DNA from: a virus
Taxonomy: Duplodnaviria; Caudoviricetes
Virus record (IMG/VR): IMGVR_UViG_3300035510_000379
Span: 7,727 to 71,726 of that record
Reading direction: 5' to 3' (one strand)
Length of the DNA stretch: 64,000 nt
The position numbers and the translations under genes were made by a program. Below, one piece after another: positions 1 to 64,000 of the stretch. Each line of letters opens with the position of its first letter. The first letter of the stretch is position 1. A model generated the notes under the pieces. It saw only the letters and a list, made by a program, of their open reading frames with translations. It searched no databases and was not told the origin of the DNA.

Positions 1-104
1 AAAAGAAAAGCAACAGCTTTTTAAATCGAATAAAAACTACATATCATAATTTACGAACTAAACTTGATGAATTTTCGTCTGTCGATATAAGCATTAATAA
101 AAAT

Positions 105-2213
105 ATGCGTCATTCTATTCCTACGTCTGAAAAAATAGTTAAGCGTAAAAATGAGCCGCAAAATATTATCGTTAAAGCAATAAGTTTTATGACTAACGCA
201 GGACTTAGCAGAGCAAACAGATTTTATCCATGCGAATACGATATAGACTTAATTAAAACGGCTATTAATACTGACAGCTATTTAAAAGTAGCAATTCAAA
301 AGAATACGCAGTTATTTTTTAAAGCAGGCTATACATTTCGTTCAGAAAATGATGAAGCGGCTAAATACATAGAGCGCAGATTCAGAATAATGGATTATTG
401 CACTGGACAGTCAGGCGATATTTTATGGAAGGGAATACAGCATGACTTAGAATGTTTCTCTAATGCTTTTTTAATTAAAAGCCGTGTAGATACAATACCT
501 TTCGTAAATGCTAAAGGCATAACTAATTCAGGTAAACCAGTAGGCGGCTATTTTAGAGTAGACCCGTCTACTATATCAGTTAAGTATGATGATAACGGAT
601 ACGTTACTAAATATAAGCAAAGGCTAATTAACGGCAAAGAAAAAGACTTCTCTCCAGAGGACGTCATTCATTTTGTTTACGATGCCGAAGCAGGCTCTAT
701 ATGGGGAACGCCTCGCATGGTAGCCTCTCTTGAAGATATTAAATTATTAAGGCACGTTGAAGGCTCTGTAATCTCTATGATGTACAGATTCGCGATGCCG
801 CTTATTCATTTAAAAGTAGGTACTCAGCAATTAAGCGGTTCTGATAAAGAAGTCCGTGATGCACAGCGTTCATTAGAAGGCTCGCCGCCAGATGGCATTT
901 ACGTTACGAATGAACGAAGTGAATTTAAAGCAGTAGCTTTAGACGGGGCAACATTAGACGCGTCAAGTTATTTGACTTACTTTGAAAATCGCGTATTCAG
1001 TGTTTTAAATATGTCGCAGGCTATGATGGGCAGGGGCGGCTCAAAACAAGACGCGGATTCAATGGAAGAACAAATGCACAATAAGATTAAGAACGACCAA
1101 AACTTATTTGCCGTGCAGTTTCGAAATGAAATAATAAATGAATTATTGTTAGAGGGCGGCTTTGACCCAATTTCTAACGAAAATGACGTAGTAAATTTTG
1201 TATTTAATGAAGTTAATACCGATACAAAGGTTAAATTAGAAAACCATGAACTTACTAAGTTTACGGCTAACTTAATCACGATAGACGAAGCAAGACATAA
1301 TATCGGCATAAAATCCGATAACTTAGACGAATCAAGACTTTACGCAAATATGATTCAGCAGAAGAATGAATTAGAACAGATAGAAGTGCAAAACGAAAAT
1401 GCAATAGCACTTGCTAAAATAAGTGCTGCTAATTCAGCCGATTCTTCTGATTCTTCATCGTCATATACTAAAAAGAATACAGGCAACGGAAAAACTACGC
1501 AGACTAAGACAGGCGGCACTAATGCAGCTAAGTCAAAAAATCAGCCGTCTAATCAGCACGGTACTTTCAGCGCAAAAGTTTCCGAAAGCTATCTGCATAA
1601 TACCGACAGCCTTGAAAGCCGCGTACTTCAAGAAAAAATCAAATTATTGTGTAATAGATATGACGACTTGTGTAATAAATTGTTAGAACGTGATGATGAA
1701 AATGCAATAAAATCATGCGTCAATGTGTATATGCAGGAATACTCAGATGTAGTCAATAACCTCGTTAAAAGCTATACTTATTATGGCTCAAAAGCGGCTG
1801 CTAATGATTTAGGCGAAACTTATCTAAACGAATATTCCCATATACCATACTCTTTAAATATTTATGTAGAAAATACTCTTAAACGATTATTCAGCGATAT
1901 AGCAGGCAAAGCTATTTCATATAATTCTGACTATATCAAGAAAGAATCTGCTATTAACAGCATGAAATACAGAGTACGTTTTTTATGTGATTATGCTGCT
2001 CACAAAGCATATTGGTATTCTTATTTAAAGACGGCGAATGATTTTGGCATAACAGAAGCAATCATACAAAGCAATAAAGACGGCAACCATTCACTTAAAG
2101 ACGGCACGGTTATTAAAACGAGCAATTTTTCTTTAGACGATATACCGAGCTTTAGTGCTAATTGCTCCTGCTCGGCAGTATTGCGTAGAAATACAGCGTC
2201 AAAAAATAAATAA
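105..2213 (+). CDS. Phage portal protein (probably 5'-truncated by the window edge) with C-terminal extension
   Basis: Portal-like segments (GYFRVDPSTI...Y.Q, F.PEDVIHF, IWGTPR, FENRVFSVL..SQAMMGRG) and first position before protease and capsid genes. The frame is open from base 3 to the ATG at 105 with no SD, so the true start is probably upstream. Confidence 0.8.
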   Translation: MRHSIPTSEKIVKRKNEPQNIIVKAISFMTNAGLSRANRFYPCEYDIDLIKTAINTDSYLKVAIQKNTQLFFKAGYTFRSENDEAAKYIERRFRIMDYCTGQSGDILWKGIQHDLECFSNAFLIKSRVDTIPFVNAKGITNSGKPVGGYFRVDPSTISVKYDDNGYVTKYKQRLINGKEKDFSPEDVIHFVYDAEAGSIWGTPRMVASLEDIKLLRHVEGSVISMMYRFAMPLIHLKVGTQQLSGSDKEVRDAQRSLEGSPPDGIYVTNERSEFKAVALDGATLDASSYLTYFENRVFSVLNMSQAMMGRGGSKQDADSMEEQMHNKIKNDQNLFAVQFRNEIINELLLEGGFDPISNENDVVNFVFNEVNTDTKVKLENHELTKFTANLITIDEARHNIGIKSDNLDESRLYANMIQQKNELEQIEVQNENAIALAKISAANSADSSDSSSSYTKKNTGNGKTTQTKTGGTNAAKSKNQPSNQHGTFSAKVSESYLHNTDSLESRVLQEKIKLLCNRYDDLCNKLLERDDENAIKSCVNVYMQEYSDVVNNLVKSYTYYGSKAAANDLGETYLNEYSHIPYSLNIYVENTLKRLFSDIAGKAISYNSDYIKKESAINSMKYRVRFLCDYAAHKAYWYSYLKTANDFGITEAIIQSNKDGNHSLKDGTVIKTSNFSLDDIPSFSANCSCSAVLRRNTASKNK

Positions 2214-2270
2214 CAAAATCACGCAAAAACAAGTTAAAAATCAAAAAATGAATTAGGTGATATATAAAAT

Positions 2271-3590
2271 ATGTCTTTGCTTTTAAGAGAGATATTAAAC
2301 TATAACATATCTGATTCATCTAAGTACACTCAAAATTTTAATTTTAAAGAAGCTGACGACAGCAGCAAAATATTTTCGCAGGAAAGCTATGGCGGCTTTT
2401 CTGACAATAATAGCGACAATATTATTGAAATCGAAGCTATGCACTTTGGCGTTGTTACTAAAAACTTTACGCGATACAAACGGTCGGCAGGACAAAATTC
2501 GCTTGAATCTTGGACTTATCCTTACCAAGCACCTGTAATTATGTACCATAATGATTACGATGGTGAAATGATAGGCAGAGTAGTTAAAAGCGAAATAAGA
2601 GAATCTACTATCGTAGACGGGCATGACTGTTTGGTTCTCAGCACTAAAACACCAGAGCCAGATAACTTCTTTAAAATAAAAAGCGGAGTTTATAAAACAG
2701 TAAGCGTTGGTGTCGAAGCAAGCGATGTCCGTTGCAGCATATGCGGCGCACAGCTTGCGGGAGAGGAACAAGAAGGTTGCGACCACATACGAGGTCGGGT
2801 ATATGACGACAAAGTATGCGTATGGGATATATATGCTTATGAAGCTGTCGAACTTTCTTATGTTATCGTACCGTCAGACCCATATGCACAAGTCATAAAT
2901 ATAAAAAATGACAGTGATATTAACTCAACTTATTCTAATCAATTCTTAACCAAAGTTACGGATTCGTTAGATAAAAAAGATGATAAAGATAAAGACTCTT
3001 TAACATTAAAAGAAGGAGCAAACTATACAGATATGGATTTAAAAGAACAGCTCGCAGATGTTCAAGGCAAGTTAAAAAATCTTGAACTTGAAAAAGATGT
3101 TTTAAAAGGCGATGTTGATAATCTGCAAGAAAGTTTAAACAAGGCTAATAAAGATAAATTGTCTTTGCAGCAGCAGGTTAAAGAATTAAAAAGCACTATT
3201 GATGCTAAAGAAGCAGAAGTAAATTCTGAAAAGCAGCTTAAAGAAGCGGCTGAAACAAAGATTGCTTCGTTGCAGCAGGAAGTAAAACTCTCGCTCACTG
3301 AATCGCTTTTCTCGCTTAGAAAACAGGCTAACAAAACGGAAATTCCTGTTGAAAAATTAAATGAACGCAGCATTGATTCTTTAAAGGATTCGATTAACGA
3401 TTTAAAAGAAGAAATCAAAGAAGCTGAAAAGAAAGCAGCTTTAGGTTCAGTTAAAAACCCTACGGTACAGGAAGAAAAGAAAGACCTTGACGAAAAGCTG
3501 ACAAAATTAAATGAAAGCACTAAAAATAAAAATGACGATGAAGTAGATTTAGACGAAATCGACATTGACGAAGAATTTTTAGAACTTTAA
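2271..3590 (+). CDS. Prohead protease fused to a coiled-coil scaffold
   Basis: PVIMYHN..GEMIGRV, YKTVSVG, CSICG...CDHIRG and ELSYVIVPSD resemble caudoviral prohead proteases; K/E-rich heptad C-terminal half with acidic tail; located between portal and capsid genes. Confidence 0.8.
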   Translation: MSLLLREILNYNISDSSKYTQNFNFKEADDSSKIFSQESYGGFSDNNSDNIIEIEAMHFGVVTKNFTRYKRSAGQNSLESWTYPYQAPVIMYHNDYDGEMIGRVVKSEIRESTIVDGHDCLVLSTKTPEPDNFFKIKSGVYKTVSVGVEASDVRCSICGAQLAGEEQEGCDHIRGRVYDDKVCVWDIYAYEAVELSYVIVPSDPYAQVINIKNDSDINSTYSNQFLTKVTDSLDKKDDKDKDSLTLKEGANYTDMDLKEQLADVQGKLKNLELEKDVLKGDVDNLQESLNKANKDKLSLQQQVKELKSTIDAKEAEVNSEKQLKEAAETKIASLQQEVKLSLTESLFSLRKQANKTEIPVEKLNERSIDSLKDSINDLKEEIKEAEKKAALGSVKNPTVQEEKKDLDEKLTKLNESTKNKNDDEVDLDEIDIDEEFLEL

Positions 3591-3684
3591 TTTGATTTTA
3601 TATAAATTTAAAAAACACTACATATTAAATAGCGAAAATTAATACATTTTCTTGACATACTAAAAAGGTGGTAGATTATTTCTC

Positions 3685-5316
3685 ATGGCTGTTTTCCCAA
3701 ATAGTTACGAAACCCAGCTAAGACCTACTAAGGGTATGCACGGAGAGAAATTCACGGCAGATTTGCCGGGTTATAATAATTCCGAACGCATTAACCGCAC
3801 AAATAATAGATTTAACGTAAGCGCGCATGACACGCTTAATCAGAAATATTTCTTAGACAAACGTCTTAAACCGCTCTTTACTTACGGCTTTGCTTTTGGC
3901 TACAATAGCATGGTAATTCCGAAAGGTCGTATTGTAGCGATAGACCCGTACCTTGACACGGTAGACTTCACTACTGATAACGCTTTTAATACTCTTACGC
4001 TTGCTAACGGCGGCGCAGCAGTTAAGTTAAGAAGTGCTGACGATAAGTACGGCGCAGCATCTCCGCTTGTTTCGGCAGAAGCAGCAGGTCAGCAGGCAGG
4101 TCTTGAAGGCAAAGAATGGACTCCGCTCGTTGGTTTGGACGTAGCTTATTCCGATGATATTCCTTGCTATAATGCTCTTACTACTTCAAGTGCGGCACAG
4201 CTTGCAGCTAAAGATTACGTTATCGACAGCAAGACTGGCTATGTAGCAACAGAAAGCGATGGCAACGTATCGGTTGATTTGACTGTTAGAGCAGGCAATA
4301 TTCCAGTCGGCATGATTGGTCGTAATGAATACACTCGTTTCCAAGAACAGGACGCTCTTGATGGAATGACTCCGGGTCCGATTATCACTGACAGCATTGT
4401 TGAACTTCCGTTCTTTGCATTTAAGGATAAAGCAGAAGCTAATCCTTGGGGTTCTATTTACGGTCAGATAAAAGTAGGCGACTTGCTTAAATCGGACGAA
4501 AACGGTCGCTTGACTGTATCGCCGCTTTCGATTGACGCAGCACTTGAAAAAATGACGCTTGCGCAGATTGAAAGAGAACGTCAGCAGGTTGTTGGTCAGT
4601 GCGTAAATTTGAGCCACGATATGATTCCAGAAGGCGGCAACCGTTGGGTAACTTGGGCATTGTCCGACCGTCTTAAATATGAAGGCTTTAATCCTACGCG
4701 TTATCGTCAGAATTTCCGTGACGGCGAAGATGTAATCAATTCGTCCGCTTACGGTTCGACTGGTCGTTATCCGGGCTATCCTGTTGAAGAAGCATATAAA
4801 GAACATGATTTGCATATGGTAAGCGGCGGTTCTTTAGATGGACTTTATGACCCGTTTATTAGCATTGCAGACCAGTTGGAATGGGGTATTCCGGGCTTAA
4901 CTGACGGCTTTAATGCAGTTGTGCGCGAATACACGAACAAGAAAGCTGCATATATCCGTCATCGCGGCGATACGCCAGAATACGTTAAGTGCTTTATCAA
5001 GATTAATCCTACGGGCAATCTTGAACCTAACGCTACACAGATTCGTATATATAATGACAACGGTTCTGACTTTGCTTACACGAACGTGGTTAAAGACGCT
5101 CTATTGGCAGACGGTGCATTTAAAGTAGCTTTCTTTAATGCAATACAGGGTATGCTCGTTCTTGAAGTCGCTGACAAAGATAAAGCTGATGCTCTGCTTG
5201 AAACCAATCCTATTATGATTGATATTAAATATAAGAAACGCGGTATGGCTGGCGTACCTACTTACATGGACTGGGACGGCTGCGTTGGCTCTGCAAAAAT
5301 CTTAATGCAGCGTTAA
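3685..5316 (+). CDS. Head structural protein (capsid decoration/stabilisation candidate)
   Basis: 543-aa ORF with AGGTGG SD directly upstream of the major capsid gene; frequent GGT/CGT/GCT codons like the capsid gene. Function inferred from position. Confidence 0.5.
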   Translation: MAVFPNSYETQLRPTKGMHGEKFTADLPGYNNSERINRTNNRFNVSAHDTLNQKYFLDKRLKPLFTYGFAFGYNSMVIPKGRIVAIDPYLDTVDFTTDNAFNTLTLANGGAAVKLRSADDKYGAASPLVSAEAAGQQAGLEGKEWTPLVGLDVAYSDDIPCYNALTTSSAAQLAAKDYVIDSKTGYVATESDGNVSVDLTVRAGNIPVGMIGRNEYTRFQEQDALDGMTPGPIITDSIVELPFFAFKDKAEANPWGSIYGQIKVGDLLKSDENGRLTVSPLSIDAALEKMTLAQIERERQQVVGQCVNLSHDMIPEGGNRWVTWALSDRLKYEGFNPTRYRQNFRDGEDVINSSAYGSTGRYPGYPVEEAYKEHDLHMVSGGSLDGLYDPFISIADQLEWGIPGLTDGFNAVVREYTNKKAAYIRHRGDTPEYVKCFIKINPTGNLEPNATQIRIYNDNGSDFAYTNVVKDALLADGAFKVAFFNAIQGMLVLEVADKDKADALLETNPIMIDIKYKKRGMAGVPTYMDWDGCVGSAKILMQR

Positions 5317-5338
5317 TTGAGCAGGAGGATTAGAACAG

Positions 5339-6622
5339 TTGTTTAGATTATCAGAAAAACTTGAAAAAGCTAATAATCTTGTCAAAAGACTAGAAGAAAA
5401 TGAAAAGATTGTTAGATACAATAGAAAAGCTGTTGCTGAAAACAAGCAGCAGAAAGAATTAAATAAAATCGGTATTAAAGCAGGCTTACAAGAAGCCAGA
5501 GCATATCAGACATTCTTGAACGTATTGTCTGGCAATACCGAAAAGAATCCGTTAGCTATCCAGTCGCTTCGTGAAATGACGGCATCGACTGATATAATTA
5601 ATATGATTCCTAAAATTATTCAGGGCGAAATGATTGAAGCGGCAGACCCAGAATATTTGGCTGCAAACTTCTTTACCAAGATTTCAGTTCCAGACGCTCA
5701 GTCGGTTGTCGTCATTGTGCCTATTATCGGCGAACTCTCTGTTAAGGAAGTGCAGGAAGGTTCGCGTTATGATGAAGATGCCGTTGACTACACGCTCTCC
5801 GAAAAAACTGGTATCGCCATTGACATTAAGAAATATGGTATAAAGGTATCAATTACAGAAGAAGCGATGATGAAGTCGACTTGGGATATTTATAACACGA
5901 ACGTTCGCAAAATCGGCAGAGCGTTTGCCCGTTTCAAGGAACAGCTTTGCATGAGCGAATTTTCTAAGCATGGTCATATCGTTTATGATAATGCTATTCG
6001 CAGTCAGACGCCTTCTATGGGTACTACTGGTCGCGCCGAAGATGGCTCGATGAACAACACTCTTTCGGTAGAAGATTTCTTAAACATTATGCTTACGGCT
6101 ATTGCGCATGACAAGCGTCCTACGGATTGCTTAATGCACCCTGCCGTATGGACTGTATTTGCGCGCAACGCTATGATTGGCGCAGGTCTTACTTGGGGCG
6201 CGCTCGGTGCTATGGACGTTCACCCGAACGGCGGTACGCAGGGTACTCCTGCCGCGTTTGGTTTACAGAACAACATGGGTCCGCAGAAGTTTATTATGAC
6301 GCCAGAACAGACGCAGAATAGACTTCCTATGCCTCTTACGATTAACTTCACGCCTTGGGTGCGCATGGATAAAGAAAACAAACTCTTTGATATGTATATC
6401 CTCGACAAGAGCAATATCGGCGTAATTGCGCAGCAGACAGAAATTACGATGGATAACTGGACTGACCCAGAACGCGATATTCGCTTTATTAAAGCAAAAG
6501 AAAGATACGGTGTCGGCATTAACGCAGATACTAACGGCATCATGGTTGCCCGTAATATCGCAGTTGCTCCAACGTATCCGAAACCGCCGCAGGTGGAAAT
6601 TATTACAGTAGAAAAAGAATAA
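5339..6622 (+). CDS. Major capsid protein (HK97-like)
   Basis: TTG start after AGGAGG; 427 aa; PKIIQGEMIEAA, KKYGIKVSITEEAMM, RKIGRAFARFKEQ, D.LMHP..W and KERYGVG fit HK97-fold capsids; followed by an 18-bp hairpin. Confidence 0.85.
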   Translation: MFRLSEKLEKANNLVKRLEENEKIVRYNRKAVAENKQQKELNKIGIKAGLQEARAYQTFLNVLSGNTEKNPLAIQSLREMTASTDIINMIPKIIQGEMIEAADPEYLAANFFTKISVPDAQSVVVIVPIIGELSVKEVQEGSRYDEDAVDYTLSEKTGIAIDIKKYGIKVSITEEAMMKSTWDIYNTNVRKIGRAFARFKEQLCMSEFSKHGHIVYDNAIRSQTPSMGTTGRAEDGSMNNTLSVEDFLNIMLTAIAHDKRPTDCLMHPAVWTVFARNAMIGAGLTWGALGAMDVHPNGGTQGTPAAFGLQNNMGPQKFIMTPEQTQNRLPMPLTINFTPWVRMDKENKLFDMYILDKSNIGVIAQQTEITMDNWTDPERDIRFIKAKERYGVGINADTNGIMVARNIAVAPTYPKPPQVEIITVEKE

Positions 6623-6661
6623 GGCATATATTCTTTTGTATATATAAAAATAAAATAAGAA

Positions 6662-6703
6662 AAATCAATAGCGGGTGGATTTGCTTCTACTCGCTATTGA
6701 TTT
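6662..6703 (+). terminator. 18-bp stem-loop after the capsid gene (terminator or processing site)
   Basis: aaatcaatagcgggtgga (6662-6679) pairs with tctactcgctattgattt (6686-6703), including two G-U pairs; 6-nt loop. Confidence 0.65.
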
Positions 6704-6730
6704 AATAGAAAGGATTTAAAAAAGAAACAT

Positions 6731-7411
6731 ATGGCAGAGAGAGAAGTTATCGCAGTTGTTGCCCTTTCGCAAGGACAAGTCGGCTATTATGACGAATACT
6801 CTAAGATTTATATGACGCAGGCTAATCCTGTGCATAATATATATGCAGGGACTAACTGTACTCAGATAAGACGGAGTATTAAGTCTGGCAGGCTTCGTTT
6901 AATAAGCGGCAGTTTGCAGCCAAAAAATAAAGAAAAATTGCTTAATACTTTTAAGCAGCAAAAGAAAAAAGAAGAAGAAAAAGCTAAAACCGTGGTAGAA
7001 AATATTACAGCTCCGCTCGTTAGCGAAACTATTGTGCCAGAACCGCAAAATATAAAAGAAGCGCAGGCAGAAGAAATTGTTAAAGATGTTGCTGTTGATA
7101 ATGCTGAACCTGAACAGGAGGAAGTAGAAGAAGAAAGTACTGAAGCTATTTCCGAAGAAGAATCGGCAGAATTAAAAACATTTAAAGTAAGTCCTGCTAA
7201 AGTAAATAAACTTGCTATTGATGCTGCTAAAAAGTTAAGCATTAAAAATATTGACGAAGAATACACGGCTAAATTCGTTTCTGAAAATGAAGAAGTAGCA
7301 ACAGTTGACGAAGAAGGCAATGTAACTGGCAAGGCGGCAGGCAATACTAATATAATTGTTTCAATAGAAGGGTACGAAGATAAAGTTGTCGCTGTATCTG
7401 TCGTAGAATAA
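6731..7411 (+). CDS. Virion protein with C-terminal Ig-like (Big_2-type) domain
   Basis: C-terminal FVSENEEVATVDEEGNVTGKAAGNTNIIVS is a Big_2-like pattern; acidic E-rich linker. Confidence 0.7.
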   Translation: MAEREVIAVVALSQGQVGYYDEYSKIYMTQANPVHNIYAGTNCTQIRRSIKSGRLRLISGSLQPKNKEKLLNTFKQQKKKEEEKAKTVVENITAPLVSETIVPEPQNIKEAQAEEIVKDVAVDNAEPEQEEVEEESTEAISEEESAELKTFKVSPAKVNKLAIDAAKKLSIKNIDEEYTAKFVSENEEVATVDEEGNVTGKAAGNTNIIVSIEGYEDKVVAVSVVE

Positions 7412-7421
7412 TACAAAAACT

Positions 7422-8204
7422 ATGTATCAGAAATTTACTGTTCTTGATATAAGAGTTGTAACAAATTCAAAACAAATAACAATAGAATTTAGTAACGATA
7501 TAAACGATACGACTATTGACGGCAGAAGTATTTATTTATATAGAAAAAGCAACGGTGATTCCGTTGCCTTGTCTTATATAGTTGACGGCAATACTGTAAT
7601 CGCTAATATCGTAGGCGATATTCTTTTTAACGAAGAATATGAAATAATCGTCAACACAAATGTCTTGAATATATACGATAGCTGCTTAGAATTAGTAACG
7701 CGAGAAACTGTTATATTCAGTAGCATTATAACCAATACAGTTAATATCGTATCTCCTGTAAAAGATGAAGTATTGGATAAATGCTTAATTAAATGGGAAG
7801 AAATCGCGTCCGAAAACAATTCTTTATTTAATAGCTATGAGGTAGAAGTATCTACTGATATAGGTTTTAAAAAGCTATTGTCGTCAGTTCATATAAAAGA
7901 CAAAAACGAAGTTATTTTAAAAATAGCGCATAAGTCATTACAGTATTTCGCGAGAGTAAGGGTTGTTGGCGATGATAACACTTACGGAAACTGGAGCAAT
8001 CATGTAGTTTTTGAATTAGACGATAACTATTTTGCAAAAAGTAATGATTCAGACGATGACGAGCCATTATTTGAACAGGACTATGAAATAATATCGCTGC
8101 CAGAACAAGGCATGACTTGCGACAGATTTATTATAGAATTTGAGTGCGATATTGACCCAGATTCAGTAGAAGATAATATTATCGTTACTAAAAGCAGAAT
8201 TTAA
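7422..8204 (+). CDS. Ig-like/Fn3-like beta-rich virion protein
   Basis: ITIEFSNDINDTTI...IYL (Ig-like), then YEVEVSTD..F and YFARVRVV...YGNWS (Fn3-like). Confidence 0.5.
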   Translation: MYQKFTVLDIRVVTNSKQITIEFSNDINDTTIDGRSIYLYRKSNGDSVALSYIVDGNTVIANIVGDILFNEEYEIIVNTNVLNIYDSCLELVTRETVIFSSIITNTVNIVSPVKDEVLDKCLIKWEEIASENNSLFNSYEVEVSTDIGFKKLLSSVHIKDKNEVILKIAHKSLQYFARVRVVGDDNTYGNWSNHVVFELDDNYFAKSNDSDDDEPLFEQDYEIISLPEQGMTCDRFIIEFECDIDPDSVEDNIIVTKSRI

Positions 8205-8211
8205 TTAATAT

Positions 8212-8877
8212 ATGAAACGCATACATTTTGATTACAAAGTATATGATAATTGCATTGAAATTATTCCAGAGGATAAAATTGAAGATAATTGCATATACGA
8301 AATACGAATAAAGAAAGCTAAGTCTTTAAACGGCAAGCACGTTTTAAGAGATTTTAAAACGGAAGTTACAACGGCTATGACGCCATGTTATGCTACGATT
8401 CCTGCCGTTAAAAATTTAATAGCTGATTTAGATATTCCAGATAAAGATATTCTGTTTTATATAAGAGAGGCATCAAGAGCGGCTGACCATATAAACGGCG
8501 CGCCTATAAGACCATGCAAAAATGGACGACCGCCATATGAAGTAGAAAAATACGTTGAAGCTAAAGCTACTCTAAATGCCTTATTAAAAGCCTATATTAA
8601 AAAATCCGATTCCTCTGGCATAGAAGGTACAGTAGGCGATATTAAATTTAAAAACGACAATACCATGTCGTCAATGAAAACAATGATAGACGTGTTTAAA
8701 AAAGACGTTACTAAATGGCAAGACGCTATAAGAGGACACGAATCTACGAACAGAAACATTATGGCTTCTGCTTTGAGAGGAAAATACACTATGCGTCCTA
8801 CGCCTGTTGAAGAAATCGTACCTGACTTCACTAGAAACGGCAATATGGGCATATACGGCTATCATTTTACTATATGA
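8212..8877 (+). CDS. Putative head-tail connector/neck protein
   Basis: Position after capsid accessory genes; Ig-like N-terminus then PCYAT...V..L and helical segment; inference only. Confidence 0.4.
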   Translation: MKRIHFDYKVYDNCIEIIPEDKIEDNCIYEIRIKKAKSLNGKHVLRDFKTEVTTAMTPCYATIPAVKNLIADLDIPDKDILFYIREASRAADHINGAPIRPCKNGRPPYEVEKYVEAKATLNALLKAYIKKSDSSGIEGTVGDIKFKNDNTMSSMKTMIDVFKKDVTKWQDAIRGHESTNRNIMASALRGKYTMRPTPVEEIVPDFTRNGNMGIYGYHFTI

Positions 8878-8903
8878 TTTAGAAAAGGACGCGGGATTTA
8901 TAT

Positions 8904-9356
8904 ATGTTGAATAAAAAAGCATTTGGACAAAATATAATATCCGTGCTTGAAACGCTATCCTTTCCTATTTATGTTATACATAAATACAGAGATTATTATT
9001 GTACTTGTGCTAATTTCTCTACTAAACAAGGCGATATTCATTGCAAAAAATGTTTAGGCTACGGCTTAAAAATAAAAATAGCTAAAACGCTTGCCAGTAT
9101 ACAGCCAAGTTCGCAGGGAAATACAATGCGTCTTGACCATATGCACAACTATAAAGCGTATATGAAATATCCGAATATGGATTTAGAAGTTGGAGATTCT
9201 ATTGTATTCGGTAATCACGCAGGTTATATTCAAGTACTAAAGCCATATTATTTAGAAGATTATACTCCGCTTTATTATGAATGTGCTATTGCTCCGATGA
9301 AGCAGGATACTAAAATCTTTTTAAAGAATTTCTATGAGGTAATTGACAATGATTAA
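8904..9356 (+). CDS. Putative head-closure/neck protein with Cys cluster
   Basis: CTC...CKKCLGYG possible Zn-binding motif; neck-region position. Confidence 0.4.
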   Translation: MLNKKAFGQNIISVLETLSFPIYVIHKYRDYYCTCANFSTKQGDIHCKKCLGYGLKIKIAKTLASIQPSSQGNTMRLDHMHNYKAYMKYPNMDLEVGDSIVFGNHAGYIQVLKPYYLEDYTPLYYECAIAPMKQDTKIFLKNFYEVIDND

Positions 9357-10368
9357 ATCAACTTTAAGCATAGACGAAGATAGGAGCATTGTCATTGTCG
9401 GCGTATGTACTTCTAATAAATATCTTTTAAATTTAGTAAAGCCAGAAACGACAAGCGAAGCCGAAGAAGTATTTGGCAACTGTGATGTCGTAGACGCTTT
9501 TAAAATTTTAAAAGATACTGACATAGATGATGTATGGATTATAAATTTAGAAAAACAATACGACTTTTTAAATATATGCTTAGAATTAAGCCTTTATAAT
9601 TTTACATACATATTGCCAGTGGGCATATATTTATCAGATGGCTTTTACGATGCCATGAATGACGGCAAGTACACTTATTACGGAAATTATTTATTAAATA
9701 AATTCAGAGAGAGCGCAAATTATTATACTAAAGCAATAATCAGCGACAAACCTGCTGATTTATATGAGGATATAGACAGTTTTTTGGACGAGATGTACAG
9801 TGTTAGAAATTCGTTTATCGCTAAAAAATATGAAACTAATTTATTAAATCAGATAATTTTCGTTAGTAATAATCTTAGTAGCAGTACATTAGCTAATGTT
9901 TATTTAGCTTCTATGCTGTGCAACGCTGAGTTTAATGAATATCCTACATCTGACGATTTGCCAGAGCCAGTGTTTGACATAGATACGACAGACAATATAT
10001 TTGACATGGCGTATTTCAAAAAACACTCTGACGGCACAATCACCGTGGAAAATTTATTAAATTTAGACACTTATACAGAACCGCTTAAAATAGAGTTTAT
10101 TAACAGAATAATCAATCATATATCGCTAAGTTTGCGCGATACAAAATATTTAGGCTGTTTTTATAATGAATATACGAAAAAGAACATCGAGCAGGAAACG
10201 GAAAATAAATTAAATAGCTTTATGAATTATCTCTTAGTAGATTTTAATATTAAAGACATTTACACAAAAGAAACTGCTCCTGCGACCGTTGACGTTTATT
10301 TAAAAATAGAATTGCAGCCAATAACGTGCGTAGAACGCATAACTTTAGATTTTAAGGTTGGTGATTAA
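9343..10368 (+). CDS. Short tail-sheath-like paralog
   Basis: N-terminal SIVIVG and C-terminal NRIINHI..YLG..VYLKIELQPITCVERITL echo the termini of the 11109 sheath protein. Confidence 0.5.
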   Translation: MTMIKSTLSIDEDRSIVIVGVCTSNKYLLNLVKPETTSEAEEVFGNCDVVDAFKILKDTDIDDVWIINLEKQYDFLNICLELSLYNFTYILPVGIYLSDGFYDAMNDGKYTYYGNYLLNKFRESANYYTKAIISDKPADLYEDIDSFLDEMYSVRNSFIAKKYETNLLNQIIFVSNNLSSSTLANVYLASMLCNAEFNEYPTSDDLPEPVFDIDTTDNIFDMAYFKKHSDGTITVENLLNLDTYTEPLKIEFINRIINHISLSLRDTKYLGCFYNEYTKKNIEQETENKLNSFMNYLLVDFNIKDIYTKETAPATVDVYLKIELQPITCVERITLDFKVGD

Positions 10369-10374
10369 TAAGCT

Positions 10375-11058
10375 ATGCCATCACTCGATATAGATGAACA
10401 GCTTGCAGATTTTTTAAGCGTGAAAAGCATAAGCAAAAACAACAGTACAAGCGTAATTACAAGCAATTCTGTAATCAGAACTTCTAAAAATTCTAAAGCT
10501 GACGGCAACGCAGGCTTAGAAGATTTAATAGAAATGATTGCTGAACTCGTAGCTAGGTCAAGCAAAATGAAACAGTTAAATGTTAAATTTGAAGCTGACG
10601 AAGGTGCGAAAATAACAAGCGACCCGTCATACATATTAAATCACCCGTTTATTATGTATTCTTTATTGTATCGCAGACCATATAAAAACCTAAAGCCTAA
10701 TTTTAGAGAAAGTTTTTCACGCGATACTGACAAAGGCAGGCAGGTTGGTTCTTTGTACGCACAGAAAATGGAGTGCGTGGTTCAATTTGATATTGTTGCG
10801 TGTGATTATAAAACAGTCAATAACGTAATGAATTATTTTGAGAACTTAATGCTAGAAGGTACTGCTTATTTTAAAAGTAAAGGTGTAATCGAGGTTATTT
10901 TTCAGCAACAGCTTACTGATAAAAGCCTTGAAAATTTACGCGACAGAACTTCTATACGTTCTCTGCAATACTACATTATTATTGAAAAAATGTATACGAC
11001 ATATGATTACTTAATGTCCTCAACAAACATTAACAATGGTCAGTTGTCAGACATTTAG
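10375..11058 (+). CDS. Putative tail terminator/completion protein
   Basis: Immediately precedes the sheath gene; beta-rich core (VVQFDIVA, RSLQYYIIIE). Confidence 0.4.
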   Translation: MPSLDIDEQLADFLSVKSISKNNSTSVITSNSVIRTSKNSKADGNAGLEDLIEMIAELVARSSKMKQLNVKFEADEGAKITSDPSYILNHPFIMYSLLYRRPYKNLKPNFRESFSRDTDKGRQVGSLYAQKMECVVQFDIVACDYKTVNNVMNYFENLMLEGTAYFKSKGVIEVIFQQQLTDKSLENLRDRTSIRSLQYYIIIEKMYTTYDYLMSSTNINNGQLSDI

Positions 11059-11108
11059 ACATATATTTCTTTTTTATATAAGAAATTGAATATGGAGGGT
11101 AAAACTCT

Positions 11109-14100
11109 TTGAGCGTATTAAATGACGGATTAAACTTACCCGGCTCACTAATTGACTACGAAAGAGAGTCAACCGCTGATTTTGATGCTTCGCAATTTGG
11201 CAGCACTGAATCAATATTAATAGTGGGTACTGCCTTCTCTGGTACTCCTGAAATTATCTTCCCTGTATACGGCATCGACCATGCAAAATATATTTATGGC
11301 GACACTTACGACAGTGATACGAGAAAGACGGCTACCTTAACGGCAGGCGTACAGGACGCTTGGGAAAAAGGCTGCCGCACGATTTACGCTATGCGTTTGG
11401 GCGGCAAGGATATTTATAAAGACTTTAAGCTTCGCGATACAGAAAACCTGTTTTTGCGTGTAAAAGGTCTTTATCCAGAAAACGAACTCAAAAATTGCTA
11501 TATGCGTTTTGATAATAAATCTGGCTTAGAAACAATCTCGTTTTATAAGACGATTGAAAAAGCCACTGTATCTGAACGCAAAAACGGTATTGATTCAACG
11601 GAAGGTATGCTTGTTACCACGATTAATCTTAATCAGGATAATGGGCTTACAGCAAATAGCGTCATTACCGAATTAATTAATACGTTTAACAACAATGTTT
11701 ATAATAACGTATTAAGACTTAGCATTGTAGACGCTGACGGCGTGGACGTAACCGAAACGGAAGAAGCTATGCAGCTTTGCATTGGTTCGCTGTTTCCGGG
11801 GGTATATTTCATAGGCAGAGAAATGTCGCTTTGCCAGACTTATACTCAACTTAGCACTAAGATTGTTCTTGACGACAGCGATACTAAGCCTTACAGTTCT
11901 TTCAGCGGCAGCTATTATAAGACTTTGCTCTTTAACAGCGATATTGAAGAACCGTATCCAATTTACGCATCTTCCTATAAAGAATTGCGTGAAGTGTTAA
12001 AAGGCGTTAGCATTACTTCATCGACTAGTTGGGATTTCCTTGAAACTAACGGCTTAGTAGACCGCGCTTTCAAGAAAGATACGGTAGACTATTCAGAAGT
12101 TGACATGAGCAAGTTTGAAATCTACAAGCGTCTTGGTTCTGGTTATACGGTAACGGCGCAGGCTATCGACCGCGGTTACAGAGAAACTAAAGTCAAAGTC
12201 GGTATTGACGATGATGGCAATGCTATTTACGAAACTAAGAATGTTCGCAGAAAACCTCGCGTAATTGAAACGCCAGACGATGACGACAATAAAGTACAGT
12301 ACATTGACGATGGCGCATATCTTTTAATGCAGGACAGCAGCATTAAATTCAGAGTAATCACTTGTGCTAATGCTGATGATAAGATTGCAGATAAGATTCC
12401 TACTGCTGACGACTTTAAAGTAAGCGTAGCTAACAGCATTGAACTTTTAGGCGCGGAAGATGGCGAAGGAGCATTAATCACGGCAACTCCTAAAGTTGAA
12501 AGTGATGATTTGACTCTTGAAAAATCTTATACTTTTAAATTCGTCAAGATAGACGAAAAAGATATTGAAACTGACGTGAAGGACGACATTTACGCTGCAA
12601 AGGTAGCGGAAGTCGTACCGAGCGTTGCTCTTAAAAAGAGTATTAGCAATACTATTGCAAACCTGCTTATAGCTGGCGATGTAAAATCAGGTACTAAAGT
12701 AGCGGTTGTTGACGGTACTTCGGCAACGCTTGTAAGAATTACAAGCCAAGGTTATGAAGTATTGAACTCTACTGGACTTGAAGGCGAACTCCTAGCTATT
12801 GACGATGTTATTTACGAAGGCAAGGTCAAAACTAACAGCGGTACTCAGTACACTGAATTTGACGTTGTTGTTCCTAACACTACTTCGGCAGCAGGCGCAG
12901 CAACCTATAACAACAAAGAGTACATATTGCTTGAATCGGCAGACCATATCTTTGTAGGTCAGATTTTAGACGATGCTACTCAGCTTACTATTGAACCGCT
13001 TGGCGATTTAGATACTATGCTGAATGGCAACGATGATGAAACTCTTATCTACTGTGAAAATAATTACTTCTCGACTAATAGAATAATTATTAAAACTGCT
13101 GACGCAGCAAACGTAACTCTTGAAGATTTTGTAGCTTTGCTTAATGAACATACTGCTCTTAGCAGCGTCTTTGATTTTGAACTCTCCGATGAAGGCTATA
13201 CGAATAAAGACGAATATCTAGAAGATGTCGCTGACGTTTGGGATTCTACGGCAACGAGCATTACTGAATACCATATGTTCCAAGAAGTAAATGGCGTATC
13301 GCAGGACGGCATACTTTATGCTCTTACGGAAGATAAAGCCGTAGATTATGACTTCTCGGCATATATTCCTTATAAGACAAATGACAACTTTGCTAGACAG
13401 CTTGCACAGCACTGCGCTTATACTTCGCTTAAAACTGGTCCGACGCACGGCGTAATAGGTATTTCTAAAACTTATGATTTTAGCCAGAAGTCGATTAGCC
13501 AGAAAGTAAGCGATGTAAATAACTTCGACTTTAATATGTATGTAAAATCTAAGCGCGGCAGAAATGTTCTTGATAGCGATTCGATGCCTTATCCAATCGG
13601 CTGTTTTGTATCGGTAACGATGTTCCAAGACACGATTACTGACGACAACAGCTTCTCGTATATTTCTAATGGCGCATCTGCGTACGCAGGCATGATTACT
13701 ACTTTGCCGCTTACTCAGTCCTCGACAGCACAGGAAATTTCGCTTAACTCGCTTAATTATACGCTTACTAGAAGTCAGCTTCTTACTTTGTCAGAAAAGG
13801 GCATTGTAACGGCTAGGAACAATGATTCAATGACTGGCGTAGTAATTACTGATGGTATTACCATGGCACCGTCCGATGAATTGAAACGCCGTCTGATGGT
13901 ACAGCGCGTACTTGGTTATGTTGGCGAAAGAATCCGTCTTGCGGGCAGCCCGTTCATTGGCAAGCAGGGTACTCCTGCCAACAAGGCTTCTCTTAAAACA
14001 GCTATTGATTCTGAACTTAAAACAATCAAAGACGCTGGCTATATCAGCGGTTATGACTTTGTTGTTTCCAACCTTGATACATACAGCACTGATACGAACA

Positions 14101-14192
14101 TTGACATTACATATGAAATCGTACCAGTAAATGAAATCAGGAGCATTAATAACTCTATCACGATTAGCCGCAGCCTTAGCTCGGCATCTTAA
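11109..14192 (+). CDS. Tail sheath protein (1027 aa)
   Basis: TTG start after GGAGG; N-terminal LPGSLI..ILIVGTA..G; C-terminal RRLMVQRV..IRLAGSPFIG..AIDSEL..ISGYDF..YEIVPVNEIRSI typical of myovirus sheath; precedes tube gene. Confidence 0.85.
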   Translation: MSVLNDGLNLPGSLIDYERESTADFDASQFGSTESILIVGTAFSGTPEIIFPVYGIDHAKYIYGDTYDSDTRKTATLTAGVQDAWEKGCRTIYAMRLGGKDIYKDFKLRDTENLFLRVKGLYPENELKNCYMRFDNKSGLETISFYKTIEKATVSERKNGIDSTEGMLVTTINLNQDNGLTANSVITELINTFNNNVYNNVLRLSIVDADGVDVTETEEAMQLCIGSLFPGVYFIGREMSLCQTYTQLSTKIVLDDSDTKPYSSFSGSYYKTLLFNSDIEEPYPIYASSYKELREVLKGVSITSSTSWDFLETNGLVDRAFKKDTVDYSEVDMSKFEIYKRLGSGYTVTAQAIDRGYRETKVKVGIDDDGNAIYETKNVRRKPRVIETPDDDDNKVQYIDDGAYLLMQDSSIKFRVITCANADDKIADKIPTADDFKVSVANSIELLGAEDGEGALITATPKVESDDLTLEKSYTFKFVKIDEKDIETDVKDDIYAAKVAEVVPSVALKKSISNTIANLLIAGDVKSGTKVAVVDGTSATLVRITSQGYEVLNSTGLEGELLAIDDVIYEGKVKTNSGTQYTEFDVVVPNTTSAAGAATYNNKEYILLESADHIFVGQILDDATQLTIEPLGDLDTMLNGNDDETLIYCENNYFSTNRIIIKTADAANVTLEDFVALLNEHTALSSVFDFELSDEGYTNKDEYLEDVADVWDSTATSITEYHMFQEVNGVSQDGILYALTEDKAVDYDFSAYIPYKTNDNFARQLAQHCAYTSLKTGPTHGVIGISKTYDFSQKSISQKVSDVNNFDFNMYVKSKRGRNVLDSDSMPYPIGCFVSVTMFQDTITDDNSFSYISNGASAYAGMITTLPLTQSSTAQEISLNSLNYTLTRSQLLTLSEKGIVTARNNDSMTGVVITDGITMAPSDELKRRLMVQRVLGYVGERIRLAGSPFIGKQGTPANKASLKTAIDSELKTIKDAGYISGYDFVVSNLDTYSTDTNIDITYEIVPVNEIRSINNSITISRSLSSAS

Positions 14193-14203
14193 TATAGATT
14201 TTT

Positions 14204-14310
14204 GGCAACAGACTTATATATAATATCATACAAATTAGTTAGCTATGCTTGCCTTTTATTTAAAAAATAAGGGGCAAGCATAGAAAAAAGACTTGTTGCC
14301 TTTTGTTTTT
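14204..14310 (+). terminator. Nested stem-loop followed by a T-rich tract after the sheath gene
   Basis: 19-bp stem 14243-14261/14265-14283 (two G-U) inside an outer ggcaaca (14204-14210)/tgttgcc (14294-14300) pair, followed by ttttgttttt. Confidence 0.55.
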
Positions 14311-14364
14311 AGAAGAAATGAAGATAAAGCCTTTGTTCTTCTCTTGCGAGAAAGTCTGCTTTAT

Positions 14365-14582
14365 AGACCTCGCAGTAAGAAGACCCCACTTTTAACAAAT
14401 AAGAGCAACTATGCTATACTAAAATCAGTCGATAATATGTAAATAATCCAAATAATAAAAACCGTGGGACACACGGGGTTAGCTCGCTTATGCTGTAGTC
14501 ATTAGACTGCTCGAACGAGAACCTACTGCTTGCTTTGTTGCAAGAGGAAGCCCCAACCTCTTTAGGTGGGGGAGGATGTCAC
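14365..14582 (+). mobile_element. Non-autonomous IS200/IS605-family mini-element with omega-RNA-like right end
   Basis: Starts after TTAT; ends gaagccccaacctctttaggtgggggaggatgTCAC (subterminal hairpin plus TCAC). Contains accgtgggacacacgggg (ccgtg/cacgg stem; translates TVGHTGLA like a TnpB C-terminal tail) and TGCTATACT at 14412-14420. No transposase ORF. Confidence 0.7.
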
Positions 14583-14647
14583 AGACCTCGTATTTATATA
14601 AAAATATTTTTTTTGCATTAACTCAAAAAAGGAGTGTCCTTTTTAAG

Positions 14648-15283
14648 ATGGCTAACTCTAATTCATCTGAGTACATAAATTCGTATACCACATTTAGCGG
14701 TTGCGATATTGTTTGCTCGTTTGGTTCACAGGTAATCGGTTCTTTGCAGCAGGTTAGTTATTCTGTGAGCAGAGAAAAAGCACCTGTATACACTTTTGGT
14801 AATGCAAATGCTAGGTCGTTCTCAAGAGGCAAGCGCGGCATAAGCGGTACGCTTGTATTCTGCAACTTCGACCAAGACGCATTACTGGAAGGTTTACAAG
14901 AACACTTAAAAGCTAATAAAGTGTTTAGACGTATTGGCGGAGAAAAGAACATCACCAGTATGTCGATTGACGAATGGGATACGGCAATGAGCGAAGTTTT
15001 GAATAATGCTTCGTCTGGCGTAAGCACTACTGCTGACGCTGTATCTCGTACACAGGCTGTCGCAGAAACTACCGACCCAGTATATGCGGACGAAATCCCG
15101 CCATTCGATATTACGGTATCAATGGTAAATGAATACGGCAAAGCTGCCGTTGTAGTTATATACGGTGTAGAACTTCTGAACGAGGCTTCTGGTTGGTCTA
15201 TTGACAACTTGCTTTCACAGAAGGCTTGCACATTCGTTGCAAGACGAGTAAAGAGCCTTGAATCTGTGGATTTAAGTTCTTAA
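14648..15283 (+). CDS. Tail tube protein (paralog 1)
   Basis: YTTFSGCDI, QVSYSVSREKAPVYTFG, RGKRGISGTLVF, PPFDITV, NEYG. ATG 14648 has an AAGGAG SD; the track start at 14576 lies inside the mini-IS and is probably wrong. Confidence 0.8.
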   Translation: MANSNSSEYINSYTTFSGCDIVCSFGSQVIGSLQQVSYSVSREKAPVYTFGNANARSFSRGKRGISGTLVFCNFDQDALLEGLQEHLKANKVFRRIGGEKNITSMSIDEWDTAMSEVLNNASSGVSTTADAVSRTQAVAETTDPVYADEIPPFDITVSMVNEYGKAAVVVIYGVELLNEASGWSIDNLLSQKACTFVARRVKSLESVDLSS

Positions 15284-15380
15284 TAGTTTATATATATAAT
15301 TCTTCTCTTATTTTTTTCTCGGTGTCATTTTTGTTTCTGAATCTCTTTCTCTTTTTACTTTAAAATAAACAGTAATATAA

Positions 15381-15424
15381 AGGCGACAATGGTTTTAAAA
15401 GAATCTTTGTCGCCTATTTTTATA
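15381..15424 (+). terminator. Intrinsic terminator after the tube gene
   Basis: aggcgacaa (15381-15389)/ttgtcgcct (15407-15415) followed by atttttatatt. Confidence 0.55.
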
Positions 15425-15455
15425 TTAAATTAAATTATTAGTGTGGTGATAAAAA

Positions 15456-16985
15456 ATAGCGACATCTAATTTAGATACGGCAAAAAAAGAATTAGAGAAA
15501 GAATTAAGCACTTACGTTAAAAAATATATAAGTGCGTCAGAAGATACAGGCAATACTAAAGACGAATCAAGTACAAAGCAGGATTTTTATAATCAGGCTA
15601 GTACGCTTATAAAAAACAGCTCTACGGCATCAAAACTTACGACAGCCGAAACAGCAGAACTTACTAAATATCTAAATTCGTATGTAGATAATACAGCTAC
15701 TACTTTATATAAAAACAGTCTTACAAAGCACCCAAGGACTATAAATAACGAAACTCCTTACGAATTAGACAAAACTAAGAAAAAAGACTGTACAACGGCT
15801 ATCAATACTCTGTCAAAGAAAATAAGCGCAAGCACGACAACACTATTAGCTGAATGTACCAAGACTAAAAAAGTTCCTAACGAAACGCAATTCAGCAATT
15901 ACATTGACAGTATAATAGAAGCTGAAATAGCTAAAGGCGAATATGATACCAATCAACAAGCTTATATAAAATATAAGTGCCAAAAATATAAAGAGCAGGC
16001 ATTAAAAAAGTATAAGAAATATATCGAAAGCCACGTTGTTACCAACGAAATGCCTATTGAAATCAACGGCTCTAAAAGCACTAAAAAAGTGTCTGGCTCT
16101 GGATATAAAAATGACTGGATAGCACAAAATACTACTTATTCTGGCACTGACGCTGTATTATGCGCAAATCTTAAAACTTCGTCTGGCAAGGTTATATCGC
16201 AGGTAATAGGCGAAGCGCAAACTTTTTCTTATAGTATGTATGAAAAGCCTATGCCTGTTCATGCAATAGGTAATATGAACGCCAAAGATTACGTTCATGG
16301 AGTAAGGACTTTTGCAGGCTCAATGAATGTAATTATTTTTAAACAACATTGGATTTATAATCTGCTTGAAAAGTTTGCCGCCGAAGAAGGATATTCTTCA
16401 AATCATTATTTAATAAATGAATTTGCTCCGATAGATTTTACTCTATTCTTTTCTAATGAATACGGCTCACAGTCGAGTTTAGCCGTATATGGCGCAAGAT
16501 TTTTTAACGAAGGCGTAGTAATAGGCGTCAATGATATTTACATAGAAGGCACTTATCAATTCGTGGCTATGGATATTAGATATATGGCTGACGCTAATTA
16601 CGGTACTGACTTAGAAGAAACTACGACAGCAGGAAAGAAAAGCACGACCACTAGCGTACCTACTAAAACGGTAAATGACGGCGGCAAAAAATCTGACGGT
16701 ACTTCCTCATCTACGACTACGACTAACGACAATACTACAGCTGCGACTTTTGATAAAGATACATATAAAGCTACTTTATCGAATTATAATAAGTTGAGCG
16801 AAGTACAAAAAGCATTAAAAGAGGAAAAAACTAAACAATTACAAGAAATAGCTGCTAATAATGCCGCAGGTAAATATTCTTCAACTAAAGAATTTACCGA
16901 AGCAAAGAGTAATGTAGACGCTTTATATAAAAAGAAACTTGAAGCTGCAAAAGAATATTTTAAAGAGAAAGAGAAAAGTAAATAA
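15456..16985 (+). CDS. Tail tube paralog 2 with long N-terminal extension (probable ATA start)
   Basis: Tube-like core YSGTDA..QTFSYS..PVHAIG..GVRTFAGS..PIDFTL..NEYG. The frame is stop-free for 198 codons upstream of ATG 16050, back to an ATA at 15456 preceded by GGTGAT. Confidence 0.65.
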   Translation: MATSNLDTAKKELEKELSTYVKKYISASEDTGNTKDESSTKQDFYNQASTLIKNSSTASKLTTAETAELTKYLNSYVDNTATTLYKNSLTKHPRTINNETPYELDKTKKKDCTTAINTLSKKISASTTTLLAECTKTKKVPNETQFSNYIDSIIEAEIAKGEYDTNQQAYIKYKCQKYKEQALKKYKKYIESHVVTNEMPIEINGSKSTKKVSGSGYKNDWIAQNTTYSGTDAVLCANLKTSSGKVISQVIGEAQTFSYSMYEKPMPVHAIGNMNAKDYVHGVRTFAGSMNVIIFKQHWIYNLLEKFAAEEGYSSNHYLINEFAPIDFTLFFSNEYGSQSSLAVYGARFFNEGVVIGVNDIYIEGTYQFVAMDIRYMADANYGTDLEETTTAGKKSTTTSVPTKTVNDGGKKSDGTSSSTTTTNDNTTAATFDKDTYKATLSNYNKLSEVQKALKEEKTKQLQEIAANNAAGKYSSTKEFTEAKSNVDALYKKKLEAAKEYFKEKEKSK

Positions 16986-16988
16986 AAT

Positions 16989-18746
16989 ATGATATTTGAC
17001 GCTATATGTATTACTTTAATAGAAAATAAAACGGTATATCTATATAATAACGCTTATATTGACGGATACGACAGAATAGTTTTTAAAGAAACCGACACTG
17101 GAAAGAAAACGACCTATCAGACAAGCGATTCAGAAGTTATTATAGATTTAGATACTGATTACGGCGATTATGAGGTTTATGCCATTAACAGCGATGAAGA
17201 TAGCACTTACAGCGTAAAATTCGCCGTTTACGATGAAACGAGAAACGACTTATTAGAATACTGCGCTAAAATAGCAAATGTTAATCTTAAAAGCAAGATA
17301 ATTCAGCGTGTAGTAAAATCATGCGTGAATAATCCAAGCTATAATATTATCTCTGTAATGCTGAACGAAATGCTTAGTGAGGGAAAAGAAGAGTTTAGAC
17401 TAAATCTTTATAATTTTATCTATACCTACACTAAGCTAATAAATAGGCGATGCGATTTATATAATTATAATAACGACAGCAATTTTAGTATTGATATTTT
17501 AAAAAAGCAGATTCATATAGAAAACATTGACTATATTATTCAAAACAATATAGGAAAAAATGAGCCGCCACATATCTATAAATACGATATTATAAGCGGC
17601 GAAGATGATGGCTATACATATAAAAATATATCGCTGAATTACAATAATATGTATCAATTTAAAGCATATTCAGACAATCAAGTAGTCGGCGTTTATTATG
17701 TATTTTATCCAGAAGAATCTATAATAAATGAAGTATGGACTAAATCATATGAATCAGTCTGCAATATCAATGCTTTAATAGAAAAAGAAATATATTATCC
17801 CGCCCAATATTTAGACTTTAACGATTATGAAAAACAGCTATTGTCTTTCTTAGATAAAGCCGATGATTATTCGCCGTTATTTAAAGAGCCTGAAATAAGC
17901 ATAGACGAATATTCAGTACAAGTTACGATAAACGATTATGACAAATTAAAAGCTATCGAAAATTTAGGCTATACTTTTTATATTGGCTTTTGCATGGTAG
18001 ACGATATTAACGAAGAAAATCTGGTATGCGATACCGTAAGGATAAGCGAAGAATCTTTTTATTTTGATTCTCGCCGTTATGGAATGTATGACGAAGATTA
18101 TTTCTTTTATATTTGCGATTTAGATGGTGTCCGTTATAGTAATGCCGTATTCGTAAACAAATCAGATTATGTAGACGAATATTTTAACGAGCGGTTAAGG
18201 CAATTAAATATTTTTAATTATAATAAGCATCTTGCACCATTGGCAAGCAATAAAAGCGGCGATAATGCTTCTTTAATCACAAATGCGTTTCAGACCTGCG
18301 AAACTGATGAATACTCTACGACAAGCGATATTGCCGATAATATGCTTGATATAATCAATACAAAAATGTTGCAGCCAGATACGCTATCAAATATAGTTGC
18401 CACTATTTATCAAGATAAAATAGTATACGGCGATTATTTAGTTGAGTTTTATAATTCGCCATTTTATTTTAAAAGCAAAATAAACACGATTACTTTACCG
18501 CCAGCAGAAGATACTATTTATTTTATTAAGAAATATTCCTGTGGCGATTCAATAACGACTGAATACTATAATTCATCGCCAGATTCAGCAATAGACGTTA
18601 AAATATATCCTACTGGCATAGATACTATATTAATCTATGGCTATAACATGAAACTTAAAAAGCAATCTGGTTTTATGCAAATTAATTACGATAATTTAAG
18701 AAAAATATCGCTCAATAAATTTTTAGTAGAGATAGAGGTGATTTAA
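16989..18746 (+). CDS. Hypothetical tail-module protein (585 aa)
   Basis: Tightly coupled ORF between tube paralogs; Y/N/I-rich; no recognised motif. Confidence 0.45.
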   Translation: MIFDAICITLIENKTVYLYNNAYIDGYDRIVFKETDTGKKTTYQTSDSEVIIDLDTDYGDYEVYAINSDEDSTYSVKFAVYDETRNDLLEYCAKIANVNLKSKIIQRVVKSCVNNPSYNIISVMLNEMLSEGKEEFRLNLYNFIYTYTKLINRRCDLYNYNNDSNFSIDILKKQIHIENIDYIIQNNIGKNEPPHIYKYDIISGEDDGYTYKNISLNYNNMYQFKAYSDNQVVGVYYVFYPEESIINEVWTKSYESVCNINALIEKEIYYPAQYLDFNDYEKQLLSFLDKADDYSPLFKEPEISIDEYSVQVTINDYDKLKAIENLGYTFYIGFCMVDDINEENLVCDTVRISEESFYFDSRRYGMYDEDYFFYICDLDGVRYSNAVFVNKSDYVDEYFNERLRQLNIFNYNKHLAPLASNKSGDNASLITNAFQTCETDEYSTTSDIADNMLDIINTKMLQPDTLSNIVATIYQDKIVYGDYLVEFYNSPFYFKSKINTITLPPAEDTIYFIKKYSCGDSITTEYYNSSPDSAIDVKIYPTGIDTILIYGYNMKLKKQSGFMQINYDNLRKISLNKFLVEIEVI

Positions 18747-18749
18747 ACT

Positions 18750-19316
18750 TTGGCAATAACAAATTACATATTCTCTACGATAGGCAAATCTTTAAATAAA
18801 AAACCTGCCTACACGAATTACAATATAAATAAAAACAAAAGATATTTCTCAAGCGTTGACGCTGATATATATTTTAACAACACGCATTTAAGCGAAATAG
18901 TTCAAATTCAATGGACTGTTGAAGAAATGCAAAATCCTATATACGGCTACAATTCTTATATTTTTGATTACATGGCTTGCGGCACAAGATTAGTGAATGG
19001 CATATTTGCTATTAACTTTATAGCCCCAGATTATTTAAACCTCGTTACAGCGGACATAGGCGATGATGAAAGCAGAGGATATTTAACGTCTGGCTCTAAA
19101 TACGCGCAAGCGACTACAAGTCCTATGTTTGGCAAAAAATTTGACATATCAATTTCATATGGTCAAGAAGACAAAATAAGTACAAATATTCCTTATGTAT
19201 TTTTATCAGAATGTTACGTTTCAAGCCAAGGTCAAAGTATAGATACGAGCGGCGGCAACATCGTTGAAATGTATAAATTTATAGGCAGAGATAAAACTCA
19301 TACGACTTCGACTTAA
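18750..19316 (+). CDS. Tail tube paralog 3
   Basis: TTG start after GAGGTG; YFSSVDA..QIQWTVEE..PIYGYNS..GTRLVNG.F.INF aligns by eye with the other two tube paralogs. Confidence 0.6.
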   Translation: MAITNYIFSTIGKSLNKKPAYTNYNINKNKRYFSSVDADIYFNNTHLSEIVQIQWTVEEMQNPIYGYNSYIFDYMACGTRLVNGIFAINFIAPDYLNLVTADIGDDESRGYLTSGSKYAQATTSPMFGKKFDISISYGQEDKISTNIPYVFLSECYVSSQGQSIDTSGGNIVEMYKFIGRDKTHTTST

Positions 19317-19404
19317 TTATCTAAAGAATTGAAGCGTAATAATACAGCAGAAAACACCGAAAATAAATATAAAATAAATAAACAGTAAAAAGAGAGGATT
19401 ACAT

Positions 19405-19974
19405 ATGATTGAAGTTCAGAAATTACAAATTCCCGATGATTTAGTTCCAGAAAACAGCGGTGATTTATTCCGCTTAAATCCAGACGCAGATTCTTATGAT
19501 GAACTAGAAAAAGAAGAAGTTGAATCCGAAGAAACAGCAGAACAGGAAGAATTAACGGAAGAAACAGCCGAAGAAGTAGAAGAACAACAGGAAGAACCCG
19601 AAGAATTAGAAGAAGATGAAGAAGATAATAGTGAAATTGCTATTATCGGTACAGATATTACAGAAAAGCAGCTTGCTAAATATAAAGCCAAATATAATAA
19701 ATTGTTTCGTTCTTATTTAAATAATGACATTTATGTATGGCATAGATTATCGCGCGCTGAATTTGCTGACGTAATGAAGCAGACATCGGACATTACAGAT
19801 TTAGAAGAAAAGATTTTAAAAAGAGAAGAACTTGTCTGCAAAGCAGCCTGCGTATATCCTTCACTTGAACGTCAGCAGGAAATATTTAAAGACAATGAAA
19901 TATTCGCGTCTAATATGTGCGAAGAAATTTTAAGCTATTCAGGTTTTGTTAAAGCTTTGACTTCGCAGGTTTAA
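19405..19974 (+). CDS. Putative tail assembly chaperone
   Basis: Acidic N-terminus, then QLAKYKAKY..YVWHRLSRAEF..EELVCKAACVYP; position after the tube genes. Confidence 0.5.
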   Translation: MIEVQKLQIPDDLVPENSGDLFRLNPDADSYDELEKEEVESEETAEQEELTEETAEEVEEQQEEPEELEEDEEDNSEIAIIGTDITEKQLAKYKAKYNKLFRSYLNNDIYVWHRLSRAEFADVMKQTSDITDLEEKILKREELVCKAACVYPSLERQQEIFKDNEIFASNMCEEILSYSGFVKALTSQV

Positions 19975-19980
19975 TAACTT

Positions 19981-20871
19981 ATGGAATTAAATTTTTCAAA
20001 AGGTCAAGACAATAATGCTGCACCATTTGAAGATATTAAAAATCTGTATCTGCAATTCGTAGAGAAATATAATAAAGTTTTTATAGACCAGTTTGGCGAT
20101 GCAGGCGTATTCATATATAAAACTTTAGGCAGAAAAGACTTTAGAACCGTTATAGAGAATAAAGACCTTACTTTCTGCGATAAAGAAGAAATAATTTGCA
20201 ATATGTGTACGCTGTATCCTCAAAATTATGATTTTGCAAATTGCGAAATGGGCGGATTGCCTACATTATTGTCTAACAGAATTATAGAATTATCTCTACT
20301 AGGCGATGTTAAAAAACAGGTCAATGCTATTCATTATTTCAGAGATAAAATATCGAATGATTTAGACGAGCAGATTAACCTTGTTATACATGAAGCCTTT
20401 CCAGAGTTTACGATAGACGAAATAGCTAATTTTGACGCTGAAAAAGCGGCTGAATATATGACTAGGGCTGAATATATCCTGCATAATTTAAGAGGCGTAC
20501 CGCTATCGCCAACTGGCGTTGATTATCAAGACTTGAACGAACAGGATAATCAAATGAGTATGGAAGAACGCTTTAAGCCAGTAACTAATCAAATCGGACC
20601 GCAGGAAGAAGCCAGTCAAAAAACTAAGATTGGTAAAGACAGCAGAGAAAAATCAATAGAAGAACTTGAGCGAGAGTTTCCTAATATAGATTGGCGGCAT
20701 GATTCAGTTACACAGCGCGGCATGGACGCTTTTAAAAATATAGACGTAGCTGACGCAGCATTAGCATCTTTAGACCCTAACGTTAAAGCACCAGATGCAG
20801 CATTACAATTTCTAAAGAATAAATATAAAGACAGAATAGCAAAACAAGATAAAAAAGACAATAAATCTTAA
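19981..20871 (+). CDS. Putative second tail assembly chaperone
   Basis: FIYKTLGRKDF..EEIICNMCTLYP parallels the 19405 protein, suggesting paralogy; precedes the giant genes. Confidence 0.45.
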   Translation: MELNFSKGQDNNAAPFEDIKNLYLQFVEKYNKVFIDQFGDAGVFIYKTLGRKDFRTVIENKDLTFCDKEEIICNMCTLYPQNYDFANCEMGGLPTLLSNRIIELSLLGDVKKQVNAIHYFRDKISNDLDEQINLVIHEAFPEFTIDEIANFDAEKAAEYMTRAEYILHNLRGVPLSPTGVDYQDLNEQDNQMSMEERFKPVTNQIGPQEEASQKTKIGKDSREKSIEELEREFPNIDWRHDSVTQRGMDAFKNIDVADAALASLDPNVKAPDAALQFLKNKYKDRIAKQDKKDNKS

Positions 20872-20882
20872 TAACGTGGCAG

Positions 20883-23800
20883 GTGGCATTATTCTTGAAA
20901 GACGAAGTAAAAGAGGAACAAAATAGAAGCCTTGCCGACAAACTAACTGATGTTTTAGGAACAGCCGCAGCGGTATCAACCACAGCGGCTTTTTTATATC
21001 GCGGGATTGGCGGCAGGAATTTAAGCAAATTATTTGATACGGGAGCGAGTTCTTTCCGTGTCATTACTGACGAAATAAGCAGCACGAGATATAAAGATTA
21101 TAGCTTAAAACGCTTAAGAGAAATGTCTGCTAAAATAAAGCAGGACATAAAAACAGAAAGAGCAAAAATAAACGCAGGCATCGCAGAACCTCGCGTTAAT
21201 GCAAAAGATTCTTTAGCTGAAAAATTAGGTCATATGTATCAGCTATTAAAAGCACCAGATGTTTTTAAACGCAGATTATACAACGACCTTTATTTAATTA
21301 CGCCTGCTTTAGAAAACTCTAAAAAATTACTTGATTCAGTTAATGCCACGCAAGCTGAAAGACGAGAACTTGAAGCTGCTATAAGACGTTTGCCGTACGT
21401 CATTAATGACAAAAAACACGCCGAAGAAAAAATACAGCAAATTAGAGATAGCATAAAAGTTAAAGATTCGCAAAGAACGGATATAATCAAGCAGGCTTTA
21501 GACTTATCTGTTAATGTAATGCGCAATCAAATGAGCGGCAAAACTACTTCTTTTAGAGCCGTCAGCGGAAAACTTGATAACGCTATCGAACAGATAAAAA
21601 GCGAATTATTTAACTTAGATACTTTATCTAAAGAGCAAAATAAAGGCAGCATAATTGATAAAGCCTTAGATGACAACCGCGCTAAAGTAAGAGATATATT
21701 AAGCAAAAAGAATAAGGATAAAGTAAGACTTGGCACTTCATCGTATCTTGACGCGCAAGGCGAACCTGTTTATTATGACAGGCGTGTTGCTCTTGAAGAA
21801 ATACAAAAATATATACTAGATAACAAACCCGAAGATTACGAAAAGTTTCTCAATCTTTCAATAGATTCTTATTTACGAAAAGACGCTAACGGTGAAATAT
21901 ATTCTTTCAGCAGAACAGCAGGCTTATTTGATAAAGCTATGCAGATTGCATCAAATACGCTGCCGGGCAAAATATTAAAACTTCAAGATATAAGGCAGAC
22001 TAAATTATCAAGTTCAGTCGTCTATGTACCAAGCGGCTCAGTAGACCCGTTGCTTTCTGGCGCAGTCGAAGGACAATTAGACAGAACAAGGCAATCATAT
22101 GTAAGAATATATAATAAGACTTTTTCTATTAATCAAGCAGGCGAATTGACGCACGAAGAACAGTTTGACAATGCTACGCTTATGTCTGGACGCTACGGCG
22201 GTTTAGGCAAACAAATTAGAAAAATGTCTGGTCTTGAAGGCGAACGACAAACTGATTCTTGGATAAGAAACTTCTTTGATATTAACAAAACAAACGAATT
22301 AAATTATTTTGAAAGAATAGGCTCTATATTTACTAAAAATAGAGATACCGACTATATTCCTAATGTTTTAAAAGCTATTAAAGAAGGTTCTCTAGACAGC
22401 ATACAATCTTTGTTTGAAATGACATCTCAGGTTGAAATGCTTATGCAGGCATCAGTAAAGCCTTTAAGTTTATCGCAGGTAAGACGATTAGCTGAACAAG
22501 AAGCCAATAATGCTGATTTAGCACTTTTAAATGCTATAAAAAGTAATGATTTAACAAGTACGGTAGAAGAATTATTAGGCTATGCTCAACATACGGATAA
22601 TGCTTTTCAGAATACTGGCTTAATAGATTTGCTTAAGAGCTATTCTAAAGATTCGGCGGCTGCGCTCCAACGAGTTACTACAAGAAGAAATACTAATCCT
22701 AATTATTATAGTACGCTAAATAATTCTATCGGTTTTGAAGAAGAATTAAAAACAGAGTTATCTAAAGAATATTTTTTAAGAAAAGTGATTCACGGCGGCG
22801 ATGTAGAATCAACCGCTTTCACTGAATTAAAGAATCTATTAGAGCAATCTGATATTGGCGATGTATACGAAGCAAAGAGAACTGGTTATGCAGCCATATT
22901 GCAATATATGTCTGGCATATCCAAAAAAGAGTATTCAACTTCGACTATCGAAAACCAAGTCCGTGAAGCCGAAGCCTTGTATATAAGGTCGATACTTCGC
23001 GGTGAAACGCAAGACGAAGGCAAACAGGATTTAAAAAAGATAATCGAGCAAACCGTATCTGATGTATACGGCAAATTCGATATGTCAGAAAAGCTTCCAG
23101 ATAACTCTTTTGCAGACGCAGCATTAAATAACTTCGTTCACGTTAAAAATATGATTACACCGCTTGACGTTATCAGAGATTTAAACGATAACGCAAGAAA
23201 CGGCAAAGAAACGGCTTTTAAATTTGTTGAGCAATTTTTTGCAGGCAGAGATAATCCTGAAGCAGTAACTTCTCTTACTTTTTATCCGTATTTTATGCTA
23301 TCGCGCCTTGGCGACGATTTAAACAATTTAGGCTTAGGCTTTAGTAACGATTCTACTAAAAACTTTTTATCTTTAGCTAAAACAATAGGCTTAAAAAGAA
23401 TACTTCCAGTAGCCGTAGGTGCAACGTATCTTGAATTTACTGATGATACAGCACAAGCATTATTCGGTACAGGTATTGCGGCAACAGCGGTAAACGGTGC
23501 AGCAAACGTTGATTTGTTCGCAAGAAAAGTAGCTGACTTTACAGGAATACAATCGTTTTTAGATAATCAGTTTGACTTAAACCCCGCACTTCAATATTGG
23601 GGCGGTAAAGACGGATTCTATACATACGATGAAGAAAAAGACTATTACGAAAACGGCTATACTCCTGTAAGAAAAGGTCGTTATTGGTGGTTTGGTTCTT
23701 CAAACGAAGTGCGCGGCGGACAAATTCAATACTGGACACCTAATCTAGTAAGGAAATTAAATTCCGATTACTATGATAAATCCATGTATGACGGCTATTT

Positions 23801-26800
23801 CGATAAATGGTCGCACAGCTTATTGCCTACGCCAATTAATCCTATATCGCCATTATTATATTTAGCTGACCCGTATTGGCTTGAAAATAAGCATTATAAC
23901 GACAGACCTTATGCTGTAAGCGGTCCGATGTTTGCAGAAGAAACTCCTTGGGGAATAGCTTTAAATAGTACGATAGGTCAAATCATTAAGCCTGTCAAAG
24001 AAATGCACAAAGACAGGCTATATGACGGCGTAGACGTTAAAGCTATGGCGTATGCGATGAATGAACGCATACGCGAAAAAGCTATTGAAAACAGCGGCGG
24101 TTATAGAGCGTCATTTGACGATGACGGCAGCATATCTTCAATAAGAAATATAGCTTATAACGCACCAGACTTAGAAACCAGACTTATTAATATATCAAGT
24201 TCTGGCGATGGTCGTACAGTTAATATAGATATTGGTGGCGATTACGGCAGCGGATACGGTCAAAGACTTATTTCTATTAATAATAGACCAGATTTCTCTA
24301 AAAACGAAGGATACTCTGGATATGGTTCACGCAATATAGGCGAAATAGGTATAGGCTATGGATATGGCGACGGCAGTGATGGCAGCGTAGGCTCTAACAT
24401 TGGTTTATCTTTAATAGCCGATGAAAACAGAAGTATAAGAGTACAGGCATCTCAAAATGCAAATAACAGCGTACAATTAAACGAAAGACTGTCATATACC
24501 AAAAGCATAGCTGCTGATAAAATAGACCAAGGCGAAGATGTAGAGAAATTAATTAATCAAGCTAGAATAACCTCTTTATCTGGTATAGCGGAAGAATCTG
24601 CTGTATCAGCACGATTAATTACAGGTATATATGGCTACGGCGCAAATAGATTTTTTGGATTCGGTGAAGAAAATACTAAGATAATAGCTAATGCCAGTGA
24701 TATGACTTCATTTTCTCGTTCATTTTGGGATATGTCTATCGGCGGCGTTGGCGGCGGCGCAATGGAAATATATCGCCGTTTTATTCCTGAATACAGACGC
24801 AATAGGCGAGTAAGCCCATTAATGAATGAAATGCCTGACTGGCTGCCATTAAGATATAGATTTGGCGACCCGTATACGGCAGTACCAGATGGCGAAGCCC
24901 GTATGCCCGGAGAAGGTTACGAATCATTAAATAATCTTCACCCAGACGCTTATGGAGCATATGGCGCATTTGACAGATATAAAATACTTGCCGATATTGC
25001 TCCTTATTCAAAAGAATTTAAAACTTGGAAAGCTATTGCTAAAGCTACTATACAAGATGAGCGTCTTGTTAAAGAAATGGACGCTATCCAAAAGCGTGCC
25101 GATGAGCAGTCTAAAACGCATGACTTTTATAATTATAGATTTCTAGGTCAAGACGTAGATTATCAAAACGCTATAATTAAAAACGTATACGCAAATGGCG
25201 CATTTACAGTATTCGGTTCTGACGAAGTATATAAATTAGCTGGCGTTGATTTTACCGATGATAATTTTGTCGCGCAGTCCAAAAATATATTAAAACAATA
25301 TATTAACTCTGGCATGAGTGTTACTTTAGCCGTTGACAGCAATCCGTATACAAGAACTTCCGATGATTATAAGAAATCAGTAAATGCGGCAGTATTTGTA
25401 GATGGCGAAAATGTATCGCAAACTTTATTAGATGAAGGTTTTGTTGAAAAACGAAAAGATAATCTAAATGCGGCTGACATTGCGGCTATGCACGGAACAT
25501 TCGGCATTATGGAAGGTACGGCATTAGAACTTCTAACTCATGTAGATTTGCCTTTAATAAGCGACAGATGGCTAAGAATTAGAAGTCCTTTAGAATCATA
25601 TAAAGCCGAGCAAATATACGGCACTCCTTATCAAACATGGTCTGATATTACAGGTACATTCGTAATGCCTGCTATTGAAAGAGCAATATCTGACGGCTCA
25701 TATTCTGCTTTAAGCACTATGAGTTTTATAGGCATGAATATGCTGCATGATAAGCAAGGCATAGGCAAAACAAGCAAAATAATGCTCAGTGCCGCTATGT
25801 CATTAACTAATAGAGGCGCATTTATAGGCGGTGCTATAAGCTATGCTATTAACGCTAACGGCAGAGGTTTTGCGACAGGTCAGAAAATAGGCGCGGCGGC
25901 TATGCTTGCAGGCAGTCTTTATTCAAGCGTGAGAGGCGATAGTCTAGCCGACAATATTATGTCTTGGGGAACAGCGGGCTTATTAGTCGGTGATTTCTTA
26001 GACGAAACAAAAGCTGCTATAAAAGATAATGATTCGCTGACTAAAAAAGCACTTAGAAGTTTTGAGAGCGTAGAGTTTAGAGGAAAAGCAGCTTTAATAG
26101 GCGTTGCAGCAGGTTTAGCTTCTTATGGATTATCAGCACTTGGCGGCGACAGAGGACCGTGGATTCCCGATAGAGTAAAAGAAAAATGGGAAACAGAAGA
26201 ATACTTCGACAGGCTCAAATACGTTAAATATATGGGTATGTATAATAAAGCTAAAGAATTAGCTAAAAGCGAAGATGATATAGATTTAGATGAAATAATT
26301 AATTATAGAAAAAGTCAGCAAGCACTTGAAAATCAGATAAGAGAAGAATCTGATGCAAATGCTCCTTGGTATTATAAATTAAAACATCAAATATCTAACG
26401 CTATCCATAAAAACGTAGATATGCCAAGCGACCATAGATTTGAATATGACGATGGATTCAGTATAGAAGATTTGCCCGGAGTTCATAACGGCGTATTCGA
26501 TTCAACGAATATAACGCCAGAAGAAAGGCTATATACTTTAAATGCTCTCGCAACGCAAGGCATTAAGCACAGCAGTAAATACTCTGAAAATGAAGAACGC
26601 GACATGACAAAAGTCAAGGATTTCTTAGATTTGCATAAAACAGAGCAATTAGACGGCTATGAAGTCCATCACGTTGTACCATTTTCAATGAACGGCAGCG
26701 ATGACCCGTCAAATATGATTATGCTATCGCATGAGGACCACGCATGGATTACGAACGAGCATAAAAAGTACTTTTACGGCGAAAATGCCAACGCAACTTT

Positions 26801-27485
26801 AAGCGAATCTGTGTTAGAGCAGGCTGATTTTTTAGACCAAAGAGGCAAAGCCGTAACAAGTTCTGCTCATGTAAGAGAAGCGTTATTATATTTACAGACG
26901 GCAGAAGAAACTATGTATAGCGTAGCTGAACGAAAAGAAAGCGACTGGATAGATATAATTAAGGCTTTGCCTGCTTATGAAAAAGATTACTATAAAGAAT
27001 TTAAAGACGAAAAAGACCCAAGCAGACGTGAAGAAATATTAAAATACGCATCGCCATTTCAGAAACGCGCATTACTTCAAACATGGAAACAATTCGATGA
27101 TACTGACGACTTAGAAAGCAACGAATCCTATTTTGGACACAATAATCTGCCTAATCCGTTTTGGGAAGGTTGGAAGAACGATGTAGATTTAAATGACGTT
27201 AAAGCTAAAATGGTTAAAAACGAAGGACAGCTATTTAGCGATTTTAATATATATGAATCAGAATACAGAAAGCCAGAAGTCATTAACGCTCCATTTTTAA
27301 AGAGAAAAGATTCGTCAAACGCTATTGCCGTAAAAGCGAGATTAGAAAGTGCTTTGAGCGGTTTAGGCTTATCTGAATCAGACGTGAGCGTACAGCCATC
27401 ATCTACAAGCGGAGTGCAGGCGGTAATAAATATAATGACAGTCAGCTCATATAATTTAAAAGAATCTATCAGAAGTTTATTTTAA
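20883..27485 (+). CDS. Giant virion/ejection protein (2200 aa) with degenerate SNase-like region, hydrophobic Gly-rich helices and HNH motif
   Basis: YKLAGVD..NVSQTLLDEG (SNase-like, ~25160-25450); several A/G-rich hydrophobic segments (~25700-26150); EVHHVVPFSMNGSDDPSNMIMLSHEDH (HNH, ~26661-26741). Start may be TTG 20895 (AGGTGG at 20881). Confidence 0.6.
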   Translation: MALFLKDEVKEEQNRSLADKLTDVLGTAAAVSTTAAFLYRGIGGRNLSKLFDTGASSFRVITDEISSTRYKDYSLKRLREMSAKIKQDIKTERAKINAGIAEPRVNAKDSLAEKLGHMYQLLKAPDVFKRRLYNDLYLITPALENSKKLLDSVNATQAERRELEAAIRRLPYVINDKKHAEEKIQQIRDSIKVKDSQRTDIIKQALDLSVNVMRNQMSGKTTSFRAVSGKLDNAIEQIKSELFNLDTLSKEQNKGSIIDKALDDNRAKVRDILSKKNKDKVRLGTSSYLDAQGEPVYYDRRVALEEIQKYILDNKPEDYEKFLNLSIDSYLRKDANGEIYSFSRTAGLFDKAMQIASNTLPGKILKLQDIRQTKLSSSVVYVPSGSVDPLLSGAVEGQLDRTRQSYVRIYNKTFSINQAGELTHEEQFDNATLMSGRYGGLGKQIRKMSGLEGERQTDSWIRNFFDINKTNELNYFERIGSIFTKNRDTDYIPNVLKAIKEGSLDSIQSLFEMTSQVEMLMQASVKPLSLSQVRRLAEQEANNADLALLNAIKSNDLTSTVEELLGYAQHTDNAFQNTGLIDLLKSYSKDSAAALQRVTTRRNTNPNYYSTLNNSIGFEEELKTELSKEYFLRKVIHGGDVESTAFTELKNLLEQSDIGDVYEAKRTGYAAILQYMSGISKKEYSTSTIENQVREAEALYIRSILRGETQDEGKQDLKKIIEQTVSDVYGKFDMSEKLPDNSFADAALNNFVHVKNMITPLDVIRDLNDNARNGKETAFKFVEQFFAGRDNPEAVTSLTFYPYFMLSRLGDDLNNLGLGFSNDSTKNFLSLAKTIGLKRILPVAVGATYLEFTDDTAQALFGTGIAATAVNGAANVDLFARKVADFTGIQSFLDNQFDLNPALQYWGGKDGFYTYDEEKDYYENGYTPVRKGRYWWFGSSNEVRGGQIQYWTPNLVRKLNSDYYDKSMYDGYFDKWSHSLLPTPINPISPLLYLADPYWLENKHYNDRPYAVSGPMFAEETPWGIALNSTIGQIIKPVKEMHKDRLYDGVDVKAMAYAMNERIREKAIENSGGYRASFDDDGSISSIRNIAYNAPDLETRLINISSSGDGRTVNIDIGGDYGSGYGQRLISINNRPDFSKNEGYSGYGSRNIGEIGIGYGYGDGSDGSVGSNIGLSLIADENRSIRVQASQNANNSVQLNERLSYTKSIAADKIDQGEDVEKLINQARITSLSGIAEESAVSARLITGIYGYGANRFFGFGEENTKIIANASDMTSFSRSFWDMSIGGVGGGAMEIYRRFIPEYRRNRRVSPLMNEMPDWLPLRYRFGDPYTAVPDGEARMPGEGYESLNNLHPDAYGAYGAFDRYKILADIAPYSKEFKTWKAIAKATIQDERLVKEMDAIQKRADEQSKTHDFYNYRFLGQDVDYQNAIIKNVYANGAFTVFGSDEVYKLAGVDFTDDNFVAQSKNILKQYINSGMSVTLAVDSNPYTRTSDDYKKSVNAAVFVDGENVSQTLLDEGFVEKRKDNLNAADIAAMHGTFGIMEGTALELLTHVDLPLISDRWLRIRSPLESYKAEQIYGTPYQTWSDITGTFVMPAIERAISDGSYSALSTMSFIGMNMLHDKQGIGKTSKIMLSAAMSLTNRGAFIGGAISYAINANGRGFATGQKIGAAAMLAGSLYSSVRGDSLADNIMSWGTAGLLVGDFLDETKAAIKDNDSLTKKALRSFESVEFRGKAALIGVAAGLASYGLSALGGDRGPWIPDRVKEKWETEEYFDRLKYVKYMGMYNKAKELAKSEDDIDLDEIINYRKSQQALENQIREESDANAPWYYKLKHQISNAIHKNVDMPSDHRFEYDDGFSIEDLPGVHNGVFDSTNITPEERLYTLNALATQGIKHSSKYSENEERDMTKVKDFLDLHKTEQLDGYEVHHVVPFSMNGSDDPSNMIMLSHEDHAWITNEHKKYFYGENANATLSESVLEQADFLDQRGKAVTSSAHVREALLYLQTAEETMYSVAERKESDWIDIIKALPAYEKDYYKEFKDEKDPSRREEILKYASPFQKRALLQTWKQFDDTDDLESNESYFGHNNLPNPFWEGWKNDVDLNDVKAKMVKNEGQLFSDFNIYESEYRKPEVINAPFLKRKDSSNAIAVKARLESALSGLGLSESDVSVQPSSTSGVQAVINIMTVSSYNLKESIRSLF

Positions 27486-27524
27486 GTAAATAAAGTAAAA
27501 ACGAGAAGGGAAATATAATAGCGT

Positions 27525-30500
27525 ATGGACATGAACTATGTAGGAAATGTAAATAGCTCTCTTACCACATTACATAAAACTTTAAACTGGATAATGCACC
27601 AAGACAATAAAACCGATACAGAAAAGCATACAGAAGCGATGGTTGCAATAGCGCGTCCTAACTTTGCTAATCTCTCAAGATATGCAGGCATGAAAGGCGG
27701 CGTTGTCAGCAATTTTAAGAAAAATGCTTCGTATGACATTATTCCAGAGATTGAACAAAAAGAAAATGAAGTAAAAAGAGCAGTATATAATAGTTCCTCT
27801 GTTCGTACCATGTTTAATTTATTATCGAATCCAGCTAAAAATATTGCTCCTTCCGTTCAGTCGGCACAAGATTTCTTTAAAAAATATACCAGTGCCGAAT
27901 ATACCATACAGGTTGATATAAATAACAATAACGCTGTAACTACTAAAGATAAGATTATTTCTGGCATAGAAAATATAGCAAGCAAAGGCTATAAAGCTGC
28001 GTTTATGGACTTGGAAACGCTCGGCAAAGGCGATATAACTGACTTTGCTATGTCGGTATTTTCTTTAGACGAAAATGGCAAATTAGTCAAAGACGAAAAC
28101 GGCGGCAATATCAACGTTGTATTGGGCGTACAAGAACGCAATAAAGGCACTTATAGAAATATAATAGAAAAACGTTTCAGGGGCGAAAGATTAATCGGCG
28201 ATGAAAAAGTAGTATTCGACCGTTTAGCTTTAGCGTCCTCTACAAAATCAATAATTGATAAAAAAGATGGCGTATACTTTTATTCTTCATTTGCTGATAA
28301 AACGGACGCTGATGTAGTCCGCCCAGACAAACAGCGTATGATTGACGCTTTAGACGAACTCGTAAATATAAATGCAGAATATAAAAAACAATCACTAATA
28401 GACTTTAAAGGCACAAAAGTCCTTCCTATTGAAAGCAAAATATTGCAGGCATTACAGTACGTCAAAGACAATGATTTAACAATAGCCGCCCATAATGGTA
28501 TACAGTTTGACTTTCCACGTTTTGATTCATATTTTTCAAACAGCGAGAACGTAACGCATAATATGGTCGATTTAATGAAAGATTTGAACATGGCAAGTCA
28601 GCAATCATTTGATTCGCTTGCTATGCAAAACGTATTATTTCCCCGTTCGCAAATGGAAAGATATTTGATAAACCATGAAGAACTTGCTAAAAATTTAGGA
28701 GCACACGGCACTACTCTAAATACAGTAACAGGCTTAATGCTGCAATTAGATACGTTACCTCTTAACAGCAATAAAAGCATAAATGAAGAATTGCTAGAAA
28801 GAAGAAATTCTGCTGTAAATATAGCTAACCACGTTGCCGACCAAGACATTCAAGATATGGCAAGAGCCGTATTAACGCATTTAAAAGTTAATCCTAGATA
28901 CGAGAAAGCCATTGATAAAATACGCAATTCAAAAGAAAATACTACTTTAGGTATTGGTGATGTATTTGTAGTCAATAATCCTAATATGATTGATTCTTCT
29001 GGTAATGGCATGATTACATTCCAAAGGGATTTGTATTCTGGCGATTTAAGATTACAGGACGGCTTTCAGATTAAAAATATAGATAGCCAAATACCAATCG
29101 ACAAAATGGCAACTCCATCTGACGTGCAATTTAGACCATTTAGTTTTAAAAAGGATGTGGCTTATGAAATTAAAAGCATATCGAATTTTGAATTGCCAGA
29201 CAGCGCATTAGCAGAATTAAGCAGGTTAAATGAAAACCTAACGAGCGGAAAAGATTTATTTTCTATTGAATTTCAAGAAGTAAGACAAAATCCAAGCAAT
29301 ATAAACACTAGAAGTTCTTCGCCTATTTTTATGGTAGGCACAAAAGACGATATTCAGCGCAGAATGGGACGTTATTTCGATTATGCTTTTACGTTTAAAG
29401 ATGAAATAACTAAAAACGTTGAAACTGGTGAAGAAACCTCTAAGCGCATTATAACTAACACAAATAACGCATCTAAAAAACTACGAAATAATTTTCCTAT
29501 ACGCTCAAATCCAGAAGGAAATTATTCTTATGATGTTGAAGGCTTAATAAATTTATCAGAAACGGTATCTAATGAAAAATCAGCTATAAGATGGATAGGC
29601 GAACACGACAGCTTTAGCAAAGCTAAAAAAATAATGACGCTTATCGACAGCATCAATGAAGAAGTTGCGCAGAGAAAAACACTTCCAGAAGGCAACCCAT
29701 TACTTGAAAGAGCAAATATCAATAATGTTTTAGACGACTTAATAAACGTGTCAAACTCGCAAGGCTTTGCAATAGATAAGCGCGCAGTGGGATTCTTGTC
29801 TAATAATTTTAAGCCTATAACAAAACCAGACGGTACGTTAGACTATAAAGACGCACAGAATTTCTTATTTAATTTATTTAAATACAGAACCGCAAACGGC
29901 ACAACTTTAACGAGCAATACGATAGACAGCGTAGCTGAAAATGTATCGTATTATAATAAAATGGCTCACATCGTAAATCCTGTTCTTAAAAAAGCGCAAG
30001 AAATGGCTGCTAATGTCGGTGCAGAAAATAACACAAATGTCTTAAATTATTATTATAAAAATTTAATGACGCAGGTAATGAGCGCACTATCGTCAGACGA
30101 CAGAGTTATTAGAGTTAAGCAAGAACCGATTACTCAAGCACAACGCAATACGGCTTATTTTGATATGACGAATGTATATAATCGCAATCATAAATTTAAA
30201 ATACAAGCATCAAATGATATGCAGAAACGCGTGCTTGGTATAAATTTAGATACGAATAGTAATCAGTTTTTTGGTTCTGAATTAGCTGATATATATGGCT
30301 TAGATAAAGATTCCGCAAAAGATAGAGTAAAAGCTATTAAATTATTTGCTAGAGAATATTCTTTTGAATCATTAGGCGATTTAAAAACTAATGAACATCA
30401 GTCAGAGGAATATTTATCTGGTCTTATCAGACGAGAACTTTTATTTATCCGTAATGAAAAACCTAACGCATTTTTTGACTATGATTTGGCAACTCGAATG

Positions 30501-33500
30501 CAAAAAAAAGGGTACATTAAAACTCCTTGGATTGCGATAAACGGATTAAATCCTAACATAGATTCTTCTGTATCTCCAGAGCAAAAAACAGAAACAGTAA
30601 ATAAAATAATAAATACGGTCGCAGGAAACATACCTAGAGTAGATAACACGACCGCTTTCTTTAAGAAATTAAATCCTGAATCCACTCCCCAAGATTATAT
30701 TGACAATAAAGACGCGGTAGAAAATTTAGTAGACCAAGCATTAGATATTTTATCAGCCGATGGAAGAAAAGTAAGAAAACTTGGCAAAGATGCCTTAATG
30801 AATACATACGGCTATAATGAACATACAGCTAATATTATTTTGCAAAATGCAGCAACAAGAGAAAAAGATACACAAAAATTATTAACTGAATTATTTACCT
30901 CGTTAGCAGGCAACGGATTTCAGATAAGCGTTAATAATCAAGCAGGCAAAATCGGCATACTAAATTCAAAAGACGAAATATTAGATATTACAAATAACTT
31001 GCCTATTGATGTATTCAATGAAAAATTCGGCTCTTTATATACGAGAATAGGTAAGCAGACAATGGCATCGCCGTTAGCCATTTTACGAAATAAAGAAAAG
31101 CATTTAATTCTTGGCACAAATATTTTAAAAGCATTACAGAATAATAAGCATTACCTTAAAAGACAGCGCGACCTTTTAGATACTGACGATGATGCTTTTT
31201 TAGGAGCGCAGTTATTCTTTAAAAATATGCGTGAAGATATGGCTGTATATGCAACTAACAGCATGGACGCAAAAGAATCTAAGCTAACAAGAATGTTAGA
31301 TATAAGCGATTTTCTTGAAAACATCGGCGAGTACGCAATAAACAGCAGTCAAAACGGATATTTTAGAAAAGGATACGAAAACGATTATAAAGAATTTGCT
31401 GATTTATTAAATAAAGCCGCAAATGAATACCATACTGACGGAAAAGTTTCTAAAAAGACGGAAAAGACTATAACTGAATACGTTAAAATGAGTCCTCAAA
31501 TATTTATGGATTCGCTTAACATTGAAAATGAAGATATAAAAAGAGAAGAAAGACAATTTTTAGAAGAAGCGGTAAAGCGCGCAAATATGCGCACAAAGGT
31601 AGTTAAAAATCCGTATGTTTCAATATCTGACGAAATTACATCTCCATTTGCCCAGTATGGTTTAGATAAACGCGGCGTATACGGCGTAGCTGACGCAGCT
31701 TTAGAATTTGATAAAACAGCTTATGATAACGGATATGTACCAGAAGGATTAGAATTTGGTACAGGAATAAATACAGCGCAAGGATATGCTTACGAAAGCC
31801 CTAAAACGGCTAATGCTAAAACAGCAAATAGGGCAGCTAGAATTAATAGACTAAGTATGTCAACGGCTTCTTTCATAAAGATAATGTCCAGTGATGAGGG
31901 ACAGACTTATCTTCGTTCAGCGGTCAATAATGACGAAGCAGCTTTCGGCAGAATAGTAAGCCGTATCGAATCTGTATTCTTAGAAGAAAATGGCGGTATA
32001 GTATCTCCTAGATTATTGGCTCTCGCTCCAAGCAGCTCTACTAAAAAATATGATTTTGACAAATTAAATATAGATGGCAAAGTACATGGCGCAGCAGGAG
32101 AATTATATGATGATTTTTTAACAAACATCGTTAATTCAATTAGAATAAATAGGAATGCCAACAAATTAATGCTCGACACATCTAATATAAAAATACCCAA
32201 AGATGTGTACGTTAGCGAAGGGCAGCTTATTGGTACAGGTCTTAACTTTGCTATGAGCGAAGAAACTACTAAAGCAGTCCGTGAAGGTATGCTTGGTATG
32301 AAGTTTGTCGATAAAAAGACAAAAGAGGTAGTTGACAATGCCGTTATTCAAAATAGAATAACAGAAGCACTATTAGAGAAAAGCAGCAGCGAAATAAAAG
32401 ACGCTGTAACTAAATTAATAGCAGGCATAGGCGACCAAGAACATATCTTTGCTCAAGTAAATGAACAGATTAAACAGGTCATTAACGATAACTTTAGAAT
32501 ACAATTCCATTTAAAAGAAATTGACGCGCAAGGTATGCGTAAGATGGTAGAGGCTTCTGAAAAAATAGAAGCCAACGCTATATTGGGCGGCATTGGTGAT
32601 TTTGATTCTAAAATAGCAAACGTCTTTAAAAAAGGTCCGAACGCTGTTAAAGATATGCTTGGCAAACAATATACGGCAAACTTTTTATCAAGCGCAGGAG
32701 ATTTTGAAGGAGATTTCTGGACTAAGATAGAAAGCCAGACTTCCGAAAAAGATTTTGACAAATTTGTCCGCAGTATTTATAAAAACTTTGGCGGTAAGAA
32801 AAAAGGCTTAAATAATTTTGCACAAGCATTACTCAATGAACAGGAATTAGCATATAAAGCTGTAACAGGATTATTGGAAGAACAAGGCTTTATTGAAAAA
32901 GATAAGCCAGTTCATTTAATTTCTAATTTATTGCCGTACAGATTAAAGCATGGCGAAGCAAGCGGCATACTATACACCACGTTTTTAAATGCTTTAGAAA
33001 AGCATAAAGAAGATGGCGGCACTGTTAAAGGCTTTGTTAAAGAAGTGAATAATTCTGGCATATTCTCGGCAAAAGACGCACTTAAAGCACTCGATAACGG
33101 CAATATATTAATAACAGACAGCGGTGAACAAGCCAGTGTAAATATAGATAATTTAAATAAATTTATCACGAAATATGGCTTGCAAGATTTAGCTAAAGAA
33201 AAAGACGGCATTATGTACGAAAATGCTAGAACCATGGTTAGCATCGCGCATGATGAAAACAGATTAGGCGATAAATTTAAGTACACTTGGCGTTTGCATA
33301 ATAACTTAATACAGCAAAAATATAATGACGATGTATTACAAAATGTATCCGATAAATTAACTAAAGCGTTTGGCGAAGAAAAAGGTTCAGCTATATTTAG
33401 TGAACTTTATCAAGGTATTGCTTCATTTGACGACAATAATAAAATTGTTTTATCTGATGAATCAAAGCAAATGCCTATACATCAAGTATTAAGCGATTAT

Positions 33501-36500
33501 TTCCAAAATGCTATTAAGCAAGGTTCTGGCAATACCTTTATAGAATACGATACTAAAAAAGGCTATTATTTTACGAAAGATGAAGATGGAACAAGAACTA
33601 AGCATTATGGTATTGCTGATAATGGCAAAATGCTTATTGACGTCAACGGCACGGTAAGTAATGTTGCTAAAGGCAGAGCGTCATTTGCAGGTTTTAATGA
33701 AGAAAGCATAAATAATTTAGTAGACCATTTTAATGATTTAGGACAGTCCAATATATCGCTTGAATATGCTTTAGGAGTACATTCAGAAGCTACATATGAA
33801 GCTGCTAATAAATTTAATAAAATGAGTGCTAAACAGCAGGAAAAAGCCTTGGAGCGAATGGCAGGCGGCGACAATCCTTCATTCTCTCTTATAAATGTAA
33901 ATGACTTAGACGTTAAAGCAGGCTTTAATTTTGGTAACGAAAATTCTATTTTCGGCAAAGCCATGATTATAGACTTAGGCGAAAACGCGACAAGCGCATT
34001 ACAAGGTCAATACGTTAAAAACCAAGCAGAACAAGACGCAGCCAGAGAAGCCTTAATAGAAAAATACCAAGCGGCTTACGCGAATAAAGGATTAGACTTC
34101 GATATTGAAAATCCTCAAATAAAGCGTAAGATAGAAAATCAATTACCTATTATAGGCGAAAGCCCAAGACGATATATTGCTGTCGGTTTCGATGCCACTA
34201 AGTTTATGGACGATGAAGGCACTATTGAACTTAGAAAGCAAGTAGCGTCTGATATAACAGGTCTTGTAAATGCAGTATCGCGCTATAACGATGATGTAAT
34301 GGAGGCTGCGGGCGACCCTCTGTTAATGCCTAAAACTAATTATATAGCTAGGTCTTTGGATAAACTTGCATCTTCTGTCGCCGCAAGAGCGGAATCTAAA
34401 AAAGGCGTTGCGGCAGAGAATATGTCTGTATATCTTGATAATTCTGGACGCTTTAAAGGCGGCATTATTAGAACTTTAAGCGGCAGTGGTTTTGACAGCA
34501 GTGAAGGTTTATTAGGCAGAGCATTATACAGAGGACAAGATTTAACTACGCTTGCTAATAAAGGTCTTGAAGTAAATGCGGCTTTCGTTGGTGAAGATTT
34601 TGTCAATAGAGTATATGCGCAGGACGTAGAACAGTTAAATTCTATATTCGGCAAAAATACTATTTCATTAGATACCGTTAAAGACATATTAAAAACCGAA
34701 GGTACAAATGCTACCGCTTTACGTTATCCGGCAATATATACTGGCTCTATAACTCCTTCTAAATTATACTTGGGCGAAAATTTAGCAAGCAACCAAGCAC
34801 TGTTTACTGAATCAATGGCAAGAGCCATGAAACTGGATATGGACGGCGATACTAACTATATCCATGTAAATAAACAGTTAGCAGATGTTACAGCACCAAT
34901 ATACTCTAAAGATGGCTCTATATCATCATATAAAACCGTATCTATGAATCTTGATTTATTAACGGCTAGAGCGTTAGAGAATAACGGCAAAGGAATACAA
35001 GTACAATTTAGGGATAATGGAGAATTATTTAAAAGCATGGAAGCAGGCAGCCTTGCTCATGCAGAAGGCGGATTACAGCATTATGCAGGCGAAGTATCAA
35101 AACTCGTTGAAGATTTTTCGTTATCAGTACCGCAAAATTCTGGTTTAAGTCCAATAGACGTAACAGAAACTACTAAAGCAGGCATAGCTAAAACTGTATT
35201 CAATAACACTTTATCGCCGCAGGTATTCTCTAATCAATTATCTAACGAAGCTAACGGAAATATGTATGCTGCTTATATGGACGTAGCAAAAGACGCAGGC
35301 ATATATAACCCAGAGGAAGGAAACTTCTCGCAGCTTAGAAATGCCGAAGTCATTAAATCAAAAGGTCAAGACTATTTAGCTGAATTAATGCAAAATCCTA
35401 ACATAGATAACGCAACAAAAGAAAAAAATGCTATGCTGTTAGGATACGGCTATAACTTAGCTAGAAACGCCGAAGAAGTATCTGGTAAATTAGCAAAAGA
35501 TATAACTGGTTTAGTAAACTACAATACTAATATGGTTCGTGTTTTGGCTAATGACATGGCGGCATCAGGCTATGCGCCAGACTTTACCGAAAAAGATAAT
35601 ATTATCGTAAATAAAATAATGCAGGGTATAGATGAAAACTTCCAAGCTGCTAAGAATACTACTAAAGACGTTTCTAATGCTGAATTTAAAACGGCAGAAG
35701 ATAAAGTCGGTGAAGCTGTCGGCAATCTATTGTCCGTAAATTATCAAAATGCAAATAGCGAAAGCTACGATAAGCCTAATGATACAGCTACAATATGGAA
35801 AAGACAAAAAAGACGCGACAGGTTCTTTGATTATTTGTTTAATGATTTAAATATATTTGATACTAAAGAAATTAAACAAGCGAATAACCCAGTTATAAAT
35901 GAGTACATAAATGCTAAAAGCGAAGGGAATTTAGCTGCCGAAGAATTAGATAAATTAAGAGTAAACGCAGAGCAGGAAGTTAAAAATGCTTTTAATCATA
36001 TGCTCCCAATCAACTTTGATTTGTCGCCAAGCTATAAAAATTCCATAAGATATGCGTCAGCTACTCCAGAAAATGCGTCTAATGTAGAACCTATTGCCTT
36101 AGAAGAATTATCTGGCGATGGCGGCAAAACCGCCCAAGCAAGACATATTCAAGAAGTATCTGGTTATGCGGATAGAATAGGTCTCACATCAGAAGAAGCA
36201 CCTCATGCCAGAATGGCTAGAATGGGTACGCAGATCACAGGCGAAATAATAGACAGAGCGAAACAGTCTGCGGAAGAAGAAGCCGAAAAACAGCAAAGAA
36301 TATCTAAAGGCTATGAAAGAGCAGTCGAAGAAGAAGCACCTCGGCTTGAAACTTCATTTTCGCAGGATACTTTAAGGTCTGTCGGAAGTTCAGTCGAGCG
36401 AGCGGTAGAATCATTAAAAGGCGTTAAAAGCATAGGTGTAAAATTAGGATTAGGTTTAGCAGCAGGATTAATAGGCGCAGGCTTTGTTGGCGGCAATCCT

Positions 36501-36794
36501 TCTGAACCTGCTGACGGTATGGCAAGCGGAGTAAGTGCAGACCAAATCAGAAGCGGCAATTATGCTGTTCCTGATTACTCTGGCGGCATTAATCAAGGCG
36601 CACCAGCTGGCTACGTTATTCATGTAAACGGCAATTCAAGCCAAGGCAGAGATGCAGTACAGAACGCAGTAAACCAAGCCTTCTCACAAACTTTTAATAC
36701 GCCTAACGTCAACTTAACTATGAACATACAGAGCAGTTCAAGTAATATTTCCAATAGAGATATATTGCGACATATAAGCGATTTACTAAATTAA
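27525..36794 (+). CDS. Putative single-chain two-barrel RNA polymerase (virion-associated) with N-terminal DEDDh exonuclease domain, 3089 aa
   Basis: Beta'-like LDNSGR (34437), LRYP (34719) and KLDMDGDTNYIHV (34830); beta-like EENGGIVSPR, VYVSEGQLIG, GMRKM..EK and PVHLISN upstream; DLET/HNGIQFD/HVADQD exonuclease motifs; C-terminal hydrophobic segment. Confidence 0.75.
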   Translation: MDMNYVGNVNSSLTTLHKTLNWIMHQDNKTDTEKHTEAMVAIARPNFANLSRYAGMKGGVVSNFKKNASYDIIPEIEQKENEVKRAVYNSSSVRTMFNLLSNPAKNIAPSVQSAQDFFKKYTSAEYTIQVDINNNNAVTTKDKIISGIENIASKGYKAAFMDLETLGKGDITDFAMSVFSLDENGKLVKDENGGNINVVLGVQERNKGTYRNIIEKRFRGERLIGDEKVVFDRLALASSTKSIIDKKDGVYFYSSFADKTDADVVRPDKQRMIDALDELVNINAEYKKQSLIDFKGTKVLPIESKILQALQYVKDNDLTIAAHNGIQFDFPRFDSYFSNSENVTHNMVDLMKDLNMASQQSFDSLAMQNVLFPRSQMERYLINHEELAKNLGAHGTTLNTVTGLMLQLDTLPLNSNKSINEELLERRNSAVNIANHVADQDIQDMARAVLTHLKVNPRYEKAIDKIRNSKENTTLGIGDVFVVNNPNMIDSSGNGMITFQRDLYSGDLRLQDGFQIKNIDSQIPIDKMATPSDVQFRPFSFKKDVAYEIKSISNFELPDSALAELSRLNENLTSGKDLFSIEFQEVRQNPSNINTRSSSPIFMVGTKDDIQRRMGRYFDYAFTFKDEITKNVETGEETSKRIITNTNNASKKLRNNFPIRSNPEGNYSYDVEGLINLSETVSNEKSAIRWIGEHDSFSKAKKIMTLIDSINEEVAQRKTLPEGNPLLERANINNVLDDLINVSNSQGFAIDKRAVGFLSNNFKPITKPDGTLDYKDAQNFLFNLFKYRTANGTTLTSNTIDSVAENVSYYNKMAHIVNPVLKKAQEMAANVGAENNTNVLNYYYKNLMTQVMSALSSDDRVIRVKQEPITQAQRNTAYFDMTNVYNRNHKFKIQASNDMQKRVLGINLDTNSNQFFGSELADIYGLDKDSAKDRVKAIKLFAREYSFESLGDLKTNEHQSEEYLSGLIRRELLFIRNEKPNAFFDYDLATRMQKKGYIKTPWIAINGLNPNIDSSVSPEQKTETVNKIINTVAGNIPRVDNTTAFFKKLNPESTPQDYIDNKDAVENLVDQALDILSADGRKVRKLGKDALMNTYGYNEHTANIILQNAATREKDTQKLLTELFTSLAGNGFQISVNNQAGKIGILNSKDEILDITNNLPIDVFNEKFGSLYTRIGKQTMASPLAILRNKEKHLILGTNILKALQNNKHYLKRQRDLLDTDDDAFLGAQLFFKNMREDMAVYATNSMDAKESKLTRMLDISDFLENIGEYAINSSQNGYFRKGYENDYKEFADLLNKAANEYHTDGKVSKKTEKTITEYVKMSPQIFMDSLNIENEDIKREERQFLEEAVKRANMRTKVVKNPYVSISDEITSPFAQYGLDKRGVYGVADAALEFDKTAYDNGYVPEGLEFGTGINTAQGYAYESPKTANAKTANRAARINRLSMSTASFIKIMSSDEGQTYLRSAVNNDEAAFGRIVSRIESVFLEENGGIVSPRLLALAPSSSTKKYDFDKLNIDGKVHGAAGELYDDFLTNIVNSIRINRNANKLMLDTSNIKIPKDVYVSEGQLIGTGLNFAMSEETTKAVREGMLGMKFVDKKTKEVVDNAVIQNRITEALLEKSSSEIKDAVTKLIAGIGDQEHIFAQVNEQIKQVINDNFRIQFHLKEIDAQGMRKMVEASEKIEANAILGGIGDFDSKIANVFKKGPNAVKDMLGKQYTANFLSSAGDFEGDFWTKIESQTSEKDFDKFVRSIYKNFGGKKKGLNNFAQALLNEQELAYKAVTGLLEEQGFIEKDKPVHLISNLLPYRLKHGEASGILYTTFLNALEKHKEDGGTVKGFVKEVNNSGIFSAKDALKALDNGNILITDSGEQASVNIDNLNKFITKYGLQDLAKEKDGIMYENARTMVSIAHDENRLGDKFKYTWRLHNNLIQQKYNDDVLQNVSDKLTKAFGEEKGSAIFSELYQGIASFDDNNKIVLSDESKQMPIHQVLSDYFQNAIKQGSGNTFIEYDTKKGYYFTKDEDGTRTKHYGIADNGKMLIDVNGTVSNVAKGRASFAGFNEESINNLVDHFNDLGQSNISLEYALGVHSEATYEAANKFNKMSAKQQEKALERMAGGDNPSFSLINVNDLDVKAGFNFGNENSIFGKAMIIDLGENATSALQGQYVKNQAEQDAAREALIEKYQAAYANKGLDFDIENPQIKRKIENQLPIIGESPRRYIAVGFDATKFMDDEGTIELRKQVASDITGLVNAVSRYNDDVMEAAGDPLLMPKTNYIARSLDKLASSVAARAESKKGVAAENMSVYLDNSGRFKGGIIRTLSGSGFDSSEGLLGRALYRGQDLTTLANKGLEVNAAFVGEDFVNRVYAQDVEQLNSIFGKNTISLDTVKDILKTEGTNATALRYPAIYTGSITPSKLYLGENLASNQALFTESMARAMKLDMDGDTNYIHVNKQLADVTAPIYSKDGSISSYKTVSMNLDLLTARALENNGKGIQVQFRDNGELFKSMEAGSLAHAEGGLQHYAGEVSKLVEDFSLSVPQNSGLSPIDVTETTKAGIAKTVFNNTLSPQVFSNQLSNEANGNMYAAYMDVAKDAGIYNPEEGNFSQLRNAEVIKSKGQDYLAELMQNPNIDNATKEKNAMLLGYGYNLARNAEEVSGKLAKDITGLVNYNTNMVRVLANDMAASGYAPDFTEKDNIIVNKIMQGIDENFQAAKNTTKDVSNAEFKTAEDKVGEAVGNLLSVNYQNANSESYDKPNDTATIWKRQKRRDRFFDYLFNDLNIFDTKEIKQANNPVINEYINAKSEGNLAAEELDKLRVNAEQEVKNAFNHMLPINFDLSPSYKNSIRYASATPENASNVEPIALEELSGDGGKTAQARHIQEVSGYADRIGLTSEEAPHARMARMGTQITGEIIDRAKQSAEEEAEKQQRISKGYERAVEEEAPRLETSFSQDTLRSVGSSVERAVESLKGVKSIGVKLGLGLAAGLIGAGFVGGNPSEPADGMASGVSADQIRSGNYAVPDYSGGINQGAPAGYVIHVNGNSSQGRDAVQNAVNQAFSQTFNTPNVNLTMNIQSSSSNISNRDILRHISDLLN

Positions 36795-36805
36795 AAGAAA
36801 ATTAT

Positions 36806-36846
36806 AACGGCAAGAAACGAGCAATATTCTCATCTTGCCGTTTTTT
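36806..36846 (+). terminator. Intrinsic terminator after the polymerase-like gene
   Basis: aacggcaaga (36806-36815)/tcttgccgtt (36833-36842) followed by a T tract. Confidence 0.7.
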
Positions 36847-36885
36847 ACTTATATTTTTTATTTTTCGAGAAAGAGAGAACACTGA

Positions 36886-39800
36886 ATGAGCGAAGTTGTA
36901 AATTCTACAAGCGTCCTGCCAGATATGAGCGATTTTTATTATGACGCACAGGACGGCTATCAATTCGTTAAAACAGATAAAATATTTAAGACAACCGATA
37001 TAGCAAGTGCCGCAGACGGCAAATTTTATACGGAAGAACCGCCAGACTTAGGCTATAATTCTCAATATAAAGTCGTATGTGTTCAATATTATAAAAGTAA
37101 TGACGGAATAGGCTCTTATGACGAACAGTTTATTGACGGCATGAAAGTAGTCGATGGCGACACTATTTATTTTAATGTCGATAATTTTAAATATGGCGAT
37201 GATGAATCTAAAAAATATATAGAAGAAATAACACAGGCTAATTTAAAAACGGCAAATGACGCATTAGGGAGTAATCCAGATTGCCATGCAGGCGTACTCA
37301 TAACACGCTTGGCTTTTATAAATGCCGCCGAATTGCCGCATTTTGATGCTGTCGGCACAAGAGATAGTTTTAGCAGCGATATAGATATTAAAACATTAAG
37401 CTATTCAGACGTAGCTAAAAGCGGCGATTATATCTATTCTAACTATAAATCATTTATGAGCACTGATAGTTCAGCTAAAATACCTACGAATTTTACTGAC
37501 AAAAGCAGTATGAATAGTTATGACACTAAATATAAAGATACCGATACGCTTTCTTTCGTGAATGTAGGCAACAAAAAACTTCGCCAGTGCTTTACGAAAA
37601 ACGGCAATTTATATCTTTTAACTACGCAGGACGAATCACAGCCTGCAACTATTGCTGACGCAGGATTAGCCCGTGATTTAGTAGTCAGTGCATTACATCA
37701 AGCTACTGAAATAAGAATAGCGATTAACCTTTCTACTTTAGCAAAGTCTGCTGACATGGCAGAAAAAGTAGCTGAATATAAAGACAGTGATAATATCTTA
37801 ACAGCTATTACAAAATTGTATAAAGGCTTTAATGGCGATTTGCCGCGCTTTTTAAGCGTAGGTTTTAATGCTTTAGGCTTAGATGCGTATGGTCGTGCAG
37901 TGTGTGTAGTATATTGCAAAGTGGGCGGCATATGGATTAATATCAATAAATTGGTTATATGCAAAACACCTAAATCAACGCAAAATACCGATTTTACCAT
38001 GAGCGATATGTTTGACCCGTCAAGCTATCAATATGCTGACAAAGTATATGCAGATAACGTATATTCAGCAACAGCAAAAAATGACGACAGGTTAGTAGTT
38101 CATGGTAAAATATCTAAATTAGCCTCTATTGAAGCCATGACTAATTGGAGCGTATTGCTAGGCGATATTTTATTATTAGTTCCTCCAACGAGCATTAATA
38201 AAGTAAACATGACTAAATCGGAATACTTGCAGCCAATGCGCGCGAGAGGAAAGATGTTTAAAAACTCATGCAAGACGCAGGAATTAATCGAAATGGAATT
38301 ATATTTCTGCGGCGATACTGGGATTAACGGCACTCCATATGAAGTTACTCTAAACGGCAAAAAACTGACTTATTATTTAGACGGCTTGCGCAGTCTAATA
38401 GCACAATTTAAAGTATGCCCATTTTTGCCTATCCAAAATGAATTTATAAATGACGTTTTGCATATACAGGCTGTTACCTTATCTTCGATAAATATAAGCA
38501 CAGTGCCTATGTACCCAAAGCTGTTAAAAGTAAATCTGCAATTATCTGACTTTGATTATAGAGTATATATGCCTGAAATTCCTTTAGAAGAAGATGGATT
38601 AAGCGACAAGAATTATTTTGCTGAACAAATATATTATCCTTTAATGCGTTATTATTATCAGCGTATGATAATGGACGGAGAACGCATTAAAGATTTAGAA
38701 TTTAATTCTAAGGAATATATAAATAAGGCATCTGAAACGCATGATTATTACGTTAAAACGTGCTTAGAGCCAATGAAGTTTAAAGATTCGACAGTGCGTT
38801 TTTACGTTCCAAATAAAGAAGCACTGGACATTAAAAAGCAAAAAAAAGTTCAGCAGTTGCAAGACAGTACCACTATGACCTTCGACAATACGGACAAAGA
38901 GTTAGTCGGAGAATTTAATAAAATAACGACAGCTTTAGATTCGTTTAAAAATAGCGATGAATGTAAAGCACTCGACACTTATAACAAAGATTCCAACACA
39001 GATTATGAATTTTACACAGGCGGAACACCAGTTTTGGATTATTTAGACGAAGCAATTTCATATGCTTCAGGTGGTTGTTATTTGTATATTGTAAACAGAG
39101 AAAGCAAGCAAATTGTTGCAGTTAATTGTGATAACAGAATTGACGCCGCTGTTGAAAAAGTTAAAAGCGAAATGCAAAATGCGACAACAAAAAGCGGTTC
39201 ACCGTTATGCGAATGTATAGGCACAACTCCGCTAACGTCAGTAATATCGTCTGATGGATCGTATGTTACGGTAGGTCGTACAGTAATGTTTAAGATAAAC
39301 ATAGATACTGTCGGAAAAGAAACTTCATATAAAAAATTAAAAGATACAGCAGCAACAAGCAATAGCGGAACTATAACGGCAGACGAAATTTTTAAAGACA
39401 ATAAAATATCTTATCGAATTTATATAACATTATACAGGAACGGCGACTATGGTTTAGGGCTGGCAGTCTACGCTTTGCAGTGCGGTACGGATAATGCTTG
39501 GAGTTATGAGGTTGAAACGGAATCGACAAAAAACTTTTTGCAATATTGCTCCGCTTTAGGCAATAAAAGCGAATTAAATCAAGACTTAACAAATAAAAAT
39601 GTATCGGCTACTGTCGACTGGGAAACAAATGACGGTATAGAATACGATTTATATAATGACGGCTCAAACTTAGTAGTTACTAACTGTACTATGAGTATGT
39701 CTAATACTTTTACGAATATTACCTTACAATCGACAAATGGTATTGCTCCTCAATTTATGGGCGGTTCAGAAGTAGCTATTAATATGACAATAACTACATG

Positions 39801-42800
39801 GGATAGAGATGTCGCATTAGCTTTAGAAAATCTTCCTTCTCTAACAGCTACATTTGCCCGTGAATATCATATTATAATGTCACAATGGGGGCTAAGAATG
39901 GATTGCGAATTAACCCGTTTCTTAGGCGTGAATGACGTTATTATAGATACAGTCCATGTAAGCACAGTACCTAATTTCCCTAATCTATATCAAGTAGACA
40001 TGGTTCTCTATTCTACTGATAGAAATTTAAGAAACCGCGAAATGCTTAAAAAATCTGAAATAGATAATTTTAAAAATGTATATACGAGCGGTCAAACGCA
40101 GGTAAGGGCATGGGAATATAGCCAGATAGATACCCTTTTATCGGAAACTGAATTATATCCAGATTTAGAGCTACCTACGATGAAAGAATTAAAAGATATG
40201 GGTTTTGAATTTTTAAGATACAGCAACGAAAAGCGAAAATATCCAGACCCAGATTTTTATTTTATATATGCTCATGTATTAACTTCGCAGTTAATAAGAG
40301 AATCTGTATTAAATTCTGTTGATATAGATATGGATAACTTTGATGTTAAATCTCCTAATGAAGGCGTTGACGTAACAAATAAATCCTCTGCTGATGCAGA
40401 AAAACAAATGCAAGAAGAATTTCAGTTAGGCAATACAGAACTGCAAGAAACGTACCAGACGCAAAAAAATAAAGAAGCCGTCAAAAATGCGATGACTTTT
40501 ATTGCGCAGCCAGAGAACTCAATAGAAGAAATATGGGTTGTATGTCCTACAATAAAAGTAGCGTTAGCTGAAAAGAATATAACCAATGAAATGACAGTAT
40601 GGTCTAAAAAAGATTATAATCAAACGTATGAAGAAGCCAACAAAACAAAATACGCATCTACTACAACAGAAGAAAATTCTTCAACGACAACAACGACAGA
40701 TACAGACAGCTATATTTTCAATAACGTACAATCTGTAAAAGAAAAAGTCTATGAAAATATAGATAATTATTTAAAAAACCCTATATCTGAATCTTCACAG
40801 CAAAGTAGTTCCGAAGGTGATTTCATTTTCCCTTGGTCTGATTTATGCTCAATATTAAAACCTATGGGTGTAACTACATTTAATGATGAAAGCGGAACAG
40901 CTGCTACTACGGCTAACGGAATGGTTTATGCTGCTGCGGCTGCTATGACAGGCAGACAGGAATATAATAAAGCTTCAAAAGATACGAGATGGAAACCTTA
41001 TCTTCGCTATTTTGAATATATAACAAGCGATTCAAAATATCCTGTTGGCTATTACGGCACAGCGTCAGAAGTAAGCAAAATGAAAGACCTGCTAGTAAAC
41101 GAAGGCGACAGCCGTTTAAAATTAGAGCAAATAAAGTGCTTTGGACCGTTCAAAATGCGTTTCTACACAATGGTGGAATATTGCGCAATTACTGACTTAT
41201 CTGTCGCGACAGATGAAAACACGCATACTTTTAAAGATATGTATTTACTTGACCCGTATTATACTAACGCTGAAGAAAAAGTTATTAGAGAATATATATA
41301 TAATTGCTGTACGAATACAACTTATGCGACAACGGCATTTTTTAGAATAGTCCTTGTATGGTTCAAAAAATTAATAAGAGATAATATAATTCCTTCGTAT
41401 GCTTTTGATATGCTCCGCGGAGTATTAAAAGATTCCGACAATATAGATACAATTTTAAAATCATTAGGTGTTTCCAATGCGTCAACTCTTTCTAAAACGT
41501 ATCAAGAATACTTTGCTAAAAACAGTAAGGCTTTAGATAAAGGCAAATTGTTAATAGCTATTCTCTGCGCTTTATATGGCTCTACAAATAACAAGTTTTA
41601 TACCAATTTGAGAAATAGAGATTATACTAACTTGGGAGCATTAACTAACTCTACATTCTCCGATAATAAAGCACCTAAAGATAATAGCGAAAAAGATACT
41701 TTATTCCGTAAATACAGCCTTGCCTTAGTAGGCAAAGGAGTAGTTGACAATGTAGATTTAGGTTCTGCGGGCAAAGGCAATAGCGATACTCCGTTTGTTG
41801 TAGACCAAAAAGAAAGAATGGACGAAGAAGTAGTTAAAGCAGGCAACGACCCGAAAAAATATTTATTGCATAGCTTTTATGATATGGTAGCGTATGATTG
41901 TCGAGGCAGAATGCTAAGAGCATTTCCAACGTATTATATGGTATTTATTGATGAAGGACGGCAAATTGGCGCATGGAAATTACACGATAATTTTTATACC
42001 TCAGCTTCAATTTCTGGCATTACAATTACTAAATCAAAAAATATTGCGGCAGATACGGCGCAGGTAACTATGTCGAATTTCTTTAATATTTACACCTCTG
42101 ACGATACAGAAATGAATTATAGCTATATCAACAATTATTCTGACATTATTCGTTCAATATGGACGCCGAGAGTACAAGAATACGCAGAAGAAGCAGAACA
42201 GATACGCTCTCAAATGAATAGTCCGACAGAAAGAGTTAAATTAAGAGCAGGTATCCGTATGCAGATAAGAATAGGCTATGGCTCTGACGCATCGGTAATC
42301 CCTGTAATGTTTAACGGCATGATAACTGACGTAGAAACCAATGAGGTAGTATCTTTTATTGCTCAAGGTGATGGCGCGGAATTATCAAAGCCATTATTGT
42401 ACGATAAAGACGCAATAGATATTCAATCAGACAATGACTTCTTTGGCACTTATACTTCAAGCGGCTGTACTCCGCAAAATATATTGAGAAGTATTTTAAC
42501 GAGTAATGGCTCATATATAAATACAGCAGCTAAAGGCACAGAATATGAATATTGGGCAGACGCTATTGGCACTCCTATGAATCCATACGGCATATATCAT
42601 TTTGGCGAAAAAACATTTATGTATTTCAATGATATGAGCGAACCATGTCAAAATATATTTGAATGTGGCATGGCAAGAAATCCCGCAAAAACTAAATATA
42701 ACTTTGTAAGTGAATATGAAGCCGATAAACAGCTCACTATTGACTTTCATTTATTCGGCAAAACTATGTGGGACGTTATGCACATCTGTCAAAGTGTTCA

Positions 42801-45063
42801 CCCGACCTATATAACTTCAATATTTCCGTTTAGCTTTAGGAGTTCAATATTCTACGGGCGACCGCATGATTATTGTGCTTATGCTTATAGACAGACAAGC
42901 AACGGCACTCTTTACGAAAAAAGAAAACCATTTCAGCAATATCACATCTATACGTCAGTAAGCGATATTATAAATAACTATATCACGACTTCGGTATCAA
43001 GTTTTAATACTTGCTGCGTAGGCGTATATGAAATGCAAGGCAGCTTTAACAGTAAAGACGTAGAACACACACAGCCTGTATGGTTAGATAAAGAAATATA
43101 TCCAGAATTTCAGCGAACATTTTATTGCGATACGAATTACTATGGCAGAGGCGGCAGAACTTGGGGAGCAGGCAGTGCTTTTTCTGACTTTTTTCTTGCA
43201 AGTATATTTAACTCCAGTAAATTCGATAGGATTTGCGATGAAACTGGTCAAGTAAAAAGCCATCATGCGATAGCTACAAGAATGACAGTAAACGCGTTAA
43301 AAGAATCAGTGCAGAATATGTATCAAGGTGCTTTTGTAGTAATCGGCGACCCGACAGTTAAACCTTACGACAGAATATTTATATCAGATACTTTTAATGA
43401 AATCCAAGGTTCAGTACTGGTTAGAGATGTGGTACATACTTTATCAGCAGAAGCAGGATTTACGACTACAATATATCCAGACTTAGTTGCCGTACCTACT
43501 GACAATGCCAATGACGAAGCATTTATTCATAATTGGGTAGGCTGTGTTGCGTCTACGGCTATATTATATTCCATGCAAGCAGCGTCAAATTATGTTACTA
43601 GCAGAATAATGAACGCTCTAGGAAAAGATGTTAAAAGTTTTATGAAAACATCTGAAATTGTGTCAAAAGCAGGTGAAATGACAAAACAGCTTGCCACTAA
43701 AGCTGAACAACAAATTGCTAAACGAAAAATGTTGCAGCAGATAGCAAGCAAACTTAATGTTCTTAGCAAAGCCCGCAACGTTATTTCCGCTGGCTCGGCG
43801 GCAGCAGAAGTTGCAGGAACAGCAGAAGCGGCAGGGGCGACAGCCGCAGAAGCAGTTGGAGGACAAGTAGCAAGACAATTAGGGTGGGGATTGGTACGGT
43901 CAGCCGCAACTACTGTTTTAGCACCTATAATTGCAAATCCAATAGCTGCTATTGGTCTTGCAATAGCAACGGCTTTGACTGTATATTTTGTAGGCAGTGC
44001 TTTAGACTGGTTAGCAAAAGAAATGAAAAATTCCCGTGCTTTAACTTTATTCCCGTTAAAGAAATATGGCAGACCTTTAGTAGCAGGTGTAGACGGCAAT
44101 AAATCATCTGTATATGGCTCTGTAAGCTATAATAAAGGCGATGAAGGACCATTTAGAAATGCTATGAATAATTTATATAATAATTATGTAAAAGACTCTG
44201 TAATGGGTGATGCCGCAAGTTTCTTAATGCCTGAAACTGTTTCAGCTCTATCTTCTTATACTGATTCAGCTTCGAGAAATAATCAGTCCATGGTAGACAA
44301 TGACCTTGCTCAAAAAGCATTAAATAGAGCAAGCGGAAGTCAATTAAATCTATATCAAAAAGCAGAATTAAATCCTCAGCTGCCTAGAGTTGATATGACA
44401 AATAAAGCTGATAAAGAAAGAATAATTAAAAGCATAGGCATACAAGGCAATACCGTTGACGCTATTAATGCTGATATGAAAATGAAAGACATGAAACCAG
44501 TCATTAAGAGCATTGCTCTTAAACAATATATAAACAATGAGTTTTTCGTAGTAATTCACGAAAGTCCTAACTTTAATACAGAGTTAAGCGAAAATATAAC
44601 TCCTATTGCTTTAAATATTGGCGGCACAAAGCCTATGCAGGTCAATGCTTTAAAATCCAAAACAAGCACTACAAATAAAGACGTTTACGATATTCCGTTT
44701 TTACATCAGTCGGCGTTAAATGTTTTAGAAGAATTAATAAAAGCAGCCTACAACAATGTTGAAGAAACATATAATGATGTAGATAAAATAGAGTTAAAGA
44801 AAAAGATGGCGCAAACGCAAATTGCTTTAACCTCTGCTTTAAAAGCAGGCTCAGATAAAAACTATGAATGTACAGGTCTTTCATTTACTCTAAGATGTAC
44901 TAATGATACGGCTTATAAAGGATTATGCGCGGCAATAACAACGATAGATAATAATTTCGCAGAAGCTAAAAAAGTGCATTCATCGTACACCGACACTCCG
45001 TTTTATACTAAAAAAGATGATGCGAACAAACAAGTATTTATAACTGTAAAAATGCTTGGCTAA
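36886..45063 (+). CDS. Giant baseplate hub/tail-tip protein (2725 aa) with N-terminal SNase-like nuclease domain
   Basis: VVDGDTI (37147), RLAFINAAE (37306) and DAYGR (37882). Later hub-like segments (MQIRIGYG..MFNGMI, KTMWDVM, AFVVIGDPTVKPYD.IFI, VRDVVHTLS...GFTT); A/G-rich hydrophobic stretch near the C-terminus. Confidence 0.6.
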   Translation: MSEVVNSTSVLPDMSDFYYDAQDGYQFVKTDKIFKTTDIASAADGKFYTEEPPDLGYNSQYKVVCVQYYKSNDGIGSYDEQFIDGMKVVDGDTIYFNVDNFKYGDDESKKYIEEITQANLKTANDALGSNPDCHAGVLITRLAFINAAELPHFDAVGTRDSFSSDIDIKTLSYSDVAKSGDYIYSNYKSFMSTDSSAKIPTNFTDKSSMNSYDTKYKDTDTLSFVNVGNKKLRQCFTKNGNLYLLTTQDESQPATIADAGLARDLVVSALHQATEIRIAINLSTLAKSADMAEKVAEYKDSDNILTAITKLYKGFNGDLPRFLSVGFNALGLDAYGRAVCVVYCKVGGIWININKLVICKTPKSTQNTDFTMSDMFDPSSYQYADKVYADNVYSATAKNDDRLVVHGKISKLASIEAMTNWSVLLGDILLLVPPTSINKVNMTKSEYLQPMRARGKMFKNSCKTQELIEMELYFCGDTGINGTPYEVTLNGKKLTYYLDGLRSLIAQFKVCPFLPIQNEFINDVLHIQAVTLSSINISTVPMYPKLLKVNLQLSDFDYRVYMPEIPLEEDGLSDKNYFAEQIYYPLMRYYYQRMIMDGERIKDLEFNSKEYINKASETHDYYVKTCLEPMKFKDSTVRFYVPNKEALDIKKQKKVQQLQDSTTMTFDNTDKELVGEFNKITTALDSFKNSDECKALDTYNKDSNTDYEFYTGGTPVLDYLDEAISYASGGCYLYIVNRESKQIVAVNCDNRIDAAVEKVKSEMQNATTKSGSPLCECIGTTPLTSVISSDGSYVTVGRTVMFKINIDTVGKETSYKKLKDTAATSNSGTITADEIFKDNKISYRIYITLYRNGDYGLGLAVYALQCGTDNAWSYEVETESTKNFLQYCSALGNKSELNQDLTNKNVSATVDWETNDGIEYDLYNDGSNLVVTNCTMSMSNTFTNITLQSTNGIAPQFMGGSEVAINMTITTWDRDVALALENLPSLTATFAREYHIIMSQWGLRMDCELTRFLGVNDVIIDTVHVSTVPNFPNLYQVDMVLYSTDRNLRNREMLKKSEIDNFKNVYTSGQTQVRAWEYSQIDTLLSETELYPDLELPTMKELKDMGFEFLRYSNEKRKYPDPDFYFIYAHVLTSQLIRESVLNSVDIDMDNFDVKSPNEGVDVTNKSSADAEKQMQEEFQLGNTELQETYQTQKNKEAVKNAMTFIAQPENSIEEIWVVCPTIKVALAEKNITNEMTVWSKKDYNQTYEEANKTKYASTTTEENSSTTTTTDTDSYIFNNVQSVKEKVYENIDNYLKNPISESSQQSSSEGDFIFPWSDLCSILKPMGVTTFNDESGTAATTANGMVYAAAAAMTGRQEYNKASKDTRWKPYLRYFEYITSDSKYPVGYYGTASEVSKMKDLLVNEGDSRLKLEQIKCFGPFKMRFYTMVEYCAITDLSVATDENTHTFKDMYLLDPYYTNAEEKVIREYIYNCCTNTTYATTAFFRIVLVWFKKLIRDNIIPSYAFDMLRGVLKDSDNIDTILKSLGVSNASTLSKTYQEYFAKNSKALDKGKLLIAILCALYGSTNNKFYTNLRNRDYTNLGALTNSTFSDNKAPKDNSEKDTLFRKYSLALVGKGVVDNVDLGSAGKGNSDTPFVVDQKERMDEEVVKAGNDPKKYLLHSFYDMVAYDCRGRMLRAFPTYYMVFIDEGRQIGAWKLHDNFYTSASISGITITKSKNIAADTAQVTMSNFFNIYTSDDTEMNYSYINNYSDIIRSIWTPRVQEYAEEAEQIRSQMNSPTERVKLRAGIRMQIRIGYGSDASVIPVMFNGMITDVETNEVVSFIAQGDGAELSKPLLYDKDAIDIQSDNDFFGTYTSSGCTPQNILRSILTSNGSYINTAAKGTEYEYWADAIGTPMNPYGIYHFGEKTFMYFNDMSEPCQNIFECGMARNPAKTKYNFVSEYEADKQLTIDFHLFGKTMWDVMHICQSVHPTYITSIFPFSFRSSIFYGRPHDYCAYAYRQTSNGTLYEKRKPFQQYHIYTSVSDIINNYITTSVSSFNTCCVGVYEMQGSFNSKDVEHTQPVWLDKEIYPEFQRTFYCDTNYYGRGGRTWGAGSAFSDFFLASIFNSSKFDRICDETGQVKSHHAIATRMTVNALKESVQNMYQGAFVVIGDPTVKPYDRIFISDTFNEIQGSVLVRDVVHTLSAEAGFTTTIYPDLVAVPTDNANDEAFIHNWVGCVASTAILYSMQAASNYVTSRIMNALGKDVKSFMKTSEIVSKAGEMTKQLATKAEQQIAKRKMLQQIASKLNVLSKARNVISAGSAAAEVAGTAEAAGATAAEAVGGQVARQLGWGLVRSAATTVLAPIIANPIAAIGLAIATALTVYFVGSALDWLAKEMKNSRALTLFPLKKYGRPLVAGVDGNKSSVYGSVSYNKGDEGPFRNAMNNLYNNYVKDSVMGDAASFLMPETVSALSSYTDSASRNNQSMVDNDLAQKALNRASGSQLNLYQKAELNPQLPRVDMTNKADKERIIKSIGIQGNTVDAINADMKMKDMKPVIKSIALKQYINNEFFVVIHESPNFNTELSENITPIALNIGGTKPMQVNALKSKTSTTNKDVYDIPFLHQSALNVLEELIKAAYNNVEETYNDVDKIELKKKMAQTQIALTSALKAGSDKNYECTGLSFTLRCTNDTAYKGLCAAITTIDNNFAEAKKVHSSYTDTPFYTKKDDANKQVFITVKMLG

Positions 45064-45114
45064 AAAATAAATATAAATAAAAAATAAGTAAAAAGAGAAA
45101 AGAGATTTTTTATT

Positions 45115-45486
45115 ATGATTGTTACAGGCTTAAAGAATATTTTAAATGACACCTTAATATCTACAAACAATAGAAATATGAGCAGTTTCATCACGGTGGG
45201 CAAAGTAATGTCTGCCGATGAAACTTCTAATAAATGTACTGTATGGCATAAAAATAGAATGGGTGAAATGCAGGCAACGGAAGATATGGTCGTCGATTTA
45301 AGAAACGGCGACCAATGGTTTCCGAATGAAGGAGATGTAGTCTTAATAGACGTGACGCAAATGCCCGGAGTTATTCTTCATCAATACACTGATAACTATG
45401 CCGCTGACGTTCGCGCAAAAAAGAAACTTGAAAAAGATGTTTTAATGGATAATACGGTAAGCACATACGGCGGCTCTATATTATAA
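45115..45486 (+). CDS. Putative baseplate spike/OB-fold protein
   Basis: TVGKV..NKCTV and WFPNEGDVVLI resemble the gp5/gpV N-terminal OB pattern; follows the hub gene. Confidence 0.45.
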   Translation: MIVTGLKNILNDTLISTNNRNMSSFITVGKVMSADETSNKCTVWHKNRMGEMQATEDMVVDLRNGDQWFPNEGDVVLIDVTQMPGVILHQYTDNYAADVRAKKKLEKDVLMDNTVSTYGGSIL

Positions 45487-45517
45487 TTTTTGCAGAAAAT
45501 AAGAGAGGTGATTTTTT

Positions 45518-46750
45518 ATGGCTCTTGGAACAAAATCTTCTTCAACGACAGATACTACAACAGACACTACAACAAGTGATTCCACATCGACAACGAGCAG
45601 TACAGATACGTCAAGCGAGAATCTTAAAGTAAATATTCAGCAAGATACTCCAAAAAACTTTTCAAATAAATTTAACGAAAGAAAAAGCGATGCTGAATAT
45701 CCAAGCAGAACTAAAGATGCAGGCTTAATAAACGAAGTAGAGAAAACATCTATAATGCTTAAAAATGGCGGTGTTAGTTTAGCAGCCACTACATTGTGCA
45801 GCCTTAAATTGCAATACGATAATACTTTAACTACTACTAGCTACGAAAAGACTGATTATAATAATCGCCAAAAATTTGTAACTGATGAAATATTGGTAAA
45901 CGGTCATAAAATGAATCCTCACTTATGGCAGCTTACTGATTTTAAAACAATAGATATTTTATCGAATACATATTATCTTGGCGACTTAACTTTTGATGGT
46001 GCAGTTTTAAGCAAGGTTTGGGATACTATGCTCGGCAAATACGTTTTAATGCGCGTACCGTATAGAAGCAGGCTATTTGGCAGAATAACTGATGTTCCAT
46101 GTATAAATAACGCTTTAAACGTAGCTGATTCGAGTAAGGTAGTAACGAATTATGATACGAAACAAACAACTGTATCAGCAGGAGAATGGTATAAAAATGT
46201 AAGTGCTGCTGTGCAAGAATCTCAAGATGACGGCAAAATGGTTCCTCGTACAAATGCAGATGGCACTATTACAGAAACTACTACAAAGAAAACTGGCGAC
46301 AATCAAACCACTACGACAGAGGTTATTAAAGATAAGGACGGTAATACAATAAGTAGCAAAAAAACAGTAACTACTACCGAAGATGGCAAGACCACAACCG
46401 TAGTTGAAAATTATGATAAAGACGGCAAACGCGTTGGAGAGCCAGAAACTAAAACAGTAGCGGCACAAAACTCTGGCACGTCCGTTGCTGAATACGAAAT
46501 ATACTATAAAGACGGCGGTACTACTCATGCTTTAATTAACGTATCTTATGTAAAAAATACTTCTAATAAAATACATAGACAAATAAGGCTTACTGATAAA
46601 TGCAAAGAATCAGGTTCGCTTATTAAAAATAGAGATGATGATTTTGACGCTAACCTTAATTGTGGCGATGATATGAACACTATTTTATCGACAGCTAAAA
46701 TGGAACTAGGCAGTCAATATCCAGAAGGATTAGGGGCTAAGAAGAAATGA
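45518..46750 (+). CDS. Baseplate-region protein with Thr-rich segments
   Basis: S/T-rich N-terminus and repeated TTT..DKDG elements; position in baseplate cluster. Confidence 0.4.
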   Translation: MALGTKSSSTTDTTTDTTTSDSTSTTSSTDTSSENLKVNIQQDTPKNFSNKFNERKSDAEYPSRTKDAGLINEVEKTSIMLKNGGVSLAATTLCSLKLQYDNTLTTTSYEKTDYNNRQKFVTDEILVNGHKMNPHLWQLTDFKTIDILSNTYYLGDLTFDGAVLSKVWDTMLGKYVLMRVPYRSRLFGRITDVPCINNALNVADSSKVVTNYDTKQTTVSAGEWYKNVSAAVQESQDDGKMVPRTNADGTITETTTKKTGDNQTTTTEVIKDKDGNTISSKKTVTTTEDGKTTTVVENYDKDGKRVGEPETKTVAAQNSGTSVAEYEIYYKDGGTTHALINVSYVKNTSNKIHRQIRLTDKCKESGSLIKNRDDDFDANLNCGDDMNTILSTAKMELGSQYPEGLGAKKK

Positions 46751-47793
46751 GTACGACAACAAGTGTAAACAGTTTAGTAAGTTCAGTTAAAAGCAGTGCA
46801 ACCTCTGGAACATCGGCATCGTCCTTGTCATCAGAGTTAAGCAAATTAGCTTCAAGTGCTGTAAGCAGCTCAACATCTTCTTCAAAGAAAACCACTTCTA
46901 CAAGCAAAACAACGACAAGCGAAACTAAAACTGCCGCAGAATCTAAAGTAAAAGAAGTAGCAAAATCTGCGTCCGATAATGCAACAGAAAAAACAACGGC
47001 TGCCGTTAAAGACTTAAAAAGCAGCACAGAAACAGAAACGACATTAAGTGATGAAACGGCTCGTAGTCTTGTTACATCGGCAGGTATTGAATCAGTTGAA
47101 GAAACGGCTAAAAAAACAGAAAAGTTTTCTTCGATGAGTAACGATGAGAAAAAGTTTACTGTAAAATCTATTTATAATCAAACTTTAGGTAATCAAGAAT
47201 TTATGGATGCTCAAGTAGCATCTGTACAAAATGAAGTAGCTAAATCTATTCAATCTGAAATAAATTCACAAACTAAGACATTAACCAATTCATTATTTTC
47301 TAATGTAAATACGACTGTTGGCACTAACGCTATTCAACCATTAAATAATTTAAGTACAAAAGTAGGTAATGTCGCAAATAAAATAAATAAATTATCTACC
47401 GCATCAGTAGAAAAACAAATAAATATTAAACTTACTGACGTTGTTGGAGCAGATTCTATAAGCAAAAAATTAAAAAATGATTCCACTTTAAAGATTTTTG
47501 AGCCAGCTATAACTAATGTTCTAAAAAGCACAACAGCAAGTATTTCAGTAGATATTTTAGACGATAAAATGCAGTCAAAAATTAAAGCAAGGCAAGAAGA
47601 ATTAGCCGAGCAATATAAGAACGTAAAAGAACTTCAAGAATCAATTACGTTTCAAAAGACGCAGCTTACCAATGCCATTAACGAAGCAAAGAATACTTTG
47701 CAGAACGAAATTAAGAAATTTACTGACCAAGTTATCAGCGATATTAAATCCAAAGTTTCAGTAGATACAAGCAGCATTAAATTGAAAAAATAA
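46747..47793 (+). CDS. Hypothetical S/T/K-rich coiled-coil protein
   Basis: 4-bp ATGA overlap with the previous gene; low-complexity N-terminus and heptad C-terminus. Confidence 0.4.
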   Translation: MSTTTSVNSLVSSVKSSATSGTSASSLSSELSKLASSAVSSSTSSSKKTTSTSKTTTSETKTAAESKVKEVAKSASDNATEKTTAAVKDLKSSTETETTLSDETARSLVTSAGIESVEETAKKTEKFSSMSNDEKKFTVKSIYNQTLGNQEFMDAQVASVQNEVAKSIQSEINSQTKTLTNSLFSNVNTTVGTNAIQPLNNLSTKVGNVANKINKLSTASVEKQINIKLTDVVGADSISKKLKNDSTLKIFEPAITNVLKSTTASISVDILDDKMQSKIKARQEELAEQYKNVKELQESITFQKTQLTNAINEAKNTLQNEIKKFTDQVISDIKSKVSVDTSSIKLKK

Positions 47794-47806
47794 GGACTAA
47801 ATATAT

Positions 47807-48355
47807 ATGTCATATTTTGATTTAAAATTAACAGACTCTGGCGATATAGCTACCGAATTAAGCACTGTCGTCAGCAGTTTTAATATAAATTTTGATTACG
47901 AGCAATATCCCAATCAAAGAATAAATTTTATATCTTACAGCAATATTTCTAATGACGAAAATAAAAATACTGAAAATAATATACAGTCAATAACTTTTGC
48001 CGTAGCAGATAAAAATACTTATAAATTAGCAAATAAAACGCTGTATGATTTAGAAGAAAAAATCCAATATATTAAAATGGTTTTAAAGACCGAACTTGAC
48101 AGTACAGAAAATGATGATTTTGGCAGCGAAATTTATCAATATAAACACGCGATTTTAACGACCAATTCTGAAACGGTAAAAGAAACAGTAAGACTTATGC
48201 TTGACAATATAGTTTCAGAAGTATTGGACGGAGCGAGAGTAGAGATAAGCGATGATTTAGATACTGTCGAAAACAGCGGCTATTTTTACTGTCAGTCTTT
48301 AATAGCCAAAATATATATGGATAATATGCTTATAACAAAATTCACGATATTTTAA
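47807..48355 (+). CDS. Putative baseplate wedge/sheath initiator (gp25/XkdS-like)
   Basis: DLKLTDSGDI N-terminus, QYIKMVLKTE...FGSEI; directly upstream of the baseplate J-like gene. Confidence 0.5.
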   Translation: MSYFDLKLTDSGDIATELSTVVSSFNINFDYEQYPNQRINFISYSNISNDENKNTENNIQSITFAVADKNTYKLANKTLYDLEEKIQYIKMVLKTELDSTENDDFGSEIYQYKHAILTTNSETVKETVRLMLDNIVSEVLDGARVEISDDLDTVENSGYFYCQSLIAKIYMDNMLITKFTIF

Positions 48356-48388
48356 TATATAAATCTATAAGGCAGGTGAATCATAACA

Positions 48389-49177
48389 TTGAGAACTTTT
48401 AGCGAAATCAAAGCAGATTTATTACAGAGGTTTACTGACCTTACGAATAAAGAGGTACGGGAAACGTCAGCATTAGGTTTAATGACGGCGGCATTTTCTA
48501 AAGAATTGGGTACGGCATATCAAGAAATAGAAGATGCCAAAAATCCTCATATCTACACTAATTTAGATACGGACGGATTAAATGCCACAGGTACATTCGT
48601 AAATGTAACAAGACAAGATGATGAATCAGATGATTCTTATTTATATAGAATAATGAACTGGACTTATTTAAAAGAATCTAGCAACGAAACCGCTATTAAT
48701 GATTCACTATTAAATCTGACTTATGCTTCAAACGCTCAATTTGTTAAAAATACTAAAGGTGCTGGCACTGGCACAATTTATATAATTCCTCTCGTTTATG
48801 ACGATGAAACGCAAAATAATGCTTTAACAGAAGTGAAGGATAGAATTAAAAACGTATTAAGCCCTCTGTCATATATAGAATACGTTATACCTACGATACG
48901 TCCTGTACAGCTGATAATAAAAATAGAATCATCGAACGGCGATTTAAGCTATTTAAAGACGGCTATAACTTCGCAAATAGAGGATTACATAAATGCTATT
49001 GCACCTAATGATTATATGAAATTAGGCAAAATTAATTCTATCGGACAAAATACAAACCTTGTTGATTATTTTGTCGTAACTGGATTATACGTTGACGGCG
49101 AAGTAGTTACAAAAACTAACGTATTGCAAGGTATAGATACTAAGCTGATATTCAACGAAATAGTATGGGAAGATTAA
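48389..49177 (+). CDS. Baseplate J-like protein
   Basis: TTG start after AGGTGA; RTFSEI, LDTDGLNATG..V.RQ.DESDDSY..RI, GAGTGTIYI, IEDYINAI patterns. Confidence 0.65.
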   Translation: MRTFSEIKADLLQRFTDLTNKEVRETSALGLMTAAFSKELGTAYQEIEDAKNPHIYTNLDTDGLNATGTFVNVTRQDDESDDSYLYRIMNWTYLKESSNETAINDSLLNLTYASNAQFVKNTKGAGTGTIYIIPLVYDDETQNNALTEVKDRIKNVLSPLSYIEYVIPTIRPVQLIIKIESSNGDLSYLKTAITSQIEDYINAIAPNDYMKLGKINSIGQNTNLVDYFVVTGLYVDGEVVTKTNVLQGIDTKLIFNEIVWED

Positions 49178-49183
49178 TAACGC

Positions 49184-52100
49184 ATGGAATACAGAGATAT
49201 ACTTAATAAAATGATACGGTACTTTCCTAAGTGGTCTGACATAAGGAAAAGAACAGATAAAACAGTCGGTGGCGCGCTATTAAAATCATATGCAATGGAA
49301 GCTGATAATTTAGCCGAAGCCATTAAAAAATTCAGAGAATATCACTTTTTAGTATATTATAGCGGCATAGAAGACACTATTGTTGATTATTTGCTATGCG
49401 TAGCAATAGGCAATACTAACGACAGTATAACTGTCGAAAGTTTAACAGAGGCACAGTCAGTAGACGATTTTTATGACAATTTAGATACTACATTTTTATA
49501 TAAAGACGGTTATTTATTGCTGCACGAAAAAAGCGGCTACAAAGAAAATGACAATCTGACTTACTATATAAATGGCTATACTTATATGGCTAAATTATCT
49601 AAGCGTCATGTGTGGAATATATTTGATGAATTTGCTTTATTTGCAGGCATTAAAAGATATGACGGCGAAAGCAATTTTGAATTATCGCAAAGAACTTATG
49701 CCGTTTTTAAGTATCCTGCCGCAAGCAACGAGGACAACCTTAAAAATGCCATAGTCAACTCTATGGTAAATATATATGACTTGCATAAAGACGATATTAT
49801 AATCGAACCTTTAAGCCAAGACAATATACTTGATTCTGACGATGAGTACGGCACTATCTACGAGCGCATATCAGAATACAACAAAGATTTATTTAAAAAT
49901 AAGCGATGGGATACGTCTGCTTGGGAAAATGATTTTGCAACAATAGATTACATTCCTCATATATGGGATAAAGAAATTCAGAGTACACAAAACGGCGTAG
50001 GCTATAATGATTCCTGCAAAATAGATTTTATAGAAAATATTGATTCATTAGATACGACAGATTTAGACGTTTCTTATTATAAGAAGTCGCAGAAAGCTAT
50101 AACTGAATACATTAAAAATAATAATATAGAAACTACGATACCGTTAAAGCTGACGAAATATTCAAATACAATTAATCCGCAGGACATTGAATATAAAATA
50201 ACGGCATCAGAAGTTTTAAAAATAGACCCGTACAATATTTATATCAATTCTTATGAACAAATTAACGGCGAAAAAGAATACTATATTGACGACTTAGCTA
50301 TAAGAACGCAAAATATTACAGAGCAAGTCAACAATGTTTTAGACAACAATACTTTATATAGATTAGTCTTTAATGCCGTAGATATGTATAGCGATATTAA
50401 AATTTCTAAATTATTGCTTGATAACAGTATTAACGGCTCGACTGATTTACGTTCAGAAAATAAGGATTATATTTTTAAAAACGGTTCTTTATCGAGTAAA
50501 TATATAAATCTTCATGCGACTTCAACAAGCGATTTAACAAGTTACGATAATTTAGCTAACGTACCTAAAGGAATTAGCTTAGATTCGCTTGCAAGCACAG
50601 GCACGGCAAATATAGACGTAACAGGTATGAGTTTTAACTTAATTAAAACTAAAGTATCGTGCCGTGAAGTAAATATCACCGATAATACAGCACTTGTGTC
50701 TTATTATGGTTTTGAATTATCTGGAGATAATTCTTTAATAGCCAGAGGAACAGATTCGACCTCTAATATTGTTATTGATATGAAGTGCAATTCTTATTCA
50801 TTTACTCTATCTTCGTCATTAAGCCAAGGTGCTATTGAAGTAACTGAATACATCAATAATAAATATTCCAGTAAAATTACTTACTCTAAAGCACAAACGA
50901 TACATAAAGAATTTGATGAGTTTACTCCTGTTAAAATCGTTATACGAAAAGATGGCAGAAATCCCGTTATAGTAACAGATATTAAAGCCGCCAGATATGA
51001 AATAGAATATTCATTAGACAACGGCACAATTATTAAAAATGCCATGTACACAATGCTGCCGTCCTTTACTGGCAACAATACAATGCACGTTAAATTAACG
51101 GCTTATTCGCAAGTATCGCCTGTCATAGAATATATCCATATAGCGAGCAGCTTCACAACTCCTGCCTATACTGTCGATATTGGTTCGTTATCAGCAGGCA
51201 CGAACAAATTATTCATTGACACAACTTGCAAAGTATCGTTATATTTAAGTACGGATAATGGAGCAACGTATAATTTAGAAAACGATAATTATACTACTCA
51301 TTCAAGCTATTTTAATAATTCGTCCTCAACAGGGTATATTTATCTCGATTTAAGCAAATTCTCTAATATAACGAGTTCAACGCCTGCTATTCAAAACTTA
51401 AACAATAATAAGTGCATTGAATTAGCAGCAGGAGAAAATATATCGACTATAACGATAGACGCATATTATTTTAAAAAATTAGATTCGTATAGCTTAGACA
51501 ATTACTTAATTAATAGTAAAGACGAAGAAGTCTACGTTACTAAAGTATTCAATTCTTTTATTATAAAAGATACGAATACAGAAAAAAGCTATGCCAAAAA
51601 ACTCACTAAGGATTTATTAAATCAAAATGCTACTTATTTTGAAGTATCTGGCGATTTAAACAATATAGAAACAGTCTATGTAATTGATGAAGTAAATACG
51701 AAAGAATATATTTCAAATTCGATTAACAATAATTTTGCGTCAATAGCACTGCGCTATAAAAACGAAAATTCCTATATTGCTTATAATAAGACCTCAATGG
51801 TAAGCAGCGTTAAAAACGATATAGAAATAGTCAATACTTTTTATCCGCTCGTATCTTTGAATACATTACTGTTTTACGTTATAAGCCCAGTTATTAATTC
51901 TGCTATTAAAGCTGATATTAATTTTAGAAAATATGACGATAATAACAACGCATATTACGAAAATTGGTCGCTTGGCACTAATCCTTACGGAATCACAATA
52001 ATTTCTGATATAGACTTAAATAATTCAGAAACATACGAATTAAATATATCGCAAATTTCGCAAAAATATATTGTATCGAATAATATAGTATTGGACGATG

Positions 52101-54139
52101 AATACGTTATTGCGTCAGAACGGCACTCTTTATCCGAATATATCATAACAACTCCGAACGAATTATACGTTTCATACACAAACGAAATTTATTCAGAAGT
52201 AATCACGGCAGAAGATGATTTATTCAATAAGCTGCATTACAGCAATATAATTCAAATAAAGGATATAGTTGATTCTAATATGAATACAATTTCGTCATCA
52301 AATTATGAATTATTGTCTGATGAAGGAATATTAGTCTGGAATAATTCGTCTTATATCGGCGAAAGCGTAGTTATTGAATACGAATACAAAAAGCCAGAGT
52401 TCTTAAAGTATACCGACTTATCTTATTTATATAAAGCCGTATCGTATACTGTTGACGCTTACGAATTAATTAAAGACGAAACGTATAAGAACTTATTGGA
52501 CGGCGACACAGTAAATAAAACCATTACAGACTATGATAAAATCGTTATAAAATGCAGCAATCCTAATTTTCAGTCAGTATCAAGCAATAATATCATAACT
52601 GTTTTAAAAGCCGAATCAGATAATAAAGTAGCTATAAAATATGGCTATGTTTATGACGGCGGCAACGAATGTTGGTATTTTAACAATCGCTATATTGACG
52701 AATACGACCAAACTGGTGCTGTTAGATTAGAAAACGTCAAGAAAATAAACGGCAGATTCTATTTATACGAAGAATCATTTAACAGCCTGCCATACTCTAA
52801 TATGTCTAAAACTACTATGCGTGAATTATGCTCAATGAATTTTAGAGATAGGGTATTTAGCAATACCAACACTTTATCGTCTTTAAGTTCATGTGAAAGT
52901 TTTGCATTATGGCATACCTTCAACACTGACGTAAATCTCGTAAAATTAGAGAACGGCAACGGCATAGAATTTGCTTCGGAAAATAGTACGGCATCATACG
53001 CTGTCTTAGAAATAACGGATTATATAGGCGATGGCTATATGCTTTCGCTATATGCCGACAAAGACTTAAAATGCTTTATTTGCACTGAATATACAGTAGA
53101 CGATATGAGTTTTGCTAAATCAGTCTGCATTAAAGATTTTACCGATATGAAAGTAAAAAATACTTTTTATAGGTATCATATTTTTGACGGCGTAAATAAA
53201 GAACTTAGGTATTATCTATTGATTCAAGGTTCTGGCTGTATAGACGATATTATAGCTATTAAAGATGATAACCCAGATAATATTGCTCAGTACCACGAAC
53301 GCAATTTTAATAAGCTAAAATTTGAATACGAAGAAAAAGCAACAGCCGACACAGAGTATTATATTCCGTTTAATAAATTAGGCGTAATTTCAGACGGTCT
53401 TGATTTTAATAGCGAAAAAATTACTATGGGTACGACAGTAGATTACGGCATAACGCTAATAGCTAAAATAGATTTAAGCGACTGTATATTAAATAATGCT
53501 GTAATTAAAAAAGACTGTATAGTAGCGGAAGATAATGACGCTTCGCTCATTACTCCTGTTATATATTGTGCTAATCATGAATCAATGCTGAAAACGATAG
53601 CGAAAATAAATGACGTATTTATTGACGGCATGAACGATTTTGAGATTATTATTCACAACTCAAAAACTAAGAGCGGGACGTATCAAGCAATCAGCACGAC
53701 AGAAAAAGATAATATTGCTCAAGCATCTTACTCTAAAAATATGGGAGCATACTTTAAAATCGAAGTCAAAATGCTCCAGAAAAGCTCTATTGTCAATAGT
53801 ATAGAATTGTACGCTAAATATGCTGAAAAAGATAATATAAATCTTTCGGTAATCAATAATTCCTCTGGCTCAATAATTACAACAGTATATGATATTGGCG
53901 TATCTGGTAATTATAAAATAGAAGATATTATCTACGAAAGCAATAATGACGCTAACGTATTATTTTATATAAGAGCGTGTCGATATGACGATAGAGATAC
54001 CGTATGGACTGAATGGAAAGAATTTGAAGCTAAAAAAGACATCACTTTTAATGGCTATCAATATTTTCAGCTTAAAGTCGTTATGTACGGAGAAAACACT
54101 TACGCTAAAATAGATAAAATTATTCTAAAGGGATTTTAG
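49184..54139 (+). CDS. Large baseplate wedge/structural protein (1651 aa)
   Basis: Follows the J-like gene; WNIFDEFALFAGI.RY.GE.N motif resembles the J-partner region; beta-rich remainder; W.EW..F..YQYFQLK C-terminus. Confidence 0.45.
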   Translation: MEYRDILNKMIRYFPKWSDIRKRTDKTVGGALLKSYAMEADNLAEAIKKFREYHFLVYYSGIEDTIVDYLLCVAIGNTNDSITVESLTEAQSVDDFYDNLDTTFLYKDGYLLLHEKSGYKENDNLTYYINGYTYMAKLSKRHVWNIFDEFALFAGIKRYDGESNFELSQRTYAVFKYPAASNEDNLKNAIVNSMVNIYDLHKDDIIIEPLSQDNILDSDDEYGTIYERISEYNKDLFKNKRWDTSAWENDFATIDYIPHIWDKEIQSTQNGVGYNDSCKIDFIENIDSLDTTDLDVSYYKKSQKAITEYIKNNNIETTIPLKLTKYSNTINPQDIEYKITASEVLKIDPYNIYINSYEQINGEKEYYIDDLAIRTQNITEQVNNVLDNNTLYRLVFNAVDMYSDIKISKLLLDNSINGSTDLRSENKDYIFKNGSLSSKYINLHATSTSDLTSYDNLANVPKGISLDSLASTGTANIDVTGMSFNLIKTKVSCREVNITDNTALVSYYGFELSGDNSLIARGTDSTSNIVIDMKCNSYSFTLSSSLSQGAIEVTEYINNKYSSKITYSKAQTIHKEFDEFTPVKIVIRKDGRNPVIVTDIKAARYEIEYSLDNGTIIKNAMYTMLPSFTGNNTMHVKLTAYSQVSPVIEYIHIASSFTTPAYTVDIGSLSAGTNKLFIDTTCKVSLYLSTDNGATYNLENDNYTTHSSYFNNSSSTGYIYLDLSKFSNITSSTPAIQNLNNNKCIELAAGENISTITIDAYYFKKLDSYSLDNYLINSKDEEVYVTKVFNSFIIKDTNTEKSYAKKLTKDLLNQNATYFEVSGDLNNIETVYVIDEVNTKEYISNSINNNFASIALRYKNENSYIAYNKTSMVSSVKNDIEIVNTFYPLVSLNTLLFYVISPVINSAIKADINFRKYDDNNNAYYENWSLGTNPYGITIISDIDLNNSETYELNISQISQKYIVSNNIVLDDEYVIASERHSLSEYIITTPNELYVSYTNEIYSEVITAEDDLFNKLHYSNIIQIKDIVDSNMNTISSSNYELLSDEGILVWNNSSYIGESVVIEYEYKKPEFLKYTDLSYLYKAVSYTVDAYELIKDETYKNLLDGDTVNKTITDYDKIVIKCSNPNFQSVSSNNIITVLKAESDNKVAIKYGYVYDGGNECWYFNNRYIDEYDQTGAVRLENVKKINGRFYLYEESFNSLPYSNMSKTTMRELCSMNFRDRVFSNTNTLSSLSSCESFALWHTFNTDVNLVKLENGNGIEFASENSTASYAVLEITDYIGDGYMLSLYADKDLKCFICTEYTVDDMSFAKSVCIKDFTDMKVKNTFYRYHIFDGVNKELRYYLLIQGSGCIDDIIAIKDDNPDNIAQYHERNFNKLKFEYEEKATADTEYYIPFNKLGVISDGLDFNSEKITMGTTVDYGITLIAKIDLSDCILNNAVIKKDCIVAEDNDASLITPVIYCANHESMLKTIAKINDVFIDGMNDFEIIIHNSKTKSGTYQAISTTEKDNIAQASYSKNMGAYFKIEVKMLQKSSIVNSIELYAKYAEKDNINLSVINNSSGSIITTVYDIGVSGNYKIEDIIYESNNDANVLFYIRACRYDDRDTVWTEWKEFEAKKDITFNGYQYFQLKVVMYGENTYAKIDKIILKGF

Positions 54140-54146
54140 AAAATAA

Positions 54147-55946
54147 ATGATTAACAATCAAGTTATATACGGAACTCCGCATATTAATTATACAGATTCT
54201 AACGGCATGGTATTTTATGACCAAGACATAGCTATGACAAACTATATCTATACTGGCTCGTTCAAATTAACTATGAATGTTATATGCGAACTTTCTGGTA
54301 TAGGCATAGTTTTGTCTAAGCCTAAAGAAAATGAACCGCCTTTAAATTCTGATGATGTTTATTTAATTCGTTTAGGCAATAATGAATTGAGCATTTTGCA
54401 TAGGCAATATGCAAAACAGGAGCGTATCTATAATACGTCATGCTTATTTGTTCCCGAAAAAGATATTGCTAAAACGCTTATATTTTATCTGAACAATAAA
54501 GAATTAACCATTTCGACAATCATAAATAAAAAAGAAGTCGAATTGGGAAGATGCGTGATTGAAAAATTGCCCGATGAGTTTTATATAGGCTTTTACGGCA
54601 ATAAACGCAATATTATTCAAGACGCTATTATTGAAGATGAAAGCCCAGAATTTTGGCTTGCCAGTCTTAAAAATACTAATGGCGGCAGAGTTTCTTTTTC
54701 TAAAGATACTATTAAAATAGAAAACTGCAAATATGATGCGGAAGTCGAGCAAGAAAATATACCGCTAAAAAGCGGCACTTATTATATAGATTTTGAAAAT
54801 AAGAACAGCGAAACAAAATGCTATATTTTTAGCAGCAATAATAAAGAGTTTAAACCAGAAAACAAAAATCTGATTACCGATACCAATAAATTAATTTTAG
54901 ACGAAGATACAAACGTAAATATTTTATTTCAGTCAACTGACGACACGATAAAAAACATAGCTATTAAAAGTTCCGAAAACGCAAGCTATGTATCGACAGG
55001 CGACACCTCGTCAGGCTCAGATGGCAGCTGCATAAGAATAGCGTTAAAAGATTTATCAAGCATTAATATCACATTTACCGTCAATAGCGTACCTCAATAT
55101 GAATTAACGGAAGAAATGCCATACGCAATCACTTTAAGCGGCGATATAAAAACGTCTTTAGCTGACTATAATATTCAATTAGATACAAGCAACAAATTTT
55201 ATATTGACGTTGATAAAAAAACAATTCACGATATTACGACAGATGCTTATTCATCTATCGAAGATGACGAGTATTTATATATTTTAAAGAACGTAAACGG
55301 ATTCATTGATGAATTTATCATAACGGATAAAAACGGTACGCAGACAAATTTATTAGTGCAGACTACGTTTAAAAAATATGTTGCTGATAAAATAACAAGT
55401 CCTATTGTCGTTGTAGACGAAAATGATAATCCGCTTGATTTATCAAGCAGCTACCGCTTAACCAACGAAGATAAATATATTTTTACTAACTGGGAACGAG
55501 AAGTATTCAGCACTAATAATAACGAAATTGTTTTAGAAAAAGATATTTCTAATTCAGTAGGAAGTATGTATGTATACGGCATCTATAAAAACGCCGAATA
55601 TAATTTAAGCGATATATATAAAATCAGCGATGAAAACAATATCCACAGCATAGATTTATTCTGCGAAAATTACGATATAATTACGGAAAACAGCTATAAG
55701 CAGGAAGGCAATTATATAGAATTTGCCGATGAAATATTAAACGACTATTCTTTATTAGTAGTCGAATATTTAAAAAACGATTCATACGCTATAAATCACA
55801 TAGACGACCAGTACGAAGTAGACATTTCTACGCAAAAAGAATTGGTTTATACCTGCTATGACATGACTGACGACAACGAAATTAAAGAGTATAAAACTCT
55901 TGACGTAATTCCTGCTGACAATAGATATATAGTATTGAGAAAGTGA
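54147..55946 (+). CDS. Baseplate/tail-associated beta-rich protein
   Basis: 599-aa coupled ORF in the baseplate cluster; no specific motif recognised. Confidence 0.4.
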   Translation: MINNQVIYGTPHINYTDSNGMVFYDQDIAMTNYIYTGSFKLTMNVICELSGIGIVLSKPKENEPPLNSDDVYLIRLGNNELSILHRQYAKQERIYNTSCLFVPEKDIAKTLIFYLNNKELTISTIINKKEVELGRCVIEKLPDEFYIGFYGNKRNIIQDAIIEDESPEFWLASLKNTNGGRVSFSKDTIKIENCKYDAEVEQENIPLKSGTYYIDFENKNSETKCYIFSSNNKEFKPENKNLITDTNKLILDEDTNVNILFQSTDDTIKNIAIKSSENASYVSTGDTSSGSDGSCIRIALKDLSSINITFTVNSVPQYELTEEMPYAITLSGDIKTSLADYNIQLDTSNKFYIDVDKKTIHDITTDAYSSIEDDEYLYILKNVNGFIDEFIITDKNGTQTNLLVQTTFKKYVADKITSPIVVVDENDNPLDLSSSYRLTNEDKYIFTNWEREVFSTNNNEIVLEKDISNSVGSMYVYGIYKNAEYNLSDIYKISDENNIHSIDLFCENYDIITENSYKQEGNYIEFADEILNDYSLLVVEYLKNDSYAINHIDDQYEVDISTQKELVYTCYDMTDDNEIKEYKTLDVIPADNRYIVLRK

Positions 55947-55959
55947 GAGGTGATTTCGT

Positions 55960-57723
55960 ATTAAAATTTATCCATGCAAACGTAATATAAAAATGGCGGA
56001 ATCACCAAACGCTTCTGATATACCGTTATCATTTTTAGATAAAAGCAGCGAAATTGAAAGCATTAAAATAGTTAATTCCGATGATTTTTTGCTTGATAAA
56101 ACAACGGAAGTAAAACCATTTGATTCTTTCGATACAGACGATATTTTGTTATTCGATGCTGATAAAAATATAATTAAAGATTCTTTATATAAAGATATAT
56201 CTGGATATGTTTATCACCCGACAAACGCGGTTGAATTTTCGCCAGAATTATTTTACGCTGATATAGTAATCAAAAAGAATCTTCTATATAATAGCAGCAG
56301 GACATATAATCTAAAAATATGCGTCAACGAATTAGACGAGGAATTGACTTTCAGCAAGCAATTAATATCTATTTTTGGTGATGCAGGCAAAAGAGGATTA
56401 TGCCCAACAAGCATTAGCGTAAATAATTATGCTATGAATCCTATTTCACTAATTGACTCGTCATATAAAGAAAATGATTTTATCTTCGTAAAAACACTGG
56501 ACGGAGAAAGAATAGCTGAATCGTCAGCAATAGACGTTGACGCTATACTAGACGACCATACTAATGTATGGCTTACAGTACCAGTTACTTATAACGAAGA
56601 AACGAATAATATAATTTATAAAACAGAAACAATTTCTCCTGCACAGCCTACTTTATATAATTCAATTAAAGCATATACGGTAAATAATACATACGTTGAT
56701 GACGATAACGACTATTTGCTGAATACCGTATCTTCTTACGAGGATAACGGCTATGAAATAGATTACAGATACGTTATGTTTAACGTATATATTGCTCATA
56801 AAGATATGTGCGGCTACGTTATTATTTCATATGAGAATTTTTTAGATAATTTATCGGCAAACGTCAAAGCTATTTACGATATATTAATGTACGTTTACCT
56901 GCAAAGCTATATTAAAATAACGTCCGATATAACCTTTATCACTGATTATCCAATAGATTATTATATGAATACGAGCAATCAGTTTAAGAAAAACCATAAA
57001 GATATAAATACCGATACTATTTTAAAGAAAATAACTGACTGCAAAATTGATACATACAGCGTTATGAGCGTAACGGTCGATAACGTAAACGTAGTATTCA
57101 ATAAAATGGACACAAGAAATAATCTCTTGTTCAGCAAAATGGGCGGCACTAACGACCCAGTAAAAAATAGCGGTGAAATATCTTTATATACAAGTAAAGG
57201 CACTGTTATTACTTATACAAACGATAACGCAGCTAAAATTGAATCGCAAGCATTAATAAATTATGCTATTAACGATAGCAACATAATTGTGTCGTTATCG
57301 CCAATGTATAGTTCGCAATATAAAATACGAATAACCGAAACTAAAAACTTTTATATAACAGACTACGATAAAAGCTATTATTTAATAGCTTTGCCCGTAA
57401 ATTCAGAAGATGAATCTGATGTGCTATTAACAGCTAAATCCGATTACGATAACAGCGGCATTATTATTGCCGATATAGAAATAGTAAAGAAAACCACTAA
57501 TCAGTCTTATGACGTAAGGCTGTTGGGCGGCGGTCTTGCTTATTCTGCTGAATCAGATTACGACTTATTGGATATAAGCAACGTAAACGGCAAGCCTTAT
57601 CGTGTAGGCGCGTCTGGAATTATAAGAGTTCCTAAAATACTAAAAAGCGAGGAAGAAAAAATATTAGATGCTGTAAATAAGCATTGCATAGCAACTGACT
57701 ATTACATCATAGAATATTTTTGA
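55960..57723 (+). CDS. Baseplate/tail-associated protein (probable ATT start; first ATG at 55993)
   Basis: GAGGTG at 55947-55952 sits 7 nt before an in-frame ATT at 55960; C-terminal DVRLLGGGL..KPYRVG. Confidence 0.45.
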   Translation: MKIYPCKRNIKMAESPNASDIPLSFLDKSSEIESIKIVNSDDFLLDKTTEVKPFDSFDTDDILLFDADKNIIKDSLYKDISGYVYHPTNAVEFSPELFYADIVIKKNLLYNSSRTYNLKICVNELDEELTFSKQLISIFGDAGKRGLCPTSISVNNYAMNPISLIDSSYKENDFIFVKTLDGERIAESSAIDVDAILDDHTNVWLTVPVTYNEETNNIIYKTETISPAQPTLYNSIKAYTVNNTYVDDDNDYLLNTVSSYEDNGYEIDYRYVMFNVYIAHKDMCGYVIISYENFLDNLSANVKAIYDILMYVYLQSYIKITSDITFITDYPIDYYMNTSNQFKKNHKDINTDTILKKITDCKIDTYSVMSVTVDNVNVVFNKMDTRNNLLFSKMGGTNDPVKNSGEISLYTSKGTVITYTNDNAAKIESQALINYAINDSNIIVSLSPMYSSQYKIRITETKNFYITDYDKSYYLIALPVNSEDESDVLLTAKSDYDNSGIIIADIEIVKKTTNQSYDVRLLGGGLAYSAESDYDLLDISNVNGKPYRVGASGIIRVPKILKSEEEKILDAVNKHCIATDYYIIEYF

Positions 57724-57729
57724 ATATAA

Positions 57730-59706
57730 ATGGATAATAAACTTATTTCGCTAAATTTTAGCCAAGGCGTAAAAGCCGCTAACATAAATTATGATTTTAA
57801 TATCGTAAAAGGGTGGATTGACAGAGAGCGGCTACGCATTGGCGGCTGGGGCATTTGCGAAGGTTTTGAAATGTCTTATGACTTTAACTATAATATCACG
57901 ATAGAAGATGGTATTTTCATTAATGAATATGGCGAAGAAGTTATAGTCGATAAGCGCATATTTAATTGCGGTATGCCAGATTATTACGATATTGAAGAAA
58001 ACTTGCCAGTATCGAATGATGGCACTATCGTGTTAAAATACTCGCCATTTTCTCCTGATGCCGCAGGCTTAATAAAATACAGTCCACCAGAGCATAATAA
58101 TAAATCAGCTTTAAACGCAATTACTATTAAAGAAACCTCCACTGATTCGCCAATGACCATTTACTCTGTTTTAGATAATAAAATTAAAGTAGATGCTCAG
58201 TGGGCGGGCAGAACAGCGACAGTAAAATATATTTACTGTAATGACCAAATAGACGCTTTTTTAATAGATTCTAATGGTAATTATTATAGAGAAGAAGGTA
58301 TTTTATCTACAACGGCTTCTAAAACAAATATAGACCTATCTTCGTACTATTTAATAGGATTCGCAAGATGGATTATAGGCGAAACAATTTCTGTTGAATT
58401 TATTATAGACGACAGGACATACAGAAAAGTCTATGTAGATAAAAGCAATATATTATATTTAAACGGAAAACCATATAAAGAAGCGCAAATTATTTATTTT
58501 GAAGAACCAGAAAATCCGCAAGAAAATGATTTATGGTACGACAGAGAAAATAACGCGCTGTGTATCTGGAAAGAAACTGACGGCATTTATGGTTGGACAG
58601 TTATAAATGATTTTTCCGATGTTCCTATAAGACAGGTTAAAATGTGGCAGCCAAATATTAATTTTCCTGCCGACAATCAAACTTTTTTATTTGACGATTC
58701 AGAAACAAATTTAAGGTATATTCCAGATATAAATGCTCTCACGATAATAATAGACCAACAAGTAGTAATGAATGACCAGTTTGAAGAAGTTACGCAGAGT
58801 AATAGTTCTAGCAAACCTTATCTTTCGACTGGCATAGGCTTTAAATTAAAAGAGCCTTTAGATAAGCCTACTTATGTTCAATGCGTAGTAAATCACGTTG
58901 TAAGAAACGGCGCATTACAAAATGTATTCCAAAGAGCAGCTATTTTTATTAACGAAAACTACGAAAAATATTCCGTGTCTAATATAGACCAAGTATTTCA
59001 AACTGATTTAGAATATTGCATAGAAGCATCGCAGCTTGAAGTATGGCTCGATGGCGCAAAGCTAAATAAAGACGTAGATTTCGTGGAAATGTGTTCTGAT
59101 GGAATAACTGTTGCTTCATCGGCTAATAAAGATGAAATGACTACTTATTTTAAAGTAATCGTTCCATTACAAGCTAATCAAAATATAACATACAGAATTT
59201 CTAAATATGTATGGAGCTATGACCAGCTTAACATGATGATGTCTGATATAGAAAATAAAGCAGACAGCGGATTAAGCCAGTGCGCATTACTAAGCAACGA
59301 AATAAGCAATCTTTCGACTAACACGTCTAACGATATTAAAAATCTGCAAAACCAAATAGACACGATTAACAACGTGTTGAAAACTCTAACGCAATATAGG
59401 TTAAAATCCGATTTAATTACGACAAATGATTTAGACAGCACAGTTAAAGATTCGCTCTTTAAATCAGTAAAATCTATTGTTGTAAGCGCGGCACAAATTC
59501 CTGTAACTGTCGCAGACCTAAAAGCAGCAGACGGAATTATAATAAATTACTACGACAACACGGCAAACACAAGCAGAGTATTAATTGAAAATACAGATTA
59601 TATACTTAACTTTAATAGCGATAAAACAGCAGATATTATATTGTCCGCGTTATTGATTTCGCAAAACGCAACGCTTATTATAAACACTATTTCGTTTGGC
59701 GTATAA
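57730..59706 (+). CDS. Putative proximal tail fibre/fibre-attachment protein
   Basis: GWGICEGF N-terminal motif, PENPQENDLWYD motif, coiled-coil near the C-terminus; upstream of fibre genes. Confidence 0.45.
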   Translation: MDNKLISLNFSQGVKAANINYDFNIVKGWIDRERLRIGGWGICEGFEMSYDFNYNITIEDGIFINEYGEEVIVDKRIFNCGMPDYYDIEENLPVSNDGTIVLKYSPFSPDAAGLIKYSPPEHNNKSALNAITIKETSTDSPMTIYSVLDNKIKVDAQWAGRTATVKYIYCNDQIDAFLIDSNGNYYREEGILSTTASKTNIDLSSYYLIGFARWIIGETISVEFIIDDRTYRKVYVDKSNILYLNGKPYKEAQIIYFEEPENPQENDLWYDRENNALCIWKETDGIYGWTVINDFSDVPIRQVKMWQPNINFPADNQTFLFDDSETNLRYIPDINALTIIIDQQVVMNDQFEEVTQSNSSSKPYLSTGIGFKLKEPLDKPTYVQCVVNHVVRNGALQNVFQRAAIFINENYEKYSVSNIDQVFQTDLEYCIEASQLEVWLDGAKLNKDVDFVEMCSDGITVASSANKDEMTTYFKVIVPLQANQNITYRISKYVWSYDQLNMMMSDIENKADSGLSQCALLSNEISNLSTNTSNDIKNLQNQIDTINNVLKTLTQYRLKSDLITTNDLDSTVKDSLFKSVKSIVVSAAQIPVTVADLKAADGIIINYYDNTANTSRVLIENTDYILNFNSDKTADIILSALLISQNATLIINTISFGV

Positions 59707-59749
59707 TTAAAAAAATAAATATAATTAAAAAAGAGAGAAACAATAAAAT

Positions 59750-60199
59750 ATGAGTGACCCGATTATAAGTTGGGAAATCAAAAAAGGTTCTGAAACCGAC
59801 TATACAAATGATTCTAATTATTACGGCGGCTATATCCTAAGCGGAGAATCTTTTATTATAGATATGCGTATATGGAATAATAAATACGGTACAGAACAGG
59901 TCAATAGCTTAACGAATTTTAATATAGCCGTTTCTTTTTCATATTTAGAAGATGCCGCCATATTAGATTATTGCTCATTTTATCTAAATAGCAGCGAAAA
60001 ATTAGAAACCTCTATTTTGGATAAAACAGCCGCAGTAGTAATGCCAGACGGTTACATCTTATATGGCTATGTAAATGACGGTTCAGATAACTACGAGGAT
60101 AATTATTTATCTCTTAAACTTATTATTGAAATCCCAACAGAAGCGAATATAAAAATTAACGATATGAAAACTATGAATCTTAGCATAGTTAAAATATAA
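59750..60199 (+). CDS. Hypothetical tail-associated protein
   Basis: 149-aa ORF, beta-rich; position only. Confidence 0.35.
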   Translation: MSDPIISWEIKKGSETDYTNDSNYYGGYILSGESFIIDMRIWNNKYGTEQVNSLTNFNIAVSFSYLEDAAILDYCSFYLNSSEKLETSILDKTAAVVMPDGYILYGYVNDGSDNYEDNYLSLKLIIEIPTEANIKINDMKTMNLSIVKI

Positions 60200-60220
60200 C
60201 GAAAGAAGGTATATTATTTA

Positions 60221-60793
60221 ATGTCTTTCGTTCTTACGAAATTAGCACAGATAAAAGACGGCAGCAGATTACAATTAGAACTGGCTGAACTAACAAAGTC
60301 GTATGATTCGCTACAAGCTAACACTTCTAATTTGAGTACAGCATTTGCCACCGAAATAGCAGCACACAATAAAGACGCCAATGCTCACAGTATTTTAGTA
60401 GAGAATATATATAAAGCAATACATATATTAAGCAGAAATACTTCATATGATGTAGGAGATATAGCATACAGTTTAGACGCTCCGAGTTGGGTTATGCTTG
60501 AATGTGTAACAGCAGGCACTACCGACACGCAGGACATTAGTGATTACGCTAATATACAAAGTGCTAACGGATATATAGTTGACGGAACGGCGCAATTTTT
60601 AGTACACGATATTAAATATACTGGCTCAAACAACAGCAGCGGCAGTACTGGAAATACTGGCTCAACAACAGTCGTAGCAGCAGATGTATTTGAAAAAGAC
60701 GATGATGGCAACTTAATGCCTGTTTTAAATCCGCAATCATCTACTGTCTGGACTTTAGACGATAATGGCGACTTAATGCCGTCAGCAAGCTAA
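60221..60793 (+). CDS. Tail-fibre-related protein
   Basis: IAAHNKDANAH (HN.D..AH fibre motif), YDVGDIAYS..LECVTAGTT module, two C-terminal D.xG.LMP repeats. Confidence 0.55.
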   Translation: MSFVLTKLAQIKDGSRLQLELAELTKSYDSLQANTSNLSTAFATEIAAHNKDANAHSILVENIYKAIHILSRNTSYDVGDIAYSLDAPSWVMLECVTAGTTDTQDISDYANIQSANGYIVDGTAQFLVHDIKYTGSNNSSGSTGNTGSTTVVAADVFEKDDDGNLMPVLNPQSSTVWTLDDNGDLMPSAS

Positions 60794-60841
60794 AAAATAA
60801 AAAATAATTAAACTTAAAAATAGACGGGAGAGACTCGATAA

Positions 60842-62254
60842 TTGAGTAATGCAATAGTTCCACGCGGAGATAAAACTCATTCATTAGGCACATCTAAAAA
60901 GAGATGGAATGAAGTACATAGTTCAGCAGTATATACAGAAAATATAGAAGCAGAAACCGTGGGCGGCAAATTAGCTGATTTAATTAACGATAAGGCATCT
61001 AATGCAGCCCTTGCCGATGTAAAAGGCTCTATGAACATGGCAGACGCTCCTTGCTTTTATTCAAGAAGCGAAAGATTTAAAGCAACTGGTCAGACAGAAT
61101 TAACTACTCCTAACATCCTGTGGGTAAATATTTCCGACAGAGGTTATAAAACAAACACTCCACAAGTATTCGATATATCGCAGCCTGAATCATGGGATAC
61201 TAAAGCTACGCTATATCAAACAAATACAACGTATAATATAGACGATTACGTTTATATAAATGACGCAACTGATACATATTTATATAAAGCTACAACGGAA
61301 GGTCTTACCTCAACTTTGACAAATACATTCCCAGAAAAGGTGGGCGAAACATTTACTGACAACGCCGTAATATGGGAATGTGTATTAAACTACGCTAATG
61401 GCAAAAACAGAGCAGGCAAAGACTTTTACATATATGCTTGTCAAAACGAAGATAAAACAAGCATTGAACCAGTTTATATTTTAACAGCAAACTCAACAGT
61501 GCCTCTAGGATATAATGCTGATAATTCAAGAAAAATAGGCGGCTTTCATTGTGAATGTGCCGACATAGGCAATACTGGCGATACTAACCACCCGTTGAAT
61601 AATTATATGGTAGGAGATATACTTCCTAATTCAGTATGGGATTTATCTCATAGACCTATATCTGAACCAGAAGGTATGTGCTATGTAGACGGCTTAGATA
61701 AATGGTTTGATATTTATTTGGATTCATGGAATGGTTCTAAACTTGTATCTTCATACGGCGGTACAATAGCGGACGGTGGCAGTTCTCCTACTTGGCATGG
61801 TGAAAAATTCATAGAACAGTTGGGCTTGCAAAAGAAAAGGCTTATGTGGCGCGATGAGTTTACGGTTCTCGCAAAAGGTTCAAATGAATTAACCGCAATT
61901 AAAGGCGCGGCAGACCCAAGTACGACTGGCGGTCATGTAGATACGGCGGGACGAAGAACGGTATCGTATTACGGACATGAAGATTGTTGCGGTGTACTGT
62001 GGCAGTGGTGTCGCGATACGTTTGAATATTCGCCAAGCTATACTTGGTCTACGGATTCCGTATATAATGCGTCAGTAGACGCAAAACAATATGGTTCTGC
62101 GGCTGGCTCTCTGCGGCGTGCGCTGGTCGGGGGTTATTGGATCCCTTCTTCGTATTGCGGTTCGCGTTCCTTCGGTGGTAGCAGTGTGTCGGCTTCCGTC
62201 AGTGCGAATATTGCTGCGCGCGGCGCGTCCGAGCCTTTCAAATTTTCCTTCTGA
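60842..62254 (+). CDS. mtd: Mtd-like receptor-binding protein (C-type lectin fold), DGR target
   Basis: WDLSHRP..PEGM..W.DIYL, TIADG, KRL...EF..LAKG, G.LWQW and ALVGG.W....CGSR...ARGAS match my recollection of Bordetella phage Mtd; the VR lies at the 3' end. Confidence 0.85.
   Translation: MSNAIVPRGDKTHSLGTSKKRWNEVHSSAVYTENIEAETVGGKLADLINDKASNAALADVKGSMNMADAPCFYSRSERFKATGQTELTTPNILWVNISDRGYKTNTPQVFDISQPESWDTKATLYQTNTTYNIDDYVYINDATDTYLYKATTEGLTSTLTNTFPEKVGETFTDNAVIWECVLNYANGKNRAGKDFYIYACQNEDKTSIEPVYILTANSTVPLGYNADNSRKIGGFHCECADIGNTGDTNHPLNNYMVGDILPNSVWDLSHRPISEPEGMCYVDGLDKWFDIYLDSWNGSKLVSSYGGTIADGGSSPTWHGEKFIEQLGLQKKRLMWRDEFTVLAKGSNELTAIKGAADPSTTGGHVDTAGRRTVSYYGHEDCCGVLWQWCRDTFEYSPSYTWSTDSVYNASVDAKQYGSAAGSLRRALVGGYWIPSSYCGSRSFGGSSVSASVSANIAARGASEPFKFSF
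62096..62232 (+). repeat. DGR variable repeat (VR)
   Basis: Colinear over 137 bp with 62572-62708; 19 mismatches, 18 opposite TR adenines; ends in a GC-rich gctgcgcgcggc tract. Confidence 0.95.
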
Positions 62255-62276
62255 TTATAGAAGAAGGAAAATTTGA
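62238..62276 (+). other. Hairpin/cruciform downstream of VR (DGR target-recognition element)
   Basis: Perfect 15-bp inverted repeat tcaaattttccttct/agaaggaaaatttga with 9-nt loop, 5 bp after the VR end. Confidence 0.8.
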
Positions 62277-62362
62277 CGCGCGGATTTTGCTCTTAACGCC
62301 ATTTTGTGCGAAATACGCAATAATTAGATAGTCAAATATCGCTAAAATATTTAAAAAAGTGC

Positions 62363-62391
62363 TTGCAAAATTCGTTTTAGTAATATATAAT
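62363..62391 (+). promoter_or_regulatory. Sigma70/sigmaA-type promoter upstream of TR
   Basis: TTGCAA (62363-62368), 17-bp spacer, TATAAT (62386-62391). Confidence 0.7.
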
Positions 62392-62400
62392 AATAAACAA

Positions 62401-62553
62401 GCCGATAGTGTTGATGACATAATAACTTAACATAAGGCGGCAAACGGGTAATGAACATAGCCTTTCACTCTTGTGATAAATTGGTAATGCCAATATGTTC
62501 CGCTTTCTTGTAGAGCATATATAACTTCAAAAAAAAGTTAGTTTGCAAGAAGC
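62401..62553 (+). ncRNA. Putative structured 5' leader of the TR RNA
   Basis: Three consecutive by-eye folds: gccg/cggc plus tgttga/ttaaca; a gaacata/tatgttc three-way junction; and gctttcttgtag/ttgcaagaagc with an inner taactt/aagtta stem. No ORF longer than about 20 codons. Confidence 0.45.
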
Positions 62554-62571
62554 AGTTTACGAGTTATGACG

Positions 62572-62708
62572 TATGCGAATGGCTCTCTACGGCGTGCGCT
62601 AGTCGGGGGTAATTGGAGCAATTCTTCGTATTGCGGTTCACGTTCCTTCAATGGTAACAATGTGTCAGCTAACGTCAATGCGAATATTGCTGCGCGCGGC
62701 ACGTCCGA
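62572..62708 (+). repeat. DGR template repeat (TR)
   Basis: Adenine-rich copy of the VR: 28 A and nine AAY codons in the VR frame; lies upstream of the RT. Confidence 0.95.
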
Positions 62709-62948
62709 TACTTTAGTGATAATTGGTGCGTTTGGCACTTTGATTTTACTTTTTTCTAATATTACGATAATTTTAAGGGCTTGTTTTTCCAAAAAACAAA
62801 TCAAAAAGAAAACAATGAAATTAAAGACAAAAGCCTATAAACACAAAAAGGCTGAACTCGATAGACTTTGGTTGCGTTAAACCAAAATACACAAATGTGT
62901 AGGTTATCCGTTTAGTAGGTTGTTTTTAATGCGAAAGTCAGATAACCA

Positions 62949-62985
62949 ATTAAGGCGGTGCTATGATAAATAGCACCGCCTTAAT
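62949..62985 (+). other. Perfect 16-bp hairpin in the TR-RT spacer
   Basis: attaaggcggtgctat / atagcaccgccttaat with 5-nt loop, 32 nt before the RT start; no U tract. Confidence 0.7.
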
Positions 62986-63017
62986 AAATGAAGAAGTTTA
63001 ATAAAGCGAGGTGTATA

Positions 63018-63902
63018 ATGAAAAGATACGGTAATTTGTTTAGCAAAGTTGTAGCATTGGATAATATCGAAAATGCTTTTACAAAAGCTAAAAAAGGCAA
63101 AAGCTGGCAAGAGAAAGTACAAATAGTAGAAAAGAATAAGGATTATTATCTTAACAAAATAAAAAACAGCCTTATCAACAAAACCTTTCGTACATCTAAA
63201 TACAATACTAAAATGATATATGAGCCTAAACAGAGATTAATCTATGTATTGCCATTTTTTCCAGACAGAATAGTTCAGCACGCTATTATGAATGTTATTT
63301 CGCCTATTTGGGAAAGTATGATGATACACGATAGTTACAGCTGCCGTAAAGGCAAAGGACAGCATTTAGGAAGCAAGCAATCCATGGAAGATGTTATGCG
63401 AAATAAATATTGCCTACAATGCGATATATCGAAATTTTACCCAAGTATTAGTCATAATATTCTGTATAATATAGTGCAAAAGAAAATCAAGGACAAAGAT
63501 ATGCTTTGGTTATTAAATGATATAATTTATAGCATTGACGGCGGTAAAAACGTACCTATCGGCAATTACACTTCACAGTGGTTTGGCAATCTATATTTAA
63601 ATGAATTAGATATGAGAGTAAAGCATATTTATAAAATAAAAGACTATATTCGCTACTGTGATGATTTCGTTTTATTTTTCAACAACAAAAAAGAATTAAA
63701 CGAAATAGCGAAAGATGTTAAAACATTCTTGCAAGAAAAATTAGACTTGACGCTAAGTAAATGCAGCTTGTTTCACACATCGCAAGGATTAGATTTTTTA
63801 GGATACAGACATTTTCCTAACGGTAAAATATTAGTACGAAAAAGAACAATAAAGCGTTTGACTAAAATGCTCAAAGGAATGAATAACTCACCACTTAATT
63901 GA
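63018..63902 (+). pseudogene. DGR reverse transcriptase, C-terminally truncated by an IS insertion
   Basis: ATG 63018 after GAGGTG; MKRYGNL, FPDRIVQHA, DSYSCRKGKG, CDISKFYPSI, VPIGNYTSQWF, YIRYCDDF, GLDFLGY. Only 24 native residues follow GLDFLGY before IS-derived sequence supplies a TGA. Confidence 0.85.
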
Positions 63903-64000
63903 GGCTTTGCCTCAATTTGAAGTGGGAGTTTCTAAAACTCAGGAATTGAGTTTAGGGGTGTCCACTCACCCACCTATTCAATGTTACTTGAATTACTTTT
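63879..64000 (-). mobile_element. Right end (omega-RNA-like) of an IS200/IS605-family element, continuing beyond the window
   Basis: Minus strand reads ...agaaactcccacttcaaattgaggc-aaa-gcctcaattaagtggtgagttaTTCAT: a subterminal hairpin plus TTCAT end, with the same layout as the 14365 element end. Confidence 0.7.

Follow-up and report, generated by a model that had tools for sequence, protein, structure and literature searches.

Residues ~140-470 of a giant protein encoded in the window (the whole 64,000-nucleotide stretch of viral DNA analysed here) very probably form a DEDDh (DnaQ/epsilon-like) 3'-5' exonuclease, as judged from motifs and a predicted structure, and the same chain appears to bear a single-chain two-barrel RNA polymerase at residues ~1910-2520. 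The protein, P0001, is 3,089 aa long and its gene (27525..36794, plus strand, from the ORF list and its translation) is the middle one of three giant genes, between tail chaperone-like genes and the baseplate hub gene. Our best explanation as a whole, namely an active exonuclease, an RNA polymerase, delivery by the tail and a role at DNA ends, is tentative and we give it a little less than an even chance.

The exonuclease domain (27942..28934; all features described here lie on the plus strand) was delimited with an AlphaFold model and with VIA-align and Foldseek comparisons. Conservation of its motifs was read from an alignment of 14 rows, consisting of the window protein and 13 relatives retrieved in an exhaustive HMMER search (12 metagenomic clusters of ~2,600-3,300 aa and one 403-aa fragment that ends before ExoIII). 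ExoI, D162-L-E164-T165 (28008..28019), has its D and E invariant in 14/14 rows and its T conserved in 13. In ExoII, H323-N-G-I-Q-F-D329 (28491..28511), D329 is invariant in 14/14 rows, and N324 and F328 are each found in 13/14. D363 (28611..28613), part of a motif of the D-[ST]-L type that follows ExoII and precedes ExoIII, is invariant in the 13 rows reaching that site and aligns with the DTL motif of the TREX1 homologue 9mrc_A in a family profile search. ExoIII, H436-V-A-D-Q-D441 (28830..28847), has the H-x4-D form, with H and D in 13/13 rows and A438 in 11/13. A His instead of a Tyr in ExoIII defines the 'h' type of DEDD exonucleases.

A sequence-only reading of the same DNA had already assigned these motifs to ExoI, ExoII and ExoIII of the DEDDh family, with all catalytic residues apparently present. 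Translation places the start of FMDLET at residue 160 (nt 28002); the codons of D162 (28008) and E164 (28014) are where that reading had them. NHVADQD, which it located at 28830-28847, is confirmed there, 28830 being the H436 codon and the full stretch (residues 435-441) running over 28827-28847. Its coordinates needed one correction: IAAHNGIQFD (residues 320-329) does not start at 28491, which is the His323 codon, but at the Ile codon at 28482, and extends to 28511. The assignment itself is upheld by the homologues, since the five catalytic residues are invariant in all the complete ones at 17-33% identity, including those of the cultured Bacillus phages vB_BceM_WH1 and vB_BauM_KLEB27-3 (hereafter WH1 and KLEB27-3), whose ExoI reads D-I-E and D-T-E, respectively. 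Furthermore, the ordered pattern D.E[TS] ... [HY]N...FD ... H.A..D with realistic spacing was never reproduced when the first 700 residues were shuffled 20,000 times or the whole protein 3,000 times. On shuffles and conservation together, we reject a chance motif match. Among ten more distant full-length homologues, identity is 20-28% in the exonuclease versus 15-23% in other segments; the domain is conserved at least like any other segment and is usually the most conserved one, which argues for functional selection. The exonuclease is probably catalytically active.

The fold points in the same direction. The AlphaFold model of residues 140-470 has pLDDT values mostly of 70-95, with 10-residue block means of 79-97 for residues 141-370 and of 58-90 for residues 371-460. 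In a VIA-align structural search of 48,161 PDB chains, the best match was the epsilon subunit of E. coli Pol III (1j53_A; Z 12.3, rmsd 2.8 A, 163/174 residues, 22% identity), so that the DEDD (RNase H-like alpha/beta) fold on which the sequence-only reading depended is indeed predicted, and with good confidence. Residues 157-454 of the predicted model align to epsilon 7-180 and therefore D162/E164 would fall on D12/E14, and H436/D441 on H162/D167. Of the 50 best VIA-align matches, almost every one is a DEDD exonuclease or an inactive relative of these enzymes. Foldseek gave RNase T with a probability of 0.93; against the PDB, the 700-residue model returned weak E-values (0.02-0.1), with RNase T, PARN, ExoI and TREX2 prominent among the top matches, and the exhaustive VIA-align search settled what these weak E-values left ambiguous. 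The highest identities among the structural matches all belong to DNA-acting exonucleases (epsilon 20-22%, DinG-exo 17%, ExoX 17%). However, the fold does not fix the substrate, because RNA-acting DEDDh enzymes (3'hExo, Z 11.1; RNase T, Z 10.6; ERI2, Z 11.2) lie within ~1-2 Z of the DNA enzymes.

The window domain has the same D-x-E, N-x3-F-D, H-x4-D order as E. coli Pol III epsilon (DnaQ, PDB 1J53), TREX1, RNase T, 3'hExo, Cap18 and the DinG N-terminal exonuclease. Unlike epsilon and other DEDDh enzymes, it has ~45 extra residues before ExoIII and a conserved insertion of ~100 residues between ExoI and ExoII (residues ~200-300; 28122..28424). This insertion, recognised from spacing, pLDDT and conserved blocks, appears lineage-specific and is modelled as helices and a beta-hairpin with pLDDT 82-97. 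The distance from D162 to D329 is thus 167 residues, although just 163 residues of the domain align to the 174-residue epsilon. Blocks of the insertion are conserved in the family consensus (e.g. RLALxG and DGxxRYxxFA), and the domain HMM aligns insertion blocks in WH1, KLEB27-3, Moorella phage MTATph1 and 0305phi8-36 gp146. The context of the window domain differs as well: it is built into a 3,089-aa tail-module protein and is neither a replisome component nor an enzyme on its own.

Profile libraries do not recognise this domain. In the profile check against RNase T families proposed with the sequence-only reading, PF00929 RNase_T gave no match at E<=0.01 for the window protein or any of its 13 relatives. 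Searches of Pfam, PHROGs and NCBIfam with the domain, the whole protein and all family members gave nothing significant for the exonuclease domain, and the sole Pfam match was a weak one, over the ExoII stretch, to PF13482 RNase_H_2 (residues 302-368, E 0.016, 15.6 bits versus a cut-off of 22). Nothing significant came from phmmer searches of PDB sequences with the domain and the whole protein, from a word-indexed protein search with residues 100-520, or from viral-contig scans with the exonuclease domain and with P0002. The 2,833-position family profile gave just a marginal, motif-consistent match to a TREX1 homologue among PDB sequences (E 0.9), and the ESM Atlas yielded weak leads alone, below 0.9. 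As it lies below the Pfam threshold, the domain is filed by its motifs and its fold, the latter predicted from a model built from 14 sequences, and on these grounds it belongs to the DEDDh superfamily as a divergent subfamily outside the current Pfam model.

The sequence-only reading had also put the exonuclease on the same chain as a polymerase. This is sustained by structural matches of the downstream region to RNAP beta-prime and by its conserved DxDxD, R-x-P and K-x3-R motifs. Conservation, Foldseek and VIA-align delimit a predicted beta-prime-like catalytic barrel at residues ~2304-2515 (34434..35069). It contains the metal-site motif D2438-M-D-G-D2442 (nt 34836-34850), with D2438, D2440 and D2442 invariant, and, 38 residues upstream of DMDGD, R2400-x-P2402, in which P2402 is invariant and R2400 nearly so. 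With the model of the RNAP region, the top Foldseek matches were all RNAP beta-prime subunits (E 7.6e-7, probability 1.0), and the polymerase region had 319 PDB matches at E<=1e-3; the VIA-align Z of the polymerase barrel reached 9.7 against beta-prime, Rpb1 and A190. A candidate beta-like double-psi beta-barrel with K1919-x3-R1923 is located at residues ~1913-2029 (33261..33611) by conservation and structural alignments. R1923 is invariant and K1919 nearly so, one row having R instead of K, and the alignments to QDE-1 (Z 7.8), P74-26 gp62 (Z 7.5) and P23-45 gp96 (Z 6.1) start at the K1919-x3-R1923 strand. Fold-level evidence for this second barrel is only moderate, Z values of 6.1-7.8 being in the range that VIA-align calls middling and the mean pLDDT of the RNAP-region model being 62.

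About 1,450 residues lie between the exonuclease and polymerase domains. A complex prediction with the exonuclease domain and the polymerase core scored 0.00 against a mark of 0.32 and was counted neither way. Both domains occur on one chain and in the same order in every complete family member and in WH1 and KLEB27-3, which answers positively whether homologous RNAPs share the exonuclease. The sequence-only reading knew of no such fusion among characterised phage RNAPs, and our literature search agrees, since none of the papers searched describes an exonuclease-RNAP fusion.

The source contig, a 31%-complete fragment, appears to derive from a jumbo phage with a contractile tail that belongs to the lineage of Bacillus phage 0305phi8-36, an origin that is part of our tentative overall explanation. 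A tail sheath is encoded at 11109-14192 of the window, and the gene order matches those of 0305phi8-36 (sheath, tube, gp143/144, gp145, gp146, gp147), WH1 and KLEB27-3. A crAss-like phage origin, suggested by the three giant ORFs, is rejected in view of the tail sheath and of the synteny with 0305phi8-36-type myophages. The upstream giant gene (20883..27485; 2,200 aa) is by synteny the positional counterpart of 0305phi8-36 gp145. The downstream one (36886..45063; 2,725 aa) encodes a baseplate hub and cell-wall hydrolase protein (phrog_20474, E 5e-185), for which tblastn matches 0305phi8-36 ORF147, MTATph1 CDS0032, WH1 gp094 and KLEB27-3 gp035. Hence, ORF 27525-36794 lies between the chaperone genes and the baseplate hub gene, i.e. 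in the tape-measure slot; this slot is occupied by two giant genes, either of which could be the one measuring the tail.

The C-terminus links the window protein to the same lineage. A Gly/Ala-rich hydrophobic helix at residues ~2969-2990 (36429..36494) is the sole membrane-segment-like stretch of the 3,089-aa protein in a hydropathy scan, and a C-terminal hydrophobic helix is kept in the family and in 0305phi8-36 gp146, WH1 gp095 and KLEB27-3 gp034. It is followed by a conserved C-terminal module, PAGY-V-x-V-x-G ... NQ ... (36495..36791), which matches the C-terminus of gp146 by eye. Since synteny and this common module agree, ORF 27525-36794 is, on sequence grounds, in the slot of 0305phi8-36 gp146. 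In the GenBank record, gp146 is a virion protein identified by mass spectrometry and a hypothetical tape measure, an assignment that was made from tail length (PMC2147016). Between orf146 and its BtI1 counterpart, conservation is confined to the last 60 residues (Hardies 2007).

The closest cultured parallels come from two Bacillus jumbo phages and are WH1 gp095 and KLEB27-3 gp034, which share the gene slot of the window protein and are annotated just as structural or virion structural proteins. As in the window protein, an N-terminal DEDDh domain is followed, towards the C-terminus, by a barrel with D-[HY]-D-G-D. The domain HMM matches them at E 1e-8 (WH1) and 2e-9 (KLEB27-3) and the family HMM matches both regions colinearly. 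These proteins are, however, very distant and ~600 residues shorter, and the fourth position of ExoI and the Ala of ExoIII vary in them. Our tblastn searches of GenBank phages with the N-terminal 525 residues and with the polymerase-to-C-terminus part found nothing significant, and the literature search found no paper on KLEB27-3 or WH1. Going by these motif and HMM matches, the exonuclease-RNAP architecture is already present, unannotated, in GenBank records of Bacillus phages.

Two other proteins occupy the same slot, between chaperonins or gp145 and the hub, namely 0305phi8-36 gp146 and MTATph1 CDS0027. The exonuclease domain of the latter reaches 28.4 bits, above the Pfam RNase_T cut-off of 24. 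In gp146, ExoI, ExoII and ExoIII motifs are colinear and insertion blocks are shared with the window family; its domain-HMM E-value of 3e-4 comes from a seven-sequence database and involves long insertions, so that gp146 probably carries a DEDDh domain but the case is weak. The exonuclease is mid-chain in gp146 (~1217-1700) and near the C-terminus in MTATph1 (~844-1065), whereas it is N-terminal in the window protein. Moreover, the D-x-D-x-D motif is absent from gp146 and CDS0027, and a polymerase-region search of the 0305phi8-36 and MTATph1 records gave nothing significant. Since 0305phi8-36 has a separate YonO-like RNAP gene (PMC7824862), exonuclease and polymerase might cooperate in trans.

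Among characterised polymerases, gp96 of Thermus phage P23-45 provides the precedent for a virion two-barrel RNAP fused to a tape measure (PMC10770324; PDB 8H2M). Both gp96 and the window protein are giant and occupy the tape-measure slot; in each, a two-barrel RNAP with a D-b-D-G-D metal site is formed by a single chain (in the window protein, with the beta-like barrel as a candidate), a membrane-type segment lies elsewhere along the protein, and ejection and transcription of the first phage genes are the proposed functions. P23-45 is, however, a long-tailed non-contractile phage, whereas the window phage has a tail sheath. The gp96 polymerase is N-terminal, whereas in the window protein the DEDDh exonuclease is N-terminal and the polymerase lies two-thirds along the chain; the two proteins are without sequence similarity and match structurally at only Z 6.1, and no nuclease domain is reported in the gp96 paper (PMC10770324). 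The single-chain two-barrel architecture is also that of gp66 of the crAss-like phage phi14:2 and of Neurospora QDE-1, which aligns across both candidate barrels (Z 7.8). Like the window polymerase, gp66 is part of a much larger protein; it is packaged in the virion, but that of a short-tailed phage, where it is stored in the capsid and is not encoded in the tape-measure slot. Both gp66 and QDE-1 are without a fused exonuclease, and in vitro they transcribe ssDNA far better than duplex (bioRxiv 10.1101/2020.03.07.982082). An exonuclease is physically coupled to a polymerase in coronavirus nsp14 ExoN and in archaeal PolD, itself a two-barrel polymerase (PMC4996933). However, the DP1 exonuclease of PolD is an Mre11-type phosphoesterase and not a DEDD enzyme, and nsp14, which is DEDDh (fold match Z 7.6), has an unrelated palm-type RdRp as partner.

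Location in the virion and ejection are probable for the window protein, by analogy with the annotations of its homologues. In tape-measure proteins, the C-terminus is at the tail tip and the N-terminus is directed toward the head and the DNA end. The protein would travel inside the tail and enter the host before the DNA does; its C-terminus would then be lodged in the envelope, and the exonuclease at its N-terminus would be the part closest to the genome end that comes in. Passage through the tail tube would be needed for folded domains of 35 kDa and ~70 kDa, which is a point against tail delivery. Hydrolysis would be of the two-metal type and start from a free 3'-OH end, with metals held by D162, E164, D329 and D441 and with H436 as general base. 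At the entry site, the exonuclease would act on DNA 3' ends, most likely by resecting one strand at the leading genome end, which would lay bare single-stranded DNA, either as template for the polymerase delivered with it or as terminal repeats that can anneal. We consider this role at DNA ends possible, with a probability slightly lower than that of the explanation as a whole. The DNA-acting enzymes with the highest identities, the preference of gp66 and QDE-1 for ssDNA and the tape-measure topology speak for it. That exonuclease and two-barrel polymerase would be one injected machine, in which a 3' strand is chewed back to give a single-stranded template, the kind favoured by such polymerases, or an RNA 3' end is edited, is a bolder proposal and seems unlikely, at about one chance in four.

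Nearly the same weight goes to a counter-defence or host shut-off nuclease that would be ejected and would degrade host nucleic acid, immune nucleotide signals or host DNA ends independently of the polymerase. The presence of the exonuclease in slot-equivalent proteins without the polymerase motif fits this proposal, as do close fold matches to the CBASS-associated Cap18 (Z 11.2), T4 DexA (Z 9.6), the dinucleotide-degrading REXO2 (Z 9.0) and the Rhodococcus diDNase (Z 7.2), and an HNH-like stretch in the 2,200-aa upstream protein (residues 1923-1953; Pfam HNH, E 0.0024; PHROG homing endonuclease, E 2.4e-7) hints at a multi-nuclease payload. However, tape-measure proteins have a very low copy number, and a tethered enzyme at so low a copy is ill suited to degrade a bulk host genome or diffusible signals. 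Furthermore, it is by fold alone that such a function is suggested for the domain, and the neighbouring genes have no Pfam match at E<=1 to staphylococcal-nuclease domains.

Somewhat less probable still is RNA 3'-end editing in cis, in which the exonuclease would proofread or trim nascent or backtracked RNA or remove abortive products or primers for the two-barrel RNAP, as nsp14 ExoN does with the coronavirus replicase. The constant order of both domains on a single chain in all complete members, WH1 and KLEB27-3 agrees with it, and DEDDh RNases match the domain about as well as DNA enzymes do. Nevertheless, the ~1,450 residues between the domains count against it, and a separate proofreader for a two-barrel RNAP would be without precedent, because these polymerases use their own active site to cleave backtracked RNA. 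Moreover, MTATph1 CDS0027 keeps the exonuclease, as gp146 probably does, without the polymerase motif, and for this reason we think it likelier that the exonuclease acts on DNA ends when the genome enters than that it proofreads RNA. Finally, a dead or structural remnant serving as a nucleic-acid-binding or assembly module, or a fortuitous motif match, would be compatible with the silence of sequence profile libraries and with the inactive DEDD-fold proteins ESRP1, Maelstrom and Exuperantia among the matches, but it is very improbable and we reject it, since dead domains usually lose catalytic residues and here all five are invariant down to 17-33% identity and in WH1 and KLEB27-3, besides the absence of the motifs from 20,000 shuffles and a fold match spanning 163/174 epsilon residues.

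To our knowledge, work on virion-delivered RNAPs has been limited to a few phage groups, namely N4-like phages, crAss-like phages and P23-45. Our analysis suggests that large contractile-tailed phages related to 0305phi8-36 encode a polymerase of this kind at the position of the tail tape measure, together with a DnaQ-type exonuclease that is strictly conserved and is missed by current profile libraries. Since the same architecture is found in the cultured phages WH1 and KLEB27-3, it is open to direct bench testing. If the two domains do form one injected machine, this would be a new way to begin transcription during DNA injection, widespread in jumbo contractile-tailed phages, and in its RNA-editing version a two-barrel RNA polymerase would, for the first time, have a proofreading nuclease of its own. 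More generally, an exonuclease that readies the DNA end for the polymerase or guards against host defences would account for how gene expression starts without the host polymerase, and would be a new activity among phage-injected proteins.

The 3,089-aa protein P0001, encoded by the ORF at 27525-36794 (+), carries at its N-terminus the three motifs of a DEDDh exonuclease: ExoI, F-M-D162-L-E164-T (D at nt 28008, E at nt 28014); ExoII, I-A-A-H323-N-G-I-Q-F-D329 (nt 28482-28511); and ExoIII, N-H436-V-A-D-Q-D441 (nt 28827-28847). Translation of this ORF bears out the coordinates at which a sequence-only reading had placed them, within a putative exonuclease (27995-28860) fused to the N-terminus of an RNAP; for ExoII, the start then given (28491) is that of the His323 codon and not of the first codon of the quoted peptide IAAHNGIQFD. 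The ordered triple never arose when the N-terminal 700 residues were shuffled 20,000 times. Searched exhaustively with HMMER, 1.84 billion representative proteins yielded 13 relatives of P0001, all of them metagenomic, on contigs up to 210 kb and with no informative names. Homologues do share the exonuclease domain: eleven of the 13 are 2,600-3,300 aa long, with the matching region in the corresponding N-terminal position. Overall identity between P0001 and these relatives is merely 17-33%, and at this distance every one of the 14 rows of the family alignment (P0001 included) has D162, E164 and D329, and every one of the 13 rows that reach ExoIII has H436 and D441. D363, part of a motif of the D-[ST]-L type, does not vary either; T165, N324 and F328 each occur in 13 of the 14 rows, A438 in 11 of 13. 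In the ten more distant full-length relatives, identity is 20-28% for the exonuclease domain versus 15-23% for other segments.

Sequence libraries are almost blind to this domain. The profile search for RNase T/DnaQ families that had been suggested yielded in Pfam RNase_H_2 alone (E 0.016, across the ExoII stretch), no family member reached the Pfam thresholds, PHROGs and NCBIfam gave nothing relevant for the domain and a sequence search of PDB proteins returned nothing. An AlphaFold model on the family alignment is confident across residues 140-470, the structure models of P0001 being built from 12-14 sequences. Its best match in an exhaustive structural search is E. coli Pol III epsilon, of whose 174 residues 163 align (Z 12.3, rmsd 2.8 A, 22% identity); next come TREX1, Cap18, ERI2, the DinG exonuclease domain, 3'hExo, RNase T and ExoI, and DEDD-fold proteins make up nearly all of the top 50 matches. 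With model residues 157-454 aligned on epsilon 7-180, D162/E164 fall onto D12/E14 and H436/D441 onto H162/D167, a register taken from the aligned ranges of the predicted model. The RNase H-like DEDD fold supposed from the sequence is thus also predicted by structure modelling, and P0001 has an intact, strongly conserved DEDDh active-site signature on a predicted epsilon-like fold.

The domain comprises ~330 residues versus ~175 in epsilon. An insertion of ~100 residues (helices and a hairpin, residues ~200-300, window 28122-28424) lies between ExoI and ExoII; it is conserved, with consensus blocks that include RLALxG and DGxxRYxxFA, is confidently modelled and might bind the substrate or a partner. 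A further ~45 extra residues precede ExoIII. The exonuclease is followed by a beta-rich region (residues ~480-620, window 28965-29400) with a pLDDT of only 45-70. Two BFVD entries, A0A8S5RKK9 (E 1e-10) and A0A7R7G2L5_1 (E 1e-9), match the N-terminal model. One BFVD match, that of 'virus sp. ctEQ64', bears the automatically given name 'YprB ribonuclease H-like domain-containing protein (Fragment)', so that for at least one relative the fold has already been flagged by an annotation pipeline.

The presence of a polymerase on the same chain, first proposed to be of the two-barrel type, is also supported. A second model, covering residues 1560-2750 (mean pLDDT 62, core 70-88), gave 319 Foldseek matches at E<=1e-3, the top ranks being all RNAP beta-prime with a probability of 1.0. 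VIA-align gave Z up to 9.7 against beta-prime, Rpb1 and A190, and the single-chain RNAPs QDE-1 (Z 7.8), P74-26 gp62 (7.5) and P23-45 gp96 (6.1) align over residues ~1910 to ~2515. Furthermore, D2438, D2440, D2442, P2402 and R1923 are invariant in the family, and R2400 and K1919 nearly so. From sequence and predicted structure, a catalytic beta-prime-like barrel is well supported and a second barrel moderately supported.

The window spans positions 7727-71726 of a 71.7-kb IMG/VR virus record, which CheckV rates as 31% complete and which is therefore part of a larger genome, of some 200 kb or above. The window codes for portal, major head protein and tail sheath, and three giant genes (2,200, 3,089 and 2,725 codons), of which P0001 is the middle one, come after tube and chaperone-sized genes. 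The third (36886-45063, 2,725 aa) encodes a baseplate hub with a wall hydrolase (phrog_20474, E 5e-185), related to ORF147 of 0305phi8-36, CDS0032 of MTATph1 and the hubs of vB_BceM_WH1, Edson and KLEB27-3, the matches with this phrog and with 0305phi8-36-type hubs spanning only ~40% of the 2,725-aa protein. Its N-terminal 330-400 residues, for which a staphylococcal-nuclease domain had been proposed, had no Pfam match at E<=1. The upstream 2,200-aa giant (20883-27485) contains an HNH-like stretch (residues ~1922-1980, window 26650-26830; Pfam HNH E 0.0024, under threshold; PHROG 'homing endonuclease' E 2.4e-7).

According to the annotations of four of these hub-related genomes, the order sheath, tube, chaperonins, giant 1, giant 2, hub is common to 0305phi8-36, MTATph1, WH1 and KLEB27-3. 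In MTATph1, giant 2 and the hub are kept apart by a transposase gene and three short ORFs (CDS0028-0031, 16026-19356 of locus L003), located between the 1,309-aa CDS0027 and the hub gene; an insertion element may have broken up this slot's giant gene. The annotation of giant 2 of 0305phi8-36, gp146, names it a hypothetical tape measure, an assignment based on tail length (PMC2147016), and marks it as a virion protein from mass spectrometry. gp146 shares with P0001 a C-terminal hydrophobic helix, the only one of P0001 (residues 2969-2990), and the conserved terminal module next to it. It probably also has a DEDDh-type domain mid-chain (gene at 11567-19180 of locus L002), with colinear ExoI, ExoII, DTL and ExoIII motifs and insertion blocks in common with P0001, the statistics being weak. 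MTATph1 CDS0027 (12000-15929 of locus L003) carries a DEDDh domain near its C-terminus (Pfam RNase_T, 28.4 bits for a cut-off of 24). No D-x-D-x-D motif was found in either protein, and the YonO-like RNAP of 0305phi8-36 is encoded by a gene of its own (PMC7824862). From these sequences, the exonuclease module seems commoner than the polymerase in this slot.

DEDDh enzymes remove the 3'-terminal nucleotide by two-metal hydrolysis with a His as general base, a role that His436 would play in P0001. Tape-measure proteins have their C-terminus at the tail tip and their N-terminus headward; with this topology, the exonuclease of P0001 would be the part nearest to the leading DNA end. From the annotation of gp146 and the precedent of P23-45, whose virion RNAP is fused to the tape measure (PMC10770324), P0001 would be carried in the tail and then ejected. 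We favour, tentatively, the view that the exonuclease acts at the entry site on 3' ends of DNA, because at least one slot-equivalent protein that lacks the polymerase has kept it, because its best identities are with DNA-acting DEDDh members and because the related single-chain virion polymerase gp66, and likewise QDE-1, strongly prefer single-stranded DNA templates (bioRxiv 10.1101/2020.03.07.982082). Resection in the 3'-5' direction would furnish such templates for the polymerase. Less likely, to about the same degree, are editing of RNA 3' ends for the polymerase on the same chain and counter-defence or attack on the host. That the domain is dead is highly improbable, its five catalytic residues being those kept throughout the family.

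Fusions of DEDDh domains to other machines are well documented, for instance in PolC and DinG. A tape-measure-fused virion RNAP is also already known, from P23-45; like P0001 it is encoded in the tape-measure slot, but it has no reported nuclease (PMC10770324). P23-45 is a long-tailed, non-contractile phage, whereas the window phage encodes a tail sheath. No description of a DEDDh exonuclease fused to an RNAP was found in literature searches that combined tape measures and virion or two-barrel RNAPs with DEDDh exonucleases. However, a domain HMM from the P0001 family matches the N-termini of WH1 gp095 (11306-18853 of locus L004, E 1e-8) and KLEB27-3 gp034 (11505-18809 of locus L005, E 2e-9), where all DEDDh residues are present. 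The full-length family HMM matches, colinearly, their respective D-H-D-G-D and D-Y-D-G-D regions, at which both have weak Pfam RNA_pol_Rpb1_2 matches. Hence, the exonuclease-polymerase architecture is already in GenBank, in the tape-measure slot of these two phages, tagged merely as (virion) structural protein, and WH1 and KLEB27-3, which are cultured Bacillus jumbo phages, would serve as ready bench models for the P0001 family.

Follow-up and report, generated by a model that had tools for sequence, protein, structure and literature searches.

Structure predictions place both catalytic barrels of a cell-type RNA polymerase in a giant tail-module protein of an uncultured jumbo myophage

A 3089-aa protein encoded in the tail module of an uncultured jumbo myophage very probably contains, as judged from predicted structures, the two catalytic barrels of an RNA polymerase (RNAP) of the cell type. 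The gene was analysed within a 64,000-nucleotide stretch of viral DNA (the window; positions 7,727 to 71,726 of IMG/VR record IMGVR_UViG_3300035510_000379). The explanation that we consider likely on balance is that of a single-chain two-barrel RNAP which is located at the tail or hub, packaged in the virion and injected, and which transcribes the first phage genes. The family to which this RNAP would belong appears to be undescribed so far.

The original prediction had pointed to a 3089-aa gene, and one uninterrupted open reading frame was indeed found at 27525-36794 (+), preceded by a Shine-Dalgarno-like sequence, GAGAAGGGA. The motif strings that had been quoted for this gene all lie in frame within it; most of their positions held, while LDNSGR (34434, not 34437) and ALRYP (34716, not 34719) had each been placed one codon off.

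27525..36794, + strand: giant multidomain protein P0001, the central gene of three consecutive giants
31983, + strand (aa 1487): EENGGIVSPR, in frame
32202, + strand (aa 1560): DVYVSEGQLIG, in frame
32499, + strand: IQFHL, in frame
32532, + strand (aa 1670): GMRKMVEASEK, in frame
32907, + strand (aa 1795): PVHL..YRLKHG, in frame
34434, + strand (aa 2304): LDNSGR, in frame
34716, + strand (aa 2398): ALRYP, in frame
34830, + strand (aa 2436): KLDMDGDTNYIHV, in frame
36435, + strand (aa 2971): hydrophobic GVKLGL...GG, in frame
36809..36846, + strand: terminator-like hairpin followed by a T-run, read directly, immediately 3' of the stop codon of the 3089-aa frame

Homologues are rare. They form about 20 sequence clusters, measure 2.7-3.1 kaa apart from truncated fragments, and occur on contigs of up to 272 kb. 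Across 15 full-length members with 16-38% identity, only 25 of the 3089 residues are invariant, and these map to DxDxD, RxP, two lysines, H1809, a DEDDh set, and the C-terminal helix and domain.

34836..34850, + strand: metal-binding DxDGD loop D2438-M-D2440-G-D2442, three Asp invariant in all homologues
34722..34730, + strand: R-x-P motif R2400-Y-P2402, R and P invariant (18 sequences; 15 full-length members)
32541..32564, + strand: lysine pair K1673 ... E1679-K1680, invariant (n=15), in a predicted beta-hairpin (model strands 232-237 and 240-245)

Conservation of DxDGD had been proposed as a check on the polymerase assignment. The three aspartates are invariant in 18/18 aligned homologues and 15/15 full-length members, and the glycine is kept in all except three homologues, which have Ser or Thr. 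Typical residue frequencies would, on our own rough reckoning, put a DxDGD by chance into about 1 in 20 proteins as large as this one; the match goes beyond chance because the Asp triad is invariant in the homologues and is among only 25 residues that are. The loop also aligned onto E. coli beta' 450-472 (NADFDGD) with a pairwise hhalign E of 0.006. R2400-x-P2402 is placed 38 residues ahead of D2438, within the interval of about 35-45 residues that marks two-barrel RNAPs, and LDNSGR, RYP and DMDGD follow one another at spacings of 94 and 38 residues, the E. coli beta' counterparts at about 78 and 34. R-x-P is a signature common to two-barrel RNAPs (Rpb1 R446/P448, QDE-1 R962/P964; PMC2919709). 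R2400, P2402, K1673, K1680 and H1809 are further invariant residues within or adjoining the motifs originally quoted, and two more, N2665 and K2710, lie downstream of the DxDGD-bearing barrel (n=15). K1673 and K1680 could provide the two basic residues of the second barrel and may be equivalent to Rpb2 K979/K987 (PMC2919709). E1488 is Glu in 11/12 sequences and Asp in the other, and is conserved in 13/15 full-length members. It was considered for the fourth catalytic carboxylate of the second barrel (D837 in Rpb2, D709 in QDE-1), although hhalign pointed, non-significantly, to another register. Neither this carboxylate nor a bridge helix or trigger loop was located in the 3089-aa protein.

The original prediction expected double-psi beta-barrels, and AlphaFold models compared by Foldseek and VIA place such a barrel in both regions, in an RNAP context. 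The models were built from shallow alignments (12-18 sequences; mean pLDDT 64 and 75). Each modelled region matches its RNAP subunit type over 150-215 aligned residues, and the predicted order, beta then beta', was recovered from the two regions modelled separately.

31962..33254, + strand: beta/Rpb2-like region with second double-psi barrel DPBB-B (aa ~1480-1910), AlphaFold model m769ce319fba2
34212..35072, + strand: beta'/Rpb1-like region, helical hairpin and catalytic DPBB-A (aa ~2230-2516), AlphaFold model m7b877001ed98

The beta'-like model (residues 2200-2700, core pLDDT 75-92) gave 423 Foldseek matches in the PDB at E<=1e-3, the top ones being all beta'/Rpb1-type chains. VIA Z scores were 10.4-11.2, with 6rwe_A at Z 10.9 and an rmsd of 2.1 A over 105 residues. 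When the search was widened to 48,161 chains, the best 11 were all largest RNAP subunits, and the DFDGD barrel of P23-45 gp96 matched at Z 8.2. Matches in BFVD include viral RNAPs, crAss-like giants and a 'minor tail protein'. In the model, the predicted DPBB-A superposes on the active-site barrels of largest subunits and carries the DxDxD loop. It is followed by a long helix of low pLDDT (model residues 301-333), a part that no structural match spans.

The beta-like match is weaker than the beta'-like one: Z stays under 8, and even the best Foldseek E exceeds 1e-3. For this model (residues 1440-1990, pLDDT 75), the wide VIA search over 48,161 representative chains ranked nine of beta/Rpb2 type first (Z 5.9-7.8), and generic DPBB domains come next. 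The 50 Foldseek matches listed are all second-largest, beta-type RNAP chains (best E 1.9e-3); 120 of the Foldseek-matched chains reached Z>=5, and the 50 of them listed are again all beta-type. Model residues 1-471 superpose on E. coli beta 800-1237. With moderate confidence, the model thus indicates a DPBB-B that would supply two basic residues from an N-terminal position on the same chain. Between the lysine hairpin and H1809 the model has a helical insert, in contrast to the flap-type beta sandwich of multisubunit beta. An hhalign comparison with E. coli beta was non-significant and set DVYVSEGQLIG in a register different from that originally proposed.

No RNAP was detected by sequence in the 3089-aa protein in Pfam, PHROGs, or PDB sequence and profile searches, and no Pfam RNA_pol family was found in it. 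Searched by tblastn against 50,697 phage records, SPbeta-like phages and Bacillus phage 0305phi8-36 included, the protein gave no RNAP match. No sequence method links it to a known RNAP, YonO, PF05183 or P23-45 gp96. These searches, together with the shallow alignments and the middling Z of the beta-like model, are what chance resemblance would produce, with the DxDGD loop biasing the AlphaFold models toward RNAP. We regard this as extremely improbable: two independent models match two different RNAP subunits in the correct order, no DxDGD loop is present in the beta-like region to bias its model, and the pattern of invariant residues also speaks against it.

A further set of invariant residues lies near the N-terminus. 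D162, E164, D329, H436 and D441 (n=15) occur in an order that fits the ExoI D-x-E, ExoII D and ExoIII H-x4-D motifs, and at the motif level a DEDDh-type exonuclease is suggested.

27972..28874, + strand: DEDDh-type (DnaQ-like) exonuclease motif set (aa ~150-450), at motif level only

Pfam gave RNase_H_2 alone in this region, below threshold, and a profile search of PDB sequences gave no match. With hhalign, the ExoI motif alone aligned to E. coli DnaQ (E 0.22). DNA polymerases typically carry a 3'-5' DEDDh exonuclease on the polymerase chain itself. The invariance of this set in the family would suit a two-barrel polymerase of other specificity, either a PolD-like DNA polymerase or primase with DEDDh proofreading or a QDE-1-like enzyme acting on RNA templates; two-barrel enzymes do include PolD and the dual-activity QDE-1 (PMC10770324; PMC9508822). 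We hold such an enzyme to be quite unlikely, since the top structural matches are all DNA-dependent RNAP subunits and the spacing of R-x-P and DxDGD agrees with beta'/Rpb1; that PolD and QDE-1 are not among the matches listed is weak evidence in the same direction. Template-dependent polymerisation of NTPs on a DNA template would be the activity expected of the putative RNAP, going by these models.

Two features were noted at the other end of the protein.

36429..36494, + strand: single transmembrane-like Gly/Ala-rich helix (aa 2969-2990), Kyte-Doolittle scan
36582..36791, + strand: conserved C-terminal domain (aa ~3020-3089), from the conservation profile and alignment

G2977, A2979 and G2986 of the helix are invariant, and the same scan gave one transmembrane-like segment in each of the three giant proteins. 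The C-terminal domain is one of the best-conserved stretches of the protein and bears a weak resemblance to the final ~85 residues of 0305phi8-36 gp146 (hhalign E 0.0015; BLASTP E 0.31). It is a probable virion or tail attachment module.

The gene had been assigned to a myophage tail module, and this position is correct: a sheath gene (11109-14192), tube-like genes and a baseplate wedge gene (48389-49177) were found, so that the locus comprises sheath, tube, chaperone-like genes, three giants, hub and wedge.

20883..27485, + strand: giant gene preceding the 3089-aa gene, 2200 aa, carrying an HNH motif; positional counterpart of 0305phi8-36 gp145
36886..45063, + strand: downstream giant gene, 2725 aa, baseplate-hub homologue (phrog_20474, E 5e-185; 0305phi8-36 ORF147, baseplate hub, tblastn E 2e-28)

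Eleven homologue loci and 0305phi8-36 share this gene order, which in 0305phi8-36 corresponds to gp143/144 - gp145 - gp146 - gp147. In 11/11 homologue loci, the counterpart of the 3089-aa gene falls within the interval from the tail chaperone-like genes to the hub. This is the slot of a tape measure, yet two giant genes share it. Both modelled regions are globular mixed alpha/beta domains, and a classical extended tape measure fits poorly with globular enzyme domains. In 0305phi8-36, gp145 and gp146 were detected in virions by mass spectrometry (GenBank notes), and orf146 was called the tape measure by correlation with tail length (PMC2147016).

The tape-measure position assigned in the 0305phi8-36 lineage would also be held by a structural tail-lumen or tape-measure protein in which the polymerase-like part survives as an inactive relic and acts only as a scaffold, and the counterparts in 0305phi8-36 and in a Moorella phage manage without any polymerase region. 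A relic would lose its catalytic residues first, yet it is precisely the catalytic ones, DxDxD, RxP and the lysine pair, that have remained invariant among members only 16-38% identical, and this explanation is therefore very unlikely. An active two-barrel RNAP might, on the other hand, not be delivered with the DNA; it could be made late and act in the cell, or serve a non-transcriptional role in the virion. In favour of this, the related phage 0305phi8-36 has its YonO-like RNAP, orf99, encoded outside the structural module. We consider this unlikely, given the location between chaperone-like genes and hub in all 11 homologue loci, the membrane helix, and the C-terminal module resembling the virion protein gp146; an enzyme made only late would, moreover, be of little use to the next cycle unless packaged.

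The protein probably travels in the virion and initiates phage transcription, a strategy that a few other phages are known to use. Packaging and injection, and likewise the Firmicute-type host of the original prediction, are proposed from synteny with 0305phi8-36. Because gp146 has no polymerase region, virion location is transferred only through gene position and the weak C-terminal similarity.

In a virion-delivered RNAP of this kind, the beta-like barrel (aa ~1480-1910) would contribute K1673 and K1680 to the polymerase core and the beta'-like barrel (aa ~2290-2460) would contribute R2400-x-P and the Mg-binding D2438-x-D-G-D. This core would be preceded by the DEDDh-type exonuclease-like domain at the N-terminus and followed by the C-terminal membrane helix and the terminal domain, and the C-terminal module may anchor the protein in the tail or hub, at the position of gp146 in 0305phi8-36. 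Upon sheath contraction the protein would exit the virion and its hydrophobic helix would insert in a membrane. The ejected polymerase could then transcribe the first genes of the incoming jumbo genome without host RNAP, as P23-45 gp96 does. Packaging, ejection and any part played by the exonuclease-like domain are put forward here as a proposal.

Among known systems, multisubunit RNAPs are the closest in predicted structure. The best structural matches of both regions are to their beta/beta' subunits (cellular, NCLDV, poxvirus, and the AR9 and phiKZ nvRNAPs). By our own arithmetic, K1680 and D2438 are 758 aa apart, as against ~729 for a head-to-tail beta-beta' fusion. The protein differs from multisubunit RNAPs in being one chain fused to further domains, and we know of no sigma, alpha or omega partners for it.

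The original prediction had likened the layout to YonO and crAss-like RNAPs. The barrel order does agree, B then A on a single chain, as in YonO (SPbeta), 0305phi8-36 orf99, the eukaryotic RdRPs of PF05183 and the crAss-like phi14:2 gp66, itself a giant virion-delivered enzyme; the predicted fold, however, is closer to multisubunit beta/beta'. QDE-1 and gp66 were not among the structural matches listed. Membership in the YonO/RdRP family PF05183 was considered and rejected, the protein having no Pfam match at E<=0.1; PF05183 was absent from the contig at E<=1, while a B. subtilis control was detected. A PF05183 phage cluster came up in the protein atlas at rank 11 (score 0.87), which we treat as a lead only.

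By position, the counterpart is 0305phi8-36 gp146, annotated as 'hypothetical tape measure protein', which is likewise giant, lies between gp145-like and hub genes and has a C-terminal hydrophobic helix, but lacks an RNAP region and any in-frame DxDGD. 0305phi8-36 keeps its YonO-like RNAP, orf99, as a separate gene of the early region.

The nearest functional parallel is P23-45 gp96, a virion two-barrel RNAP of a Thermus phage that is fused to a giant tape measure (PMC10770324; PDB 8H2M/8H2N) and transcribes the first genes of the phage independently of host RNAP (PMC10770324). Both are giant tail-module proteins with a DxDGD two-barrel RNAP and membrane segment(s), both have almost no sequence similarity to other RNAPs, and first-gene transcription by the ejected enzyme is proposed here as well. 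The two share no detectable sequence homology, and the predicted model is closer to multisubunit beta/beta' than to gp96. P23-45 is a siphovirus whose RNAP is N-terminal in a 5002-aa protein and has no clamp, whereas here, in an uncultured jumbo myophage, the RNAP would follow a DEDDh-like domain and lie within the C-terminal two thirds of the protein, and ~480 residues separate the beta-like H1809 from the start of the beta'-like barrel, unlike in gp96. A giant tail protein that incorporates a two-barrel RNAP of the virion is known from P23-45 gp96; the protein described here would add a new family, a jumbo myophage variant with an exonuclease-like N-terminus.

The 3089-aa protein is encoded by the second of three consecutive giant ORFs in the window. 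The features discussed here are listed below.

11109-14192, tail sheath gene, upstream of the giant ORFs
20883-27485, + strand, upstream giant ORF, 2200 aa
27525-36794, + strand, ORF of the 3089-aa protein
27972-28874, within that ORF, DEDDh-type motif set D162-x-E164, N324..D329, H436-x4-D441, invariant family-wide
36886-45063, + strand, downstream giant ORF, 2725 aa, homologous to the baseplate hubs of Bacillus phage 0305phi8-36 and related phages

Genes for portal, a protease-like protein and the major capsid protein lie 5′ of the giant ORFs, as do the sheath gene, two genes of tube-like type and small chaperone-like ones; 3′ of them are a small gene for a spike-like protein and one for a baseplate wedge. 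Because tail genes flank the giants on both sides, the contractile-tail module named in the original prediction is real. The source contig is 71.7 kb long in IMG/VR, and its completeness of 31% (CheckV) suggests a jumbo phage. Exactly one transmembrane-like segment is found in the C-terminal part of each giant protein (aa 1736-1754 of the 2200-aa, 2969-2990 of the 3089-aa and 2340-2376 of the 2725-aa protein). An HNH motif is seen near aa 1924-1953 of the upstream giant, and in one relative (L011:1-896) its homologue shows Pfam marks for intein and LAGLIDADG. At 36809-36846, immediately past the 3089-aa ORF and before the third giant gene, lies a GC-rich hairpin (cggcaag...cttgccg) that resembles a terminator and leads into a T-run.

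A single-chain two-barrel RNAP had been proposed for this protein from sequence motifs. The peptide strings on which the proposal was built were all found in the 3089-aa frame, two of their coordinates being off by one codon. Homologues were collected by exhaustive phmmer of 1.84 billion representative proteins, which gave 11 matches. One of these (P0002) is a 1501-aa fragment of the protein itself, 100% identical, and the full-length matches are of 2.7-3.1 kaa. Seven further homologues were obtained by profile search and one more (P0022) by a later search with the β′-region profile and longer lengths. They are carried on contigs of up to 216-272 kb, and at 11/11 fetched loci the gene lies between a gene of ~2100-2600 aa and one of ~2700-3150 aa.

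Across 15 full-length members aligned at 16-38% identity, just 25 of the 3089 positions are invariant. They comprise D162, E164, D329, D363, H436 and D441 in the N-terminal region, which include the DEDDh-type exonuclease set; K1673, E1679, K1680 and H1809 on the β-like side; R2400, P2402, S2408, D2438, D2440 and D2442 on the β′-like side; K2710 downstream of the β′-like barrel; G2977, A2979, G2986, Y3030 and A3052 in the helix and the domain at the C-terminus; and G201, G1895 and A2094, left unassigned. Three of the four 'beta' motifs originally proposed include an invariant or nearly invariant residue in this alignment. All 18 aligned homologues have the three aspartates of the D-x-D-x-D triad, and in each of the 16 with Gly or Ser as the fourth residue the DxD[G/S]D motif occurs exactly once. 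Two-barrel RNAPs have eight signatures in common, three of which are R-x-P, DxDxD and a pair of basic residues (PMC2919709).

Searches at the sequence level did not identify the protein as an RNAP. No RNAP family was found for the whole protein in Pfam or PHROGs, aa ~1426-2792 had no phmmer match among PDB sequences, and only noise was obtained when the family profiles A4 (β-like region, built from sub-ranges of the fetched loci), A5 and A7 (N-terminal region) were run against PDB sequences. A word-indexed homologue search gave no match, tblastn of the β′-like region against 50,697 phage records gave none either, and a pattern scan of IMG/VR returned no relatives. At the sequence-profile level (hhalign), only the catalytic loop aligned with E. 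coli β′ 450-472 (pairwise E 0.006); the alignment of A4 with E. coli β was not significant (E 0.13) and differed in register. Recognised by no sequence method, the 3089-aa protein would exemplify RNAP diversity that profile searches miss.

Structure predictions were compared for the two regions separately. The AlphaFold model of aa 2200-2700 (18 sequences in the alignment) has a core pLDDT of 75-92. Foldseek against the PDB gave 423 matches at E<=1e-3, the top ones all being β′ chains, with Z values of 10.4-11.2 (VIA-align); an example is Pol I A190, whose residues 476-666 aligned over 105 residues (Z 10.9, rmsd 2.1 Å). A Foldseek-independent search put largest RNAP subunits in all of the first 11 places among 48,161 representative chains, and gp96 of Thermus phage P23-45 reached Z 8.2 across its DFDGD barrel. 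Against BFVD, the model matched viral RNAPs and crAss-like giants, as well as a 'minor tail protein' and an Acinetobacter phage ME3 protein.

The model of aa 1440-1990 (12 sequences; mean pLDDT 75) had no Foldseek match at E<=1e-3, and all 50 rows listed were second-largest (β-type) RNAP subunit chains. The wide VIA search placed nine Rpb2/β-type chains (Vaccinia, ASFV, Pol IV, AR9, Pol III, plastid PEP, Pol I, phiKZ and Xanthomonas) best of the 48,161, with Z values of 5.9-7.8, followed by generic double-psi barrels; the aligned range of E. coli β was 800-1237. The tool itself warns that such Z values are middling; the weight of the fold case is that the top matches of each model are exclusively the corresponding RNAP subunit, and that the subunits to which the two predicted regions point differ and come in the right order.

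As to the kind of two-barrel RNAP, no detectable match to the YonO/PF05183 family was obtained by Pfam, tblastn against the 50,697 phage records or a PF05183 search, nor to the P23-45 family by phmmer and profile searches of PDB sequences. The structural matches listed included neither PolD nor QDE-1 nor phi14:2 gp66, an absence that is weak evidence against them. The predicted structure appears closest to multisubunit β/β′, a placement that is tentative because AlphaFold may lean towards folds seen most often. The spacing of 758 aa from K1680 to D2438 resembles that of a head-to-tail β-β′ fusion.

The BFVD 'minor tail protein' A0A8S5SD80_1 (Siphoviridae sp. ctnpt50) is a siphophage segment matching the β′-like model (E 1.9e-5) and may be a further tail-fused RNAP outside the Thermus lineage. 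The BFVD entry from ME3 (E 6.5e-4) is one that we infer to be ME3_36 (L015:9723-14534), a 1603-aa middle 'hypothetical protein' of the cultured jumbo phage vB_AbaM_ME3, in which REP...GGDHDQD follows the RxP...DxDxD pattern. With the family profile, hhalign aligned this pattern (E 0.13, not significant), and the β-like profile did not match. As a lead only, ME3_36 may represent a tail-module RNAP in a cultured phage.

In 0305phi8-36 the gene order is tube paralogue, gp142, chaperonins gp143/144, gp145, gp146 and hub gp147. Both gp145 and gp146 were detected in virions by mass spectrometry (per GenBank notes), and gp146 is annotated 'hypothetical tape measure', an assignment made from correlation with tail length (PMC2147016). 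Within that lineage only its last 60 residues are conserved (PMC2147016). The 3089-aa protein and gp146 have in common only their last ~85 residues (hhalign E 0.0015) and the hydrophobic helix before them; with the upstream giant and ME3_36, the helix alone aligned to the C-terminal profile, not significantly (hhalign). By BLASTP, hhalign, tblastn and motif scan, gp146 and the middle genes of Moorella MTATph1 are without an RNAP region, and the YonO-like RNAP of 0305phi8-36 is a separate gene, orf99. A DIETTG ExoI-like motif is seen near aa 1217 of gp146 (L013:8996-16609). Because the C-terminus is similar to that of gp146, while gp146 and the Moorella genes lack the polymerase region, the slot appears to pair an anchor conserved at the C-terminus with enzymatic cargo that can be exchanged. 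In the uncultured clade of the 3089-aa protein this cargo is a predicted RNAP core together with an exonuclease-like domain.

The DEDDh exonuclease-like domain is putative and rests only on its motif set, which is invariant and correctly ordered. The fold was not confirmed by Pfam, PDB-profile search (A7) or hhalign, where against DnaQ only the ExoI motif aligned with A7. It is unlikely that the polymerase and this domain jointly make up a new kind of transcription machine on one chain. In such a machine, a dedicated proofreading or transcript-trimming exonuclease would replace Gre/TFIIS-type cleavage, or the enzyme would resect the entering genome end and so make its own single-stranded template; either way, the contractile tail would have a nearly full-size fused β-β′ core threaded through it.

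The 3089-aa protein is best read as a virion-carried RNAP that would start phage transcription, for which we infer activity, template, packaging and the exonuclease-like role. The enzyme would be carried in the virion, ejected via the contracted tail and held by its C-terminal helix, and the anchored polymerase would transcribe the first genes of the genome as it enters. For an ejected tail-protein RNAP, P23-45 gp96 is the demonstrated precedent (PMC10770324).

No published description of this family, or of an exonuclease-RNAP fusion in a tail module, was found in the literature. If the reading is true, the tail-protein-fused RNAP solution extends to 0305phi8-36-like jumbo myophages, enzymatic cargo is swapped at the 'tape measure' slot of that lineage, and an RNAP core is covalently linked to an exonuclease-like domain. 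This would bear on how jumbo phages begin transcription and how large folded enzymes traverse tails. Experiments have established virion-delivered two-barrel RNAPs in crAss-like podophages (gp66), in phiKZ/AR9-type jumbo phages (multisubunit) and in one Thermus siphophage lineage (tape-measure fusion gp96).
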